Source: Bacteroidia bacterium | GTDB lineage: Bacteria > Bacteroidota > Bacteroidia > Palsa-965 | Direction of reading: 5' to 3' | NCBI GenBank assembly: GCA_044448685.1 | Contig: JBIOHC010000001.1 | Location: 29,941 to 93,940, forward strand | Length of the DNA stretch: 64,000 bases | Shown: in pieces, positions 1 through 64,000 of the stretch | How positions within the stretch are numbered: the first letter of the stretch is position 1 | How the letters are laid out: each line of letters opens with the position of its first letter | Position numbers and translations under genes: made by a program | The notes under the pieces: generated by a model | Database searches by the model: none | The model's input: only the letters and a program-made list of their open reading frames with translations | Told to the model about the DNA's origin: nothing

Positions 1-2292
1 GTCTATATCTATTCCAATGATCCGGCTGTTTCGCATTTCCAGCTTAGCTTCAGCAATGTGGGTGCCGGAAACGGTGATTATATCAATATCCCTTCCAGTG
101 CCAACGGGCGGGTATTTCAGTGGGTGGCACCTGTTTCCGGTGTTCACCAGGGCAGTTATGCTCCGGTCATACAGCTTGTCACGCCGAAGAAAAAACAAAT
201 GATTACCGGAGGCGGGGAATTTATCCTCAGCAAACACACCACACTGGGTGTTGAAGGAGCATTGAGTAATTATGACCAGAACACTTTTTCGCCCTATGAC
301 GATCAAAACAATACGGGTTATGCATTTCGTTTTAATCTGAACAATAAAACCTATTCCGGTACCTTGCCGCCGGATACTACAGGGAAACCGGCCCTTAAAA
401 AGCCAAGCAGACAAGACAGTCTGGATCATGCACGGGTCCTGAATGCCGCTCACCTGCGCGAGATACCGGGCATTCCGGATCCGGCAATGACGAGTAAATG
501 GATTTTTTCCAAAACACTGAATTACGAGTATGTACAGCAGAATTTCACTCCTATAGAGCGTTACAGAAGTACGGAGTTTGAGCGGGACTGGAATACGGGC
601 ACCCTTCCTTTTGTTAGTGATCAGCATTATACAACAGCAGGTTTTGCACTTACGCGTAACCGTTATGGAAGCCTGGGTTATACCCTCAGCAGTTTTATGG
701 AAGGGAGTGAATACAATGGCCTGAAGAATGATATGAACGGAACTTTTGCCAGGGCTGGATATATGCTGAAGGCGAATGTCAGTCTGCTGAATACAGGCGG
801 CACACAAAGCAATTCACAGTTTCTGCGTCACAAAGCAGAGCTGAGCAAAAAAATACGGCGTATCACCATAGGTGTTACCGAGCAACAGGAAGTAAATCGA
901 ATGCGGGCACCGGGAGCTGACAGTCTCCTGCCAACGAGTTTCAGTTTTTTTGAATGGCAGGCCTATGTACAGAGCGCCGATACAGCCCGCAACAAATACA
1001 GGCTGAGCTATAAGCACCGCCAGGATTTTACCGCATTCCAGAATCATTTTAATCCCCTTTCCGATGCACAGGACCTGGGCTTTTCCCTGGCCGTTCTGAA
1101 AAACAAAAACAATGACCTTAAGACAACCGTTACGTATCGTCAGCTGGAGGTGCTGAGTACAAGTCTGACATCCCAGAAACCAGAAAACTCTCTTGTAGGT
1201 AGAATAGAATACAATCTGCGCCTCTGGCAGGGGTTGCTCACCTCCAATACCTTTTATGAAGCAGGCTCTGGGCTGGAACAGAAAAAAGAATACTCCTATG
1301 TGCTTGTTCCGGCAGGCCAGGGTCAGTATACCTGGATTGATTATAACGGGGATGGAATAAAACAACTGAATGAATTTGAGATAGCCTTGTATCCTGATCA
1401 GGCTACCTATATCCGTGTATTTACACCTACCGATCAGTATATAAAAGCATATACAAACCAGTTCAGCCAGAATCTGCTGCTTAAGCCGGGAGCCCGCTGG
1501 ACCAACAAGAAAGGGATTAAGAAAGGGCTTTCGCATTTTGCCGATCAGGCCACCTACCGTGTAGACAGGAAGACAACCAGTGTGGATCCTGTGAATGCAT
1601 ACAACCCGTTTTTAAAATCCATCCTGGATACTTCTCTGGTCACATTGAATTCATCCTTCCGCAATACGCTTTTCTTCAATCAGAATGATCCTGTGTTCGG
1701 CATTGATCTGAATTTTCAGGATGTACGCGGGAAGTCATTGCTGACAAACGGTTTTGAGACGAGGCTGAATGATTTTTATGAGCTTCGTATACGGTGGAAT
1801 ATGAATAAGACACTCGGACTGATAGTAACCGGAAAAGACGGAACCAAAAGCAATGCATCCCAGTTTTTTGCGAACCGTGATTATACTCTGGCTTACAGAG
1901 GTGCTGATCCAAAGCTTACCTACCAGCCCAATAACCGTTTCAGGCTGGCTTTTGACTATGCGTATACGGAAAAGAAGAACAATGTAGATCAGGGAGGAGA
2001 AACCGTATTCTCCAGTAATCTGGGGGCTGAAACAAAATACAATATTGTGAATAAGGGAAGCCTGACAGCCAAACTCAATTATATAGATCTTCATTATAAC
2101 GGATCACCCAACAGCGCTGTAGCTTATGAAATGCTGGATGGTCTGCATCCCGGAAAAAATGTAACCTGGTCAGTAGGGTATCAGCGCACCTTATCGAACA
2201 ACATACAGGTTAACATCACTTATGAAGGACGTCAAAGTGAGAATATCAAGACGATACATACAGGGGGAGCAACGGTAAGAGCCTTTTTCTAA
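1..2292 (+). CDS. C-terminal ≥744 aa of a large predicted outer-membrane β-barrel protein; the gene continues upstream of the window
   Basis: The ORF runs open from the window edge. It shows alternating amphipathic β-strand patterns, is rich in Y/N/T/G, and ends in ...RAFF, a C-terminal aromatic typical of OM β-barrels. It lies convergent with a T9SS cargo protease. A SprA-like T9SS translocon is one possibility but cannot be confirmed from sequence. Confidence 0.5.
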   Translation, partial: VYIYSNDPAVSHFQLSFSNVGAGNGDYINIPSSANGRVFQWVAPVSGVHQGSYAPVIQLVTPKKKQMITGGGEFILSKHTTLGVEGALSNYDQNTFSPYDDQNNTGYAFRFNLNNKTYSGTLPPDTTGKPALKKPSRQDSLDHARVLNAAHLREIPGIPDPAMTSKWIFSKTLNYEYVQQNFTPIERYRSTEFERDWNTGTLPFVSDQHYTTAGFALTRNRYGSLGYTLSSFMEGSEYNGLKNDMNGTFARAGYMLKANVSLLNTGGTQSNSQFLRHKAELSKKIRRITIGVTEQQEVNRMRAPGADSLLPTSFSFFEWQAYVQSADTARNKYRLSYKHRQDFTAFQNHFNPLSDAQDLGFSLAVLKNKNNDLKTTVTYRQLEVLSTSLTSQKPENSLVGRIEYNLRLWQGLLTSNTFYEAGSGLEQKKEYSYVLVPAGQGQYTWIDYNGDGIKQLNEFEIALYPDQATYIRVFTPTDQYIKAYTNQFSQNLLLKPGARWTNKKGIKKGLSHFADQATYRVDRKTTSVDPVNAYNPFLKSILDTSLVTLNSSFRNTLFFNQNDPVFGIDLNFQDVRGKSLLTNGFETRLNDFYELRIRWNMNKTLGLIVTGKDGTKSNASQFFANRDYTLAYRGADPKLTYQPNNRFRLAFDYAYTEKKNNVDQGGETVFSSNLGAETKYNIVNKGSLTAKLNYIDLHYNGSPNSAVAYEMLDGLHPGKNVTWSVGYQRTLSNNIQVNITYEGRQSENIKTIHTGGATVRAFF

Positions 2293-2296
2293 GATC

Positions 2297-4390
2297 TTAT
2301 CTGACAACCAGCTTCCTGGTAACCTGTTGGTTATTGATCTGAATGGAGGTGATGTAGATACCGGGCTTCAACACAACGGAAGTGTTGATCCGGAACGAGT
2401 GCTCGCCTGCAGCAAGCGTTTGATCACAAACCTTCATCACTTCCCGGCCTGCGATATCCTGAATGTGTATGGCTACATGATGCGCATCTTCTGTGCTGAA
2501 AGCAATAGTGGTATGATCATCAGCAGGGTTAGGATACAGCATCAGGTTGTTCAGGCCCAGCGCCTGTTCCTGAATGCCTGCAAAAGAGGAATAGATATTG
2601 ATATCATCGATAAAAACATCGCTTCCACCCCCGTTGATAATTTCGAATTTGAAACGCATATCAGTCCAGCTTTGATAGGGGCTTACTCCAACAGTTTCTG
2701 TTCTCCATTGTGTGGAATTAGGGACGAAGCTGCCTGTGAGACTGGAGGTAGTGGCTAATGCAGTGCCGAGCTTGTTATATCTCAGTTGCCAGGTCTGACC
2801 GCAGTCGTTTGAGAAATACACCCTCAGATTATCCTTGTCAGTTGTAGCCTGCTGGGCAAAGGCAAGGCGGAAGGTCATGGCAGCGCTGGGGATTTTTGTC
2901 ATATCGATGGAAGGCCCTACAGCCGATTCTGTCTGACCCAATATACTGGCTGCATTGTGTTGCTTAAGCGAAGCAGCACCGGATGAAAAAGCGGAGGTTG
3001 TGCGTTGCCAGGCATTGCCCTGGGGACTGATCATTGTCCAGTCGCTCGTGAGGGCAGTTGCATTTTCAAATCCTTCCGAATAGGAGGAGGAGGTATAGGT
3101 GGTGGTGGTTGGGCTCACAATCACATGCGATGTACGGGTTATGGAATTTGTTCCGGAAGCATTCGTTTCCGACAGTGTTACACTGTATGTTCCCGGTGTA
3201 GCATACTGAATGGTGGGAAAAGAGTCGGTAGAGGAGGAAGGTGTTCCACCCGGAAACTGCCAGCTCCAGGAAGAAGGCTGACCCGCCATCAGCAGGTAGT
3301 TGAACTGATACGAAGCCCCTGCACAAAGCATGATCGGTGTATTCGGCATAAAGTCGGCAACTGGGGCACACAAAACAGGGGTATTGAGCACGCCTGTTGC
3401 ACTCAGGTTGGATGCAGTCCACAGCTGATTACGCTGTGCGGTTGCCGAATTGAGCGCATTGGTCATACGGGAGGCCTGACCCAGGGTGAACATACGTGAG
3501 CAATAAGAGTAATCCATATAGTTCTGGTAATTCTCCTCTATAGAGGTATTGCAGATTTTTGCGGTGGAAGCTGTTGCACAATGTGTCCAGCCTTTTGTGA
3601 TTGGTGTATCCGAAACAGCGTCATCACCGCAGGATACACCGGGAGAGTTGGTATTGCCCCAGGGATGCTGGAGATTGAAGAAGTGGCCTATTTCATGTGT
3701 CAGGGCGCGGCTCGTTACGGTTGATCCGGTTCCTGTACTGCCAATGTAATTCGAAAGGATAAGGATACCGTCAATAGTGGAGCTAAGAAAATTGGAAGGA
3801 AGGTATGCATAACCGGCAGCTCCGTTAGAAATGGTTTTCACGACCCATACATTCAGGTATTTATTCCGGGGCCAGGGATTCAGTTTGGAATTATCATCAC
3901 CTATATACGTTTGTAAAGAAGCAATACGGTCAATGCCGTTGGTGCATTTTCCGTTCGGGTCGATCTGAGCAAGGCGGAATTCAATTTTTGTGTCAGCAAT
4001 GATACTTTTGAAAACGGAATCCACCACTGAAGTATCTGCATTCAGCTTACGGTAATCCCGGTTCAGGATATTCACTTCATCCAGAACCTGTGCATCGGAA
4101 ATATTCTCAGGACCATAATCGTGAAGGATATGGAATACAACGGGAATAATATAGGTGGGTGCAGAGGAGACGGTTTTCATCTGCCTATAGCCATGCATAA
4201 AATCGAGAGCATCCTGATTTTTCAATACCAGTTCATTGGCTTCAAACTCTGCTTTCATCTTTGGATTATCGCGATACAGCTTTTCGTAAATAGCCGGAGT
4301 GCCGCAATATTTCAGGGTTTCGCCGGTCTGAGCTTTGCCGGCGGAAACGAACAGAAGGATCAGTATGGGAAGGGAATAAAATTTCTTCAT
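2297..4390 (-). CDS. Secreted metzincin-type zinc metalloprotease with PKD-like domain and T9SS C-terminal sorting domain
   Basis: N-terminal signal peptide MKKFYSLPILILLFVSAGKAQ. Zinc motif HEIGHFFNLQH (HExxHx5H) followed by a Met-turn region. PKD-like segment (…TYSVTLSETNASG…). C-terminal ~80 aa with the T9SS CTD signature (…LMLYPNPADDHTTIAF…KPGIYITSIQINNQQVTRKLVV). Confidence 0.85.
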   Translation of the reverse strand: MKKFYSLPILILLFVSAGKAQTGETLKYCGTPAIYEKLYRDNPKMKAEFEANELVLKNQDALDFMHGYRQMKTVSSAPTYIIPVVFHILHDYGPENISDAQVLDEVNILNRDYRKLNADTSVVDSVFKSIIADTKIEFRLAQIDPNGKCTNGIDRIASLQTYIGDDNSKLNPWPRNKYLNVWVVKTISNGAAGYAYLPSNFLSSTIDGILILSNYIGSTGTGSTVTSRALTHEIGHFFNLQHPWGNTNSPGVSCGDDAVSDTPITKGWTHCATASTAKICNTSIEENYQNYMDYSYCSRMFTLGQASRMTNALNSATAQRNQLWTASNLSATGVLNTPVLCAPVADFMPNTPIMLCAGASYQFNYLLMAGQPSSWSWQFPGGTPSSSTDSFPTIQYATPGTYSVTLSETNASGTNSITRTSHVIVSPTTTTYTSSSYSEGFENATALTSDWTMISPQGNAWQRTTSAFSSGAASLKQHNAASILGQTESAVGPSIDMTKIPSAAMTFRLAFAQQATTDKDNLRVYFSNDCGQTWQLRYNKLGTALATTSSLTGSFVPNSTQWRTETVGVSPYQSWTDMRFKFEIINGGGSDVFIDDINIYSSFAGIQEQALGLNNLMLYPNPADDHTTIAFSTEDAHHVAIHIQDIAGREVMKVCDQTLAAGEHSFRINTSVVLKPGIYITSIQINNQQVTRKLVVR

Positions 4391-4408
4391 GGTAAAAAGT
4401 TGCTGTGG

Positions 4409-5143
4409 TTACTGTTCTGCAGGTATATCCTTAACAGACATGAGGGTGTGCTTATATTCCTCTGAATGGCGTATGATATGGGCAAATTTCCGGGCAATTT
4501 GTTCCGGATGTGCGAGCTGGTTTTCAATTTTATAGTTGATGAAATCATTCAGGCGGATAAAGTCAGCAGCGGAGGCCGAACGTATCTCTTCCTGCATTTG
4601 TGTGTCAATAACACCCGGAGCAACGGATAAGATCCTGAACGGTCGTCCAAAGCTGTGGCGCTGTTCTTCATCAACCACCCTGCTCAGCATATCCAGTCCG
4701 GCTTTGGATGAACAATAAGGACTCCATCCTCCTATGGGATTCTTTCCTGCACCGGAGCTGACATTAACAATAAGTTTTTTAGCCTCTGATTCCCTGTAGC
4801 TGATCATAAACTGGTTAGTCAGTACGGCAGGTGCTACGAGGTTGACCTGAAAATTATGGATAATGGCTTCGGCGCTGAGTTGTCCGAGGGGTTTGATCAT
4901 CCCTATCAGACCGGCATTGTTGACGAGCACTAATTTTTTAGCATCGTGATGCAGTGGGAAACGAACAGCTTTGAATTCATCCGGGTTGCTCAGATCAACC
5001 GTCCAGTGCTCATAATTCTCATGTGTAATCTCCTGGTTACGGCAAATGCCAACAACACGGTTATCCGGTCCTTCCTGGAGGTAATAGGCTGCCAGGGCTT
5101 TTCCCAGCCCCCGGCTTGTTCCGGTGATATAATAGTAATTCAT
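4409..5143 (-). CDS. Short-chain dehydrogenase/reductase (SDR) family oxidoreductase
   Basis: N-terminal TGxxxGxG cofactor motif (YYITGTSRGLGKALA). Catalytic YxxxK (YCSSKAG). Length 244 aa. Confidence 0.85.
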   Translation of the reverse strand: MNYYYITGTSRGLGKALAAYYLQEGPDNRVVGICRNQEITHENYEHWTVDLSNPDEFKAVRFPLHHDAKKLVLVNNAGLIGMIKPLGQLSAEAIIHNFQVNLVAPAVLTNQFMISYRESEAKKLIVNVSSGAGKNPIGGWSPYCSSKAGLDMLSRVVDEEQRHSFGRPFRILSVAPGVIDTQMQEEIRSASAADFIRLNDFINYKIENQLAHPEQIARKFAHIIRHSEEYKHTLMSVKDIPAEQ

Positions 5144-5194
5144 ACCCTGTACGATGAAGTACTAAAGGTAGTGAGCAAAGGCTGAATATGCAAA

Positions 5195-6334
5195 TCAGCC
5201 CAGGGCCTGCTTTATGTCAGCCAGGAGGTCTTCGATATCTTCAATACCTACACTCAGTCTGAGCAAAGAATCGACAACACCGGCATGTTCCCTTTCCGCT
5301 TTGGGAATAGAAGCATGGGTCATGGTGGCGGGGTGGTTCACAAGAGATTCTACACCTCCCAGGGATTCGGCGAGGGTAAACACTTTGAAGGCCGAGGCCA
5401 GTTTAAAAGCATCTTCCTGGCTGTTTCCTTTCAGGGAGAAAGAGATCATTCCACCGAAATCCTTCATTTGTTTTTTGGCAATGGCATGGTTGGGGTGATC
5501 GGGAAAGCCTGGCCAGTAAAGCTTGTCCACTTTGGGATGCGTTTTGAGAAACTCCGCAATCTTACGCCCGTTATAGCAATGTCTTTCCATCCGTATATGC
5601 AGGGTCTTTACCCCGCGCAATACCAGGAAGCTGTCCATCGGCCCGGGAGTGGCGCCGCAGGAATTATGAATGAAAGCAAGATCGGCATACAGCTTGTCAT
5701 CATTCACACACAGAGCGCCCATAATCACGTCGCTGTGACCGCTGATGTATTTGGTTACAGAATGCATGACAATATCCGCACCAAGCAGGACGGGGTTTTG
5801 CAGGAAGGGAGAGGCAAACGTATTGTCAACAGCCAGGATCAGTTTATGTTCTTTGGCAATTTTGGAGCAGGCTTCAATATCGATGATCTGCATGGTCGGG
5901 TTGGTGGGTGTTTCCAGCCAGATCAGTTTTGTTTTCGCATTCACAAACTTGCGTATGTTCTGAGGATCTTTCAAATCCACAAAGTGGAATTTTATCCCGA
6001 AAGGTTCGAATACCTTGGTAAACATTCTATAAGTACCCCCATAGAGGTCATCACCTGTTATCACTTCATCACCCGGGCGGAGCAGCTTGATGACAGCATC
6101 GGTAGCGCCCATTCCGCTTGAAAAGCAAAGCCCGTGTTTTGTTCCTTCCAGTTCAGCCAGGCATTTTTCCAATGCAGTACGGGTTGGATTTTTACCCCGT
6201 GCATAGGCATAACCTTTGTGTTTACCGGGCGATTCCTGCCAGTAAGTAGATGTCTGGTAAATAGGGGTCATCACAGCACCTGTTGTAGGGTCGGGCTCCT
6301 GACCTGCATGGATAGCTTTGGTTCCGAATTTCAT
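5195..6334 (-). CDS. PLP-dependent Cys/Met-metabolism enzyme (cystathionine γ-lyase/γ-synthase/methionine γ-lyase family)
   Basis: N-terminus MKFGTKAIHAGQEPDPTTGAV…PIYQTSTY. PLP-lysine region SVTKYISGHSDV. Length 379 aa. An AAGGAGG Shine-Dalgarno sits 5 nt upstream of the ATG. Confidence 0.9.
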   Translation of the reverse strand: MKFGTKAIHAGQEPDPTTGAVMTPIYQTSTYWQESPGKHKGYAYARGKNPTRTALEKCLAELEGTKHGLCFSSGMGATDAVIKLLRPGDEVITGDDLYGGTYRMFTKVFEPFGIKFHFVDLKDPQNIRKFVNAKTKLIWLETPTNPTMQIIDIEACSKIAKEHKLILAVDNTFASPFLQNPVLLGADIVMHSVTKYISGHSDVIMGALCVNDDKLYADLAFIHNSCGATPGPMDSFLVLRGVKTLHIRMERHCYNGRKIAEFLKTHPKVDKLYWPGFPDHPNHAIAKKQMKDFGGMISFSLKGNSQEDAFKLASAFKVFTLAESLGGVESLVNHPATMTHASIPKAEREHAGVVDSLLRLSVGIEDIEDLLADIKQALG

Positions 6335-6448
6335 ACGTTCCTCCTTTTGAAGTAGGGAACGAAATTACGAAGTATTTTTTATCCGGTGGGGAGTTATTCA
6401 ATCCCTGATTGGAGACGGTTTTAGGAAAATAGAATTTCGGATTCCCGG

Positions 6449-7045
6449 TTATGTTCGTGCGAAAGAAATTAGGGGCTGAATATTTCCTTTGTCTGCTTGC
6501 TTTATTGCCGTCAGATAACTTGTCCGTGCTTCACCTTTTTTAACCAAGCTATTCCGGTTCCAGGTAAAAACAGGGTTCCCAAACAAGTGACTTATAATCA
6601 CATCTGCGATAAGCCTGGAGTGTCTGCCGTTTCCATTCGGGAAGCAGTGTATAGCAACGATTCTATGACTGAATTGAATAGCGATTTCATCTTCGCTGAA
6701 GGCCATATTCTCAATCCAGAAGGAGCAGTCATCAAGGAGTTTTTTGAGTTCCATCCCAATAAACATCCACATAACACCAAGGTTTTTATCCGATTTTCTG
6801 AAGCTCCCTGCCCAGCTCCAAACATCCTCAAACATTTTCCGGTGCAGGTCAAGCACAAATTCTTCGGAAACCACGCGCCCTTTCCCGAACTTCCGTGTCA
6901 AGGTCCACTCAATTGCTTTTTCTATATTTAATTGCTCGAACTCATCCAGCTCCCCACGTGTTGCTATACTTCCAATGAGTAGCCCATCCTTCTCTTCTTC
7001 GGACAATGGAGTTTGACCGTCCTGATAATCAAGACTCAATCCCAT
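6449..7045 (-). CDS. Fic-domain protein of the 'mobile mystery protein B' type (putative Fic toxin/AMPylase)
   Basis: Canonical Fic motif HCFPNGNGRHSRL (HxFx[D/N]GNGRxxR). Length 198 aa. Overlaps the upstream HTH partner by 10 bp. Confidence 0.8.
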   Translation of the reverse strand: MGLSLDYQDGQTPLSEEEKDGLLIGSIATRGELDEFEQLNIEKAIEWTLTRKFGKGRVVSEEFVLDLHRKMFEDVWSWAGSFRKSDKNLGVMWMFIGMELKKLLDDCSFWIENMAFSEDEIAIQFSHRIVAIHCFPNGNGRHSRLIADVIISHLFGNPVFTWNRNSLVKKGEARTSYLTAIKQADKGNIQPLISFART

Positions 7046-7503
7046 AAGTATTTCGGTATTGTGTTTTTAAGTTCTTCGGTTTTATCCTTTATGGCTTTCT
7101 GAAGTCGCTCTGAAGTATTTTCCTGATTCTCCAGCATCATAGTGTTGGAAGTGCGCTGCACAATTTCAGTGGCTTTTTCCCTTGCTTTTTTTTCAATCAT
7201 TTCCTCCAGGCTCAGGTCTTTGGGAACAAACGCATAAACGAATTTCATATCCAGGGCACGGGCTACATCTTTCATCGTATTTATTGTAATTGCTCCGGTG
7301 GTCTCCCGGATTTCTAACGCAATAATGTTTTGGGGGGATTTCTTAAGCCTTAATCCCAACTGTCGGAGTGACATCTTTAGTGCTTTCCGTATTCCATTAA
7401 TCCATCCGTTTGCCGGAGGCACTATTTTCGTGTCCAGCCCTTTAGCAGATTCCAGCTTCTTATCAATCTGCCCTATTAATAGCCATTGTTTGCTGTCTTT
7501 CAT
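7036..7503 (-). CDS. HTH-domain protein of the 'mobile mystery protein A' type (putative antitoxin/regulator of the Fic partner)
   Basis: 155-aa protein. HTH-like segment (…IRKALKMSLRQLGLRLKKSPQNIIALE…). Translationally coupled to the downstream Fic gene, the classic A/B pair arrangement. Confidence 0.7.
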   Translation of the reverse strand: MKDSKQWLLIGQIDKKLESAKGLDTKIVPPANGWINGIRKALKMSLRQLGLRLKKSPQNIIALEIRETTGAITINTMKDVARALDMKFVYAFVPKDLSLEEMIEKKAREKATEIVQRTSNTMMLENQENTSERLQKAIKDKTEELKNTIPKYLWD

Positions 7504-7674
7504 AACTAAATAAGTTTAAATCAAAACTCAAATATACATATATATATTTAAAATCAAATCTATATATTAAATATATAAGTGTAAAATACTGACTAATTAT
7601 TTATGTAAATGGCTGATTATAAGTAGTTAATGTGAATCGCGTGTTGTCCGGGGGCACTCCAGAGCTCGGGATTT
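7504..7674. promoter_or_regulatory. Extremely AT-rich intergenic segment (~20% GC); probable promoter region for the HTH/Fic pair and possible island junction
   Basis: aaatatacatatatatatttaaaatcaaatctatatattaaatatataag. On the minus strand TATATTTG (a Bacteroidota −7-like TAnnTTTG) lies ~35 nt upstream of the 7503 start codon. Confidence 0.3.
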
Positions 7675-7932
7675 CTATTGCAAGCGAACGGGTAGAGAGG
7701 GAATGAAGGTTATACCTCCGAATTTACCTATATAGGGCACAACCCAAACGGCTCCAACCACTAAAAGTATAAGGCCAATCCACCAGGAATTGTTCGCATG
7801 GATAAGGAAGATTAGAATTAATCCGAAAGCCCAGAATGTGTAGCCTCGATAAATCGCAGGTGGAGGGAAGAGTTTACCTATTCGGTAATCAATCGGAAGT
7901 TTGAGATTGGTAGTAATTGAGTTGTTAGACAA
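7675..7932 (-). CDS. Small two-TM membrane protein (85 aa), hypothetical
   Basis: Two hydrophobic helices (FWAFGLILIFLIHA…; WWIGLILLVVGAVWVV). Sits inside the immunity-like gene array. No family recognised. Confidence 0.45.
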   Translation of the reverse strand: MSNNSITTNLKLPIDYRIGKLFPPPAIYRGYTFWAFGLILIFLIHANNSWWIGLILLVVGAVWVVPYIGKFGGITFIPSLPVRLQ

Positions 7933-7940
7933 CGGTGATT

Positions 7941-8807
7941 TTATTTAACGTATAATATCATTTTTTGTTTGCCGCTTTCTGTTTCGTGCGTGATTGAATC
8001 ATAAATATTCCACTTAAAGCCGAGAACCCAGTGCCCTTTTTTGGTCGCTTCGATGACTACTGTCGCTTGCCCCTCATTATTTTGCAACTGAGTTGTTTTA
8101 ACAGGGTTCTCATTTTTATCCAAATCTTCATGAAATACTGTCACTGTGGAGTTCGGTGGGTTTGCAATAATCATTGTCGAATGGAAAGAATCATTCAGCT
8201 TGACTGTGTCATTTTTGTATCTGAATTCAATAATCCCAGCTCCCTTTTTTAATGTTAGCTTTCCATGATTATCATACATTCGAACGTATGTTAAATTCCC
8301 CTGAGCCGAATAGTATTTATATGAACTTCGTATCCCACTTTTATAGTAGTAATTCCATTCATGAACCATTTTGTCGCCATTCTTGAATCCTGAATAGAAC
8401 ATTTTTCCATTGGAATAATAAGCTTTTTTCTCCCCTTTTTGGACTCCTTCTGAATAAGTTGTTAATATTACGCCGTCACTGTCGTCTAATTGTTTTCTTA
8501 TTCCTTCTATTTTCCCATTCGTTGAGCAAAATGAATCAGCAAGAATTCCATTATTATCATACTTTAAAACGATTTCGGAATGCTTTGAGCTGTCAATAAG
8601 GATTCTCCGTGCTACAATTTTTCCTGAGGAATCACGTTGAACAAAGATTTTATTTCCCAATGAATCATGCTCAATATCTGCTTTGTTCTGTTGATTACAA
8701 CTAACAAAAGCAATTGCTGTGAAAAACGAATAAAAAAACAAACGATTTCGAATAATATTAGTCACCTTCGGTATTGTTGAGAATGAGTTGGAGCAGTGTC
8801 TTTGCAC
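7941..8807 (-). CDS. Lipoprotein with MORN-variant/YwqK-type repeats (putative polymorphic-toxin immunity protein)
   Basis: Signal peptide with lipobox …AIAFVSC. Repeated G-x-w-x-YY-x-NG-k motifs (KAYYSNGKMFYSGFKNGDKMVHEWNYYYKSGI…YDNHGKL), typical of YwqK-family antitoxins. Confidence 0.65.
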   Translation of the reverse strand: MQRHCSNSFSTIPKVTNIIRNRLFFYSFFTAIAFVSCNQQNKADIEHDSLGNKIFVQRDSSGKIVARRILIDSSKHSEIVLKYDNNGILADSFCSTNGKIEGIRKQLDDSDGVILTTYSEGVQKGEKKAYYSNGKMFYSGFKNGDKMVHEWNYYYKSGIRSSYKYYSAQGNLTYVRMYDNHGKLTLKKGAGIIEFRYKNDTVKLNDSFHSTMIIANPPNSTVTVFHEDLDKNENPVKTTQLQNNEGQATVVIEATKKGHWVLGFKWNIYDSITHETESGKQKMILYVK

Positions 8808-8913
8808 TGTCTCTTAGGTTATTGTTCATCAAGATTTCTCCTGAGATTGTTGTGTACTTGCCCTTTTCAAGGTCAATACGGTACACAGTCGTTGTTTTGG
8901 ATTGCTTTTTCAT
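8758..8913 (-). CDS. Possible small ORF (51 aa, MKKQSKTTTVYRIDLEKGKYTTISGEILMNNNLRDSAKTLLQLILNNTEGD)
   Basis: Too short for the ORF track. Found by reading the minus strand beside the GC-rich junction. Overlaps the annotated start of the YwqK-like gene. May be a gene remnant. Confidence 0.2.
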   Translation of the reverse strand: MKKQSKTTTVYRIDLEKGKYTTISGEILMNNNLRDSAKTLLQLILNNTEGD

Positions 8914-8989
8914 TTAGTTTCATATCCTTTTTTACTTTATGTTATGGTGTCCTATTTTTGTCAGTGGGTAAGGAACCCATCCGATCATG

Positions 8990-9180
8990 AATCGAATGGA
9001 ACCCACTAACCTGCCTCCATTTCCCTTCGCTCCCTGCCTGCCGTCGCGCAGGCCTGTGTTACGGCAGGCAGGCGTTTCCCCTCCTTCGCTACTGCTCCTG
9101 CCTCCGTTATCACTTCGGCAAGCAAGTCGGAGGGCAAGTCCGCTCTGATTTTCCCAGCATTCGGAGGATGGAGAGGGTGA
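8990..9180. repeat. GC-rich palindromic segment ending in copy 1 (9142–9175) of a 34-bp direct repeat
   Basis: Perfect 12-bp inverted repeat cctgcctgccgt…acggcaggcagg. Recurring cctgcct motifs. Ends with gctctgattttcccagcattcggaggatggagag. Confidence 0.75.
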
Positions 9181-9186
9181 GGAAGG

Positions 9187-9678
9187 TCACTTCTTTCTAA
9201 TTAATATCAATTGTCCGATCTTCTTCACTTCATGTGAGTCGCTTAACATGTCTCCAAGCTGGACCACATAGGTTATGGTATCACCAGGAAGCTTTGCAAA
9301 GTCTCCGACTAAGGAATTCAGGCTGCAAGTTCTGATATAATGATCGCCATTAATGCCGATTGTCCAACGTAATAAGTCAATACCCTCTATATCCTCCTTC
9401 TCTGTATTAATGCAGAGTTGATACCCCTGCAATATATGTGTGCTATTAGCCCCTCCTGATTTTACCCAGTGGTTTTCAATCCAAGCTTCTTTTACATGTA
9501 ATGGCAAGGTGTCATTTAATTTATATGGGTTAGGATTTGCAGTGTATTCGGCAATCAATACGCCACGTTGCTTTGCTTCCGCAATGTCTTGGGAGATATT
9601 TGCATGTGTATTCTGGTCACATGAAAGTCCTGCAAGGCAGGATAATTCTAATATCAATTTCAGCATAGTTGTTTTCAT
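9187..9678 (-). CDS. Lipoprotein, 164 aa (putative immunity cassette); the 211-aa track ORF is trimmed to the lipoprotein start
   Basis: Starts MKTTMLKLILELSCLAGLSC, a signal peptide with an LAGLSC lipobox. The start codon (ATG, read on the minus strand at 9678–9676) is 6 nt from copy 2 of the 34-bp repeat. The gene is flanked on both sides by the repeat. Confidence 0.6.
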   Translation of the reverse strand: MKTTMLKLILELSCLAGLSCDQNTHANISQDIAEAKQRGVLIAEYTANPNPYKLNDTLPLHVKEAWIENHWVKSGGANSTHILQGYQLCINTEKEDIEGIDLLRWTIGINGDHYIRTCSLNSLVGDFAKLPGDTITYVVQLGDMLSDSHEVKKIGQLILIRKK

Positions 9679-9683
9679 GATTA

Positions 9684-9717
9684 GCTCTGATTTTCCCAGC
9701 ATTCGGAGGATGGAGAG
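9684..9717. repeat. Copy 2 of the 34-bp direct repeat (identical to 9142–9175), with ~15 nt of further degenerate similarity beyond it
   Basis: gctctgattttcccagcattcggaggatggagag is identical in both copies. The extension ggagag[c/g][t/g]tg[g/a]gg[g/a]aag is partly conserved. Confidence 0.8.
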
Positions 9718-9739
9718 CTTGGGGGAAGATGGAATCGCT

Positions 9740-10228
9740 TTATTGAACCTTAACCTTAAAATATACCTCGTTTGAAAGCTTGATTTGTTTGTTTGAAATA
9801 AGAGTAATATAGCAAGGGTCAACTAACTCTTTCGGATTTGGCTCAGGAATCTCTTTGACTTTGGTACTTTTAATTTCAAATAAGTTTAATGAAATGCCGC
9901 CATCCGTTAACTCAATTTTCCCTTCTCTGATTACCCTTGACGTAAAAGTGAAATACATTTTATCTTCAGCCAGACGGTACTTCCCCTTTACTTGTATGAT
10001 GTCCCGAAGGTCATCGGACATACTGGATAGATTCAGAACGAACGTGTTGTTATCATAAAATTCGAAGTTCTGTGCAAGCCCGCTACCAACGAGTTCATTG
10101 TCGCGCTGCCAAACACCAACCAAATCAGATTTTGACAAACAACAAGAATCTTTCTTGGCTTGACCAAATAAGATAAAGTTGGAAAGGCAGAGAGATAGCA
10201 GAAGTGCGTATGAAAATTTAATATTCAT
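9740..10228 (-). CDS. Secreted/periplasmic 162-aa protein (putative cognate immunity protein for the adjacent RHS toxin)
   Basis: Signal peptide MNIKFSYALLLSLCLSNFILFGQA. Lies immediately downstream of the RHS toxin gene in the canonical immunity position. Confidence 0.6.
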   Translation of the reverse strand: MNIKFSYALLLSLCLSNFILFGQAKKDSCCLSKSDLVGVWQRDNELVGSGLAQNFEFYDNNTFVLNLSSMSDDLRDIIQVKGKYRLAEDKMYFTFTSRVIREGKIELTDGGISLNLFEIKSTKVKEIPEPNPKELVDPCYITLISNKQIKLSNEVYFKVKVQ

Positions 10229-10250
10229 GATTGGGGTTTTGAATAGTCGT

Positions 10251-12392
10251 TTAATTTGTTCCGTTTAAGTTCGATGTTTTTCTAATCACGCCTGTCGGTA
10301 CAGGATTTCCAAACTGGTTAGTCCTAACTTGTTCTACATAGTGATACCCCGTTTTCGGTGTAACAGTTGGGCTTAGGGTATAGAAGGAGACGCTATTAAG
10401 CAATGTTTGGGAAGAGAAAACAGAACCTTTACCTGGCCCAACCGCTTTAAATCCATTACTGGCCCCTATATTAGCAATAGCTCCTTTATCTACGTTTTCC
10501 CCTACAGAAAACGTGCCAACGTGACCGTGTCCATTTGGATTATTATAACCAAACAATGCCAGGTTGCCATTTGCAGCAGCAGTCGTAGCTCCAGCTTGGG
10601 TTGTTGCTATTAGAAGTGGGTTAGTTGCAAAATTATTGGTCATGCTATTCGCCATACCTGTTATATCCAGACCTGATGAGTTATTTGAACCTGAAATAAC
10701 TGTTTTAAGAACGTTCTGAGTGGCATAATTACAATAAGTAGCCCCATTCCCAGGTTCCAAAGCGGAGTTCCCATTATTCAAATTTTGTTGCTCCTGAATT
10801 GCAGTTGTCAAATTAACCTTGTTTTCTCCATCATTTGACTCATCCCAGCCATTAAATTCATAGTGCTTGTTAACGCCAGTTCCTGTTTGTTGAAATACGG
10901 CATTGGAGTTGTCTTCCACATGTTTGACCATTTTTCCATCTGCGTCTTTGAAATCAGTGTCCTCTCTTCCATCTGGGTCGGTTAGTCTTACGGGATTTGC
11001 TCGTACATAACCAAATGGTGTCCAACTTTCAAATTTTGATGCCAACTGGTCAATACCACACCATCTTCCTGTTTGCGGGTCGTACATACGTGCCCCATAA
11101 TCATACAAGCTCAATCCATTCCCACCAGCTCCAAACTCGTTCTGCTGTAACTCTTTCCCGTTGTAAAGATAATTCGTCTGGGTCAGACCTGAAAATGCCT
11201 GGTTCTGGTCAAAGATGAGGCCGTAAGGATAGTAGTTGTATTCTTCCAGCAATTGTCCTTTATAATGCACAATCTGCATATTGTCAAAACGAACATCTAC
11301 ACCACTGGTATTGCTTGTGAATACACGTAGGAAGCCATTCTGGGGAATACTTACGGTTTGGGTTGGCAGGCTTACCCAGGCGTTTGCGGCATTCTGGCTG
11401 ATTTGAATAGCTCCGCTTCCTCCGGGAATCAGGTTCATGTTTGCATCATAAAGAATATAATTAAGAAATGCAGCCGGAGAGTTCGGGTTGGCTGCACTTT
11501 GCTGCATATTGACCATAGCATTGGATAAACCCGTAGTGGAAGAAAGCTGTACAGCGGGACCACCGTCAACAGGTATTGCAAGCGGGGCGGCAAAGGCGCT
11601 TATAAAGGTTTGTAATACGGATGCTACTGTCTGGTTGGCGCTTGGGTCCGAGGAAGGAATGAATAATCCTTCTGCATTGATGATCAGGGTATCACCTGCC
11701 ATGACTTTTAGTGTAATATCCGGGCCGATAGGGTTTGCAGTTCCAACCTTGGCAGCCATCACATTACCTGTATCGGTTGCCAGGGGGCGGGCTGAACGGG
11801 TTGTCATCAAGTTATTAAAGAGCTGGATCTCGGTGCTGGTCTTGCTTATTTCGCTTGTGGCGAGGTATGTTACCGGTGTTTTTCCACCACTACTGGGTAC
11901 TTCTCCTACTACAGAGCGGGTATTGCCTAAATGATCCTTGATATAAAATTCATACTTGCTTGATGGATTGTTCAGGGGTGATGCCAGGTTCGCAGTGTTC
12001 AGTACCCGCCCTTCGTCATGCACAACATAATCCAGACTCTTGTTGATATAAATTACCGGTCCCATGTATTCGGTGGTTACAGGGGTGAGGTGGTTATTGC
12101 TTACTTTCTGGAGTTTATTGCCCTGGGCATCATAGACAAATTTGATAGTTCCGTAACTGTTCGCCGCGTCTGTTTGTTTGTTCAGAAATACATCATAGGC
12201 ATAGGTCATGCCTTTGTTGGCATCGCTGAGCTGGTTTCCGTTCCGGTCATAGGTGTAATCGGTGGATGCGGGAACATCACGGAAATCACCAAGTCCGTCA
12301 AATACGAAGGGGCTTGTGGATACTCCGTGATCATCCACTTTCTTGAGGTGGTTGCTGGAAGGGTCATAGGTGTATTGCAGATCATCCAGCAC
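10251..12392 (-). CDS. RHS/YD-repeat polymorphic toxin: YD repeats, RHS core end, ~270-aa C-terminal toxin tip
   Basis: YD repeats (YTYDPSSNHLKKV, YTYDRNGNQLS, YAYDVF…, FVYDAQGNKLQ). RHS core terminus YDYGARMYDPQTGRWCGIDQL…ANPVRLTDPDGRE (PxxxxDPxG). Variable tip with Cys (GATYCNYATQNV) and His (NGHGHVGTF). The reading frame is open up to a TAG at 12408–12410. Confidence 0.85.
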   Translation of the reverse strand: MLDDLQYTYDPSSNHLKKVDDHGVSTSPFVFDGLGDFRDVPASTDYTYDRNGNQLSDANKGMTYAYDVFLNKQTDAANSYGTIKFVYDAQGNKLQKVSNNHLTPVTTEYMGPVIYINKSLDYVVHDEGRVLNTANLASPLNNPSSKYEFYIKDHLGNTRSVVGEVPSSGGKTPVTYLATSEISKTSTEIQLFNNLMTTRSARPLATDTGNVMAAKVGTANPIGPDITLKVMAGDTLIINAEGLFIPSSDPSANQTVASVLQTFISAFAAPLAIPVDGGPAVQLSSTTGLSNAMVNMQQSAANPNSPAAFLNYILYDANMNLIPGGSGAIQISQNAANAWVSLPTQTVSIPQNGFLRVFTSNTSGVDVRFDNMQIVHYKGQLLEEYNYYPYGLIFDQNQAFSGLTQTNYLYNGKELQQNEFGAGGNGLSLYDYGARMYDPQTGRWCGIDQLASKFESWTPFGYVRANPVRLTDPDGREDTDFKDADGKMVKHVEDNSNAVFQQTGTGVNKHYEFNGWDESNDGENKVNLTTAIQEQQNLNNGNSALEPGNGATYCNYATQNVLKTVISGSNNSSGLDITGMANSMTNNFATNPLLIATTQAGATTAAANGNLALFGYNNPNGHGHVGTFSVGENVDKGAIANIGASNGFKAVGPGKGSVFSSQTLLNSVSFYTLSPTVTPKTGYHYVEQVRTNQFGNPVPTGVIRKTSNLNGTN

Positions 12393-12613
12393 AATGATGG
12401 AGCCTGCCTACCGGACATGAGTTTATTTTCACGGGCGCTTAATGAGGCCAGAAGCTTTCGTGTTTTCTTCTCCTGTTGCTTTACATAGGCCTCATTCTTT
12501 TTCTCCAACTTTTTCAAATACCGCACTTTCTTCCGTTCGGAATGGATGGTATCCTGTGCCGCAATGGAAAGCGAACAGCATAAGAATAGGAGAATCCCCA
12601 GGCCTCTTAACAT
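12393..12613 (-). CDS. N-terminal fragment (signal peptide + coiled-coil) of the RHS gene, separated from the body by a frameshift
   Basis: MLRGLGILLFLCCSLSIAAQ signal peptide, then a K/E-rich helix. The frame diverges from the YD-repeat frame near 12393–12420. A single-base indel would fuse it to …SIIVLDDLQYTYDP…. Confidence 0.55.
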
Positions 12614-12933
12614 AAATTACTCTCGTATCGTAATGTAGAATCTGCTGAATTAACGCCGGAAAGTAGAATTAATTATCCTCCCACCCAAGTCTTTTACATG
12701 AACTTAATGCGTTCTTATTGCCCTAATAGTTGACTTGCATTGAGGATAGTGTACTGACGGTTAGATGTATAAGACCGATAAGAAAGAACAATCCCAGAGA
12801 GTCGGAAACCCGGACATGTAAGATTAACTGAAAGATTGTATGATTTTAAGAACAAGGGAAGCTGAAATTTCTGCTGATTTATCAGGTGGATTTGCTTCGT
12901 ATCTTTCGGACTTAAATATTCCAGGTTATCAAG

Positions 12934-13284
12934 ATGAACAAAATCTATTACCTCAGCACCTGCTCTACATGTGCCCGTATCATCAAAGAACTGGGAATAA
13001 CACCCAAAAATTTTGAAATGCAGGATATTAAAACCGATAAAATCACTCCATCCCAACTGGATGAAATGAAGGGTCTGACCGTGACTTATGAGGCATTGTT
13101 TAGCCGAACGGCATTGAAATACAGGGCTCTTGGTTTACAGGATAAAGTTTTGGACGAAAAGGATTACAGAATGCTGATCCTTGAAGAGTATACATTTTTG
13201 AAAAGACCGGTCCTGATCATATCAGGACGGATCTTTGTTGGTAACGCTAAAAAGACCACCGAATCAGCCAAAGCTGCCTTGTAG
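12934..13284 (+). CDS. ArsC/Spx/YffB-family thioredoxin-fold protein
   Basis: 116 aa. N-terminal IYYLSTCSTCAR redox-cysteine region and overall pattern typical of the ArsC family. Confidence 0.6.
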   Translation: MNKIYYLSTCSTCARIIKELGITPKNFEMQDIKTDKITPSQLDEMKGLTVTYEALFSRTALKYRALGLQDKVLDEKDYRMLILEEYTFLKRPVLIISGRIFVGNAKKTTESAKAAL

Positions 13285-13285
13285 G

Positions 13286-14173
13286 ATGAAAACCAATACC
13301 CGAGCCCACCTCTTCCTGCTTGTTGCCAATATTATTTATGCAGCCAGTTATACGATTGCCAAAAGAGTTACCGGTGGGCCGGTCCACCCTTTTGCACTTG
13401 TAATTCTGAGAGCCAGCGGAGCCGTGATTTTGTTCTGGCTCAGTGATATCCTGTTTGTAAAAGAAAAAACTGAAAGACGTGATATCCCACGGTTTATCCT
13501 GCTGGCAGTTTTCGGAGTAGCGCTTAACCAGATGCTTTTTTTGAAAGGGCTGGATCTTACTTCTCCTATCAATGCTTCGATCATGATGATCACCAGTCCC
13601 ATACTGGTTCTGATAATGGCAGCCATCATTCTGCGTGAGCCTGTAACCTTTGTCAAAGCAGCTGGTGTCTTGCTGGGGTTCGGAGGGGCCCTGATGCTCA
13701 TGACAGGCAAGGCTGGAGGTGGAAGCAAGGGGGGAAGCATGATCGGAGATCTATGTGTGTTTATCAATGCCCTGTCCTGGGGCATTTATCTGGTGCTGGT
13801 TAAACCCATGATGATGAAATACCATACGGTGACCATCCTTCGCTGGGTCTTTTTATTCGGATGGATCATGGTGCTTCCTTTTGGCTGGTCTGAATTAAAA
13901 GAAGTTCAATGGAATCTGTTTTCGGCAGCCGATGTGGGGAACTTGTTATTTGTGATTATTGCCACCACATTTATTGCGTATCTGCTCAATATTTATGCAC
14001 TAAAGGCGTTGAGCCCTGCGGTGGTCAGTACTTATATTTATCTCCAGCCCCTTCTTACAACCGTCATAGCGCTTTGGGCCGGGAGTGATCATCTGGACCT
14101 GCTCAAGGTTGGTTCGGCTGCAATGATTTTTGCAGGTGTGTATCTCGTAAGCAGGAAGAATGCCACTCAATAA
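13286..14173 (+). CDS. EamA/DMT-superfamily transporter (10 TM)
   Basis: Two duplicated EamA halves, ~10 hydrophobic helices. Start chosen at MKTNTRAHLF…, just after the ArsC-like stop. Confidence 0.8.
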   Translation: MKTNTRAHLFLLVANIIYAASYTIAKRVTGGPVHPFALVILRASGAVILFWLSDILFVKEKTERRDIPRFILLAVFGVALNQMLFLKGLDLTSPINASIMMITSPILVLIMAAIILREPVTFVKAAGVLLGFGGALMLMTGKAGGGSKGGSMIGDLCVFINALSWGIYLVLVKPMMMKYHTVTILRWVFLFGWIMVLPFGWSELKEVQWNLFSAADVGNLLFVIIATTFIAYLLNIYALKALSPAVVSTYIYLQPLLTTVIALWAGSDHLDLLKVGSAAMIFAGVYLVSRKNATQ

Positions 14174-14230
14174 TTAAATTCAATTGCTGCTCCCCTCCTT
14201 TTCGTACTTTTGTTCAAATTCAAGCATACT

Positions 14231-15100
14231 ATGATTCGCTCCATGACAGGTTACGGAAAGGCTATTTGTGAACTTTCTGAGAAAAAGGTGACTGTAGAAA
14301 TCCGTTCCCTGAACAGCAAGCAACTGGATCTGAATCTCCGTATGCCATCTCTGTATAGGGATCATGAAGCGGAGATACGATCCGATCTTTCCCGCCAGCT
14401 GGAAAGAGGCAAGATTGATTTCAGTATTTTTTATGAATATACGGGTGATGCGGCTTCTCCGGTCATCAATAAAACACTGGCCAGGAGTTATTACAAAGAA
14501 CTCAAATCACTGGCTGTTGAATTTCAGGAAAAGGATTGTGACTTACTTGCTCTTACCATGAAAATGCCGGAAGTGATGCGTCCGGAACGCCAGGAACCCG
14601 ATGAAAACGAATGGGCGGAACTTAAAAAAACAATAATGGAAGCGCAGAAAGATTTCCAGCGTTTCAGGGAAGATGAAGGCAAATCACTGGCCGATGATTT
14701 TGTAAAACGAATCGGACTGATCGCATCTCTGCTGGCAGAAGTGGAACTTGCAGATGCCAAAAGGGTGGATGCGGTAAGGGAACGTATCCGCAAAAACATC
14801 AATGAGTTTGTAGATAAAGAGAAAATTGATCAGAACCGTTTTGAACAGGAACTGGTTTATTACATAGAAAAGATAGATATTACGGAAGAAAAGATCAGGT
14901 TGAAAACACATTGCGATTATTTTTTGAAAACAATGAATGAAGACAGCAGCGGCCGTAAGCTGGGCTTCATCACCCAGGAAATAGGCCGGGAAATAAATAC
15001 CATAGGCTCCAAAGCAAATGATGCAGGAATTCAGAAAACTGTCGTCATGATGAAAGATGAACTGGAAAAGATAAAAGAACAGGTTAATAATGTCCTCTAA
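14231..15100 (+). CDS. yicC: YicC/YloC-family stress-induced protein
   Basis: N-terminal MIRSMTGYGKA signature. ~290 aa. Conserved position upstream of gmk. Confidence 0.9.
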   Translation: MIRSMTGYGKAICELSEKKVTVEIRSLNSKQLDLNLRMPSLYRDHEAEIRSDLSRQLERGKIDFSIFYEYTGDAASPVINKTLARSYYKELKSLAVEFQEKDCDLLALTMKMPEVMRPERQEPDENEWAELKKTIMEAQKDFQRFREDEGKSLADDFVKRIGLIASLLAEVELADAKRVDAVRERIRKNINEFVDKEKIDQNRFEQELVYYIEKIDITEEKIRLKTHCDYFLKTMNEDSSGRKLGFITQEIGREINTIGSKANDAGIQKTVVMMKDELEKIKEQVNNVL

Positions 15101-15686
15101 CGGGAAACTGATCATATTCTCTGCCCCTTCCGGGGCCGGCAAAACAACCATTGTCCACCACCTGCTGGACACTTTTCCCGACTGGCTTGAATTCTCCGTC
15201 TCGGCTTGTAGCAGGGAGAAAAGAAAAGACGAGACCGAAGGTGTTGATTATTACTTCCTGAGCCTGGACGAATTCAAACACCGGATTTCCATGGATGAGT
15301 TTGTGGAATGGGAAGAAGTCTATACCAACAATTTTTACGGCACCCTGAAAGTCGAGATAGAACGTATCTGGCGTAAAGGTAAACATGTGATCTTTGATGT
15401 GGATGTAAACGGGGGACTGAATCTCAAAAACATTTTCCGTGAAAAAGCACTTGCTGTTTTTGTAATGCCCCCTTCAATCGAGAGTTTAGAAGAAAGGCTT
15501 AAAAAAAGGGAAACCGAAACTCCGGAAAGCATCAAACGCCGTATAGACAAAGCCCAGATGGAGATTGATAAATCCGTTGCCTTCGACAAGCTTGTACACA
15601 ACGACACCCTCGAACATGCCTTTGCCGAAGCAGAATCGCTTATCCGGGAGTTTCTGGATCCTGCGCATGAAAAGCATAAAAGATGA
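15090..15686 (+). CDS. gmk: Guanylate kinase
   Basis: P-loop FSAPSGAGKTT. ~198 aa. Overlaps yicC by 11 bp. Confidence 0.95.
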   Translation: MSSNGKLIIFSAPSGAGKTTIVHHLLDTFPDWLEFSVSACSREKRKDETEGVDYYFLSLDEFKHRISMDEFVEWEEVYTNNFYGTLKVEIERIWRKGKHVIFDVDVNGGLNLKNIFREKALAVFVMPPSIESLEERLKKRETETPESIKRRIDKAQMEIDKSVAFDKLVHNDTLEHAFAEAESLIREFLDPAHEKHKR

Positions 15687-16258
15687 AGATAGGCTTGTTT
15701 TTCGGCTCTTTCAATCCGGTGCATATAGGTCATATGGCCATTGCCAATTACATGGCTGAATTTGCAGACCTGAACCAGGTCTGGTTTATTGTATCCCCGC
15801 ATAACCCTTTAAAGAAGAAATCCAGTTTGCTGGCCGACCAGCAACGCCTGCATATGGTAAGACTGGCAATAGGGGATTCGAATAAATACAAAGCCAGCAA
15901 TATAGAATTCAAGCTTCCACAGCCATCCTACACCGTTGTGACGCTGGCTCACCTGAAAGAGAAATATCCCCAGCATCAGTTTGTACTTATTCTCGGTTCC
16001 GATAATCTGGAATCCTTTCCCAAATGGAAGAATTACGAGCATATTCTGAATGAATATGAACTCTATATCTATCCACGTCCGGAATGGGATGGAGGAGTAT
16101 TAAAAGACCACCCCAAAGTCAAATGGACTGAGGCTCCGTTTATGGATATTTCCTCCACCTTTATCCGGGAAGCTGTCAAAGCGAAAAAGGATATACGCTT
16201 CTTCCTTCCCTCATCGGTTTATGAGTATATGAAGGAAATGCATTTTTACGAGAAGTAA
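15683..16258 (+). CDS. nadD: Nicotinate-nucleotide adenylyltransferase
   Basis: GSFNPVHIGHM (HxGH nucleotidyltransferase motif). 191 aa. 4-bp overlap with gmk. Confidence 0.9.
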   Translation: MKIGLFFGSFNPVHIGHMAIANYMAEFADLNQVWFIVSPHNPLKKKSSLLADQQRLHMVRLAIGDSNKYKASNIEFKLPQPSYTVVTLAHLKEKYPQHQFVLILGSDNLESFPKWKNYEHILNEYELYIYPRPEWDGGVLKDHPKVKWTEAPFMDISSTFIREAVKAKKDIRFFLPSSVYEYMKEMHFYEK

Positions 16259-16289
16259 CATATAATTGGCGCTTTTCCATGTGGGTTTG

Positions 16290-16495
16290 GGCGTCTGGAG
16301 TCCCGTAGGGACTATATATCGGTAGAAATTGAATTGTTTTCACGGTACCCGTCCTGTAGGGACGGCATATCGGTTAAAGACATCGATGCAGACAGGCACA
16401 TAGAATTCATTGAACCGATATGTTGCCCCTAAAGGGGCAATGAGGCATGCGGGACATATTGTTCTACCTATATTTTGTCCCTACGGGACATTAGA
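16290..16495. repeat. Cluster of short palindromic hairpin repeats in the nadD–ridA intergenic region
   Basis: gtcccgtagggac (16300–16312), cgtcctgtagggacg (16350–16364), ttgcccctaaaggggcaa (16423–16440), gtccctacgggac (16477–16489). Each is flanked by atatcgg or ccgatat. Confidence 0.6.
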
Positions 16496-16585
16496 ATGTT
16501 AACGCCAACACCCTCTGCGCCCCCATCCTCCCCGTTTGCTCATTTCCCCCAAAAGCCCTAAATTCGCTGTCCTTTATACAAAACT

Positions 16586-17002
16586 ATGGACAGTAAAATC
16601 AATTCTTCCAAAGCCCCGGATCCGGTTGGTCTCTATCCCCACGCAAGACGTGTAGGTAACCTGCTTTTTTTATCGGGTGTAGGTCCGCGTGAAAAAGGCA
16701 GCACTGAAATTCCTGGCGTAAAACTGGATCAGCACGGAGACATTCTTGCGCATGACATCGCTGCTCAGTGTCACAGTGTTTTCAGAAACATTAAATATAT
16801 CCTGGAAGATGCCGGCAGCAGCTGGGACAAGATTGTGGATGTGACTGTTTACCTCACCAATATGAAGGATGACTTCCCTACTTACAATAAACTCTGGGCT
16901 GAATATTTCAAGGATAACCTGCCCTGCCGGACGACACTCGAGGTTAACTGCCTGCCTACTCCCATTGCCATAGAACTGAAAGTGATTGCCACGATCGATT
17001 AG
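16586..17002 (+). CDS. ridA: RidA/YjgF-family reactive-intermediate deaminase
   Basis: 138-aa YjgF/RidA fold (…VYLTNMKDDFPTYNKLWAEYF…). Stop codon abuts the ileS start. Confidence 0.85.
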   Translation: MDSKINSSKAPDPVGLYPHARRVGNLLFLSGVGPREKGSTEIPGVKLDQHGDILAHDIAAQCHSVFRNIKYILEDAGSSWDKIVDVTVYLTNMKDDFPTYNKLWAEYFKDNLPCRTTLEVNCLPTPIAIELKVIATID

Positions 17003-17007
17003 TGCTT

Positions 17008-20000
17008 ATGAAAAAATATACCGTTTACTCCCGTCTTGACCTCAGCCAGACAGCCAAGGATATCCTGAAATTCTGGGATGAGGAAAAGATCTTTGAAAAA
17101 AGTATCACCACCCGGGAAGGAAAAACACCTTTTGTTTTTTACGAAGGTCCTCCCAGTGCCAATGGCATGCCAGGCATACACCATGTCATGGCCAGAGCTA
17201 TAAAGGATATCTTTTGCCGCTATCAGACGCTCAAAGGCAAACAGGTAAAACGTAAAGCCGGTTGGGATACACACGGCTTGCCAATAGAGCTGGCTGTGGA
17301 GAAAACACTGGGAATCACCAAAGAGGATATAGGCAAGAAAATCAGCGTTGAAGAATACAACCAGGCCTGCCGCAGGGAGGTGATGAAGTATACCGATAAG
17401 TGGGAAGAAGTTACCCGCATCATGGGGTATTGGGTGGATATGAAGGATCCCTATATCACCTATGAAAACAAGTATATAGAAAGTGTATGGTGGTTGCTGA
17501 ACGACCTTTACAAGAAGAATCTGCTTTACAAAGGGTATTCAATACAGCCCTACTCTCCGGCTGCAGGTACAGGACTTAGTTCACATGAACTCAATCAGCC
17601 GGGTTGCTACCGCAATGTAAAAGACAACACACTCATTGCACAGTTCAGGATAAAGGATGGTAAAGAAGCGCAGCGTGGAGGTCATAACCTGGCAGGATCG
17701 TATTTCCTCGCCTGGACTACCACGCCCTGGACCCTCAGTTCGAATACAGCCCTTGCCGTAGGTAAGAATATTGACTATGTGATGGTAAAAACCATCAATG
17801 CCTATACCCATGCTCCGGTTAGCCTGATCCTTGCAAAAGCCCTTCTCCCGAAATACTTCCCTGAAAAAAACAAGGACCTTGCATTCGATGCATACAAAGC
17901 CGGTGATAAGAATATTCCATTTGCCCTGGTTGCTGAATTCAAAGGAAGCGACCTGGAAGGCATCCGGTATGAACAATTATTGCCCTATGCATTACCGTTT
18001 GAAAATCCGGAACAGGCTTTCCGTGTTATCCTTGGTGATTTTGTGACTACAGAAGATGGTACCGGTATCGTACACATCGCTCCCACTTTTGGTGCGGATG
18101 ACATGCGTGTTGCCAAAGCTGCCGGTGTACCTCCTATGCTGGTAGCCGATGAAAACGGAAAGGGTGTTCCACTCGTTGATCTGCGCGGACGATTCCGGGC
18201 TGAAATGAAAGACGATGTTTTCGGCTTTGCCGGAGAGTTTGTTAAAGAAGCGTATCTGAATGATGCAGAGAAAGCGGCTGAGGTAGTTATTCAGAAAGAA
18301 AAACTAAAAGGTATTATCAAAGATACCAGCAAGCTGGAATACCTGAACGTAGATAAACGCATAGCCCTGAAACTGGAGCGTGAAGGACTGCTGTTTAAAA
18401 AAGAAGTGTACGAACACAACTACCCACATTGCTGGCGTACTGACAAGCCGGTGCTTTATTATCCCCTCGACTCCTGGTTTATCAAAGTGACCGAGAAGAA
18501 GGAGCGAATGGCTGAACTGAATAAGACTATCAACTGGAAACCGGAATCTACCGGCACAGGACGTTTCGGAAACTGGCTGGAAACAGCCAACGACTGGAAC
18601 CTCAGCCGCTCCCGTTTCTGGGGTATCCCATTGCCGATCTGGAGAACAGAAGAAGGAAACGAAGAACGATGTATTGGTTCTGTGGAAGAACTGAAAATGG
18701 AAATAGAGAAATCACAAAAGGCAGGGTTCATGGAATCCTGCCCGTTGGATAAATTCATTCCGAATGATTTTTCTAAAGAAAATTATAACCTGTTTGATCT
18801 GCACAAGCCGAATGTGGACAGTATCGTACTTGTTTCCCCGACAGGAAAAAAGATGTTCAGGGAAAGTGACCTGATCGATGTTTGGTTCGACAGCGGAGCG
18901 ATGCCCTATGCCCAGCTTCACTACCCTTTTGAAAACAAGGCTGAGATTGATCAGAAGAAATACTACCCTGCCGACTTTATTGCCGAAGGCGTAGACCAGA
19001 CCCGGGGTTGGTTTTATACCCTCCATGCCATAGCCACCATGTGTTTCGATTCTGTTGCGTATAAAAACGTTGTGTCGAACGGACTCGTACTCGACAAGAA
19101 CGGAAACAAGATGAGCAAACGTCTTGGTAATGCAGTAAATCCTTTTGAGACGATTGAGAAATACGGGCCCGATGCCACACGTTGGTATATGATCACCAAC
19201 GCAGCTCCCTGGGAAAACCTGAAATTTGACCTGGAAGGTATTGCCGAAGTACAGCGCAAATTTTTCGGAACACTTTACAATACCTATTCCTTCTTCTCCC
19301 TCTACGCCAATATCGATGACTTCCATTGGAAAGAAAAAGAGATTCCGGTAAGTGAAAGACCGGAAATAGACCGTTGGATTTTGTCAGAACTCAATACCCT
19401 TATCAAAACCGTTGATGAAGCGTATGCCGATTATGAACCCACCCGTGCCGGAAGAGCTATTGAATATTTTCTGGATGAACACCTCAGCAACTGGTATGTA
19501 AGATTATGCCGGCGCCGTTTCTGGAAAGGAGATTATTCAGCGGATAAAATAGCGGCCTTCCAGACTTTGTACCGTTGTATGGAAGTGATCGCACAGATTG
19601 CTTCTCCTATTGCACCCTTTTTCATGGACAGGCTGTTCCTCGATCTGAACCGTGTTACCGGACGCCAGAAAGCAGAGTCGGTCCACCTTTCGGATATGCC
19701 GGTATGGGATGAAAAGCAGATAGACAAAGATCTGGAAGAACGTATGGAGCTGGCCCAGAAAATATCGTCTATGGTGCTCAGCATCAGGAAGAAGGAAAAC
19801 ATACGGGTACGCCAGCCCTTACAGAAAATTCAGATACCGGTACTGGATGATAAGTTCAGAAAAAGGGCGGAAGCAGTTAAAGAACTGATCCTTTCGGAAG
19901 TGAATGTAAAGGAGCTTGAATTTGTGGATGAGTCTAATACCCACATAGTTAAAAACCTAAAGCTCAATTTCAAGACCCTGGGTAAGAAATGCGGAAAGGA

Positions 20001-20481
20001 TATGAAAGCCATGCAGGCTTATGCCCTTACAAATGGATCGGGTATCATTACTGCAATAGAAAAAACGGGAGAAGCCCGTGTTATTGTGGAAAACACACCC
20101 TATATCCTTGTTCCTGAAGATGTAGAGATTATCCCGGTTGATATTCCGGGTTGGAAGGTGGCCAATGACGGGCCCCTGACTGTTGCCCTGGATATTATGG
20201 TAAGTCCGGAGCTGAAAGAGGAAGGTCTGGCAAGAGAGATCGTGAACCGGATTCAGAACATCAGAAAAGACAAAGAATTTGAGGTAACGGACCGTATTTC
20301 GGTCAAAATCAAGTCAAATAATGCCCTGGACGCCTCTGTAAACAATAATTTACAGTATATTTGCTCGGAAACTCTCGCATCTTCCTTGGAGGTGGTTAAA
20401 GAGCTCAGTACTGAGCACGCGGTGTTGGTAGAGGTAGATAGCGAGATTCAGACATTAATAAGCATTGCTAAGTTTAATTAA
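17008..20481 (+). CDS. ileS: Isoleucine–tRNA ligase (Bacteroidota-type, ~1155 aa)
   Basis: HIGH motif (PSANGMPGIHHV) and KMSKS motif (KMSKRLGN). The track start at 17002 is an in-frame GTG; an ATG lies at 17008. Confidence 0.97.
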   Translation: MKKYTVYSRLDLSQTAKDILKFWDEEKIFEKSITTREGKTPFVFYEGPPSANGMPGIHHVMARAIKDIFCRYQTLKGKQVKRKAGWDTHGLPIELAVEKTLGITKEDIGKKISVEEYNQACRREVMKYTDKWEEVTRIMGYWVDMKDPYITYENKYIESVWWLLNDLYKKNLLYKGYSIQPYSPAAGTGLSSHELNQPGCYRNVKDNTLIAQFRIKDGKEAQRGGHNLAGSYFLAWTTTPWTLSSNTALAVGKNIDYVMVKTINAYTHAPVSLILAKALLPKYFPEKNKDLAFDAYKAGDKNIPFALVAEFKGSDLEGIRYEQLLPYALPFENPEQAFRVILGDFVTTEDGTGIVHIAPTFGADDMRVAKAAGVPPMLVADENGKGVPLVDLRGRFRAEMKDDVFGFAGEFVKEAYLNDAEKAAEVVIQKEKLKGIIKDTSKLEYLNVDKRIALKLEREGLLFKKEVYEHNYPHCWRTDKPVLYYPLDSWFIKVTEKKERMAELNKTINWKPESTGTGRFGNWLETANDWNLSRSRFWGIPLPIWRTEEGNEERCIGSVEELKMEIEKSQKAGFMESCPLDKFIPNDFSKENYNLFDLHKPNVDSIVLVSPTGKKMFRESDLIDVWFDSGAMPYAQLHYPFENKAEIDQKKYYPADFIAEGVDQTRGWFYTLHAIATMCFDSVAYKNVVSNGLVLDKNGNKMSKRLGNAVNPFETIEKYGPDATRWYMITNAAPWENLKFDLEGIAEVQRKFFGTLYNTYSFFSLYANIDDFHWKEKEIPVSERPEIDRWILSELNTLIKTVDEAYADYEPTRAGRAIEYFLDEHLSNWYVRLCRRRFWKGDYSADKIAAFQTLYRCMEVIAQIASPIAPFFMDRLFLDLNRVTGRQKAESVHLSDMPVWDEKQIDKDLEERMELAQKISSMVLSIRKKENIRVRQPLQKIQIPVLDDKFRKRAEAVKELILSEVNVKELEFVDESNTHIVKNLKLNFKTLGKKCGKDMKAMQAYALTNGSGIITAIEKTGEARVIVENTPYILVPEDVEIIPVDIPGWKVANDGPLTVALDIMVSPELKEEGLAREIVNRIQNIRKDKEFEVTDRISVKIKSNNALDASVNNNLQYICSETLASSLEVVKELSTEHAVLVEVDSEIQTLISIAKFN

Positions 20482-20492
20482 CCCCCTAGATT

Positions 20493-21242
20493 ATGGCTAA
20501 GAAAGTTCAAAAAAAGCCAGCTAAGTCCGTTGCAGGAAAAGCTAAAAAAGTGGCTAAACCAGCATCCAAAGCTGCCAAAAAACCGGTTGCAAGTAAGAAA
20601 GCAACGCCTAAAGCGGCTAAAAAGCCTGCATCCAAGTCAGCACCTGTTGCCAAAAAAGCGGTATCAAAAACACCCGCAAAGGTTGTATCCAAAGTATCAG
20701 CTCCCAAAACAGCTCAAAAGCCTGTTGCAGTCAAAGCCGCTGAAGTGAAAAAACCTGTTGCCGTTGTTAAAGTACCGGTGAAGACAGAGGTAAAAGCCGA
20801 ACGTCCTTTCGATCCAAGAAGAGAAGTGACCATTGCCAAGCCTTTGATGAAACTGGATAAAGGAGATCCCCGTTCCAGATATTCCGATAAGGAACTGATG
20901 GAATTCAAGGATCTTATCAATAAGAAACTGGAAGAAGCCACCCGCGATTATGAATTGCTGAAAAATACCCTGTCGCATAAAGACGATCATGGTACTGATG
21001 ATACCTCCCCTACATTCAAATTGCTGGAAGACGGATCCGATGTGCTTTCCAAAGAAGAGACTGCTCATCTTGCTTCCCGTCAGGAAAAATATATTCAGAA
21101 CCTGAAGAATGCCTTGATCCGTATCGAGAACAAAACCTACGGTATTTGCCGTGTTACCGGACGCCTGATTCCTAAAGAGCGTCTGCGCAGCGTTCCGCAT
21201 GCTACCCTTAGCATTGACGCGAAGCTGGAGCAGAACCGTTAA
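20493..21242 (+). CDS. DksA/TraR-family regulator with ~110-aa Lys/Ala/Pro-rich histone-H1-like N-terminal extension
   Basis: N-terminal AKKPAxK repeats. C-terminal DksA/TraR-like helix plus zinc-finger-like region (…NKTYGICRVTGRLIPKERL…). Conserved position between ileS and lspA. Confidence 0.8.
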   Translation: MAKKVQKKPAKSVAGKAKKVAKPASKAAKKPVASKKATPKAAKKPASKSAPVAKKAVSKTPAKVVSKVSAPKTAQKPVAVKAAEVKKPVAVVKVPVKTEVKAERPFDPRREVTIAKPLMKLDKGDPRSRYSDKELMEFKDLINKKLEEATRDYELLKNTLSHKDDHGTDDTSPTFKLLEDGSDVLSKEETAHLASRQEKYIQNLKNALIRIENKTYGICRVTGRLIPKERLRSVPHATLSIDAKLEQNR

Positions 21243-21267
21243 CATAGACATAAGACACAAGACATAA

Positions 21268-21305
21268 GAATCAAGACGACATACAAGGTCTTGATTCTTT
21301 TTTTT
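21268..21305 (+). terminator. Rho-independent terminator after dksA, inside a ~95-bp imperfect palindrome (21243–21340)
   Basis: Stem gaatcaagac/gtcttgattc with a 10-nt loop, followed by 8 T residues. Outer arms catagacataagacacaagacataag and cttgtgtctaatgtcttgtgtctaatgtc are near-complementary. Confidence 0.7.
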
Positions 21306-21366
21306 GTCTTGTGTCTAATGTCTTGTGTCTAATGTCTCAGTAGTAGAATTCGTTATCTTTGCCTCC

Positions 21367-22038
21367 GTGAAAAAAGCCGGGATCATCATTTTTATTGTAT
21401 TGCTCCTCGACCAGTGTATCAAGATCTGGATCAAGACGCATATGTATATAGGGCAGGAGTATCACCTGGCCGGCAAATGGGCAATCATTCATTTTGTTGA
21501 AAATGAGGGTATGGCTTTCGGTATGTCCTTGCCCGGCGGGTATGGTAAGCTGGCCTTAAGCCTGTTCCGTATCCTGGCAGTGGGAGGCCTGTGTTATATT
21601 CTCTTCAATGTTATAAAGAAAAAACAGGAAAACATCGTCATCATTGCAATCTCCCTCATCATTGCCGGAGCCGTAGGTAATATTATTGATAGCGCATTTT
21701 ACGGACGTTTGTTCAGCGACAGCGACGGAACCATTGCCCAGTTTATGCCTGCAGAAGGAGGCTATGCCGGTTTTCTCCATGGTAAAGTGGTCGACATGTT
21801 CTACTTCCCTATGCTGGAAGGACATTTTCCCCATTGGTTTCCATTCTGGGGAGGAGAGGAATTCATCTTTTTCCGCCCTGTATTCAACCTGGCTGATTCT
21901 TCCATCACCGTCGGGGTGATTATTGTCATCCTCTTCCAGAAAAAGTTCTTTGGGGCTGAAAAGAAACCCAATGAAGAGCCGACTGCTGAGAACCAGCATA
22001 CTAATCCTCCGGCTGCGGAAGAAGCCCAAATTCCGTAA
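21367..22038 (+). CDS. lspA: Lipoprotein signal peptidase (signal peptidase II)
   Basis: N-terminus VKKAGIIIFIVLLLDQCIKIWIKTH… matches the LspA pattern. 4 TM. The track ORF starts at 21325, but that start lies inside the terminator hairpin; a GTG at 21367 is preferred. Confidence 0.85.
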   Translation: MKKAGIIIFIVLLLDQCIKIWIKTHMYIGQEYHLAGKWAIIHFVENEGMAFGMSLPGGYGKLALSLFRILAVGGLCYILFNVIKKKQENIVIIAISLIIAGAVGNIIDSAFYGRLFSDSDGTIAQFMPAEGGYAGFLHGKVVDMFYFPMLEGHFPHWFPFWGGEEFIFFRPVFNLADSSITVGVIIVILFQKKFFGAEKKPNEEPTAENQHTNPPAAEEAQIP

Positions 22039-22163
22039 TACACGCTGCTACGGACGTAATACACGCTGCTACGAACGAAACAGGTGCTATTCTATATAAT
22101 TAACATGAAACGTATTGCCGGGCCGGAGTTTTCTTCATCTGAATCAATATGTAATATTCCCTA
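22036..22163. repeat. Tandem 21-bp direct repeat (22036–22077) plus a ~47-bp intergenic near-copy (22113–22163) of the 3′ coding end of the downstream TPR-membrane gene (22264–22310)
   Basis: taatacacgctgctacggacg / taatacacgctgctacgaacg. attgccgggccggagttttcttcatctgaatcaatat… versus attgccgggccggcgctttcttcatctgaatcaacat…. Confidence 0.7.
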
Positions 22164-22261
22164 CATGATTTTCTCAGATCATTGCAGATCATTGTTACAT
22201 CAAAAATCATAATTAATCATGATCATCATGTAGATCAGCGGTCTATCACGTTAGGGTTTTA

Positions 22262-24319
22262 TTATTGCCGGGCCGGCGCTTTCTTCATCTGAATCAACAT
22301 ATTATATCCTCTGGCGGCTTCCTGGTGATTGGGATCAAGTTTCAATGCATTGTCCCAGGATATACGGGCATTATTGAAATCCTGTACCGTGAAAAAAGCT
22401 CCTCCCAGGTTGGCCCACATTTCGGCGCTGTTAGGCTCCAGATCAACAGCCTTTTTAAACTGTTCTATCGCTTTCGGAATATCTTTGGCACGGGCAGCAT
22501 CCAGCCCTTTCTGGAAGAACAGCCCTGCATATTGCTTGATCAATGAATTATTGGGTGCAATCTGTTTTCCTTTCATCAGATTGGCATAGGTACTGTCAAA
22601 CATCCCGAGTTTGAAATAGGCATACGCCAGGTTTGTAAAACCGGTCACATATTTAGGATGGAGACGAATGGCATTGCGGAGCGGAGGTATTGCTTTATAA
22701 ATAAGCACTTTCTCCGAATCTTTATTCTCGAACAACCCGCTCATATCCAGATAGCCCTTGGCTGCATTACCGCAAACAAGGACACTGTTGGGAGATATAG
22801 CCAGGTCATGTGTAAACAAAGTGGCATCGTTTTTCCAGTCTGCATTCCGGCTCATGACCCGCCCTCCGCAAACAACAAGTAACACCGCTGACAACCCAAG
22901 CGCAGCAGCTTTCTGTTTTGAGAAATCAGGGAGTTTCTGCAGGAGATAGTATAACCCATAACCCGCCAGGATGCAAAACGCAAAAGAAGGGGAATAAATA
23001 AGACGTTCGCTGAGTGTAGTGCCGATTTCTGTAAGCAGGTTGGAAATGATGAACAGATGAGCCAGGTAAAACCATAGGAAGAAAGAAAGGATATGGCGGC
23101 GCATCGTCAGCATGATCGTAATGGCAACGATACCGATATGCAGGAAGAGAGAGATCCAGAAGTGCCAGTCGCTAAATGTGATGAACGGAATCTGCTTGAA
23201 GGAGTAATCCACACAAAGCGAGTTGGGATAAACCTGCATCCAGAGATAACGTGCAAGCATGTACACCTTGGTACAGAATTTTTCAGCAAACCCGGATGCG
23301 GCTATATATTGGTTGTTGAGCACTTCCGTGGCATGGAAATGAGATGCCTGACCGGGAGGGATGATGATGACACGAATAATATAAAAGACAGCCATGATGC
23401 CGAAATAAGGCAAAGAAGCCCGGATACTCTCTCCAGGCTTTTTTTGCAGAACCAGGTAAAAGAACAGTGGAAGTATCACAAACATGACAATGCCGTATTC
23501 TTTCGACAGCAGGGCGCAGAAAAGGGATAATAAACCGGCCAGTAATGCACTTGTTTTTTTTGTTTCGGAGTATTTGAAAACAAATACAAAGGTCATCACA
23601 GCGAACAGCAGAGCCATCAGCTCATCCCGGCTTTTAATATTATCGACTACTTCGGTATGAATGGGATGGATGGCAAAAACGAGGGCACACAAAAAACCCA
23701 GGTCGGGGTTGTTACGAAAAATCTGTTCCCGCATGAGGTACAGCACAAAGCCTATCGTAAGCAGATAGATAAGCACATTATCGAGGTGGCGGGGAAATGT
23801 TTCATTGTGAAAGGTGCTGATCTGTGCTCCGAAAACCTTGTCTTTGACAGGATTTCCATCTTTACCGGGGTATTCTACATCCACATAGAATGCATCAAAG
23901 CCGGTAATCCTGCTTTTTTGATGGTATTGGCCGGCATGATCCTCGACCTCTACTTCATCCCCAACCTTCATCCCGAAGAATTGTTGCTCCACCGCAAAAG
24001 TGGCAATTGAGAGCGGACGGTAACGTCCTCCCTGAAACTCATCTACAGCATTGTATTTTTTGTAAAAAGCATACATGGAATGCTTTGTGAAGATCTCTTT
24101 TAGTCCCTTGGTGCCTGCCAGTACGGAATTGTTCTCCTTAATCATAGGCCCGTCGTCGAGGGCATATTCATTCATCAGGGAGTTGGCATAAAAAACAAAT
24201 CCAATAATCAGCAACAGATAAAGCTGCTTACGAAAGCCATTCACAGGAAAATAGGAAGGCTTTGCCAGTTCCGGGACCGGGGCTGAGGAAGTTTTTGTTT
24301 TTTTTGATGTTTTAGCCAT
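22262..24319 (-). CDS. Multi-TM membrane protein with C-terminal TPR repeats (PMT/ArnT-like glycosyltransferase-39/DUF1736-type architecture)
   Basis: 685 aa. ~11 predicted TM helices. C-terminal TPR repeats (…AYAYFKLGMFDSTYANL…AEMWANLGGAFF…). Confidence 0.6.
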   Translation of the reverse strand: MAKTSKKTKTSSAPVPELAKPSYFPVNGFRKQLYLLLIIGFVFYANSLMNEYALDDGPMIKENNSVLAGTKGLKEIFTKHSMYAFYKKYNAVDEFQGGRYRPLSIATFAVEQQFFGMKVGDEVEVEDHAGQYHQKSRITGFDAFYVDVEYPGKDGNPVKDKVFGAQISTFHNETFPRHLDNVLIYLLTIGFVLYLMREQIFRNNPDLGFLCALVFAIHPIHTEVVDNIKSRDELMALLFAVMTFVFVFKYSETKKTSALLAGLLSLFCALLSKEYGIVMFVILPLFFYLVLQKKPGESIRASLPYFGIMAVFYIIRVIIIPPGQASHFHATEVLNNQYIAASGFAEKFCTKVYMLARYLWMQVYPNSLCVDYSFKQIPFITFSDWHFWISLFLHIGIVAITIMLTMRRHILSFFLWFYLAHLFIISNLLTEIGTTLSERLIYSPSFAFCILAGYGLYYLLQKLPDFSKQKAAALGLSAVLLVVCGGRVMSRNADWKNDATLFTHDLAISPNSVLVCGNAAKGYLDMSGLFENKDSEKVLIYKAIPPLRNAIRLHPKYVTGFTNLAYAYFKLGMFDSTYANLMKGKQIAPNNSLIKQYAGLFFQKGLDAARAKDIPKAIEQFKKAVDLEPNSAEMWANLGGAFFTVQDFNNARISWDNALKLDPNHQEAARGYNMLIQMKKAPARQ

Positions 24320-24400
24320 GGTATGCTTTGAGGCAAAAATAGGATATTAATCCTTTTCCTGAAGCCTGAAACAGGAAGCAGGAATGATTTATTACTAAAT

Positions 24401-27400
24401 TTGTTTGAAGCCCGGAAAATTAGGATTCAAAATGCCGGCTTCCTGCATGTGAGGAAATTATTCCACAACCGGCTCTTCCTGTGTTCCCTGTCCATCCTGT
24501 TCCTGGTATCGGGTCAGCTCTTGCATACTATGCACCGGGAAAACCCACAGACTGATGCAAGGAAACTTGAATCGGTGCTACACAGCAAAGAGAAGAGAAT
24601 TAATGAAGAACTGGATCTGCTCCGCTCCAAGGCTGGCAAGCTGAATTATAACCAGCTTTTTACCCAACGCCCCGACTACTATAATTCTTTTTTCAAAAAA
24701 GACGGCCTGGTACTGCTCATTTATGAGAATGACACACTGAAGTTCTGGTCCGACAACTCCGTAGCGGTCGAGAACTACATGAAGGAAGTTTGTCTCGATG
24801 ATCATATGGCCAAACTGAAAAACGGTTGGTTCGAAGTGGTAAAAAAGCCGCTCTCCTCTTCCCGTACTGCCGTAGGCCTGATTCATATCAAAAATGAATA
24901 TCCCTACCAGAATCATTATCTGAATAATGATTTCCAGCACGATTTCAAAGTATCCTCCCATGTCAAACTCCAGATCAACGAAAATGCAGCCCTTCCCTCT
25001 GTAAGGAATACGAAAGGAGAATACCTTTTCTCTATGCATCCCCTTACATCCCCGTTGCAGGATGATTTTCCTATTCCCTGGTTTCAGGTCGTTCTGAACG
25101 GGCTGGGTATTGTCCTCCTGATACTATTTATCAGGGAGCTGATGCGTGGCTTCAGGGATAAAATCGGAGAGGGGGGGGGAGCTGTACTGTTCGTCACCGT
25201 ACTCATCCTTCTGCGTTTGCTTTCCATCGTGTTGCATCTTCCGGATGCATTTTATCAAAGCACCCTGTTCGGACCGAAATATTACGGTGATGCAGGCTCT
25301 TTCTGGCTGAGTTCTCTGGGCGATTTATTGCTGAATACCCTTCTCCTTTTTTACATCACATTCTACATTTCCAGGCATTGGAAAGTGACGCTTAACAAAC
25401 TATCGGGAAAGAAAGCGGTATTGATTGTCTGTTCATTTTTGCTTTTTTTCTCTGTATTCTGGCTATCCTGGTTTACTGACAATCTTTTCAAGGGCCTCAT
25501 TCATAATTCGGAAATCAATTTCAGTGTCAACGAGCTTTTCAGCCTGAATTTTTATTCCCTCCTGGGGGTGCTCATTGTTGGGTTGCTGCTCTTTTCCTTT
25601 TTTCTGCTTACAGACCTTGTATTGAGTTTTGTCAATTCGGCGGGGTTGCCTGTTCCTGCGCGCCTGATACTGTTTATCGGTTCGGCCCTTTTCTTCGCAT
25701 TGCTATGCCACCTGACAGGGGTACTTGATCCCGTAGCATTCTGCTGGTCCTTTGCGGTTATTGTCATTGTTGCGGCTGTCAAAAGACAATCAGCCGGATC
25801 CTATTCTTTTTCCGGATCCATCCTGCTTGTCATGATCCTGAGTATGTATTCGGTTCATACTTTTCTGAAATATACGGGTATCAAGGAAAAAGACAACCGG
25901 AAAGTATATGCCGAAAAACTGTCTGCGGAGCAGGATCCTATAGCCGAACACCTGTATCCGGAAGTGGAGCCCCAGCTGCTCACAGACTCTGTACTTCTTC
26001 ACGATCTCCTTTCTCCCCGGACCTATGAAGCCTTCCAGAAAAGACTCACTCAGCGCTATTTCGGGGGTTATTGGGAAAAGTATGATATACGCATTACCTA
26101 TTTTGACAGTGCCTGCAATGCACTTATCAAACCGAATCGTCAAAGCCCGGATAATATTACGTATTTCGACGAGCTGATTACCAAATCGGGACAGGAAACA
26201 TATACTCCCAATCTATATTACCTGCAGAATCTTTCAGGTAAGATAAGCTACCTGGCACGGATTCCGATATACCTCAATTCAAGAGATGCAATCCCTTCTC
26301 ATCTCATCCTGGTTTTTGAATCCAAATTTATTTCGGAAGAAGTCGGATTTCCGGAATTGCTTCTCGACAGAGACCTGGGTATAACCCAGCAAATAGCTAA
26401 TTATTCCTATGCCAAATACAGGAATGGAAAACTCGTCAATCAATATGGAAAATATCACTATCCTATCATTTCAGCAGCCTATGATGGGTATAGGGAACCC
26501 TTTTCATTTCTTGTCGCCGACGGCTATAATCACCTTATTCACCGACCGGACGCCTCAACACTTATTCTGATTAGCAAACCGGATAGCGGTCTGGTGGGTG
26601 ATGTAACCACGTTCTCCTATCTGTTTGCTTTTTACAGCCTGCAGCTCCTCCTGCTTTTATTTCTGAAGCAGCTTGTCTTCAGCGGACTAAGTATCTCGGC
26701 CCTAACTTTTAAGGCAAGAATACAGGCCATCCTGGTTTTTATTGTCTTAATTAGTCTGGCTCTTTTCGGTTTCGGGACCGTGTTTTATATACGGGCCCAG
26801 TATGAAGCAAAGAACACGGAGAACATTACCGAGAAGCTTCAGTCCGTGCTGGCTGAAGTAGACACACGTTTTGAAGTTGAGGAGCTTGACCGGAATTACC
26901 GGGAGTATTCATCTTTTATCCTGAAAAAACTTTCCAATATCTTTTTCACCGATATAAACCTGTACGATGCAAACGGAAATCTGTATGTATCCTCCCGTCC
27001 GGAAGTTTTTGACGAAGGGCTCGTTTCAAAAAAAATGAATCCGGAAGCCTATTATCAGATGGGTTTAAGGAAGAAATCGGAATTTGTGCATGATGAAAAC
27101 ATTGGCAATCTGAACTATCTATCGGCCTATGTTCCATTCAAAAACCGGAACGGTAAGGAAATCGCCTTCCTGAACCTGCCTTATTTTGCCAAACAAAGCG
27201 AACTGGAAAAAGAGATCTCCACCTTCCTGGTGGCGCTGATCAATATTTATGTCCTGCTTTTTGCTATGTCAATTATCGTAGCGGTGATTATTTCCAACTA
27301 CCTGACACGGCCACTTAAACTCATCCAGGATAAGATGAGTAAGGTAAAGCTGGGCGAAGCCAACGAACTTATTGAATGGAACCAGCTCGATGAAATCGGC

Positions 27401-28156
27401 AGCCTGATAAGAGAGTATAACCGTATGATTGAAGAGCTTGCACGAAGTGCCGATCTGCTTGCACGTTCTGAACGGGAAAGTGCCTGGAGAGAAATGGCCA
27501 AACAGGTGGCCCATGAAATTAAGAATCCGCTGACGCCCATGAAGCTTAGCATTCAGCATATGCAAAGGCTCATTGATGACAAAAGTCCGGATCTGGAAAA
27601 GAAGGTCGGGCGATTGGCTCAGACTCTCATCGAGCAGATAGACACACTGTCTTCCATAGCCAGCGAATTTTCAAGCTTTGCAAAAATGCCAAAAGCTGTC
27701 AGTGAAGCCATTGATCTTAAACAGCTAATCCCTTCTTCTCTCGACCTGTTCAAGGAAACACCCGGGGTGGATATACATTTTGTCTGCGAAGATACCAGAC
27801 CGGATTTTAGGGTGTATGCCGACAAAGAACAATTGCTCCGTATGCTCAATAACCTCCTGAAAAATGCGGTGCAGGCTATACCCGAAGACAGGCACGGCGT
27901 CATCTCAGTAGAGCTGAGCTATGCGGAAGAAATGCAGGTTATAGCCATAAAAGATAACGGTACGGGTATACAGGAAGACCTGATGGATAAAATATTTGTG
28001 CCCAACTTTACGACCAAAAGCACGGGTATGGGCCTTGGCCTGGCAATGGTAAAAAGTATCGTGGAGACCTTCGGAGGACAGATACGTTTCGAAACGAAGA
28101 AGGACAAGGGAAGTATATTCTACATATATCTTCCTGAACTAAAAACAAAAGCTTAA
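24401..28156 (+). CDS. Large multi-TM sensor histidine kinase (~1250 aa) without receiver domain
   Basis: N-terminal extracytoplasmic region, then many TM helices, a HAMP-like linker, H-box HEIKNPLTPMK, and HATPase_c (…GTGIQEDLMDKIF…GMGLGLAMVKSIVE…). The true start may lie downstream of 24401. Confidence 0.85.
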   Translation: MFEARKIRIQNAGFLHVRKLFHNRLFLCSLSILFLVSGQLLHTMHRENPQTDARKLESVLHSKEKRINEELDLLRSKAGKLNYNQLFTQRPDYYNSFFKKDGLVLLIYENDTLKFWSDNSVAVENYMKEVCLDDHMAKLKNGWFEVVKKPLSSSRTAVGLIHIKNEYPYQNHYLNNDFQHDFKVSSHVKLQINENAALPSVRNTKGEYLFSMHPLTSPLQDDFPIPWFQVVLNGLGIVLLILFIRELMRGFRDKIGEGGGAVLFVTVLILLRLLSIVLHLPDAFYQSTLFGPKYYGDAGSFWLSSLGDLLLNTLLLFYITFYISRHWKVTLNKLSGKKAVLIVCSFLLFFSVFWLSWFTDNLFKGLIHNSEINFSVNELFSLNFYSLLGVLIVGLLLFSFFLLTDLVLSFVNSAGLPVPARLILFIGSALFFALLCHLTGVLDPVAFCWSFAVIVIVAAVKRQSAGSYSFSGSILLVMILSMYSVHTFLKYTGIKEKDNRKVYAEKLSAEQDPIAEHLYPEVEPQLLTDSVLLHDLLSPRTYEAFQKRLTQRYFGGYWEKYDIRITYFDSACNALIKPNRQSPDNITYFDELITKSGQETYTPNLYYLQNLSGKISYLARIPIYLNSRDAIPSHLILVFESKFISEEVGFPELLLDRDLGITQQIANYSYAKYRNGKLVNQYGKYHYPIISAAYDGYREPFSFLVADGYNHLIHRPDASTLILISKPDSGLVGDVTTFSYLFAFYSLQLLLLLFLKQLVFSGLSISALTFKARIQAILVFIVLISLALFGFGTVFYIRAQYEAKNTENITEKLQSVLAEVDTRFEVEELDRNYREYSSFILKKLSNIFFTDINLYDANGNLYVSSRPEVFDEGLVSKKMNPEAYYQMGLRKKSEFVHDENIGNLNYLSAYVPFKNRNGKEIAFLNLPYFAKQSELEKEISTFLVALINIYVLLFAMSIIVAVIISNYLTRPLKLIQDKMSKVKLGEANELIEWNQLDEIGSLIREYNRMIEELARSADLLARSERESAWREMAKQVAHEIKNPLTPMKLSIQHMQRLIDDKSPDLEKKVGRLAQTLIEQIDTLSSIASEFSSFAKMPKAVSEAIDLKQLIPSSLDLFKETPGVDIHFVCEDTRPDFRVYADKEQLLRMLNNLLKNAVQAIPEDRHGVISVELSYAEEMQVIAIKDNGTGIQEDLMDKIFVPNFTTKSTGMGLGLAMVKSIVETFGGQIRFETKKDKGSIFYIYLPELKTKA

Positions 28157-29124
28157 AGCCAGGCCTTGCTCAGGATATCCCGGGCATGATAGGTGATGAT
28201 GATATCAGCTCCGGCACGGGTAAAGGCATACATATTCTCCATCACGATTTTCTGTTCATCAATGAGTGAGGCAGCAGCAGCAGCCTTTACCATAGAATAT
28301 TCACCAGATACATTATAACAGGCAACAGGCAAATTGGTTTGGGCACGCAAACCGGCAATCACGTCCAGATAGGCAAGGGCCGGTTTCACCATCAGGATAT
28401 CAGCACCTTCCGCTTCGTCGAGTTCAGCTTCCCGCATTGCTTCCCGCCCGTTCCTGAAATCCATCTGGTATGATTTGCGGTCTCCCTCCTGAGGAGAGGA
28501 ATCAGCAGCTGAACGGAATGGACCGTAATAAGCAGATGCAAATTTGATGGCATAGGACATGAGGGCAGTGTTACTGAATCCGTTACTGTCGAGCAGGGTG
28601 CGTATTGCCCCAACCCGTCCATCCATCATATCCGAAGGAGCCACCATATCGGCACCGGCCATGGCATGACTCAGGGCCATCTGAGATAAGACTTTAAGAC
28701 TTTTATCATTATCCACATAATGATCGTGCAAGACCCCGCAATGCCCGTGTGTGGTATAGGCACAGACACAGATATCGGTGATTACATACAACTGACTGCC
28801 GAATTGTTTTTTAAGCTCCCGCACAGCTCGTGCCACAATAGTCCCTTCCTTAGCAGCAGAACTTCCGTCTTCGGTTTTTTCTTCTCCCACACCGAAGAGC
28901 AGGATTTTGTTGATGCCGAGTTTGAGTCCGATCTCAACATCCTTAACCAAACGGTCAATCGTGAAATGGCTGATACCGGGCATGGCATCAATGGGGTGAA
29001 CTGTATTTGTTCCGTCTATCACAAAATAAGGATAGATAAACATTTCCTTGCTGAGTCTTGTTTCTGCGGCCATTTCCCGGATGATGGGATTGGCTCTTAA
29101 TCGGCGGGGGCGTTCGGTAAGCAT
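28153..29124 (-). CDS. hemB: Porphobilinogen synthase (δ-aminolevulinate dehydratase)
   Basis: MLTERPRRLRANPIIREM… N-terminus. Active-site lysine regions. 323 aa. Its stop codon overlaps the stop of the convergent HK gene (tta/taa at 28153–28156). Confidence 0.95.
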   Translation of the reverse strand: MLTERPRRLRANPIIREMAAETRLSKEMFIYPYFVIDGTNTVHPIDAMPGISHFTIDRLVKDVEIGLKLGINKILLFGVGEEKTEDGSSAAKEGTIVARAVRELKKQFGSQLYVITDICVCAYTTHGHCGVLHDHYVDNDKSLKVLSQMALSHAMAGADMVAPSDMMDGRVGAIRTLLDSNGFSNTALMSYAIKFASAYYGPFRSAADSSPQEGDRKSYQMDFRNGREAMREAELDEAEGADILMVKPALAYLDVIAGLRAQTNLPVACYNVSGEYSMVKAAAAASLIDEQKIVMENMYAFTRAGADIIITYHARDILSKAWL

Positions 29125-29150
29125 GATTTTATGTATTAGTATGTTGAATA

Positions 29151-30731
29151 TTATAAACTGTAAACAGCCTGGGCAATTCCTATATCGTCAAAAGTTGCAG
29201 GCAAAGCAAACCGGTGTACTCCGAACTGTTTCAGTGCAGCACCTGTTGCACCACCCATGGCAACGATTTTTTGCCCGGTCTTTATTTTATTCTTCTCAAA
29301 AAAAGCCTCCACATTCGAAGGGCTTGTGAATATCAGGACATCGGCAGCCGGAACCTGTATATCATTGTATTTAATGGTTTCATAAACCGTCAGATCCACC
29401 ACCTTGCTGCTGTTTACAAACTGTTGTTGTATGCTGCGCATGCTTTCCTTGGCCACAGGGAAGAGCACTGTCCCATCGCCTACAGTAGCAGCAAACTGTT
29501 TGCCCGTCATGCGTGTGTCGGTTGAGTAGCCAATGAAGTCAGGCTTCATCCCGAAACGCCTCAGGGCTTCGGCTGTTGATTTGCCCACGCACCCGTATTT
29601 CACTTTGCCAACTTCCGGCTTCTGGCCAAAGAAATGCTTTACGGCATTTTTACTGGTGAAGAAAATCCAGTCGCACGTTGGCAGTAATTTGATGGGTACA
29701 GGGCGGATATCTATGAGGGCTTGTGAATGCAAAGCAATACCATTTGCCTCCAGTGATTTGGAAAGCAAATCAAGACGACCGGTACTGTTGCGTGTGATAT
29801 AGGCAGAACTCAAAGCGGTATTACGCAAACGTTCCAGGATACGATCGGCCATACCAACAGTATCCTTGCTTTCGTCATAGATCCATTTAGGAGCTTTGTC
29901 CCATGCCTTTGCAAAAGAAGTCCAGGAGCGGAACAAAGGGTTTCCGTCAATATCCGAATCTGCAATACAATAAACGCCTAAGGGAAGCTGACAGCCCCCG
30001 TCAAGCTGGTTAAGTACCCGGCGTTCCACTTCAATGGTTTCGGCAACATCCGGATGATTCAGAGCCTGGAGGGTTTTAAACAGTTCGGTATCATTTTCCC
30101 TGATCTGCAATGCAAGCACACCCTGAGCAGGAGCAGGGACGAATTCAATGGGATCCATTTTCTCTACATGAAATTCGTCGAGGTTGATGTTCAGACGTTC
30201 CACACCGGCAGCAGCAAGCAGTATGGCATCGTATTGCTTGTCCCGCAGTTTCTGTATACGGGTAGGGACATTGCCCCTCAATTCCTTTATTTCAATATCA
30301 TCACGAAAAACAAGCATCTGTGATTTGCGCCGGGCCGAAGAGGTTCCGAGTGCAGCGCCTTTTTTGAGGTTGAATTTATTTTTAAGATCAACAGACTCTT
30401 TCAAAATAAGCAACAGCTCAGCCGGATCTTCCCTGTGAGACACAGCCGCAATCTTCAACCCTGCAGGTGATGTGGTTGGAAGATCCTTGTGGGAATGCAC
30501 AGCGAGATCAATTGTTTTATTGAGCAGACATTCTTCCAGCTCTTTCGTGAAAAACCCTTTTCCTTCCAGCTTATCGAAGCTGAGGTGCTGTATGGCATCA
30601 CCCTGGGTCTTGATGATTTTAATTTCGGCGGTGATGCCGATCTTTTTCAGTTCAGCCTGTACAAAATGTGCCTGCCATAAAGCCAGATCACTTCCACGGG
30701 AGCCAATGGTGATTTGTTTACTCATATACAA
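29151..30731 (-). CDS. hemCD: Bifunctional hydroxymethylbilane synthase / uroporphyrinogen-III synthase fusion
   Basis: N-terminal HemC (ITIGSRGSDLALWQA…). C-terminal ~230-aa HemD-like half. 526 aa total. Confidence 0.9.
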   Translation of the reverse strand: MYMSKQITIGSRGSDLALWQAHFVQAELKKIGITAEIKIIKTQGDAIQHLSFDKLEGKGFFTKELEECLLNKTIDLAVHSHKDLPTTSPAGLKIAAVSHREDPAELLLILKESVDLKNKFNLKKGAALGTSSARRKSQMLVFRDDIEIKELRGNVPTRIQKLRDKQYDAILLAAAGVERLNINLDEFHVEKMDPIEFVPAPAQGVLALQIRENDTELFKTLQALNHPDVAETIEVERRVLNQLDGGCQLPLGVYCIADSDIDGNPLFRSWTSFAKAWDKAPKWIYDESKDTVGMADRILERLRNTALSSAYITRNSTGRLDLLSKSLEANGIALHSQALIDIRPVPIKLLPTCDWIFFTSKNAVKHFFGQKPEVGKVKYGCVGKSTAEALRRFGMKPDFIGYSTDTRMTGKQFAATVGDGTVLFPVAKESMRSIQQQFVNSSKVVDLTVYETIKYNDIQVPAADVLIFTSPSNVEAFFEKNKIKTGQKIVAMGGATGAALKQFGVHRFALPATFDDIGIAQAVYSL

Positions 30732-31770
30732 AGGGTTTTATGCGCCAGCAGGGGGCATCGTTTTTTTTAGCTTCAATCGGGTCTAAGTAATATTCTGTTG
30801 TTGGGCCATGACCGATGGCGATTAAAGGGACGCCGATCACCAAACCGCTCAGTAAGCTGATTCCGCTGAATAGTAAAAACTGGTGGGTGTCGAAAGAGTT
30901 GAAATGAGGGGCGGAGGCGAAGAGGGGGGAGGCGAGGAAGGCGCTTGCAACGGAAAGAGTGGCAACAGTTCCGCCTATACCGGAAAGGACAGGATGTTTT
31001 TCAAGCCGTGGGGTTATGCTGTAAATGTTTTTTATACAATAGGATCTTATGGGCAAATTGGCGTTATTATCAATGATCAGTTCTTTCGATTGCCCTTTGC
31101 CATTAATATCTGTAAACGATAAATATTCGGATTCGCATTTTATTTTCAATGTATCATCATGAACCCCTATGAAATATCCAGAGGCCTGTGAGGAATATTC
31201 CTGCAGGGTGTCATTCCTGAGTTGAATACTAATGTGCTCATCCAAATAGCTGGCAATTTTGATTGTTTTGGTCGAATCTTGTGGGTTAATAAGAAATAAA
31301 TTATTGGGTTGAGGATCGTGATATAATCTTGAAGTTCTAAGAGCAATACGCTTAAAGAAAAGTACTGAATCCGCATAGGTATTATCTCTTTTACGAACAA
31401 GTGCTTTAACTGCAAGCGTATCCGAAGTTAAGTGAACAATCCCATCGGATATTAATAAAGGAATAAGTCCGACACAATAAGTCTCATCGGGATTAAAACT
31501 ATGTCTGTATAGCAAAATAAATTTTTTCTTCCCTTTTATCTTCCATCTGGCTTGTGATAGCAAACATTTCCAACTCTTAAATGGAGCAGCAGTTATTTCC
31601 TCTTGAAATTTACCATCGTGATAAAATGTAATAATACGGGTTGCATTCTTGTCAATACTCGCCCAGCTCCCCACCAGCATTTTCTTAATCGAATCGCTGC
31701 TCTGTGCTTTCAACCTCAAAGCTGGAATCACAAAGAGAATCAAAAAGAAGAAGAGGAGTTTACGGAACAT
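30718..31770 (-). CDS. Hypothetical secreted/membrane-anchored protein embedded in the hem operon
   Basis: Signal peptide MFRKLLFFFLILFVIPALRLKAQ. C-terminal hydrophobic segments. Overlaps the hemCD start by 14 bp. No family recognised. Confidence 0.5.
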   Translation of the reverse strand: MFRKLLFFFLILFVIPALRLKAQSSDSIKKMLVGSWASIDKNATRIITFYHDGKFQEEITAAPFKSWKCLLSQARWKIKGKKKFILLYRHSFNPDETYCVGLIPLLISDGIVHLTSDTLAVKALVRKRDNTYADSVLFFKRIALRTSRLYHDPQPNNLFLINPQDSTKTIKIASYLDEHISIQLRNDTLQEYSSQASGYFIGVHDDTLKIKCESEYLSFTDINGKGQSKELIIDNNANLPIRSYCIKNIYSITPRLEKHPVLSGIGGTVATLSVASAFLASPLFASAPHFNSFDTHQFLLFSGISLLSGLVIGVPLIAIGHGPTTEYYLDPIEAKKNDAPCWRIKPFVYE

Positions 31771-31877
31771 GTACTTAAATCAGGATGCGAATATCACCAT
31801 AAAAACGCTTGCCGGATATGATAAATACAGAAATCATACCTGATCATAATCATCATGAAAAGGCGGTAAACCACCCC

Positions 31878-31919
31878 CTTCCGACTTACGTCGGAAGACC
31901 CCTCCTTTTCAAGGAGGGG
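31878..31919. promoter_or_regulatory. Two adjacent perfect hairpins between hemA and the next gene (candidate attenuator, processing or REP-like element)
   Basis: cttccgac-ttac-gtcggaag (31878–31897) and cccctcctt-ttc-aaggagggg (31899–31919). No trailing U-run on the transcribed strand. Confidence 0.35.
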
Positions 31920-31942
31920 AGCTGGAAATGTGTCAGGATAGC

Positions 31943-33178
31943 TCAGGCTTTAGGCTGTTCATCAATCAGGATCTCCTTGGCCATTTTCATGGGAACGCTG
32001 ATATATTTCTTCTCCATATAGGCGATTACTTTTTCAAGTACATCCTTGGAGCTTTGATCGAGGGTGGCAATATCCTTGGCAAACACGGTGTTCATAGCCG
32101 TTTCGCGTATCTCTTTCACTTTACGGGGCACTTCACTCATGGCCAGCTCCACCTTGCGTTCATGCAGGATGGAATTGAACTGTTCAATATTGCGGGCTAC
32201 AATATCATGACAGGCATCAAGTTCTTTTTCTCTTTCAAGCAAGTTTTCCTTAGCAACTTCCTGCAGGTTATTGACAGCAATGAGGTTGATATCGTAACTA
32301 TCCAGTATTTCAGGATCCAGATCATTCGGCACGGCAAGGTCTATCACAATCTTGCGGCTGGAATCTCCGGCGGTTAATTTTTCGTAAATATTTTTGGTAA
32401 TAACTGGCTCCGCAGCTCCTGTACAAGTAAGGATTACATCAAATCCCTTGCTGTAATTTCCAAGTTCAGCCAGGGGGTAGGCCGGGGCATTCAGCTCAGT
32501 AGCCAGGGTCTGGGCATTTACCAGGCTGCGGTTAAATACGGTAAAATTGGTGAAACCGTGCTTACGCAGATATTTGGCCATGCTGTTATTGGTAACACCG
32601 GCACCGATAATAAGGATGCGGGCATCAAGCATTACGTTCAAATCGCGCAGGCGGCGGTAGGCCAGGGAAACAACAGATACAGGTTTGTCAGCAATCTGGG
32701 TTTCTGTATAGACTTCCTTGGCTGTTTCAATGGCTTTTTTCACAATGAGACGGATCAGATCGCCTGTAATGCCGTATTTTGCACAACGTTCATACGAATT
32801 GCGTACCTGGGTGATGATTTCCCTTTCACCTACAACAAGGGAATCAAGGGAAGAAGCTACATGGAGGATATGGCGAAGTGCAGTATCACCCTCAAATACA
32901 GCAGCGTAGGAGGTTGCCCAGGCAATATCTGTGGTATTCCATTCGGGGTTAAAGGCGGTAAAAAAGTGGGTTAACCAGGTTTCATTGATTTCATCCCTGG
33001 TAACGAGCATGAATTCAACCCGGTTACAGGTGGTCACATACATGAGCTCTTCAATACCGGGAAGATTCCGTAAAACCTGAAGTCTTTCGGCTGCAACGCT
33101 CTCGTCCAGATGGAAACGCCCGATTTCCTTCAGGTCTATATTCTTATGAGTAAAAGCAATGAGTTTAATTCTGTTCAC
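31943..33178 (-). CDS. hemA: Glutamyl-tRNA reductase
   Basis: N-terminal domain with the VTTCNRVEFM catalytic-Cys motif. NADP-binding GAGxxG region. 411 aa. Confidence 0.95.
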   Translation of the reverse strand: MNRIKLIAFTHKNIDLKEIGRFHLDESVAAERLQVLRNLPGIEELMYVTTCNRVEFMLVTRDEINETWLTHFFTAFNPEWNTTDIAWATSYAAVFEGDTALRHILHVASSLDSLVVGEREIITQVRNSYERCAKYGITGDLIRLIVKKAIETAKEVYTETQIADKPVSVVSLAYRRLRDLNVMLDARILIIGAGVTNNSMAKYLRKHGFTNFTVFNRSLVNAQTLATELNAPAYPLAELGNYSKGFDVILTCTGAAEPVITKNIYEKLTAGDSSRKIVIDLAVPNDLDPEILDSYDINLIAVNNLQEVAKENLLEREKELDACHDIVARNIEQFNSILHERKVELAMSEVPRKVKEIRETAMNTVFAKDIATLDQSSKDVLEKVIAYMEKKYISVPMKMAKEILIDEQPKA

Positions 33179-33341
33179 AAGCAGCGCGGGTTTTCCTTTA
33201 CAAAAATGCAGATAAGCCGCTTGAAATGTGTCATGGAATTGTCATAAGGGCCTGATTTTCGTCACCCCGGCGGTTTTTCCTATTTTGATACATTGAAGGC
33301 AAATGCTAGATTTGTCTTTCTAAAAACTCAATCTCCCCATT

Positions 33342-36300
33342 TTGGCAGGATACGAACATACAGCAGAGACCCCGGAAGTAGAGGAGTTGGGCAAGGTTGA
33401 CCGGCTGAATGAAGAAGCCTGGTCTTTTAACCGGACTAATCCCGGCAAGGCGATAGAGCTGAGTGAAAATGCCCTGGCCTATGCCCGCCAGATCTCATAC
33501 AAAGCAGGCATGGCTATGGCCTGGAGAACTCTGGGAGCAAGCTATGTATGGGTATCCAGAAATGAAGAAGCGCTTACAGCATCCATGTCGGCACTTTCCC
33601 TCTTTAAAGAACTTGGTGATAAGCAGAATGAAGCCCAGATTTATTATAACATGGGCACGAATTTCTCCTACCTGGCCGATTATGACAATGCCTTGAAGAA
33701 TTACCAGTTATGCTATAATCTGAATGAGCGGCTGAATAATCTGGTCGGGATGGCTGACGGACTGAACGGACTTGGAACAATCTATTATTCCATCGGTGAA
33801 AATCAGAAAGCACTTGAGCTGCTTGAACGCAGCAGGAGAATATGTGAAAAGGAACAGGAGAAAGAGGTGTTGGTCAAGGTACTTGACGGATTGGGTGAAA
33901 CGTATTATAACCTGGGGATGTTTCCCCGTGCACTTGAAAATTATTTTCTGTGTCTGGATCTGATCCGGGAAACATCCTGGTCACCGCTTACAGAAGCCTT
34001 CGCACTGGAAGGGATAGGAAATACCTATACCCGTATGGGGTCGGGTGAAAAAGCCCTGGAATACTATAACAGAAGTCTGGAGATCAGGCAGGGTTTGGGA
34101 TTTAAAGGTGGGGTGGCCAGTGCGCTGACCAATATAGGCAAGTTGTTCTTTGCATCAGGAGAGGTTTCCGGGGCAGAGGATTATCTGAGACAGGCCCTGG
34201 AAATTTCTACAGGAATTAATTCCTTTGAAGGAATCTATAAATCAAGCGAAGTGCTTGCTTCTATGCTTGAAGGAGAAGGCCGCACTGCCGAAGCGCTGGC
34301 ATTATACAAAATCTATTACCAGGCCAAGGACGAGGTTAAAAACGAAAATGCTTTACGCCGGATCCGCAGCATAGAGCTTCAGCATAAAATGGAGCAGACG
34401 GAAAGTGAACGGGCTCTGCTGGCAGCCAAGAATCAGGAGCTGGAATCCTACTATCATGATGTAACGCTCCTGAGTGAAATAGGACAGAAAATTATCAGCA
34501 GCCTTTCTGTCGAAGTAATCCTGGATACGGTCTATGCCAATGTAAATACATTGATGGATGCAGCAGGTTTCGGCATAGGACTTTACAGGGAGAAAGAAAA
34601 CGAAATCCATTTTCCGGTTTATATAGAAGATGGCGTTAAACTGTTGGATACGCGCTTTAATGCATCGGATATGAACAGGCTGGGATCCTGGTGCTTCCAG
34701 AACAAGAAAGAAGTATTCATCAATGATATTCATAAGGAGATCACCAACTATGTCAGGATTATTTATAAACCTGTTGCCGGCCGAAGTGTTGATTCCCTTA
34801 TTTATCTTCCATTAACCGTTAAGGAAAAAACGCTCGGCGTTATCACTGTGCAGAGCTTTGGTAAGAATGCCTATACGAACTACCATCTTGATATTCTCCG
34901 GAATCTGGCAGTATATGCGGCCATAGCACTTGAAAATGCACAGATCTATGCAGGGATGGAAGAAACTGTTGAAGAACGTACCCGGGAAGTGGTAAGCCAG
35001 AAAGAGGAAATAGAACGCAGTTATGAAAATACGCGTCTGCTAAGCGAAATAGGGCAGGAACTCACCTCCACGCTTAATTTTGAAAAGCTTTTCAACCGCC
35101 TTCATGAAATTGTGAACCAGCTCATGGATGCCACCGTTTTCGGTGTCCGTATATATCACGGTGATCAGCATATGGTGGAATACAAGTTTGAAATTGAAAA
35201 AGGAGAACGCACCCCGTCAGCCATGGTGAGCATGGATGATATGGATAATTTTTCGGTTTGGTGCATCACCCACCGCAAAGAAATTTTTATCAATGACAAC
35301 CTGAGAGAATACAAAAAGTATACCCGGCAGATCAAGGTTGTTTCCGGTGAAATGCCCCATTCCCTTATATTTTTCCCGCTGATGATAGGCAACAGGGTAT
35401 TGGGTGTAATTACGGTTCAAAGCTTCCGGAAACATGCCTATATGCCCTATCATCTGGATATATTGAAAAGTCTGGCGAGCTATACAGCCATTGCATTGGA
35501 GAATGCAAGTCTGTATGAAAACCTGGAAGAGAAAATCAAAGCCAGGACTACCGAGGTGATGAGACAGAAAGAAATTATTGAGGAAAAGAACAAAAATATC
35601 ACCGACAGCATTAAGTATGCAAAAAAAATCCAGCAGGCTCTGCTGCCAAATGAAGCCGAAATCCTGCGTGCATTGCCTCAGAGTTTTATTTATTATAAAC
35701 CCAAGGATATTGTAAGCGGTGATTTCTACTGGTATACCCAGTTTGATGATTTTGCCATTTTTGCCGCAGCGGATTGTACCGGGCATGGAGTTCCGGGGGC
35801 TTTTATGTCAGCCATCTGCAACGATCTGATGAACCAGGTGATCCGTGATGAGCATGTAAGTGATCCTGCGCTTGCTTTGCAACAGCTGGATATCAAACTC
35901 AGAATGTTGCTGAAAAAGAGTAATGATCAGGGAGCGAATGACGGAATGGATATAGCCCTGTGTTCACTGAATATGAAGACAAAGGAATTGCGTTATGCAG
36001 GAGCACATCGCCCGCTCCTGATTCAGCGGGGAGATGAAATAATGGAGTTTAAGCCCGACAAGCTTTCAATAGGAGGATATAATGTTGAGCAGAAAAAATT
36101 TAATACCCACAGGCTTGCCTTGCAGCAGGGAGATATAATTTATCTGTTCACCGACGGATATACAGATCAGTTTGGAGGCCCGAAAGGAAAGAAATTCAAA
36201 TACAGACAGCTTAAGGAATTACTTCTCCGGATCAGAAACCTGCCTATGAAGGAACAGCGTGAGCAAATAGCCGAGGCCCTCAAGTCATGGAGGCAGATGC

Positions 36301-36344
36301 AGGAACAAGTGGATGATATTCTCGTATTGGGTGTCAGGGTTTGA
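33342..36344 (+). CDS. TPR–GAF–GAF–PP2C (SpoIIE/RsbU-type) serine phosphatase signalling protein
   Basis: N-terminal TPR repeats. Two GAF-like domains. C-terminal PP2C/SpoIIE domain (…SGDFYWY…AADCTGHGVPGAFMS…DGMDIAL…FTDGYTDQ…). Confidence 0.85.
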   Translation: MAGYEHTAETPEVEELGKVDRLNEEAWSFNRTNPGKAIELSENALAYARQISYKAGMAMAWRTLGASYVWVSRNEEALTASMSALSLFKELGDKQNEAQIYYNMGTNFSYLADYDNALKNYQLCYNLNERLNNLVGMADGLNGLGTIYYSIGENQKALELLERSRRICEKEQEKEVLVKVLDGLGETYYNLGMFPRALENYFLCLDLIRETSWSPLTEAFALEGIGNTYTRMGSGEKALEYYNRSLEIRQGLGFKGGVASALTNIGKLFFASGEVSGAEDYLRQALEISTGINSFEGIYKSSEVLASMLEGEGRTAEALALYKIYYQAKDEVKNENALRRIRSIELQHKMEQTESERALLAAKNQELESYYHDVTLLSEIGQKIISSLSVEVILDTVYANVNTLMDAAGFGIGLYREKENEIHFPVYIEDGVKLLDTRFNASDMNRLGSWCFQNKKEVFINDIHKEITNYVRIIYKPVAGRSVDSLIYLPLTVKEKTLGVITVQSFGKNAYTNYHLDILRNLAVYAAIALENAQIYAGMEETVEERTREVVSQKEEIERSYENTRLLSEIGQELTSTLNFEKLFNRLHEIVNQLMDATVFGVRIYHGDQHMVEYKFEIEKGERTPSAMVSMDDMDNFSVWCITHRKEIFINDNLREYKKYTRQIKVVSGEMPHSLIFFPLMIGNRVLGVITVQSFRKHAYMPYHLDILKSLASYTAIALENASLYENLEEKIKARTTEVMRQKEIIEEKNKNITDSIKYAKKIQQALLPNEAEILRALPQSFIYYKPKDIVSGDFYWYTQFDDFAIFAAADCTGHGVPGAFMSAICNDLMNQVIRDEHVSDPALALQQLDIKLRMLLKKSNDQGANDGMDIALCSLNMKTKELRYAGAHRPLLIQRGDEIMEFKPDKLSIGGYNVEQKKFNTHRLALQQGDIIYLFTDGYTDQFGGPKGKKFKYRQLKELLLRIRNLPMKEQREQIAEALKSWRQMQEQVDDILVLGVRV

Positions 36345-36380
36345 CTGCTTGAAATTTAATCCCACCTTTGTCCTTCAGGG

Positions 36381-37769
36381 ATGCCCTCAGATGATAAAAT
36401 AAATAACCCTGTTGAAAACAGGAAACTGGTACGCGGACTGGGACTGCGTGAAGCCACCACTATCAATATGATTGATATGGTTGGCATAGGACCTTTCGTT
36501 ATCATTCCATTTGTTATCGGGTTTATGGGAGGACCCCAATGTATTCTCGCCTGGGTCCTTGGTGCAGTGCTTGCGTATATGGATGGATCGGTATGGGCTG
36601 AATTAGGGGCCGCTTATCCGGCAGCAGGCGGTTCTTATGTTTTTCTTCAGAAAGTATACGGAGAAAAAAAATGGGGTTCCCTGTTTTCTTTCCTGTTTAT
36701 CTGGCAAACAAGTATACAGGCTCCGTTAGTCATCGCTTCGGGTGCTATCGGTCTTTCCAGATACCTCAACTACCTGGTTCCGGTAAATGAATTGCAGCAG
36801 AAAATGGTTGCAGGCGGTCTGGTTATATTACTTGCCATACTTCTGTACCGTAAAATTTCGCAGGTCGGTAAAATTTCACTTGTCATGGGTTTGATTGTAG
36901 CAGGAACAATGATCTGGGTAATTATTGCGGGCTTCACACATTTTCATCTTTCCAACCTTAAAATACCGGAAGGGGCTTTTAACCCACCGGGAGGATTTTT
37001 TAAGGGCCTTGCTTCTGCATCAGCCAAGACTATTTATGCCTTCCTGGGTTATTACAATGTCTGTCACCTCGGAGCAGAAATCAAACAACCTCAGAAAAAC
37101 ATTCCAAGGAGTATTTTTCTGTCCATCACAGGTATTACAATTATCTACCTGCTTATGCAGGTGAGCGTACTGGGTGCAATGCCCTGGCAGGAATCAGAAA
37201 AATCCACATTCCTCATAAGTACATTGTTTGAACGGGTATATGGAATTATTGCAGCCAATCTGGTTACCGGCCTCATATTGCTGGTAGGTCTGGCCAGCCT
37301 TTTTTCAGCAACTCTTGGTTATTCCCGCATCCCTTATGCAGCTGCTGTGCAGGGAAATTTTTTCAAACTATTCGCAAGGATTCATCCCGTACGCCAGTTC
37401 CCTCATATCTCTCTTTTGTTTTTGTGCGGTATAGCTTTTGCCTTCAGCCTCTTCTCCAATTTATCAGCTATTATAACCATCATTGTTATCATGCGAATCC
37501 CGGTCCAGTTCATTGGCCAGGCTGTAGGCCTGATAGCCCTAAGACGAAGAAGTAAGGAGTCGCCCAGACCCTATAAAATGCTATTTTTCCCTGTTCCGGC
37601 TCTACTCAGTATCGTGATCTGGCTCTATATTTTTTGCAGTGTTGAATGGAGTGCAATACTTTCTGCTATAGGCGTGATCCTGACTGGTTTGGTATTGTTT
37701 TTGATCCGGGCCAGATCAAACGAACAATTTCCGTTTGAAACAAACATTCAATCCTCTGAAAACCAATAG
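36381..37769 (+). CDS. APC-superfamily amino-acid/polyamine permease
   Basis: 12 predicted TM segments. Typical APC N-terminal region (…TINMIDMVGIGPFVIIPFV…). Confidence 0.85.
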   Translation: MPSDDKINNPVENRKLVRGLGLREATTINMIDMVGIGPFVIIPFVIGFMGGPQCILAWVLGAVLAYMDGSVWAELGAAYPAAGGSYVFLQKVYGEKKWGSLFSFLFIWQTSIQAPLVIASGAIGLSRYLNYLVPVNELQQKMVAGGLVILLAILLYRKISQVGKISLVMGLIVAGTMIWVIIAGFTHFHLSNLKIPEGAFNPPGGFFKGLASASAKTIYAFLGYYNVCHLGAEIKQPQKNIPRSIFLSITGITIIYLLMQVSVLGAMPWQESEKSTFLISTLFERVYGIIAANLVTGLILLVGLASLFSATLGYSRIPYAAAVQGNFFKLFARIHPVRQFPHISLLFLCGIAFAFSLFSNLSAIITIIVIMRIPVQFIGQAVGLIALRRRSKESPRPYKMLFFPVPALLSIVIWLYIFCSVEWSAILSAIGVILTGLVLFLIRARSNEQFPFETNIQSSENQ

Positions 37770-37853
37770 GGTAAAAATCACAAAACCTGAACATTCTTAA
37801 CTTTACAACGTATAACGTCGTATTGCTCCCTGTACTCAAAGAAAACTAATCAT

Positions 37854-40829
37854 ATGAAAAATACTTACCGCACATTATTCGCATTGTCTTTCCTTGTTAT
37901 GCTACCTGAATTTTCCGTTGCTCAGGAATTCTGGGGTATGACTTCCAGCGGAGGAGCTTATGGACTTGGAACAATTTTCAAAGCTGATTCCGGCTGTACA
38001 AATGCAGTAGCGAAATATTCTTTTGTATCCAATATTCCGGGGTCGAATCCATCGGGCGACCTCGTTCAGGCAAGCAACGGGAAATTTTATGGCATGACGA
38101 CAAACGGAGGGACGAATGGAACCGGTGTGCTATTTGAATATGATGCAACCGGGGGTATTTACACACGCAAATTCGAATTCATAGGAACAACGACAGGAGC
38201 CAATCCTGTCGGTTCGCTTATTCAGGCCGGGAATGGAAAACTGTACGGGATGACCAGCAGCGGAGGTACCGGCAACATCGGAGTACTGTTTTCCTTCGAT
38301 CCCGTCTCTTCTGCATTTGTAAAACTGATTGACTTTTACGGAGCAAACGGTTCAATGCCCACAGGTTCCCTGATGCAGGCAAGTACAGGTAAGTTATATG
38401 GTCTTACAAGTGCAGGCGGAGGCAATGGAAAAGGAATTCTGTTCTCCTATGATCCCGTAACCACCACCTTCATGGATAAATTTGATTTTTCAGGAACAGC
38501 GGATGGAGCAGGCCCTCAGGGATCGCTTATTCAAGCTATGAACGGTAAATTATATGGTCTGACAACCTATGGAGGAATAAAAAATGCCGGGGCCCTTTTT
38601 CAATTCGATACCCTATCAGGAGCACTTTCCAAACTGGCAGATTTCGACACTATTCCCACAGGATGTAATCCAACCGGCTCCCTTGTTGAGATCAGCCATG
38701 GTAAATTATTCGGTACAGCTTCCTATGGGGGAGTAAATACGAATGGTACAATTTTTTCATATGTCATCAGTACGGGCATTTTTAGCAAAGTAGCAGACTT
38801 TAATGTTGCAACACTTGGCGGAACTCCTAACGGATCAATGGTTCTTGCACCCAATGGAAAGTTTTACGGACTGACTTTTGCGGGAGGCACAAACGGGATA
38901 GGTACTCTCTTTCAGCTTGATACCACGACTCTGACACTTGTTAATAAAGTAAATCTCTCCGGCTCAGCAAACGGATCAAATCCTAAAGGTTCTCCTATTC
39001 TGGCAACGGATGGTAAGTTATACGGAATGGATTACAACGGAGGCTTGAACAACAGCGGTGTATTGTTCCAATATGACCCGGGAACAAGTACGTATACTGA
39101 TAAGGTGGATTTTGAAACAGCAGTCAATGGAGCCGTACCTACAGGCAACCTGTATATGGCAACGAATGGAAAATTTTATGGAATGACGACTGCAGGGGGT
39201 ACAAACGGAACGGGTGCCTTATTCGAATTTGATACCGCCACTTCGGTGTTAACCTCCAAGGTGCAGTTCACCGGAGCAAATGGAACAAGCCCGAATGGAT
39301 CCCTTATGCAGGCAAGCAACGGAAAATTATACGGGGTAACAACCGGGGGAGGTACTTCGAATTCAGGTATTTTGTTCGAATACGATCCTGCTTCATCGAC
39401 CTATACTAAAAAGTATGATTTTGACGGTGCAGGTAACGGAGGGGCTCCTTTTTGCACCTTGTTACAGGCAAGCGATGGTTTGATTTATGGAGTAGCTACA
39501 ACCGGGGGAGCTAACAGTGCCGGTGTCCTCTATTCCTTTGACCCTGCAAGTTCAACCTATACCAAGACATTCGACTTTAACACATCGATAGACGGCGGGT
39601 CCCCGTATGGAGCACTCATACAGACAAGCCCTGGACGGCTGTTCGGGTTGACAGCCGGAGGAGGAAATAACGGAACGGGTATACTATATGAATATTCAAT
39701 TTCCTCTGCCGCCTGCACAAAAAGAGTTGATTTTGTTGGAACTACGAATGGTACCAATCCATATGGTGCTCTGGTTTCGATGCCAGGAGGTAAATTATAC
39801 GGAACTACATCAGGAGGAGGCGCTAATGGACTGGGCGTTATTTTCGAATACGATACAGCTTCCGGAACATTGACAAAAGTATTGCCGCTCACTGCACAGC
39901 CAAACGGAAATTTTCCACAAGGATCCATAATCGTTGCCGGGAATCAATTATTTCTGACGACCGTGAATGGGGGGGTGAACAATATTGGAGCACTTGTAGA
40001 ATATGACCCGGTTTCGAACACAGCTGTAAATAAATCGGATTTCGTTCGTACATCGACAGGTGCTGATCCCTACGGTGATCTGGTATATTTCTGTAATCCT
40101 GTTGCCGTAAGCGCCAATTCGGGTGATACAGCCAAATGTCAGGGCAACACAAGTATTTTATGGGTTACTACTACCGGCAAGTATGTAACCTATCAATGGT
40201 ATAAGAATGGAGTTGCAATAGGCGGAGCCACAGGTTCCAAATATATTATTCCAAACATGTCAGCCTCAGACAGTGCATTCTATTACTGTAATGTGCAGAA
40301 TGCATGTGGAAATCTGAATTCATTGCAGGTTCATATTACGCTCAATGCACAGCCTTCAGTTCCCACCATAACACAAAATGGTGCCGTATTAACTTCCAGT
40401 TCGGTAACAGGAAATCAATGGTACCTGAATGGGGTTATTATTACAGGTGCAACGGCTCAGAATTATACGCCGTCAGCGAACGGAAACTATACTGTGACCG
40501 TTACCAATAGCAGTGGATGTTCCGCAACTTCCGCCCCCTTTAATATGACCAATACCGGAATAACGGAAAAAGCCGGAGAGTTGATTATGCAGGTGTTTCC
40601 GAATCCGGCAACGACAACGCTCAATCTTAGTTTCCAGGTGGAGCAAGAAACACAAACAGAATTATCCGTGATGGATCTGCTGGGCAATACGGTTCTGAAT
40701 AGCCGTGCTTATCTTACAAAATCTGCCAATAAAACAGTTTTGGATATCAGTATTCTTAACCCCGGAATGTACGTACTCAAAGTGAGCAGTATTTCTGGTC
40801 AGGGGTTGATAAAGTTCTTCAAACAGTAG
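37854..40829 (+). CDS. Secreted protein with ~13 tandem GloVer-type ~48-aa repeats, Ig-like domains and T9SS C-terminal sorting domain
   Basis: Signal peptide. Repeats of the form NPxGSLxQAxNGKLYGMTxxGGxNGxGVLFEYDxxxxxxTKxxDF. C-terminal FPNPATTTLNLSF…YVLKVSSISGQGLIKFFKQ (T9SS CTD). Confidence 0.8.
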   Translation: MKNTYRTLFALSFLVMLPEFSVAQEFWGMTSSGGAYGLGTIFKADSGCTNAVAKYSFVSNIPGSNPSGDLVQASNGKFYGMTTNGGTNGTGVLFEYDATGGIYTRKFEFIGTTTGANPVGSLIQAGNGKLYGMTSSGGTGNIGVLFSFDPVSSAFVKLIDFYGANGSMPTGSLMQASTGKLYGLTSAGGGNGKGILFSYDPVTTTFMDKFDFSGTADGAGPQGSLIQAMNGKLYGLTTYGGIKNAGALFQFDTLSGALSKLADFDTIPTGCNPTGSLVEISHGKLFGTASYGGVNTNGTIFSYVISTGIFSKVADFNVATLGGTPNGSMVLAPNGKFYGLTFAGGTNGIGTLFQLDTTTLTLVNKVNLSGSANGSNPKGSPILATDGKLYGMDYNGGLNNSGVLFQYDPGTSTYTDKVDFETAVNGAVPTGNLYMATNGKFYGMTTAGGTNGTGALFEFDTATSVLTSKVQFTGANGTSPNGSLMQASNGKLYGVTTGGGTSNSGILFEYDPASSTYTKKYDFDGAGNGGAPFCTLLQASDGLIYGVATTGGANSAGVLYSFDPASSTYTKTFDFNTSIDGGSPYGALIQTSPGRLFGLTAGGGNNGTGILYEYSISSAACTKRVDFVGTTNGTNPYGALVSMPGGKLYGTTSGGGANGLGVIFEYDTASGTLTKVLPLTAQPNGNFPQGSIIVAGNQLFLTTVNGGVNNIGALVEYDPVSNTAVNKSDFVRTSTGADPYGDLVYFCNPVAVSANSGDTAKCQGNTSILWVTTTGKYVTYQWYKNGVAIGGATGSKYIIPNMSASDSAFYYCNVQNACGNLNSLQVHITLNAQPSVPTITQNGAVLTSSSVTGNQWYLNGVIITGATAQNYTPSANGNYTVTVTNSSGCSATSAPFNMTNTGITEKAGELIMQVFPNPATTTLNLSFQVEQETQTELSVMDLLGNTVLNSRAYLTKSANKTVLDISILNPGMYVLKVSSISGQGLIKFFKQ

Positions 40830-40830
40830 G

Positions 40831-41292
40831 CTATGACAAAAGTTTTTGACGCAGCATAAAGTCAAGCTGTTTGTTGGCTTCCAGGAGCATCTCGGTAAGA
40901 TGCTTATTGCTTTCCCTCAGGGAAAAAAGTTCGTAGGCCTGTTCTATGGAAACCCTCAGTTCATGCTCATCCCAGGGTTTACTGATATAGCGGTAAACCT
41001 GACCCTTGTTGATGGCAGAAATAACCGCCTGAATATCAGCATAACCGGTGATCAGTATCCTGACCGGATCAGGATATTCAGTCAGGATGGATTCCAGAAA
41101 CTCCACACCGGTTGTACCGGGCATGCGTTGATCGGTCAGAATGACATGAAAAGTATGTTCCTTCATTAATGTTCTGCCCCGCTCTGCTGATGAAGCCGTT
41201 TGAATATCAAAATCCCTTCTGAACAAAGCTTTGAAAGCAACCAAATTGTTGGTTTCATCGTCTACATACAAAATCTTGATTTTTTTTTCCAT
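40831..41292 (-). CDS. Stand-alone response-regulator receiver domain (CheY-like)
   Basis: ILYVDDE…LTDQRMPGTTGVEFL…ISKPW (conserved D, D, K positions). 153 aa. No output domain. Confidence 0.85.
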   Translation of the reverse strand: MEKKIKILYVDDETNNLVAFKALFRRDFDIQTASSAERGRTLMKEHTFHVILTDQRMPGTTGVEFLESILTEYPDPVRILITGYADIQAVISAINKGQVYRYISKPWDEHELRVSIEQAYELFSLRESNKHLTEMLLEANKQLDFMLRQKLLS

Positions 41293-41339
41293 GACCGTCT
41301 GGTTTAATGTATTATCACGCTCTGCATTTATTTTCTATA

Positions 41340-43484
41340 TCAATCGTTGCTCCGGAAAATAGGTAAACTTATGATAAATTCACTTCCTGTTCCGGGCTCC
41401 GAATACACTTTTATTTTACCGTGATGTTTTTCTATAATTGAATGTGTAATGGATAAGCCCAGACCGATTCCCTGTCCAACATCCTTTGTTGAAAAGAAAG
41501 GTTCGAAAATGCGGGGAAGAATTTCCGCCTTTATACCTATACCATTATCCTGAATGCTTATGTACACGTTTTTTTCATCCGAAGAAGAATGAATAGTTAT
41601 AAGCCCTTCTGCGGGGCTTCCCTTCTCTGAAATAGCATGGATAGCATTATTCAGAATATTCATAAATACCTGATTGATTTTACCGGGATAGCATTCAACC
41701 GGAGGAAGGGATCCATACTCCTTCACTATTCTTATCTTATCCTTTACCAATGTATTCAGAAGAATGAGTGTGGCATTCAATCCTTCGTGGATGTCAGCTG
41801 TTTTGAGACTGTCTTCATCCAGACGTGAAAAAACCTTGAGCCCTTTAATGATTTCAGAAGTACGGGATGCGCCATCATCAATACCATGAAGCAGCTCATC
41901 AATTTCCTGCATGGAATAATCCATATCCAGCTCTTTTTTCAGCTTCTGAGCAGCGGCAATGGATTCGTCTGCACGGGGACCGCTTTCGATCTGTTCATAT
42001 TGTTTAAACAGCTGCCTGATTTCATCCAGGGTTCTTTTCAGTGATTTAATATTGGATTTGACAAAATTAATGGGATTGTTTATTTCATGCGCAATGCCGG
42101 CAGTAAGCTGACCGAGTGAAGCCATTTTTTCTGCATCCACCAGCTGGCTTTGGGCTTCTTTTAAGTTGGAGAATGTAAGGCTCAGTTCCTTATTCGTTGT
42201 TTCAAGCTCTGCAGTCCGTTCGTGAACTTTGGTTTCCAGAATCAGGTTCTGCTCCCTGACAATCCTTGCATTTTCCCTTAATGCATCCAATGCGCGAACC
42301 TGGCTTTCTTCCTTTTCTTTTTTAAGAATATTAATGCGATCTGCCAAACCAAAAGAAATCAGAAGAACCTCTAATGCAGAACCGGCCTGCATGGTATAAC
42401 GGGTAAAAGTATTATAGGGCAGTACTTCAAAATCTTTCAGAACAAAGATGCAGATGCCGGTAAGAAATATAGACCAGGCGATTAAAAAGAAACGTGCCGG
42501 GCGATACCCTTTTCTTGTAATGATGAGTGCTTCGGCAAAGATATAGATGGAAACCAGGATAGCGGTGACTTCTATACTCAGGTAGCTGGCCTGATACAGT
42601 TTAAATAAGGAAAGTATGTAACCGATGAGGTATGCGAAATATAGGAGATAGGTAAATTTGTATAGACGGGGAGTATAATGTTTTGTTTGAATAAAAGAGT
42701 GAAGAAAAAACAATCCGGTAACACCAACAAGAGCAGGATAAAAGAATTCAAGATTTATGGCAAGTGCCGGATAGTTCGGGTAAAGAAACTGAAAAGGATA
42801 CCCCTGCAACCCGGTTTGTGTCAGAAGTACACTGGCTATATAAACAACATAGTACAGATAGCTTTTATCCCGGACTGAAAAATAGATAAAGAGGTTATAC
42901 AAAAGCATAACCAGCATGAGTCCCACATAAATTCCCGAAAAAAGATTTTTACCATTAATATGTTCAAACAGGGATTGTTCTGACACTAAGAGGAAGGGCA
43001 GCTGAATCTGATCTGAACTGTGAATCCTTATGAAATAAGTAACCGGGTTATTCACAGGGGCATGCAAGGTGAAAATATAATCCGGAACTTTGTATTTGCG
43101 AAAAGAGAAAGGCTTGAATTCACCTTGTTTGTCTTCCTCGAACCGGCCCTGATCGTTAGGGGAAAACACAGACACTTCATCCAAGGAGGGCTGTTCCAGC
43201 ATCAGCATCAGATGATTTTCCTTGCTGGTATTCAGGACTGTAAATTTTACCCAGAATACGGAATTAGAAAGACCCATATTGGGGACAAGTTGGGTGCTGG
43301 TCCTGAATTTGTCCGACAGGATCACATTTTCAAAAGTAAGTGTGCCGGAGGCATCTTCCAGAATCTCAAGATTAGCTCCTATCCCCTTATTTGTTTCATG
43401 ACCGGTATACAGAATTGGACCGGAAGCATGAGCCTGTATAAAAAAGCCAAATAAGAAGAAAAGTATAAAAGAGAGCTTGTTCAT
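41340..43484 (-). CDS. 7TMR-DISM-type sensor histidine kinase (extracellular DISMED2-like domain + 7TM + HisKA + HATPase_c)
   Basis: Signal peptide. ~170-aa extracellular domain. Seven TM helices. H-box GIAHEINNPINF. G-boxes (…DNGIGIKAEILPRIFEPFFSTK…GIGLGLSITHSII…). Confidence 0.85.
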   Translation of the reverse strand: MNKLSFILFFLFGFFIQAHASGPILYTGHETNKGIGANLEILEDASGTLTFENVILSDKFRTSTQLVPNMGLSNSVFWVKFTVLNTSKENHLMLMLEQPSLDEVSVFSPNDQGRFEEDKQGEFKPFSFRKYKVPDYIFTLHAPVNNPVTYFIRIHSSDQIQLPFLLVSEQSLFEHINGKNLFSGIYVGLMLVMLLYNLFIYFSVRDKSYLYYVVYIASVLLTQTGLQGYPFQFLYPNYPALAINLEFFYPALVGVTGLFFLHSFIQTKHYTPRLYKFTYLLYFAYLIGYILSLFKLYQASYLSIEVTAILVSIYIFAEALIITRKGYRPARFFLIAWSIFLTGICIFVLKDFEVLPYNTFTRYTMQAGSALEVLLISFGLADRINILKKEKEESQVRALDALRENARIVREQNLILETKVHERTAELETTNKELSLTFSNLKEAQSQLVDAEKMASLGQLTAGIAHEINNPINFVKSNIKSLKRTLDEIRQLFKQYEQIESGPRADESIAAAQKLKKELDMDYSMQEIDELLHGIDDGASRTSEIIKGLKVFSRLDEDSLKTADIHEGLNATLILLNTLVKDKIRIVKEYGSLPPVECYPGKINQVFMNILNNAIHAISEKGSPAEGLITIHSSSDEKNVYISIQDNGIGIKAEILPRIFEPFFSTKDVGQGIGLGLSITHSIIEKHHGKIKVYSEPGTGSEFIISLPIFRSND

Positions 43485-44224
43485 ATGCGGACAAAAGGGG
43501 AATATACTAAAGAAAGAGCTTGTGCGTTTTTCAATTCATTAACGTATATAACGATCAGGTCATAGTCTACCTCAAAGGTGCCCTTGGGGCCCGTTTCAAT
43601 AAGGATAGTCCTTGGATTGGCTCTTAGCTCCAACATCCGTCGCCTGTCATACTCTGTACTGCTGGCCAACGTTTCGGCATTCATGATACCAACTACTTTG
43701 GCCAGATATTCTTCAGTAGGATAGATAAAATCTCCATCCTTTCCGAGTGTTTTGTCAATTACAAAACCGACACGGGTGAACATAGGCAGGGAATATTCTG
43801 CACAAATCCCCAGCAAGGTTCGGAAGTGAAGCTGGTTAATAATGGATATGGCAGCCCGCACCAGCAGGATACTGATTCCCCGTCCGGCCACTTCCCTGGC
43901 ATTCCAGAGTCCGCAAAGTTCACCGGTACCTCCATCCTGACGGTGTTTGAGTACAAGATCATATACCTGGGAGTCCATCTTGCCAACTGCGGTTTCAACC
44001 GGCAATGGATGCACTCCATCGGCAACCTGGACACGAATTCCTCCAACTAGTTTACCATCCAGCTCGGCTACTACGCCATAAGTGAATGGATTTTCTGCCC
44101 AGTCTTTGGAATAGGAGGTGACATTGAGGATACCATAATCTTCCAGCACCCTTCGATGGCCTTCTATGTATTCCAGGCATAAGCCCTGCTCCCATACGGG
44201 GTAAAAAGATCTGATTTTCAGCAT
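43481..44224 (-). CDS. GNAT-fold protein resembling LuxI/FeeM-type N-acyl amino-acid (autoinducer-like) synthases, with ~70-aa C-terminal extension
   Basis: 247 aa. β-α GNAT-like core (…YGVVAELDGKLVGGIRVQV…GELCGLWNAREVAGRGISILLVRAAISI…). 4-bp overlap with the downstream HK (ATGA). Family assignment from sequence pattern only. Confidence 0.45.
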   Translation of the reverse strand: MLKIRSFYPVWEQGLCLEYIEGHRRVLEDYGILNVTSYSKDWAENPFTYGVVAELDGKLVGGIRVQVADGVHPLPVETAVGKMDSQVYDLVLKHRQDGGTGELCGLWNAREVAGRGISILLVRAAISIINQLHFRTLLGICAEYSLPMFTRVGFVIDKTLGKDGDFIYPTEEYLAKVVGIMNAETLASSTEYDRRRMLELRANPRTILIETGPKGTFEVDYDLIVIYVNELKNAQALSLVYSPFVRI

Positions 44225-44227
44225 GGA

Positions 44228-46546
44228 TCATTTTAGATACAAGACCTCTGTAAGCGGCCTTCTCAGGGCCTTTGTCTCCATTTCATTTGCAATATGCAAC
44301 TTGATAAGGAATACATGTTCTGTGTTTCCTTCCAGTGCAAACAACCGGTTAAAACGGGCATGCAGTTGGGTAAGTTCTTGTTCCATATGCGGACTGAATC
44401 TTTTCGCCTGACCATGAACAAGGCGACTGAAGAAATAGGTACAGGCAGAAACAGGGTGAACAGAAATACCAAGCAGGTTCGCCTGAATCCAGGCTCGCTG
44501 CAAAGCTCTTCCTCCATTGAAAAAATTCACTGAACTGTATGCCGGCATTGTGACCAGAGCCAGGGCAGAAGCTGTCTGAACAGCCTGCCGTCCCATTTTC
44601 TCAAATGCTGTACCCCCCTTCCAGGCATTCAGGTGGCGTATTACATCCGGCGTTACGGCCATACGGAACCCTGCCAGTTCAGAAGGGGTCAGCTCCACAG
44701 TAGCCAGATCAATCCCGTCCTGGGTGCGTTCTGCATCTTCTTTTGTCCAGCGCATTTCATGGACGAATTCCTGATGGTCTTCTTCATTCATAAGCCGAAT
44801 CCGGTCAACACAGCCAACAATATCCTCCGCTTCTTTCAAGTCGGCATTCGAATCCAGAAATTTCAGATCTGCTCCGGGAATACTCTTTGTTGCAGTTAGC
44901 AGTTGAGACAATCTGTCAGAATCAATCGTCCGGCGTATACCGTATTTTCGATTCGTACCACGGAGAAAAATGCCTTTGCTCAGAGAGTCGCAGGGATGCG
45001 GTTCAAGATGAATATCTTTTGGTAAGGTGGCGGTCTTATAAAAGCGGAAAACGGCAATCAGTTTGCTGTCATCACCTGTCTTGTTCAAGCAGGAAACTTC
45101 CAGATCAAGTTCATGTGCTTTCAGAATAAGATTTTCAGTGGTAGCGCCAAGACCAAGGAAGGAAAAAATATGCTGAAAATCGGAGGACCGTATACGGTCA
45201 TGGAACAGGCAGAGTTTTTTTTCTGTATAGATCCATTTCCAGGGTTGGTTATTTCCGGCTGAAGGAGCAGCAACCGCAGCTGTAATCAGTTCAACGACCT
45301 GTGCTTCACTCAGCTCAAGTTGCGATTCATCCGGCAGTATTGCCTGCAATCGGATAGTTTCAAGCATTTCCTCCCGGGTAAGCTCTGTTTCCTTTGTTGT
45401 ATCTTCAGGAACATGAGGGAGCTGGGCAGGAGCCTTGTCACAAATAAGCTCTTCCAGGTCAACAAAATATCTTCCGGACTCATGAAACTGGTCCAGGGCT
45501 ATCCTTCTGCAAACGTCGGCAGCCAGCGCTCCTCCCAGAACGACAGCGGAGCCAAGCTGTGGCCAGGTGGTCAGTGTCTGACCGATTTCAATCATGGACG
45601 CTTTAAGCTTGGAGGATATTGTTTCTGAACCAAGAATCGGAAGGATATATGGCACTTTTTCTTCGTTGCTGAGGTTCTTAATCTTGCTGATGTCGAGGTG
45701 ATCGATCATGCCATGTAATAAGGGACGATCCGGTTCCAGATCAAACCTTTCCACATCCAGTGTCCCCCTGTCATTCATATCCATCACAACCGGAATCCGG
45801 AGTGCCCTGGCCTTTTGCCGGCATAATATTTTAATATCCAGCCCATCGCACTCTTCCACCAGCATATCCAGTTTTCCTCCTTTCAGAAAAAAATCATCCA
45901 TATTTTCCTCAGTGAGTCCATCGGTATAGCAAACCGTTTTCAGGTAGGGATCCATTTCAGCTATTTCCCGTGCCACGGCAATGGCCTTGCTTATCCCCAG
46001 GTTATAAAGCCCGGTTTGAATCCTGTTCAGGTTGGTAAGCTCCAGTGTATCATAATCGGCCAGGCGTATTTCACCGAAGCTGCGCTCCATAGCCATTGCC
46101 ATGGAAATTGTTTTTCCTACAGAGAGTCCTATTACGCCGACTCTCAGTTGCCCAAGCCGGTCCCGTTCTTCAACAGTAATCTTGTACTGGTTGCGGTTTG
46201 TCCTCACCTCTATAAATTCACTTTCGTCAAGAATATGCAGCAGACGGTATGACCAGGGGTAATATATCCAGACACCATAGTGAGCCGGATCAGAATTTCC
46301 CAGATGCTTATCAACCATCTTATCCAATTGTTCCTGATTCAGTTTCAAGCTCGGGTTCCTGGATTTGAGAAGTTCCCTGAGCTGGGATCTCAACTCATCA
46401 CTTACCTGAATAAAAGGAGAATCCTGAAGAAGCTGATCCATACGCTCCTGTTCACCGGGAGTTTTCAGATTAAAAATACTGGGATGGTAAACGGAATGGT
46501 CCCTTCTTGTCTTATCTGTATGAGAAGCCAGTACTGTTTCAGACAT
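44228..46546 (-). CDS. ThiF/MoeB (E1-like) – nitroreductase-superfamily fusion protein (MoeY/Rv1355c-like architecture)
   Basis: Rossmann GxGxxG (VGVIGLSVGKTISMAMA) and E1-like core (~residues 130–380). C-terminal ~330-aa nitroreductase/Acg-like FMN domain with the PSAGNNQPW signature. 772 aa. Confidence 0.8.
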   Translation of the reverse strand: MSETVLASHTDKTRRDHSVYHPSIFNLKTPGEQERMDQLLQDSPFIQVSDELRSQLRELLKSRNPSLKLNQEQLDKMVDKHLGNSDPAHYGVWIYYPWSYRLLHILDESEFIEVRTNRNQYKITVEERDRLGQLRVGVIGLSVGKTISMAMAMERSFGEIRLADYDTLELTNLNRIQTGLYNLGISKAIAVAREIAEMDPYLKTVCYTDGLTEENMDDFFLKGGKLDMLVEECDGLDIKILCRQKARALRIPVVMDMNDRGTLDVERFDLEPDRPLLHGMIDHLDISKIKNLSNEEKVPYILPILGSETISSKLKASMIEIGQTLTTWPQLGSAVVLGGALAADVCRRIALDQFHESGRYFVDLEELICDKAPAQLPHVPEDTTKETELTREEMLETIRLQAILPDESQLELSEAQVVELITAAVAAPSAGNNQPWKWIYTEKKLCLFHDRIRSSDFQHIFSFLGLGATTENLILKAHELDLEVSCLNKTGDDSKLIAVFRFYKTATLPKDIHLEPHPCDSLSKGIFLRGTNRKYGIRRTIDSDRLSQLLTATKSIPGADLKFLDSNADLKEAEDIVGCVDRIRLMNEEDHQEFVHEMRWTKEDAERTQDGIDLATVELTPSELAGFRMAVTPDVIRHLNAWKGGTAFEKMGRQAVQTASALALVTMPAYSSVNFFNGGRALQRAWIQANLLGISVHPVSACTYFFSRLVHGQAKRFSPHMEQELTQLHARFNRLFALEGNTEHVFLIKLHIANEMETKALRRPLTEVLYLK

Positions 46547-46619
46547 AGGAAAAGTATTAGGTGAATTCCACTAAATTATGGTCCTTCATGCCCTAAGTAG
46601 CATGAATAGTATATTGCCT

Positions 46620-47705
46620 TTAAGCCTGGTTTGGAATGACGATCTTAAATTTCGTTCCCTTTCCGATCACAGAGCTTACTTCAATTTCGCCTCCTATTTT
46701 TTCAACTGCTTCTTTAGCAATATAAAGCCCCAGGCCGGAGCCGGGCTTTTCTTGTGTAGCACGATAAAACATGTTGAATATTTTATCAAGATGCTCCGAT
46801 TCAATACCAATGCCGGAGTCCTCTATGCAAAGAGTTGCATTTTTTTGAGCTACTTTAAGATCAATGGAGACAAATTGATCGTGCCGGTTTTTATTCTGGT
46901 ACTTGATAGCGTTTAGTAATATATTGTTGAGGATAACCTGGAAACGGAATTCATCCGTGCTAAAAGCTTCCTGTTGGTCAATGCAGTACTTAAGCTGGAT
47001 ATTACTCTTCCCCTGGAAATAGTCAAAACTGGCCCAGGTTTCCCGAATCATTTTATCGAAGTCCAGAACAGAAGGCCTGATTTCATATTTGACATTCTGA
47101 TAGTAGTTAATGATATTACCGACGAATACATCCAGGCGATCAATACTTTTATCAATCATAGCCAGGTAATCCTGGGGTGTGGTATTGGGTTGGGTTTTAG
47201 CAAAATTGATGATCCCTTTGATGGACATCAGGGGAGCCCGGAGGTCATGGGAGGCGCTGTAAACAAATTTTTCAAGCTCGTTATTTGTTTTTTGAAGCTG
47301 AAGATTGCGTTCCTTAAGCAGCCTGCGGGTACAAGCCATATCAAATGCATTTCTCAGAATAACACGCAAGTTTTGTTCATCCCAGGGCTTGTTCAGGTAA
47401 CAGTATATTTTGCCTTTGTTAATGGCATCAATCACATCCTGCATATCTGTATAACCAGTAATGAGTATTTTAATCAGATCAGGATAGCTCGAGGTGATCG
47501 ATTCCAGAAAATGAACCCCGGTAATTCCGGGCATCCTTTGGTCAGTCAGAATAATATCCAATTCTTCCCTTTTCAGGATTTCCAGCCCTTCTTCAGCCGA
47601 TTTTCCCGTAAAAACAGTTGCATCTCTGCGAAAAGCAGCCCTGAAAGCCGTTAACTGACCCGGGTCGTCATCCACATACAAAATTCGGGGGGTCTGATCA
47701 AACAT
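46620..47705 (-). CDS. Hybrid REC–HisKA–HATPase_c signalling protein (receiver domain N-terminal to the kinase core; no TM)
   Basis: Receiver ILYVDDD…LTDQRMPGITGVHFL…LNKPW. H-box YSASHDLRAPL. HATPase_c (…DSGIGIESEHLDKIFNMFYR…GSGLGLYIAKEAVE…). The receiver is ~55% identical to the one at 40831–41292. Confidence 0.85.
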   Translation of the reverse strand: MFDQTPRILYVDDDPGQLTAFRAAFRRDATVFTGKSAEEGLEILKREELDIILTDQRMPGITGVHFLESITSSYPDLIKILITGYTDMQDVIDAINKGKIYCYLNKPWDEQNLRVILRNAFDMACTRRLLKERNLQLQKTNNELEKFVYSASHDLRAPLMSIKGIINFAKTQPNTTPQDYLAMIDKSIDRLDVFVGNIINYYQNVKYEIRPSVLDFDKMIRETWASFDYFQGKSNIQLKYCIDQQEAFSTDEFRFQVILNNILLNAIKYQNKNRHDQFVSIDLKVAQKNATLCIEDSGIGIESEHLDKIFNMFYRATQEKPGSGLGLYIAKEAVEKIGGEIEVSSVIGKGTKFKIVIPNQA

Positions 47706-47827
47706 ACGAATGTTCTGAGCTAGCTGGAATAAATCAAAGGTATTCTATTTGTACGGTATGAAATTTTATTTGGATGTACAGAGTCTTACAAAAAGAGCTA
47801 AAATCTTACATATGCAAGGTACATCGA

Positions 47828-49108
47828 TTATTTGGCATTGAAAAGGGCGAAGCTTTCTTTTTCAAGCCTTTCCCTATGATCCGGATGTGCAATATCAGTG
47901 AGCATTCTGGCCCGGTCTTTGCGGTTACGTCCGTATAAATTTGCAATACCATACTCTGTTACAACATAATGTACATGTGCCCGGGTGGTTACCACCCCTG
48001 CACCGGAATGAAGCATGGGAACAATCCTTGATTCTCCCTTCGATGTTGTAGCATGCAGGGCTATGATCGGCTTTCCGCCTTCCGAAAGAGAAGCCCCACG
48101 GATAAAATCCATTTGCCCGCCGACACCTGAATACATTACCGGACCAATACTGTCAGCACAAACCTGACCACTCAGATCAATTTCTATGGCACTGTTAATG
48201 GCAACCACCTTGGGATTCTGTCTGATAATATGGGTATCATTTACATAGGCGGCATCCTCCATTTCAATAAGAGGATTGTCATCTACAAATTCATACAGTC
48301 TCCTGCTCCCCAGAATAAAGCCGGCTACTATTTTGCCGGGATGTTTTTTCTTAAAAGCACCGGTAATGACACCTTTTTCAACAAGGTCAATAACCCCGTC
48401 TGAGAACATTTCACTGTGGATGCCAAGGTGTCTGTGATTCTTAAGCTCTCCGAGTACAGCATTGGGAATTTTACCTATTCCCATCTGCAGGGTTGACCCA
48501 TCTTCAATGAGCCCGGCAACATACCTGGCAATCTTTCTATCCCTTTCATCCGGTTTGCCACTGTGAATTTCAGGCAATGGATGGTTTACTTCAACCATAT
48601 GTGTGAAACGGGACCTGTGAATCAGTCCCGCCCCGTGGGTTCTTGGCATCTGAGGGTTAACCTGTGCGATAAGGCAGGAGGCATTCTCAATTGCAGAAAG
48701 TGCCAGGTCAACGGAAATGCCCAGGCTACAGTAACCATGTTTATCCGGAGGTGAAACATGGAGCAGGGCTATATCAAGAGGGATAATTTTTTTTCTGAAT
48801 AAGGCAGGAACTTCACTCAGGAAAACCGGAATGTAATCAGCCATACCTGTTATAAGCGCCTTCCTGGTATTGGTACCAATAAAAAAGCAATTTGTTTTGA
48901 AATGTCCCCTTAAAGACTCATCAATATAAGGAGCATCCCCTTCTGTATGCATCTGATATATCTGAATATCAGAAAGGCTTTTACCTTTCTCCACCATTGC
49001 CATAATAAGTTCGGCCGGGGCAGCAGCAGCAGATTGTATAAAAACACGGGAACCTGATTTAAGCTCTGAAAGAGCTTCATGTGCTGTAGAATAACCGTTT
49101 TGATTCAT
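47828..49108 (-). CDS. Acetyl-CoA hydrolase/transferase-family enzyme (e.g. succinyl-CoA:acetate or 4-hydroxybutyrate CoA-transferase type)
   Basis: 426 aa. Family-typical N-terminus MNQNGYSTAHEALSELKSGSRVFI and conserved GIG…E region. Confidence 0.8.
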   Translation of the reverse strand: MNQNGYSTAHEALSELKSGSRVFIQSAAAAPAELIMAMVEKGKSLSDIQIYQMHTEGDAPYIDESLRGHFKTNCFFIGTNTRKALITGMADYIPVFLSEVPALFRKKIIPLDIALLHVSPPDKHGYCSLGISVDLALSAIENASCLIAQVNPQMPRTHGAGLIHRSRFTHMVEVNHPLPEIHSGKPDERDRKIARYVAGLIEDGSTLQMGIGKIPNAVLGELKNHRHLGIHSEMFSDGVIDLVEKGVITGAFKKKHPGKIVAGFILGSRRLYEFVDDNPLIEMEDAAYVNDTHIIRQNPKVVAINSAIEIDLSGQVCADSIGPVMYSGVGGQMDFIRGASLSEGGKPIIALHATTSKGESRIVPMLHSGAGVVTTRAHVHYVVTEYGIANLYGRNRKDRARMLTDIAHPDHRERLEKESFALFNAK

Positions 49109-49159
49109 TTTGTATGGATGGCGTGGAAAAAGGATTCTTACGGCATTCTGCCTGTTGGT

Positions 49160-49519
49160 TCAGTGAATAGAAGCAAGCTCCGGATTGTCAATTTCCCCAA
49201 GGGTGAACTTATTACCGGCAGGTATTTCCTTCCAGTTTCCGTCTACCTTATGCAGGAGACATACATTGAGCCCAAAAACATCCCGGAAGTGATTGATGAG
49301 TTCAGCAGGAGTCATTCCCGGAGTAACCGTGATAGTCCCTTTGTTGTGAATGCTCCGGCACTGACCCACTGTTTTACTGCCGCCCACCATATGGTCGGGG
49401 CCTGCAGCACCGGCATGAGCCGATTTGGCAAAAAAAGCCAGAAGTAAGTGAGGAAAAAGCGCTGCAAAAGCTTTTTGAATTCCAAATACCTTGCGGTGAT
49501 CGTTGATAGAGATTTTCAT
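49160..49519 (-). CDS. Hypothetical 119-aa protein
   Basis: ORF in an operon-like arrangement between the Usp and CoA-transferase genes. No recognisable motif. Confidence 0.4.
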   Translation of the reverse strand: MKISINDHRKVFGIQKAFAALFPHLLLAFFAKSAHAGAAGPDHMVGGSKTVGQCRSIHNKGTITVTPGMTPAELINHFRDVFGLNVCLLHKVDGNWKEIPAGNKFTLGEIDNPELASIH

Positions 49520-49528
49520 AGCAGGAGA

Positions 49529-50383
49529 TTATTCGTGAATAGACAATAAGGGGATATGCGTATGGAAGGCCATTGATCGTGTATTGCTTTTGTGAAACAG
49601 ATTTGACAACAGGTTACGTACATGTGGTACCATGACCAGGAGGTTGGCTTTATTTTTCTTTATAAACAACTGGAGCTCCGGCTCCATTTGGCCGGAAACA
49701 GAGAAGTAATAAGAAGGATGAAATGAAGCCAGTTCACCCCTTGTTTTAAAGGGGACCGCCTCTGCCTTGCCGGCCTCATACCCGGCTTCGGATTTCTGAA
49801 TATTCAGCACAAGCAGGCTTGATTTAAATACATGGACAAGAGGGCCCAATACCCTGGTGAATTTGCCGGGAAGAAATTTTTCTTCATCACAGGCAAATGC
49901 AATAACACGGATCGGGCGGAATCTGGCCTTTTCAGGCACAATCAGGACAGGGCATTTTGTTTTTTTCAACAATGAAGTTGTATTGCTTCCCATAAGGATA
50001 TTCGTACGCTTTCCTGCACCTGTAATTCCCATCACCACCAGATCGGCATGTGAACGTTTTATTTCAGCACAGATCTCCTCCCGTATTATAAAACCCATTC
50101 TTGATATCGCTGTGACGGGAACCTTACCCATAGTCTGTTTTTCCAATGCCTGACGCAGCTTTTCGATTTGAAATTCAGAACGCATTTCCATCTGTTCTGC
50201 AATCACTGTGATCGGTGAGTCGGGATCGGGCAGAGGAATCGAATAGATGTGAAGCAGGGTGATTCCGGCTTTCAGGTGTTCGGCCAGTTTAACGGCATAA
50301 GTCAGGGCATTCATAGAGACGACCGAATAATCGACAGGAACCAGTATCATTTGAATTCGGCTGTTTGAAAAGGACTTTGCCAT
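49529..50383 (-). CDS. Tandem universal stress protein (UspA-domain ×2)
   Basis: Two ~140-aa Usp-like halves (…ILVPVDYS…; …RVIAFACDEE…LVMG…). Confidence 0.8.
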   Translation of the reverse strand: MAKSFSNSRIQMILVPVDYSVVSMNALTYAVKLAEHLKAGITLLHIYSIPLPDPDSPITVIAEQMEMRSEFQIEKLRQALEKQTMGKVPVTAISRMGFIIREEICAEIKRSHADLVVMGITGAGKRTNILMGSNTTSLLKKTKCPVLIVPEKARFRPIRVIAFACDEEKFLPGKFTRVLGPLVHVFKSSLLVLNIQKSEAGYEAGKAEAVPFKTRGELASFHPSYYFSVSGQMEPELQLFIKKNKANLLVMVPHVRNLLSNLFHKSNTRSMAFHTHIPLLSIHE

Positions 50384-50545
50384 AATGCAATATTATTTCA
50401 AATAAAAAATCCCTGAAAAGACCTTCATCATGCCCAAACTTGAGTTATGTCACCCGAATTCTTGAGGCAGGTCATCTTCCTTTCACCCGGAAGAAGGTTT
50501 CTTTGTGTAAGATGATAGGTAATCCAACCCCTGTAAAAACTGATG

Positions 50546-51970
50546 ATGAACAAAAATCTCTTCATTTTATTCTTATTCCTGTCTCAGGCCGGTCTTTCAC
50601 AGGTCAAAAAATGGTCCCTGAAGGAGTGTATGCAAACAGCATTGGAGCATAATATCAGTCTGAACCAAAATAAACTTACCATCGAGTCTGCTCGGGCTGT
50701 TTGGGAGCAAAGTCAGTATAACCTCTATCCTACCCTGAATCTGAGTGATGCACAGAACTTCAATTTCGGACGTTCCATAGACCCGGTTTCGTACCAGTAT
50801 ACCAGCCAGAATTTTGCAACCAATACCCCTTCCCTGAATAGTACTGTCACCTTGTATGGAGGTTTTCGCAACCTGAATCTGGTGAAAGAAAATAAGCTCA
50901 GTTATATGGCGGGGACATTGGACCTCGAGAAGATGCAAAATGACTTGTCTTTAAATGTAATAGGCGCTTATATGCAGGTTTTACTTGCAGCGGAAGCGAT
51001 GAATCTGGCAATGGAGCAGGCTGCATCAACGAGTATTCAGGCCGAGCGGACAGAAAAATTTGTGAATGCTGGAAAGTATCCGGAATTAAACCTGCTACAG
51101 GTACGGTCTCAGCTCGCATCGGACAAATCAGCCATTGTAGATGCAGAGAACGCCCTGCAAATTGCCAAAGTCAATCTGATGCAGCTGATGGAGCTTCCGG
51201 TTGTCCCAGAGTTTGATATTGAAAAGCCGGTGCTGGAAACGGCTCTTTCAGAATTGGCGATAACACCGGCGGAGGTGGTTTATAAAAACGCACTTTCCTG
51301 GCAGCCCCAGGTTAAAAGTGCAGTGTACAGGTCACAGGCAGCAGAAACAGACCTCCGGATTTCACAGGGATCTATCCTGCCCGTACTGAGTCTTTCAGGC
51401 GCATTGCGTACAAGCTATTCAAGTCTGAGAAGCCGGACCTCTGAGCAAATAAGCTATCAGCGGGAAACTATCGGGTATCTGCAAGGCAACTTATCTCAGC
51501 CTGTCATTGGACTGATTCCAGTCAGTATCATTTCATCTTCCGGTTATCCTATCGGAAAACAATTCAGTGATAATTTCAGTCAGGCGGCAGGCCTGACGCT
51601 TACGATTCCCATATTCAATAATTTTCAGGGCAAGTATGCAATTGTCAGGTCAAAAATCGGGATTCAGAATGCCAGGTTGAATGAGGATGCGGTAAAAATA
51701 CAATTACGCAAAACGGTAGAACAGGCCTGCACCGATCAGTCAGGAGCGGCAAAAAAATTAGCAGCGACAACCGAACAGGAGAAGTCCGAAGAGCGAACAT
51801 ATGTTGATATGGAAAAAAAACTCAATGCCGGGATCGCAAATATGACTGATTTTCTGATCGAGAAAAGCAATTACAACAAAGCCAGAATTTCCAGATTGGT
51901 GTCGAAATACGATTATGCCTATAAAACAAAAGTGGTGGACTTCTATCTGGGTAAACCGCTATCATTCTGA
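50546..51970 (+). CDS. TolC-family outer-membrane efflux protein
   Basis: Signal peptide. Two repeated OEP helical/β-barrel halves. 474 aa. Heads an efflux operon. Confidence 0.85.
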   Translation: MNKNLFILFLFLSQAGLSQVKKWSLKECMQTALEHNISLNQNKLTIESARAVWEQSQYNLYPTLNLSDAQNFNFGRSIDPVSYQYTSQNFATNTPSLNSTVTLYGGFRNLNLVKENKLSYMAGTLDLEKMQNDLSLNVIGAYMQVLLAAEAMNLAMEQAASTSIQAERTEKFVNAGKYPELNLLQVRSQLASDKSAIVDAENALQIAKVNLMQLMELPVVPEFDIEKPVLETALSELAITPAEVVYKNALSWQPQVKSAVYRSQAAETDLRISQGSILPVLSLSGALRTSYSSLRSRTSEQISYQRETIGYLQGNLSQPVIGLIPVSIISSSGYPIGKQFSDNFSQAAGLTLTIPIFNNFQGKYAIVRSKIGIQNARLNEDAVKIQLRKTVEQACTDQSGAAKKLAATTEQEKSEERTYVDMEKKLNAGIANMTDFLIEKSNYNKARISRLVSKYDYAYKTKVVDFYLGKPLSF

Positions 51971-51975
51971 ATAAC

Positions 51976-53184
51976 ATGAAAAAGAGTTTATTATATGGCA
52001 CTGCAATTCTTCTTCTGGGGGTTGGTATCTATTACTATTACAACCATAAACAAGGTACAGCATTGCCTGTCTGGAAAACAGCCAAAGTGGAAAAAGGAAA
52101 CCTGGTACAGCTGATATCCGCTACAGGAACTGTAGCGGCCGATACGACTATACTGGTCGGTACACAGGTTTCCGGTATTATTGCAAAAATCCTGGTGGAT
52201 TTCAATTCTGTGGTTAAGCAGGGTCAGATCATAGCCATTCTGGATACTACATTCCTTTATGCTTCCAAGGAAGATGCCGAGGCGACGATGGAGAAGGCAA
52301 TTGGTCAAACCAATGAGATGAAAAGAGAATATGACAGAGCCCGGGAACTATTTGACCAGAAAGTTGCGGCACAGGCCGATTATGACATTGCCTTGTCGAA
52401 TTATGAGTCGGCTAAAAGCACCCAGCGTTCGGCAAAAGCGCAGCTTGACAGAGCAATAATTAATCTGCGCTATGCCACTATAAAAGCTCCTGTGAGCGGT
52501 ACTGTTATTTCACGAAATGTAGATGTTGGACAGACAGTCATCTCCAGTTTTAATTCACCCACACTTTTTACGATTGCCAATGATCTGACCAAAATGCAGG
52601 TTCAGGCCAATGTGGATGAAGCGGATATCGGATTCATTAAGGTTGGGCAAACCGTTGAGTTCAATGTGGATGCATTTGCTGATGAATTGTTTTACGGTTT
52701 GGTTCAGCAAATCCGTATGCAACCCGTTACGGTCCAGAATGTCGTGAACTATGTGGTCATCATTGATGTAGCTAATAAAGAGCGCAAACTCATGCCCGGT
52801 CTTACAGCCAACATCCGGATTAAAGTGAATGAACATGACGGAGTACTGAAAGTTCCTGCCAATGCACTCCACTTCATGCCTCCTCCGGATTATCCCGGGA
52901 CTGTTAAAGTACCTGATTCCATACTTCGCAAATCAGAGAGTCTGACAGCTCCCGCCGGTGAAGAGGTGAAGAAAAGAAGTTATGTGCTCTGGCTCAAGTC
53001 GGGAGCCTTTGTGTACCCGGTGCGGGTGATAACGGGCTTAACGGACGGATTGTTAACAGAAGTTTCTGGAAATATCAGGGCCGGTAGTGAAGTTGCTACA
53101 GGAGTTCTGACAGAAACGGCTGCTGTTACACAACAAAAAAATCCCTTTATGCCGCAATTTCCTCAGCGTAAGAAAACACCCTGA
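51976..53184 (+). CDS. Efflux periplasmic adaptor (membrane-fusion protein, MacA/HlyD-like)
   Basis: N-terminal TM anchor, coiled-coil hairpin, lipoyl/β-barrel signature (…IKAPVSGTVISRNVDVGQTV…). Confidence 0.85.
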   Translation: MKKSLLYGTAILLLGVGIYYYYNHKQGTALPVWKTAKVEKGNLVQLISATGTVAADTTILVGTQVSGIIAKILVDFNSVVKQGQIIAILDTTFLYASKEDAEATMEKAIGQTNEMKREYDRARELFDQKVAAQADYDIALSNYESAKSTQRSAKAQLDRAIINLRYATIKAPVSGTVISRNVDVGQTVISSFNSPTLFTIANDLTKMQVQANVDEADIGFIKVGQTVEFNVDAFADELFYGLVQQIRMQPVTVQNVVNYVVIIDVANKERKLMPGLTANIRIKVNEHDGVLKVPANALHFMPPPDYPGTVKVPDSILRKSESLTAPAGEEVKKRSYVLWLKSGAFVYPVRVITGLTDGLLTEVSGNIRAGSEVATGVLTETAAVTQQKNPFMPQFPQRKKTP

Positions 53185-53186
53185 TC

Positions 53187-53957
53187 ATGGATAGAAAGAA
53201 TATCATATCCGTAAAGAATATCTGGAAAATATACCGGACAGGGGATGTAGAGATGAACGCACTGAGGAATGTTTCCCTTGAAATAAAAGAAGGCGATTTT
53301 GTTGCCATCATGGGTGCCAGTGGTTCAGGCAAATCGACTTTTATGAATATTCTGGGCTGTTTGGATTATCCAACAAAAGGGGAATATTTTATGGACGGAG
53401 CGGATGCGTTGAAAATGGATAAGAATGGATTGGCCGAATTACGGAACCGTAAAATCGGATTCATTTTTCAATCGTTCAATATCCTGGCACGTACATCGGC
53501 GCTTGAAAATGTTGAGCTCCCTTTGCTTTATAATAACCGCTTCGGATCAAAGGAAAGAAAGGAAAAAGCCCGTAAGGCACTGGAAGCTGTTGGTTTGGGA
53601 GAAAGACTGAATTCAATGCCTAATCAGCTTTCGGGTGGTCAGCAACAGCGAGTTGCTGTGGCAAGGGCACTTATCAATGATCCGGTGGTAATCATGGCAG
53701 ATGAACCGACCGGTAACCTGGATACAAGAACGAGCTATGAAATTATGGACATTTTTCAGAAACTGAACAACCACGGAATTACAATTGTGATGGTTACCCA
53801 CGAACCCGATATAGCGCAATGTGCCACAAGTAACGTTCTATTCAGGGATGGACAGATTATATCCAATTCGCTGGTTCAAAACAGAAAGATAGCGAAAGAG
53901 GAATTAAAAAAATTGGAGGAACTCAGACAAAAAGAAGAATCACTTGAGAACACTTAA
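53187..53957 (+). CDS. ABC transporter ATP-binding protein (MacB/LolD-type)
   Basis: Walker A GASGSGKST. Signature LSGGQQQRVAVARAL. Walker B IIMADEPTGNLD. Confidence 0.9.
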   Translation: MDRKNIISVKNIWKIYRTGDVEMNALRNVSLEIKEGDFVAIMGASGSGKSTFMNILGCLDYPTKGEYFMDGADALKMDKNGLAELRNRKIGFIFQSFNILARTSALENVELPLLYNNRFGSKERKEKARKALEAVGLGERLNSMPNQLSGGQQQRVAVARALINDPVVIMADEPTGNLDTRTSYEIMDIFQKLNNHGITIVMVTHEPDIAQCATSNVLFRDGQIISNSLVQNRKIAKEELKKLEELRQKEESLENT

Positions 53958-55167
53958 TCTCATAAAAGTGGCAGGCCGGAGCCTCAGTAAAAATCTGCTC
54001 CGCACATTCCTTACCATGCTCGGTATAATTATCGGGGTTGGCTCTGTTATTGCCATGCTTGCTATTGGTGAAGGTTCCAGACAGAATATACAGGCATCGG
54101 TAGCAAGTCTCGGAACGAATTCAATTATGATATTTCCCGGATCAATGAATATGGGAGGAGTCCGGATGGGAGCCGGCTCCTATTCCACACTTACCTTAAA
54201 GGATGCCGATGCCATTGGCATACGATGTGATAAGGTGAATCATGTAGCTCCGGTGGTTAATAAAGGTGTTCAGGTTATTTCAGGGGCCCAGAACTGGAGG
54301 ACAATTATTGTAGGCAGCACAGAAGAATATCTGACGATCCGAAACCTTTCTGTTGGCAGTGGGGCACTATTCACACCGGCGGATGACAGGGCAGCCTCCA
54401 AAGTATGTGTGATCGGTCAAACGGTTGCGGTGAATGTTTTCGGAGCCGGTAAAGATCCTGTCGGGCAAAGTGTACGAATAAACAGTATTCCTTTCAGAGT
54501 TATCGGTATGCTGGATAAAAAAGGACAAAATACCTTCGGGCAGGATCAGGATGACATTATCATTGCCCCTTTTTCAACCGTTCAAAAGCGAATAATGACC
54601 TCTTCCATTTTCATCAGTAGTATTTATGCTTCGGGAGTTTCAGAAAAAGTTATAGATCAGGCAAAGGATGAAATCGGTCTTATTCTTCGGGAGCAGCATA
54701 AACTTACCGTACATGATGAAGATGATTTTACTGTGCGCAGCCAGGCCGATCTGGCCAATATTTTCGGGTCAATATCAAAGATCCTGACAATTCTCCTTGC
54801 CAGTATTGCAGGTATATCGCTCCTCGTGGGGGGTATAGGGATAATGAATATCATGCTGGTTTCCGTAACCGAAAGAACACGTGAAATCGGGATCCGTATG
54901 GCCATTGGCGCTAAAGGCCGGGACGTGCTGATTCAGTTTATGATTGAAGCAATTTTTATCAGCTTTATAGGAGGGTTAATAGGAGTGGGATTGGGTGTTT
55001 TTGCTTCCGGATTGGTAGCACGGTTCGGAGGCTGGCCTGTAGTTATCACTTCGTATTCTATCCTGCTTTCATTTGCCTTTTCGGCTGCAGTGGGTATTTT
55101 TTTCGGATGGTACCCGGCACGTAAGGCTGCAGGCCTGAATCCCATTGATGCACTCCGATATGAATGA
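53944..55167 (+). CDS. ABC transporter permease, FtsX/MacB-type
   Basis: N-terminal TM, large periplasmic domain, C-terminal 3-TM FtsX-like bundle. 407 aa. Confidence 0.9.
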   Translation: MRTLNLIKVAGRSLSKNLLRTFLTMLGIIIGVGSVIAMLAIGEGSRQNIQASVASLGTNSIMIFPGSMNMGGVRMGAGSYSTLTLKDADAIGIRCDKVNHVAPVVNKGVQVISGAQNWRTIIVGSTEEYLTIRNLSVGSGALFTPADDRAASKVCVIGQTVAVNVFGAGKDPVGQSVRINSIPFRVIGMLDKKGQNTFGQDQDDIIIAPFSTVQKRIMTSSIFISSIYASGVSEKVIDQAKDEIGLILREQHKLTVHDEDDFTVRSQADLANIFGSISKILTILLASIAGISLLVGGIGIMNIMLVSVTERTREIGIRMAIGAKGRDVLIQFMIEAIFISFIGGLIGVGLGVFASGLVARFGGWPVVITSYSILLSFAFSAAVGIFFGWYPARKAAGLNPIDALRYE

Positions 55168-55253
55168 AGTGACCATAATCACTCACAGAAAGGAGGAAAA
55201 TCATTCCGGGACAGCTGCACCTGTTTACCTTTGTTATATAAAAACAAACCAAC

Positions 55254-55664
55254 ATGGATCATATTGAGGCACTTTATTATGCATTGGGCGAACTGTGCTA
55301 CGCCATTGCAAAATCATCCGGCAGGATGAGTCAAAAGGAGAAAGACCGCTTACATGAAATCCTTAAAGGTGAATTCAGGGAACATAATGGACTGATAGAC
55401 CCGGCGGAAATAATATTTCATATCCTGCAAAAGGAAGGAATGGATTCCAAAACAGCTTATAGCTGGGCAATACATGAGATGAAACTGAACAGCGAATACA
55501 TGAGTGAATCATTAAAAGCGCATTTTGTTCATGTAATCCAAAAAGTAGTGAACAATTTTCCTTCCGTTACTACCGAAGAACGTTTACTCATCAGTGATTT
55601 TATTCAGGAGTTGAATAAAATTAAAGGCGATCCGATATTCAGTCAGCTCACGGAGCATTCCTGA
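55254..55664 (+). CDS. Hypothetical helical protein (possibly TerB-like)
   Basis: 136 aa, all-helical pattern. Family tentative. Confidence 0.35.
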   Translation: MDHIEALYYALGELCYAIAKSSGRMSQKEKDRLHEILKGEFREHNGLIDPAEIIFHILQKEGMDSKTAYSWAIHEMKLNSEYMSESLKAHFVHVIQKVVNNFPSVTTEERLLISDFIQELNKIKGDPIFSQLTEHS

Positions 55665-55698
55665 ATGGTAATATGTTAAACAGGCAAATCGGGTAACC

Positions 55699-56049
55699 AT
55701 GCAAACGATCCAATTGTACCTGCCTCCTAACGAGGAAGCTTTCCGGGAACATGCCCGGGAGTTAAGTCTGGTTTATTATGCATCGGAAGCAGCTGAAGAA
55801 ATGGGATTCACCGACATCGATGAATTTCAGGAAGCTGTAAAAAGAGCTATGGAGCTTTGTTTGCATGCCGGTATACCACTTGACATGAACTTCAAACGCA
55901 TCTATAAATGTTCTTACAGCGGAATACTTTATGATTGGAAATTATCCGTACTGGGATATAAACTTGTTTGCCTGAATGGCAGCGCTGCTAACCCTCATGT
56001 GGCACGAATGCAGATCGATCTGATTCGTAATCAGGCACTTCATTCCTGA
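55699..56049 (+). CDS. Small protein with a Bro-N/KilA-N-like (DinD/antirepressor N-terminal) motif
   Basis: …LSVLGYKLVCLNGSAANPHVARMQIDLI… resembles the …SExGLYxLIxxSxxPxAxxFxxW core of Bro-N domains. 116 aa. Confidence 0.35.
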   Translation: MQTIQLYLPPNEEAFREHARELSLVYYASEAAEEMGFTDIDEFQEAVKRAMELCLHAGIPLDMNFKRIYKCSYSGILYDWKLSVLGYKLVCLNGSAANPHVARMQIDLIRNQALHS

Positions 56050-56165
56050 ATTTAACATTTTGATCCCGAATATGACAATCATCACAATACATGCTGATGA
56101 TGCTCATTTATTCCCCAACCAGTCACCGCTATTTTTATGATTACAAATAAGTTAGGTGAATCATT

Positions 56166-56948
56166 ATGGAGAACCAGCGATCAGTCATGTATCCGGTCAA
56201 GAGTTTTCTGGCTGAAGCCGGGGAAATTTCGCATTTCGCATGGAGATTCTTCCGGGAAGGATTCAGGCCTCCTTATGAATTGGGAGAGTTGCTGCACCAG
56301 GCTTATGAAATAGGCTACCGTTCTTTACCACTGGTTTCATTCACGGCCTTCATTATGGGCCTGGTTATTACCATTCAGTCTCATCCTGCATTGGAAGTAT
56401 TTGGTGCTGAATCCTGGCTTCCTTCCATTGTTTCCGTATCTCTGGTCAGGGAAATTACCCCTGTCATCACCGCATTGATCTGTGCTGGAAAAGTAGGATC
56501 CAGTATAGGAGCGGAGATAGGCTCTATGAAGGTAACAGAACAGATTGATGCCATGGAAGTTTCTGGCACCAACCCATTTAAATACCTCGTTGTCACCCGG
56601 GTACTTGCTACCACACTCATGTTGCCCCTGTTGGTCATCTTTGGCGATGTGATAGCTCTTTACGGTGGTTTTTTGGGCGTAAACATACGGGGTACTACAA
56701 GCCTCTACTTGTTCTGGTCACAGGTGTTCAATAAATTAACCTTTGGAGATGTGTTCCCTTCCGTTATTAAATCGGTTTTTTTTGGATTCGTGATCGGCAT
56801 TGTCGGATCTTATAAAGGGTACACAACAAATAACGGAACAGAAGGGGTAGGAAGGTCTGCCAATGCTGCTGTCGTTATTTCCTCTTTTATTGTATTTATT
56901 GTTGACCTGCTTGCAGCCCAAATATCAGATATTCTGCACCTCACATGA
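56166..56948 (+). CDS. mlaE: MlaE-family ABC permease (phospholipid/lipid-asymmetry transport)
   Basis: 260 aa, 5–6 TM, MlaE-typical N-terminal region. Confidence 0.85.
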   Translation: MENQRSVMYPVKSFLAEAGEISHFAWRFFREGFRPPYELGELLHQAYEIGYRSLPLVSFTAFIMGLVITIQSHPALEVFGAESWLPSIVSVSLVREITPVITALICAGKVGSSIGAEIGSMKVTEQIDAMEVSGTNPFKYLVVTRVLATTLMLPLLVIFGDVIALYGGFLGVNIRGTTSLYLFWSQVFNKLTFGDVFPSVIKSVFFGFVIGIVGSYKGYTTNNGTEGVGRSANAAVVISSFIVFIVDLLAAQISDILHLT

Positions 56949-57691
56949 AAAAGAACAGCGAAGATAATCCGGTGGTGGTTATCCAGGGGGTGGAAAAAAC
57001 CTTTGGTGATAATCATGTGCTGAAAGGATTTAGCCTGACTGTCAACAAAGGTGAAAATGTAGTGGTGTTAGGTCGCTCAGGAACAGGAAAATCAGTGCTT
57101 ATTAAGTGTATTGTAAGGCTGGTGGATCCGGATGCCGGCTCCATAAAAGTGCTGGGAACCGATATGCTGGACCTTAAACACGAGGAACTCGATGCTATGC
57201 GTGCCAGGATAGGGTTTCTTTTTCAGAGCAGTGCCTTGTATGATTCCATGAGTGTAGGAGAAAATCTGGAATTTCCATTACGAAGGCATCGCAGAAAAAA
57301 TATTCGAACAGATGAGAAAGCATTGGTGGTTAGTGCCCTGCAAAGTGTCGGATTGAGCGGTACCGAACATATGTCACCGGCAGAGCTCTCGGGGGGAATG
57401 AGAAAACGTATTGGTATTGCACGAACGCTTATTCTGAATCCTGCTGTGATGCTCTACGATGAACCTACAACCGGGCTTGACCCGATAACAGGCAGGGAAA
57501 TTAACAGACTTATGCTGGATGTACAGGAAAAGTACAATACGTCATCCATCATTATTTCTCATGATATGAATTGTGTAAAAATGACTGCAAACCGCGTAGT
57601 CGTGCTTATTGATGGAAGATGTTATGCAGAAGGCACCTATGCAGATCTTAGCAGGAGTCAGGACAAACTGGTAAAGCAATTTTTTGACTAG
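56945..57691 (+). CDS. mlaF: MlaF-type ABC ATP-binding protein
   Basis: Walker A GRSGTGKS. Signature LSGGMRKRIGIARTL. Walker B MLYDEPTTGLD. Confidence 0.85.
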   Translation: MKKNSEDNPVVVIQGVEKTFGDNHVLKGFSLTVNKGENVVVLGRSGTGKSVLIKCIVRLVDPDAGSIKVLGTDMLDLKHEELDAMRARIGFLFQSSALYDSMSVGENLEFPLRRHRRKNIRTDEKALVVSALQSVGLSGTEHMSPAELSGGMRKRIGIARTLILNPAVMLYDEPTTGLDPITGREINRLMLDVQEKYNTSSIIISHDMNCVKMTANRVVVLIDGRCYAEGTYADLSRSQDKLVKQFFD

Positions 57692-57693
57692 TT

Positions 57694-58680
57694 ATGATTA
57701 CAACGACAAAAAGCAGAATTAAGACGGGGGTCTTTGTCATAACAACCACCCTGTTATTTATCATAGGCCTCTATAAGATTGGGGGTAAACGTCGCATGTT
57801 CAGATCTACTGTCCAGGTTACAGCGGTTTTCAAGAACGTAAATGGGCTTTGTGCAGGAAATAACGTAAGGTTCGGAGGAATTGACGTAGGCACGGTTTCG
57901 GAGGTGACCATACTGGCTGATACCGCTGTCAAAGCCGTCCTGTCAATTGAAAATGAAGCAGCTAAATTCATTACTTCTACTGCGGTGGCTTCGATCGGAA
58001 CAGATGGATTGATGGGCAACAAGATTGTGAATATCATCCCCGGTAAAAGCGGAGGGGTTCCTGTCAGGGAAGGAGGCATGCTACAGGCCCTTCCGTTAAT
58101 TGAGCTGGATAATGCCATGCGAACCCTGAATAAAACGAATGACAATCTTGAAATGATTACCGATGATGCAAAAATTGTCATGAACCGTTTCAGTGCCAAG
58201 AATACCCTCTGGAGCCTGCTTATGGATACAGCTGTTGCAGACAATGTAAAACAGGCCATTCTGAATATCAGACTTTCCGGCAGGAATGCTGTACAGATTA
58301 CACATGGCCTGGACGAAATGGTCGGCAATGTGAATAAAGGCAATGGAAGTCTGGGTATGCTCATCAAGGACACCGCCCTTGCCGGTAATCTGCACAGGGC
58401 TGCCGTGGACATAGGGATAATGGGTAAACAGGCATCAAGCATGAGCAAGGATCTGAGCATGCTGTCAGATAAGATAGTGCATGGTCAGGGAAGTGTAGGT
58501 GCTTTGCTGCGTGATACAATTATGGTGCACAGGGTGGATCAGGCAGTAGTCGATTTCAAACGGGGAGCTGCAAATTTTGATTCGAGCATGATTTCTCTGA
58601 AACAAAATATCCTGCTCAGGAGAGGAATTAAAAAGCAGGAGAAGAAAGCAAATGCAGCAAAAAAGAAGGCGGTAAAATAA
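57694..58680 (+). CDS. mlaD: MlaD/MCE-domain protein
   Basis: N-terminal TM anchor followed by an MCE domain. Helical C-terminal extension. Confidence 0.8.
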   Translation: MITTTKSRIKTGVFVITTTLLFIIGLYKIGGKRRMFRSTVQVTAVFKNVNGLCAGNNVRFGGIDVGTVSEVTILADTAVKAVLSIENEAAKFITSTAVASIGTDGLMGNKIVNIIPGKSGGVPVREGGMLQALPLIELDNAMRTLNKTNDNLEMITDDAKIVMNRFSAKNTLWSLLMDTAVADNVKQAILNIRLSGRNAVQITHGLDEMVGNVNKGNGSLGMLIKDTALAGNLHRAAVDIGIMGKQASSMSKDLSMLSDKIVHGQGSVGALLRDTIMVHRVDQAVVDFKRGAANFDSSMISLKQNILLRRGIKKQEKKANAAKKKAVK

Positions 58681-58690
58681 GTTTGTAAGT

Positions 58691-61108
58691 ATGAGGATTC
58701 ATCCCAAAATTGTTACTGATAATAAGCACATTTGTTATCATTGCGGAGAAGATTGTATTGATTCAATAATCTGCGAAGGGGCAAATTATTTCTGCTGTGA
58801 AGGCTGTCACCTGGTGTACAGTTTGCTTAGCAAAAATGGATTGTGCGACTATTACAACCTGAATGAGAATCCCGGATTAACCCAGAAAGCAGAGATCAGG
58901 GCCGATAAATTTGCTTTTCTGGATGACGAAACTGTAAAAAAGAAATTACTGGTTTTTACCGATGGAAAACAAAGCAAAGCAAGCTTCTATCTTCCCCAGA
59001 TTCATTGCAGCTCCTGTATCTGGCTTTTGGAAAACCTGCATAAGCTGCATACGGGTGTTTTGTCCAGTCGGGTGGATTTTCCGAAAAAGACAATCGATAT
59101 CTTATTTTCTGAGAATGAGCTGTCGTTGCGTAAAGTGGCTGAGTTGCTCACCCGAATTGGGTATGAACCCCATATCAGCCTGAAAGATATCCAGGACAAG
59201 GATATACGGAAGATTGACAGGAAGCGTCTAATCAGACTCGGTGTCGCAGGATTCTGTTTCGGCAATATTATGATGCTCAGCTTGCCGGAATACTTTTCGG
59301 GAGGTGCTATTGCCGACCTTAAAATGAAGCATCTTTTTTCCATGCTCAACCTGGTGTTGTCATTGCCTGTTTTTTTCTATTGTGCTGCGGAATTCTATAC
59401 TTCGGCCCTGGGTGGACTGAAGCAAAAATTTCTGAATATTGATACACCGATTGCTATGGCAATCGTGATCACCTTTCTCCGGAGTGTATATGAAATACTA
59501 AGCGGAACGGGAGCCGGTTATCTTGACTCCATGGCAGGAATAGTATTTCTTATGCTCATTGGCCGGGTGTTTCAGGATTATACCTATCAGGCACTTTCTT
59601 TTGAACGGGATTTTAAGTCTTATTTTCCGGTTTCTGTTTGTCAGAAAAAAGACGGACAGGAGATTTTTGTTCCTATATCGGAAGTAAAGGCTGGCGACCG
59701 GATACTTATACGCAGTAATGAACTGATACCTGCTGATGGAATCCTATTCCTCGGAAAAGCAAAAATCGATTACAGTTTTGTCACCGGAGAGTCGGAACTT
59801 GTTGAGAAAAGCCTGGGAGAAATACTCTATGCAGGAGGAAAGCAGACCGGAGGAGAGATAGAACTGGAGGTTATTAAGGATGTTTCACAAAGTTATCTGA
59901 CCCAGTTATGGAATAACAGTGTGTTCAAGGAACACAAAAATAAGCGGATAAGTTTTATTCATGCATTGGGACGATATTTTACCTGGATTTTATTCGGGCT
60001 TGCAGCGGCATCAGCGGCATACTGGTATTTCCATAATCCTGCCCGTATATGGGCTGCCGTAACAGCAATCTTAATTGTGGCCTGTCCTTGTGCCTTGTTG
60101 CTTTCGGCAACATTTACCAACGGACATATCCTTCGTATTATGGGCCGGAATGGACTATACCTGAAAAATTCAGGGGCTATTGAAGCATTGGCAGGAGCTG
60201 ATATGATTGTGTTTGACAAAACAGGAACAATTTCACAGAACGGACCTACCGCCGTTCACTATGAAGGTCCGGAACTGGGCTTGACCGAGCAGCAGCTTAT
60301 CCGAAGCCTGGCCAGGCAAAGTAATCATATTCTTAGCCGTGCCATTGCGGGAACATTGCCCGAAAGCAAAACCCTGAAAGTTGAAAACTACAAAGAATAC
60401 ATTGGCCAGGGGGCGGAAGGGGATATCCGGAATGTGCATGTACGAATGGGTTCAGCAGTTTTCAGCGGTATTAGTGAGGATCAGGATAACGGATTCAGTA
60501 AGGTCTATGTTCAGATTGACGGAGGAAGCGCGGGCTGTTTTATGTTGAAAAATGTTTACAGGAAAGGCGTCGAGTCTTTAATTACAAGGCTCAGAAGGAA
60601 TTATGCTGTGGCATTGCTTTCAGGTGATAATGATACAGAACGGAATTACCTGAGCAATGTATTCGGGCCTTCAAGCCGGCTTAATTTTAATCAAAGCCCT
60701 CAGCAAAAACTCCGGTTTATTTCTGACAGACAGGAGGAAGGAAGGAAAGTAATCATGGTAGGCGACGGCCTTAATGATTCAGGAGCATTGAAACAAAGCG
60801 ATGCCGGAATAGCGCTGTCAGATGACATAAACAATTTTTCTCCGGCTTGTGATTGCATCTTATCAGCTGAGCGGCTCGGAGACCTGCCCGCTTTTCTGGC
60901 GTATGCAAAAGCGGGAAAAAAAGTTATTCTCAGCAGTTTTATTATTTCCATGATTTATAATACCGTTGGGCTGGGCTTTGCGGTACAAGGCACATTATCT
61001 CCGCTTATCGCAGCCATTCTTATGCCCATCAGTTCAATTTCCATTCTTGTTTTTACAACTGGAGCGAGCAGAGTGGCTGCCCGCCTCTGCGGCCTCAAAG
61101 CAGCATGA
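58691..61108 (+). CDS. ccoI: Heavy-metal (Cu+) P-type ATPase of the cbb3-oxidase assembly type
   Basis: N-terminal Cys-rich metal-binding region (CYHCGEDC…CCEGC). TM CPC motif (ACPCALL). DKTGT phosphorylation site. GDGLND hinge. Confidence 0.9.
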   Translation: MRIHPKIVTDNKHICYHCGEDCIDSIICEGANYFCCEGCHLVYSLLSKNGLCDYYNLNENPGLTQKAEIRADKFAFLDDETVKKKLLVFTDGKQSKASFYLPQIHCSSCIWLLENLHKLHTGVLSSRVDFPKKTIDILFSENELSLRKVAELLTRIGYEPHISLKDIQDKDIRKIDRKRLIRLGVAGFCFGNIMMLSLPEYFSGGAIADLKMKHLFSMLNLVLSLPVFFYCAAEFYTSALGGLKQKFLNIDTPIAMAIVITFLRSVYEILSGTGAGYLDSMAGIVFLMLIGRVFQDYTYQALSFERDFKSYFPVSVCQKKDGQEIFVPISEVKAGDRILIRSNELIPADGILFLGKAKIDYSFVTGESELVEKSLGEILYAGGKQTGGEIELEVIKDVSQSYLTQLWNNSVFKEHKNKRISFIHALGRYFTWILFGLAAASAAYWYFHNPARIWAAVTAILIVACPCALLLSATFTNGHILRIMGRNGLYLKNSGAIEALAGADMIVFDKTGTISQNGPTAVHYEGPELGLTEQQLIRSLARQSNHILSRAIAGTLPESKTLKVENYKEYIGQGAEGDIRNVHVRMGSAVFSGISEDQDNGFSKVYVQIDGGSAGCFMLKNVYRKGVESLITRLRRNYAVALLSGDNDTERNYLSNVFGPSSRLNFNQSPQQKLRFISDRQEEGRKVIMVGDGLNDSGALKQSDAGIALSDDINNFSPACDCILSAERLGDLPAFLAYAKAGKKVILSSFIISMIYNTVGLGFAVQGTLSPLIAAILMPISSISILVFTTGASRVAARLCGLKAA

Positions 61109-61226
61109 CGAATTAATCTCCGTATCAGCGGTATGAAAAACCTGACTAAGATCACATTTTGTAGTGAGATTGATCATGCAGGAGCGCAGAACGACAATGT
61201 ACTTTTGAGACGAAATCCATTAACTA

Positions 61227-61436
61227 ATGAGCGCAATCTTCATTCTTTTGGGAGCAAGCCTTAGCATAGCAGTTGGTTTTCTTATTGCATTCATCTGGTC
61301 TGTGAAGAACGGACAATACGATGATGAATATACACCATCCGTACGGATGCTTTTTGATGAAACAAGTTCTCCCAAAGTCAATGTCAAGCCAGAATTAAAT
61401 ACAGTGATCAATCCGAATAATCATCCGAGCAGTTAA
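61227..61436 (+). CDS. ccoS: cbb3-type cytochrome oxidase maturation protein CcoS/FixS
   Basis: Single-TM ~60–70-aa protein MSAIFILLGASLSIAVGFLIAFIWSVKNGQYDD…, the typical CcoS pattern and position after ccoI. Confidence 0.75.
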   Translation: MSAIFILLGASLSIAVGFLIAFIWSVKNGQYDDEYTPSVRMLFDETSSPKVNVKPELNTVINPNNHPSS

Positions 61437-61453
61437 CAAAACGAAGCAGATTT

Positions 61454-63580
61454 ATGCAAGTCGAGAAATTTTCATACGACAATAAGATTGTCAAAATGTT
61501 TGCCTACGCCACCATACTATGGGGTTTGGTAGGTATGCTTGTTGGCCTGTGGGTGGCCCTGGAGCTGGTATTTCCGTCACTGAATCTGGGTATTCCGTAC
61601 ACCACTTTCGGACGTATCCGGCCCTTGCATACGAATGCAGTCATTTTTGCATTTGTGGGGAACGGAATCTTTATGGGAGTTTATTATTCCCTTCAACGCC
61701 TTTGCAAGGCACGGATGTTCAGTGATAAACTGAGCCATATACACTTTTGGGGCTGGCAGCTCATTATTGTTGCTGCAGCACTTACGCTGCCTTTCGGAAT
61801 CACAACCGGAAAAGAATACGCAGAGCTGGAGTGGCCAATAGACATTGCCATCACCCTAATCTGGGTTGTTTTTGCCTGGAACCTGTTCGGTACAATAATT
61901 AAAAGAAGAGAAAGACATCTCTATGTAGCCATCTGGTTTTATATAGCTACGCTTATCACTGTAGCCATGCTGCATATTGTCAACAGCATGGAAATACCGG
62001 TTTCCTTTCTGAAAAGCTACAGCTGGTATGCAGGTGTACAGGATGCCCTGGTGCAATGGTGGTATGGTCACAATGCTGTAGCCTTCTTCCTTACAACTCC
62101 TTACCTCGGTTTGATGTATTATTTTATTCCTAAAGCTGCCAACAGGCCGGTATACTCCTATCGCTTATCAATTATTCACTTTTGGGCTCTGATTTTTCTG
62201 TATATCTGGGCCGGCCCTCACCATCTGCTATACACCGCATTACCTGATTGGGCCCAGTCACTCGGTGTGGCTTTCTCTATCATGCTTATTGCACCATCCT
62301 GGGGTGGCATGATCAACGGACTGCTTACCCTTCGCGGTGCCTGGGATAAAGTAAGAGAAGATGTAGTACTGAAATTCATGGTTGTGGCTGTGACATGTTA
62401 TGGTATGGCCACATTTGAAGGACCTATGCTTAGCCTTAAGAGCGTGAATATGTGGAGCCACTTTACCGACTGGACCATTGCTCATGTTCATATCGGAGCC
62501 CTGGGCTGGAACGGGTTTCTGACATTTGGTATCCTGTACTGGATAATCCCGAAAATGTTCCGGATTGATTTGTACTCAAAAAAACTCGCTAACTGGCATT
62601 TCTGGATCGGCACATTGGGTATCATATTTTATGCGCTTCCTATGTATTGGGCCGGTTTCGAACAAAGCAGGGAATGGAGTAAATTTACGGAAGACGGGCG
62701 TTTACAATACCAGTTCCTGACTACGGTAACCAATATCCGCCCATTACAGATGATGAGGGCGCTTGGAGGAGCAATGTATCTGATCGGAGCCGTTGTGATG
62801 GCTTATAACCTGATCAAGACTGTGAAGGCCGGTTCCTTCCTCGCGAATGAAGAAGCAGAAGCTGCGCCCCTTGAAAAAACTTACAAACTCCATGAAGGAG
62901 AGCACTGGCACCGCTGGATAGAACGCAGACCAATCCAGCTTCTTATCCTGGCCCTGGTAGCGGTTATTATAGGCGGACTCATAGAATTAGTACCCACCTT
63001 CTTAATTCAATCGAACGTACCTACCATAAGCAGTATAAAACCGTATACACCGCTTGAGTTACAAGGCCGTGATATATATATCAGGGAAGGCTGTTACAAT
63101 TGTCACTCTCAAATGGTAAGGCCACTTCGTCACGAAACAGCGCGGTATGGAGAATATTCAAAAGCCGGAGAGTTTGTATATGATCACCCTTTCCAGTGGG
63201 GATCCAAACGCACCGGACCAGACCTTGCACGTGTAGGAGGTAAATATCTTAACTCCTGGCATTATAACCATATGCTTGAACCAACGTCCATGTCGGAACA
63301 TTCCAGTATGCCCAATTACCCATGGCTGCTTGATAATAACCTGGATACTTCCTCCACTGCTGCCAAGATCAGAGCCATGATTACATTGGGCGTTCCGTAT
63401 CCGAAAGGGTATGATAAGCTGGCCAATGCTGATCTGAGAAAACAGGCTGAAGGAATTGCTGAGAATCTGAAGAATGACAAAATTCAGACTCCGGCCAACA
63501 AAGAAATTATTGCTCTGATTGCTTATCTGCAGAGGCTGGGTATGGATATCAAAGCGCCTCACAACTTTACTGAAAAATAA
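61454..63580 (+). CDS. ccoNO: cbb3-type cytochrome c oxidase, fused subunits I and II (CcoN–CcoO)
   Basis: 12-TM heme-copper oxidase core with His ligands. C-terminal mono-heme cytochrome c domain with CYNCH. Confidence 0.95.
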   Translation: MQVEKFSYDNKIVKMFAYATILWGLVGMLVGLWVALELVFPSLNLGIPYTTFGRIRPLHTNAVIFAFVGNGIFMGVYYSLQRLCKARMFSDKLSHIHFWGWQLIIVAAALTLPFGITTGKEYAELEWPIDIAITLIWVVFAWNLFGTIIKRRERHLYVAIWFYIATLITVAMLHIVNSMEIPVSFLKSYSWYAGVQDALVQWWYGHNAVAFFLTTPYLGLMYYFIPKAANRPVYSYRLSIIHFWALIFLYIWAGPHHLLYTALPDWAQSLGVAFSIMLIAPSWGGMINGLLTLRGAWDKVREDVVLKFMVVAVTCYGMATFEGPMLSLKSVNMWSHFTDWTIAHVHIGALGWNGFLTFGILYWIIPKMFRIDLYSKKLANWHFWIGTLGIIFYALPMYWAGFEQSREWSKFTEDGRLQYQFLTTVTNIRPLQMMRALGGAMYLIGAVVMAYNLIKTVKAGSFLANEEAEAAPLEKTYKLHEGEHWHRWIERRPIQLLILALVAVIIGGLIELVPTFLIQSNVPTISSIKPYTPLELQGRDIYIREGCYNCHSQMVRPLRHETARYGEYSKAGEFVYDHPFQWGSKRTGPDLARVGGKYLNSWHYNHMLEPTSMSEHSSMPNYPWLLDNNLDTSSTAAKIRAMITLGVPYPKGYDKLANADLRKQAEGIAENLKNDKIQTPANKEIIALIAYLQRLGMDIKAPHNFTEK

Positions 63581-63584
63581 AACC

Positions 63585-63767
63585 ATGAAGTTCATTCATT
63601 ATTTGGAAGGTATAGCCGGGGTGGGAATTTTTCCGCTCATCTCTCTCCTTATTTTCTTTTTCTTCTTCCTTGGTGTTACCATCTGGGTGCTGAAGGCAGA
63701 TAAGGCAAGTATGGAGGAAATGGAAAATTTGCCTTTACAACCCGATAAATCAAACGACAGGATTTAA
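63585..63767 (+). CDS. ccoQ: CcoQ-like small membrane subunit
   Basis: Single TM (IAGVGIFPLISLLIFFFFFLGVTIWVL) with a charged tail. The start preferred is MKFIHY…, the internal M of the 63519 ORF. Confidence 0.55.
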   Translation: MKFIHYLEGIAGVGIFPLISLLIFFFFFLGVTIWVLKADKASMEEMENLPLQPDKSNDRI

Positions 63768-63777
63768 AAACAAGCGT

Positions 63778-64000
63778 ATGGAAAAGCTTATAGAGTCAGC
63801 CGGGAAAGTCAGTATTTTGTCGAACGCTTTGTTTGATACCATGCTGGCTGTGGCAATATTATTACTTATTATCATAGCTGTTCTGGCCGATGTTGTAAGA
63901 AACATTGGAACCGGCATGAAGGAAAAACAAAGCGGTAATTCAAAGGGAATCGGAATCCTGCTGCTGATCCTTGGCGTGACTCCGTTTACTTCCCATGCTG
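63778..64000 (+). CDS. N-terminus (partial) of the next cbb3-cluster membrane protein, probably CcoP
   Basis: ATG at 63778. MEKLIESAGKVSILSNALFDTMLAVAILLLIIIAVL… hydrophobic N-terminus. Truncated by the window edge. Confidence 0.4.
   Translation, partial: MEKLIESAGKVSILSNALFDTMLAVAILLLIIIAVLADVVRNIGTGMKEKQSGNSKGIGILLLILGVTPFTSHA

Follow-up and report, generated by a model that had tools for sequence, protein, structure and literature searches.

Together with its downstream neighbour (gene A), the gene analysed here (gene S) probably specifies a bifunctional N-acyl oxazolone synthetase and its partner acyltransferase. Taken alone, the enzyme is a further member of a known oxazolone synthetase family; the histidine kinase module into which S and A are hard-wired appears to be undescribed. 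Since the S/A pair lies almost always beside a 7TMR-DISM kinase in Bacteroidota, this linkage suggests an undescribed small-molecule signalling circuit of the synthase-receptor kind. The evidence for S in this phylum comprises sequence, structural models and gene order, at 33-35% identity to actinobacterial enzymes of the characterised type. The positions of all features in the window (the whole 64 kb stretch of DNA that was analysed) are collected in Table 1.

Table 1. Genes, protein domains and residues of the synthetase locus, with positions in the window.
Feature	Position	Strand	Basis
Stand-alone receiver (REC), 153 aa, without DNA-binding output domain	40831..41292	minus	Pfam, Response_reg only
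7TMR-DISM sensor histidine kinase, 714 aa	41340..43484	minus	Pfam 7TMR-DISM_7TM 175 bits, DISMED2 102 bits, HATPase_c, HisKA
A, predicted N-acyltransferase of GNAT / AHL-synthase / FeeM-type fold, 247 aa	43481..44224	minus	AF2, Foldseek, hhalign, synteny
S, predicted TrzS/OxzB-type N-acyl oxazolone synthetase, 772 aa	44228..46546	minus	NF005901, AF2 model
S residues 400-772, Acg-like tandem nitroreductase-fold flavin-dependent oxidase (FDO) domain	44231..45349	minus	2YMV matches
S residues 111-372, ThiF/E1-like adenylating cyclase domain	45431..46216	minus	Pfam ThiF, TcdA match, Foldseek
S residues 1-110, family-specific N-terminal domain	46217..46546	minus	NF005901 match from residue 13; confident AF2 model
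H697 of S, at the position of M. smegmatis TrzS Q651	44456..44458	minus	primer GVSV[Q>A]PVS, window GISVHPVS
R584 of S, equivalent to M. smegmatis TrzS R540	44795..44797	minus	primer TDRI[R>A]YL, window VDRIRLM
D234 of S, equivalent to M. smegmatis TrzS D217	45845..45847	minus	primer VEEC[D>A]SLD, window VEECDGLD
Cytoplasmic REC-HisKA-HATPase hybrid, 361 aa	46620..47705	minus	Pfam

Synthesis of N-acyl oxazolones has been described for OxzB, from the OxzAB pair of Pseudoalteromonas rubra (de Rond, Asay and Moore, 2020-21; bioRxiv 10.1101/2020.06.11.147165), for TyzA/TyzB/TyzC of M. tuberculosis (Grigg et al., 2023; PMC10404671) and, in the form of N-acyl tryptazolones, for Rv1355c (TrzS) and Rv1356c (TrzA) in M. 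tuberculosis, M. smegmatis and Rhodococcus jostii RHA1 (Kleetz et al., JBC, December 2025; PMC12856293). OxzB, TyzBC and TrzS are ATP-dependent cyclases and FMN oxidases which convert an N-acyl amino acid to an N-acyl oxazolone without a YcaO protein (bioRxiv 10.1101/2020.06.11.147165; PMC10404671; PMC12856293), the substrate of the characterised members being the free N-acyl amino acid and the ThiF domain the ATP-using cyclase (PMC12856293; bioRxiv 10.1101/2020.06.11.147165). The TrzS reaction needs ATP and O2, and D217A, R540A and Q651A variants of the enzyme have been assayed (PMC12856293). OxzB and TyzB fall into a different ThiF subcluster from TrzS (PMC12856293), and Rv1355c has been assigned to group FDO-A4, the Acg group being FDO-B (PMC10404671). 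An earlier note on this DNA had described S as an E1-like domain fused to a nitroreductase/Acg-like FMN domain, in the layout of Rv1355c/MoeY-type proteins ‘of unknown function’; the fusion and the layout are borne out below, but the functional label is outdated now that OxzB, TyzBC and TrzS have been characterised as N-acyl oxazolone synthetases.

The S protein matches the NCBIfam model NF005901 (‘Rv1355c family protein’) over its full length with 807.5 bits (cutoff 476; residues 13-769 aligned to positions 4-718 of the 722-position model), and 86-95% of its own length aligns at 32-36% identity with annotated actinobacterial Rv1355c-family proteins. Both of the motifs on which the description of the fusion was based are present: VGVIGLSVGKTISMAMA spans residues 136-152 (nt 46091..46141), PSAGNNQPW spans residues 428-436 (nt 45239..45265), and Pfam recognises ThiF at residues 122-254 (52 bits, cutoff 28.1) and Nitroreductase at residues 412-441 (28.5 bits, cutoff 23.5). 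The Acg-family model NF047509 aligned to residues 420-702 with 97.9 bits, under its cutoff of 199; the FMN domain of S is fused to ThiF and is not a stand-alone protein of about 330 aa as in the Acg family. SagB-type profiles, likewise named for a check in the earlier note, gave no match at E<=0.01 in the NCBIfam search, and McbC-type models gave none either. A PDB profile search with S returned M. smegmatis Acg (2YMV, E 2.5e-12, residues 406-705) and, as the nearest PDB sequence match for the ThiF domain, TcdA (4D79, E 2e-9, residues 130-263), an oxazolone-forming cyclodehydratase (PMC12596934). The AF2 model of S (pLDDT 88.8) resembles 2YMV and ThiF-type structures, with Foldseek pairing the FDO domain with 2YMV (E 1.9e-13, TM 0.79) and the ThiF domain with 9EGB (‘AclA’ of Tenacibaculum discolor) and ThiF 1ZFN.

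Equivalence between residues of S and those of M. smegmatis TrzS was read through the published mutagenic primers, and conservation was assessed in a sample of 80 relatives. Two of the three residues tested in TrzS are kept in S. The Asp whose replacement (D217A) abolishes cyclase activity (PMC12856293) corresponds to D234, which is present in all 80 relatives and in five actinobacterial proteins, and the Arg whose replacement (R540A) leads to loss of FMN and build-up of the cyclised intermediate (PMC12856293) corresponds to R584, conserved in 78/80. At the third position, Q651, S has H697 and departs from the residue tested; the relatives carry His (42), Gln (35) or Tyr (2), His is also found in Rhodococcus copies, and His/Gln at this site is a natural dimorphism of the family. 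The motifs of the cyclase domain, namely R115-T-N-R118 (a candidate Arg finger), the G140-L-S-V-G144 loop, LAD164-Y-D166, N172-L-N-R175, K187 and EEC-D234, are invariant in 80/80 relatives and mostly common to Actinobacteria too. The E1 active-site Asp and a candidate Arg finger, both raised as points to verify, are in place, and the conserved Asp and FMN-site Arg, together with the invariant ATP-binding glycine loop, speak in favour of an active enzyme. This loop is unusual; of five actinobacterial Rv1355c-family proteins used for comparison, four also have G-L-S-V-G and that of N. farcinica has G-Q-S-V-G. Motifs of the FDO domain are PSAGNNQPW, R529-G-T-N-R533, DRI-R584 and H697-P, whilst the residues of the N-terminal domain that are invariant among the relatives include P22, Q55, G91, W93, W98 and H104.

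Gene A, directly downstream of S, went unmentioned in the earlier note. It starts 3 nt past the S stop codon, its end overlaps the start of the 7TM kinase gene in an ATGA, and it adjoins S in 77/80 related loci. Pfam gave a weak Acetyltransf_1 match. The AF2 model (pLDDT 89.5) found its best Foldseek matches in CoA-dependent AHL synthases and FeeM (BjaI, MesI, RpaI, EsaI and FeeM 2G0B), and the same structural neighbours, AHL synthases and FeeM, have been reported for TyzA (PMC10404671). When A was compared by hhalign with the proteins encoded next to S homologues in Actinobacteria, the two were related with a probability of 89% (E 2.3e-6, 24% identity), the actinobacterial profile being built from 3 sequences, drawn from loci located by plasmid tblastn and called TrzA-like by gene position only. 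By this profile comparison A is a remote homologue of the actinobacterial proteins encoded beside TrzS. A PDB profile search with the A alignment gave nothing meaningful (best E 2.2), and a search of representative sequences with the A profile contained no TrzA-type proteins among its best 150 matches, all of which were close family at E<=1e-40. Fold, remote homology and synteny lead us to predict that A is an N-acyl amino acid synthase which feeds S.

The sensor-kinase neighbourhood pointed out from the sequence is confirmed by Pfam for the two-component genes, and the link is strongly conserved. The 7TM kinase consists of a signal peptide, DISMED2 (residues 37-167), the 7TM region (180-383), HisKA with the H-box AHEINNP at residue 465, and HATPase (602-709); the REC-kinase hybrid carries the acceptor Asp in LTDQRMPG, K-P-W and the H-box SASHDLRAP. 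Gaps between the module genes are 3, -4, 47 and 73 nt, and these junctions indicate that A, S and the kinase share a transcript and are coupled in translation, with no divergent regulation. A 7TMR-DISM histidine kinase flanks the S/A pair in 77/80 related genome loci, in three gene orders, and each of the 77 A-bearing loci has the 7TM kinase or a fragment of it after S/A, with 76 of these ORFs falling into one full-length cluster. In most related loci the REC-kinase hybrid lies beside the 7TM kinase and a paralogous stand-alone REC is present, often divergent from S; a relative at 70% identity has the same gene order. When the search was reversed and seeded by the kinase sensor, A lay nearby in 43 of 46 informative metagenome loci. 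The tailoring enzyme in these 43 loci was ThiF-FDO in 23, ThiF only in 9, a class-I methyltransferase in 8, an FAD oxidase in 2 and an ICMT methyltransferase in 1. No receiver protein of the module contains a DNA-binding domain. Within the kinase, divergence is greatest in the periplasmic DISMED2 domain (29% mean identity), and a comparison of sensor divergence with tailoring-enzyme type gave next to no effect, only +0.03 in identity for the 7TM region and about 0 for DISMED2.

Signalling genes also neighbour the actinobacterial systems, c-di-GMP genes adjoining trzAS in M. tuberculosis (Kleetz et al., PMC12856293) and a GGDEF gene lying beside the S/acyltransferase pair in Rhodococcus plasmid copies. 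An upstream CoA-transferase gene (47828..49108), at first a candidate for the module, was set aside because none of the 80 loci has a homologue of it. A universal stress protein and an efflux system are also encoded nearby in the window. The whole window was free of Rfam matches, and between 40400 and 49400 neither promoter-like sites (20, against 18.4±3.8 in shuffles; the sigma-70 consensus is inappropriate for Bacteroidota) nor terminator-like sites (13, against 8.8±2.7) were clearly above shuffled sequence. In the literature searched, no paper linked 7TMR-DISM proteins to oxazolones, ThiF, nitroreductases or N-acyl amino acids.

In the pathway that we propose, A would acylate an amino acid on its alpha-amino group, with acyl-CoA or acyl-ACP as the donor, and so produce an N-acyl amino acid. 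The ThiF-like domain of S would then adenylate the carboxylate with Mg-ATP, with the participation of D234, and attack by the amide oxygen would close a 5(4H)-oxazolone ring, after which the Acg-like FMN domain (R584, H697) would desaturate the C-alpha/C-beta bond with O2 to yield a conjugated N-acyl oxazolone; neither YcaO nor a peptide substrate would play any part. Acylation, cyclisation and desaturation by A and S are likely, the acylation step being read from fold, remote homology and synteny and the two later steps, which have been demonstrated in family members, from conserved residues. It is likely, too, that these enzymes form one functional unit with the 7TMR-DISM kinase, the cytoplasmic REC-kinase hybrid and the stand-alone REC encoded in the same module. 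In the circuit we favour, the 7TM kinase would sense a hydrophobic N-acyl amino acid derivative with a masked carboxylate, which would serve as the signal, and a phosphorelay made up of both REC proteins would lead to an output encoded elsewhere. That the kinase senses the S/A product has, in our estimate, somewhat less than an even chance; the idea draws on conserved but rearranged synteny, and synteny cannot tell product sensing from kinase control of production or a response to the same stress.

The same oxazolone chemistry might instead yield an effector, that is a stress-protective or membrane-active lipid or an antimicrobial, with the kinase sensing some other cue (envelope state, or polysaccharide via DISMED2) and the phosphorelay controlling enzyme production or activity. 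We consider this rather unlikely, but it can call on sub-lethal antibiotics inducing oxazolone production in Proteobacteria, where a signalling phenotype was not seen (bioRxiv 10.1101/2020.06.11.147165), on the ties of the tyz genes to oxidative stress and macrophage survival (PMC12856293; PMC10404671) and on the antimicrobial or biofilm effects of the related N-acyl dehydrotyrosines (PMC12856293). The divergence of DISMED2, which does not track tailoring-enzyme type, and the closeness of the stress protein and efflux genes would fit an effector as well. The module, however, contains no DNA-binding response regulator which could switch the operon on directly, and its enzymes are coupled to the kinase in transcription and translation. 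Moreover, it is the acyltransferase that stays with the kinase, whilst the tailoring enzyme is swapped, and such a pattern is seen more typically where signals diversify than with a single protective lipid.

Two further readings concern the chemistry itself. The likening of S to thiazole/oxazole (TOMM) systems holds loosely, in that cyclodehydration is followed by flavin-dependent oxidation, but fails for the substrate, which would be an N-acyl amino acid and not a peptide. An actual TOMM/RiPP-like system, in which the E1-like and FMN domains make an azole or azoline on a ribosomal peptide and the YcaO and precursor are encoded elsewhere, is highly improbable: an E1-like domain joined to a nitroreductase-fold flavoprotein does recall SagC/SagB, and ThiF-like enzymes are common in RiPP pathways (PMC12596934), but the SagB-type and McbC-type models failed to match at E<=0.01, the conserved neighbour is a FeeM/AHL-synthase-like acyltransferase and characterised family members use free N-acyl amino acids. 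The reported lack of YcaO stands for window ORFs of at least 330 aa, three of which had no Pfam match of any kind, and extends to the conserved module of the 80 related loci; with the ThiF domain itself the ATP-dependent cyclase, the lack of a YcaO or precursor peptide has no bearing, and the small gaps of the module leave no room for a precursor ORF. Virtually negligible, in our view, is the chance that S is a MoeB/ThiF-type adenylyltransferase for a sulfur carrier in molybdopterin or thiamin synthesis, or a lone Acg-like nitroreductase in redox stress, as the historical gene name moeY and weak matches to ThiF, MoeB and TcdA models might imply. All MoeB/ThiF/MoeZ equivalog models scored 18-54 bits against cutoffs of 152-647 (the best, ThiF NF006395, 54 against 159; MoeB 32 against 266) and the CxxC zinc motif is absent from S, so S is not a molybdopterin enzyme, as had been suspected from its neighbourhood; in addition, the module has no MoaD/ThiS-like, Moco or thiamin genes, and the real activity of the family has been settled by experiment.

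The physiological role of oxazolones is ‘a major unresolved question’ according to the TrzS authors, and oxazolones were not detected in M. tuberculosis (PMC12856293). The module described here turns a vague idea of a signal into a concrete one, with one ligand family and one candidate receptor, in several cultured hosts (Pedobacter, Daejeonella, Mucilaginibacter and Arachidicoccus), among them Pedobacter glucosidilyticus DSM 23534, Daejeonella lutea DSM 22385 and Arachidicoccus ginsenosidivorans Gsoil 809. Bacteroidota are, to our knowledge, largely without classical AHL circuits, and the module bears both on communication in this phylum and on the cues sensed by 7TMR-DISM receptors. As a tentative proposal, possible rather than probable, A, a swappable tailoring enzyme and a 7TMR-DISM kinase may constitute a widespread, unrecognised system of cell-cell or self-signalling in Bacteroidota. 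In such a system ThiF-FDO would give an oxazolone, ThiF alone a saturated azlactone and SAM or ICMT methyltransferases a methyl ester, each masking the carboxylate, and the dedicated kinase of the same operon would detect the product and pass the signal to the REC-kinase hybrid and the single-domain REC. If this is true, oxazolones would gain a long-sought physiological role and 7TMR-DISM receptors their first lipid-like ligand class; lipid binding is not known for the characterised 7TMR-DISM proteins RetS and LadS.

Among known systems, TrzS/TrzA shares with S and A the NCBIfam family, the three-part layout (an N-terminal domain followed by a ThiF cyclase and an Acg-like FDO), the Asp and Arg examined by mutagenesis, and an adjacent acyltransferase gene. 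Signalling genes lie near both, c-di-GMP genes (GGDEF/EAL) there and a 7TMR-DISM two-component phosphorelay here. S differs from TrzS in phylum, by its identity of 33-35% and by its His at the position of M. smegmatis Q651, and TrzA is encoded upstream of TrzS whereas A is downstream of S in the window, though upstream in some Bacteroidota relatives. OxzB/OxzA and TyzA/B/C follow the same logic, in which a synthase makes the N-acyl amino acid, a ThiF-type enzyme cyclises it with ATP and a flavin-dependent step desaturates it, and acyltransferases of the OxzA/TyzA type have the FeeM/BjaI-like fold predicted for A. The ThiF and FDO proteins of the Tyz system are, however, separate where those of S are fused, the Oxz/Tyz products are derived from tyrosine or phenylalanine, and adjacent two-component genes have not been reported there.

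Of the more distant relatives, the ThiF-like TcdA forms an oxazolone ring by ATP-dependent cyclodehydration, as proposed for S, but acts on tRNA (ct6A) and has a canonical GxGGxG loop, the G-L-S-V-G loop of S being one residue shorter. Acg (2YMV) is a monomeric tandem nitroreductase-fold FMN protein, stand-alone, of the FDO-B group and without a link to oxazolones. SagBCD and McbBCD are loosely alike in their E1-like domain and in coupling ATP-dependent heterocyclisation to subsequent FMN-dependent oxidation, but need YcaO as the ATP-using cyclodehydratase and a ribosomal peptide, neither of which features here. On the receptor side, RetS and LadS of Pseudomonas aeruginosa have the same DISMED2, 7TM and histidine kinase core as the kinase of the window; they are hybrid kinases of the Gac/Rsm network, without an adjacent small-molecule synthase. 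A parallel in gene organisation lies with the quorum-sensing loci LuxM/LuxN, CqsA/CqsS, LqsA/LqsS/LqsR and PhcB/PhcS/PhcR, in which the gene for a hydrophobic-signal synthase sits beside that for a polytopic membrane histidine kinase and the receivers lack DNA-binding domains; PhcB, a methyltransferase whose product is a fatty-acid methyl ester signal, is a counterpart of the methyltransferase variants found in the Bacteroidota module. These loci are unrelated to the module in sequence and differ from it in signal chemistry, receptor family (7TMR-DISM here) and phylum, the likeness being one of gene linkage, and this quorum-type linkage of synthase and kinase is present, in rearranged orders, in 77/80 genome loci and 43/46 informative metagenome loci.

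S, the window protein with ThiF/E1-like and Acg-like FMN domains, contains both motifs claimed for it in the earlier note (VGVIGLSVGKTISMAMA, residues 136-152; PSAGNNQPW, residues 428-436), and its two-domain layout is real, as judged from Pfam (ThiF, 122-254; the start only of a nitroreductase domain, 412-441), NCBIfam, PDB profile matches and an AlphaFold2 model. NCBIfam model NF005901, 'Rv1355c family protein', matched S over its full length at 807.5 bits (curated cutoff 476), every score of the MoeB, ThiF, MoeZ and TcdA equivalog models was far under cutoff, the Acg-family model gave 97.9 bits (cutoff 199) and no SagB-type model matched. Profile searches of the PDB retrieved M. smegmatis Acg (2YMV) for residues 406-705 at E 2.5e-12 and TcdA for residues 130-263 at E 2e-9, and the AlphaFold2 model (pLDDT 88.8) resembles 2YMV (TM 0.79) as well as the ThiF-type structures 9EGB and 1ZFN (TM 0.75-0.80). 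The top ThiF-type structure by Foldseek, 9EGB, also comes from Bacteroidota and was released in 2025 under the title 'AclA from Tenacibaculum discolor in complex with substrate'; for it, a literature search found no accessible paper on function. Database relatives of S number 2,728 at E<=1e-5, the nearest labelled 'MAG: Bacteroidia bacterium', and S is an ordinary, intact member of this large family. It passed the tests for membership of the TrzS family, save for a histidine at the Q651 position, and failed those for TOMM machinery, for the Acg family proper and for MoeB/ThiF sulfur-carrier activators, the last in agreement with the view of the earlier note that the protein points away from molybdopterin biosynthesis.

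The layout had been described as of unknown function, which is outdated. The ThiF-nitroreductase OxzB from Pseudoalteromonas rubra, paired with the N-acyltransferase OxzA, depends on ATP to make N-acyl tyrazolones and phenazolones (De Rond, Asay and Moore, bioRxiv 10.1101/2020.06.11.147165), the same chemistry is carried out by M. tuberculosis TyzA/TyzB/TyzC, with Rv1355c assigned to nitroreductase subgroup FDO-A4 (Grigg et al. 2023, PMC10404671), and Rv1356c/Rv1355c have been characterised as TrzA/TrzS (Kleetz et al., JBC, December 2025, PMC12856293). TrzA attaches the acyl group to tryptophan; N-acyl tryptophan is then cyclised with ATP by the TrzS ThiF domain and desaturated with O2 by the flavin-dependent oxidase (FDO) domain of the same protein; D217A abolished cyclisation, and R540A and Q651A impaired FMN binding and desaturation (PMC12856293). 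Acetonitrile was found to be needed for extraction and quenching in that study. The ThiF-like cyclase TcdA likewise forms an oxazolone ring (PMC12596934). The comparison with TOMM systems is a loose one; the characterised family needs neither YcaO nor a peptide and its cyclase is the ThiF domain. The oxazolone papers cover Pseudomonadota, Actinomycetota and Planctomycetota, and 'Bacteroid' was found in the 2025 TrzS paper (PMC12856293) only within a reference title. As an enzyme, S is an uncharacterised member of a known family, in a phylum outside published work, and this recent literature accounts for most of the original finding.

Residue contexts of M. smegmatis TrzS were decoded from the supplementary mutagenic primers of the 2025 paper and mapped onto S, and residues were counted in an alignment of 80 sequences (S and 79 relatives). 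D217 (VEEC[D]SLD) corresponds to D234 (VEECDGLD; Asp in 80/80), R540 (TDRI[R]YL) to R584 (VDRIRLM; Arg in 78/80) and Q651 (GVSV[Q]PVS) to H697 (GISVHPVS), a position held by His in 42, Gln in 35 and Tyr in two of the 80. The choice between His and Gln partly follows gene order relative to A, the acyltransferase partner of S (A upstream, H 26 and Q 3; A downstream, Q 32 and H 15), and may mark two functional subclades. Neither of the losses named beforehand as counting against the assignment, that of the glycine loop or of the FMN residues, is seen in S, whose two FMN-site positions mapped here are the conserved R584 and the variant H697. Compared with the GxGGxG of TcdA, its nucleotide loop, G-L-S-V-G, is shorter by one residue. 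Most S motifs, this loop included, are common to Rv1355c-family proteins on Rhodococcus, Mycolicibacterium, Mycobacterium and Nocardia plasmid records (33-35% identity to S; G-Q-S-V-G in N. farcinica), some of which also have His at the Q651 position, and the loop is atypical yet a family hallmark.

A itself had been omitted from the earlier note. Its stop overlaps the next start codon (ATGA), Pfam gives a weak GNAT match alone, and a PDB search with its sequence profiles found nothing. The top matches of its AlphaFold2 model (pLDDT 89.5) are the CoA-dependent AHL synthases BjaI, MesI, RpaI and EsaI, and FeeM, an N-acyl amino acid synthase (2G0B; TM 0.79, rmsd 3.4 Å). A shares FeeM and BjaI as structural neighbours with TyzA, for which both were reported (Grigg et al., PMC10404671). 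When run against all ORFs of five actinobacterial loci, a profile of Bacteroidota A selected the proteins adjoining the Rv1355c-family gene, the match in Nocardia farcinica being a 249-aa ORF directly upstream of it, i.e. in the trzA position; profile-profile alignment of A with actinobacterial S-adjacent proteins gave a probability of 89% (E 2.3e-6, 161 columns). We conclude that A is predicted to serve the pathway as its N-acyl amino acid synthase; its relationship to TrzA-type proteins is remote and falls short of close orthology. Among unusual A-domain fusion proteins in the database, the ThiF half is linked straight to the acyltransferase, with no FDO domain, in P0347 (632 aa, named 'Rv1355c family protein'), P0337 bears a TIR domain at its N terminus and P0305 leucine-rich repeats; these and P0244 may be true fusions or gene-calling artefacts. 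Because family membership is strong, two of the three tested residues are conserved and a suitably folded partner is encoded where one would be expected, it is highly probable that A would make an N-acyl amino acid which S would cyclise and desaturate to an N-acyl oxazolone.

GTDB representative genomes scanned with the S alignment yielded 577 relatives; the comparison used the best 80 loci, which come almost entirely from Bacteroidota (Pedobacter, Mucilaginibacter, Daejeonella, Chitinophagaceae, Flavobacteriales, Crocinitomicaceae and Cytophaga). Carriers available in culture include Pedobacter glucosidilyticus DSM 23534, Daejeonella lutea DSM 22385 and Arachidicoccus ginsenosidivorans Gsoil 809. 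S adjoins an A homologue and then a 7TMR-DISM histidine kinase (7TM-HK) in 77 of these best 80, and most of the 77 also hold a REC-HisKA-HATPase hybrid (REC-HK) and a stand-alone REC. Three gene orders occur, that of the window (REC-HK, S, A, 7TM-HK, REC) being common to the nearest relatives. All-against-all clustering of the 80 loci revealed no further widely conserved gene except a second stand-alone REC of ~133 aa (DIQMPxMNGFEF...KPL), which follows REC-HK in 47/80 and is lacking in the window. A DNA-binding domain is absent from all receiver proteins of the module. The three exceptions, two Sorangium loci and one Blastocatellia locus with a different GNAT gene upstream, are genuinely without two-component genes. 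MAG records with non-Bacteroidota names include L041, L077 ('Bifidobacterium'), L046 ('Azovibrio'), L050 ('Janthinobacterium') and L039 ('Blastocatellia'); several such records hold a complete Bacteroidota-type module (44-46% identity), for which binning or labelling errors are probably responsible rather than horizontal transfer.

In the reverse direction, metagenomes were scanned starting from the kinase's sensor half. This produced 412 relatives and 80 loci, 46 of them informative (3.6 kb or more of sequence upstream of the kinase), and A lay within 6 kb of the kinase in 43 of the 46. The enzyme beside A was a full ThiF-FDO protein (23 loci), the N-terminal plus ThiF half alone (~370 aa, FDO not found nearby; nine), a class-I SAM methyltransferase occupying the same slot (eight), an FAD_binding_4 oxidase (two) or an ICMT-family carboxyl methyltransferase (one), the S-less modules having another enzyme in the slot between A and the 7TM kinase. 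What stays constant is therefore the pairing of A with the 7TM kinase, and the tailoring step can be exchanged. The short S (L094, L098, L099, L101, L107, L114, L138, L140 and L151), equivalent to residues ~15-372 of the window protein, had no FDO domain within 6 kb in any of the nine loci and would be expected to end at the saturated oxazolone, barring an oxidase gene elsewhere. Oxazolone cyclisation would mask the N-acyl amino acid's carboxylate, and the ICMT-family enzyme would probably mask the same carboxylate. Stand-alone ThiF genes with 40-45% identity to the N-terminal plus ThiF half are found, too, on Streptomyces and Kitasatospora plasmids.

Nearby CoA-transferase, permease and efflux genes could supply or export the chemistry of the module, and are retained in a 70%-identical relative. 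No homologue of the CoA-transferase was found in the 80 related loci, and the three are therefore probably mere neighbours. Two proteins with T9SS sorting domains fit a Bacteroidota origin.

Positions of the features discussed, in the window and in the loci compared
Feature	Record	Position	Strand	Remark
S	window	44228..46546	-	772-aa ORF
H697 codon of S	window	44456..44458		Q651 position
A	window	43481..44224	-	247-aa ORF, 3 nt past S stop codon
Acetyl-CoA hydrolase/transferase-family protein	window	47828..49108	-	butyryl-CoA:acetate CoA-transferase-like
Amino acid permease	window	36381..37769	+	
TolC/HlyD/MacB-type efflux system	window	50543..55167	+	
Ig-domain protein, 991 aa	window	37854..40829	+	T9SS C-terminal sorting domain; convergent with module REC gene
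M43 peptidase, PKD domains	window	2297..4390	-	T9SS C-terminal sorting domain
Fused HemC-HemD	window	29151..30731	-	porphobilinogen deaminase + uroporphyrinogen-III synthase; adjoins HemA
HemA	window	31943..33178		
ORF, 744 aa	window	58..2292	+	no Pfam match at E<=1e-5
ORF, 713 aa	window	10251..12392	-	no Pfam match at E<=1e-5
ORF, 350 aa	window	30718..31770	-	no Pfam match at E<=1e-5
Second REC	L004	16199-16603		
Short S	L098	6157-7269		
Slot enzyme, S-less module	L093	7185-7988		
Slot enzyme, S-less module	L147	7124-7903		
Slot enzyme, S-less module	L134	7227-7991		
Slot enzyme, S-less module	L143	7249-7902		
Slot enzyme, S-less module	L104	2650-4170		
Slot enzyme, S-less module	L127	4346-5974		
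GGDEF-domain gene	L082	2872-3807		Rhodococcus plasmid
GGDEF-domain gene	L085	2779-3930		Rhodococcus plasmid

Because the synteny survives rearrangement and is reciprocal, the S/A enzymes and the phosphorelay probably form one functional unit. The link to signalling on which the earlier note remarked is upheld to this extent (77/80; 43/46). Our favoured candidate, put forward tentatively and at rather less than even odds, is a synthase-receptor circuit, since the genes share one orientation and show translational coupling, the module has no transcription factor as output that could simply control the operon, and the combination of an unchanging receptor partner with a tailoring enzyme that diversifies resembles signal diversification at the LuxM/LuxN, CqsA/CqsS, LqsA/S/R and PhcB/S/R loci. 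The main rival keeps the chemistry and makes the lipid an effector controlled by the phosphorelay. With kinase-core divergence controlled, tailoring-enzyme type had almost no effect on sensor divergence, and no signalling phenotype has been found to date for oxazolones elsewhere (PMC12856293; bioRxiv 10.1101/2020.06.11.147165). The recurring actinobacterial link to signalling genes fits the circuit and the effector alike: the signalling genes rv1354c/rv1357c are associated with Rv1356c/Rv1355c in M. tuberculosis (PMC12856293), and on Rhodococcus plasmids a GGDEF-domain gene lies beside a divergent A-like/Rv1355c-family pair, paralleling the c-di-GMP genes on either side of M. tuberculosis trzAS. 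Mycolicibacterium and Mycobacterium plasmid copies adjoin a cytochrome P450 and a TetR regulator instead, and no A-like gene was detected among the annotated genes of these loci.

Full-text literature searches found neither operon-level coupling to a 7TMR-DISM phosphorelay nor a module family with swappable tailoring enzymes, and the conserved module gives experiments direct access to the purpose that oxazolones serve.
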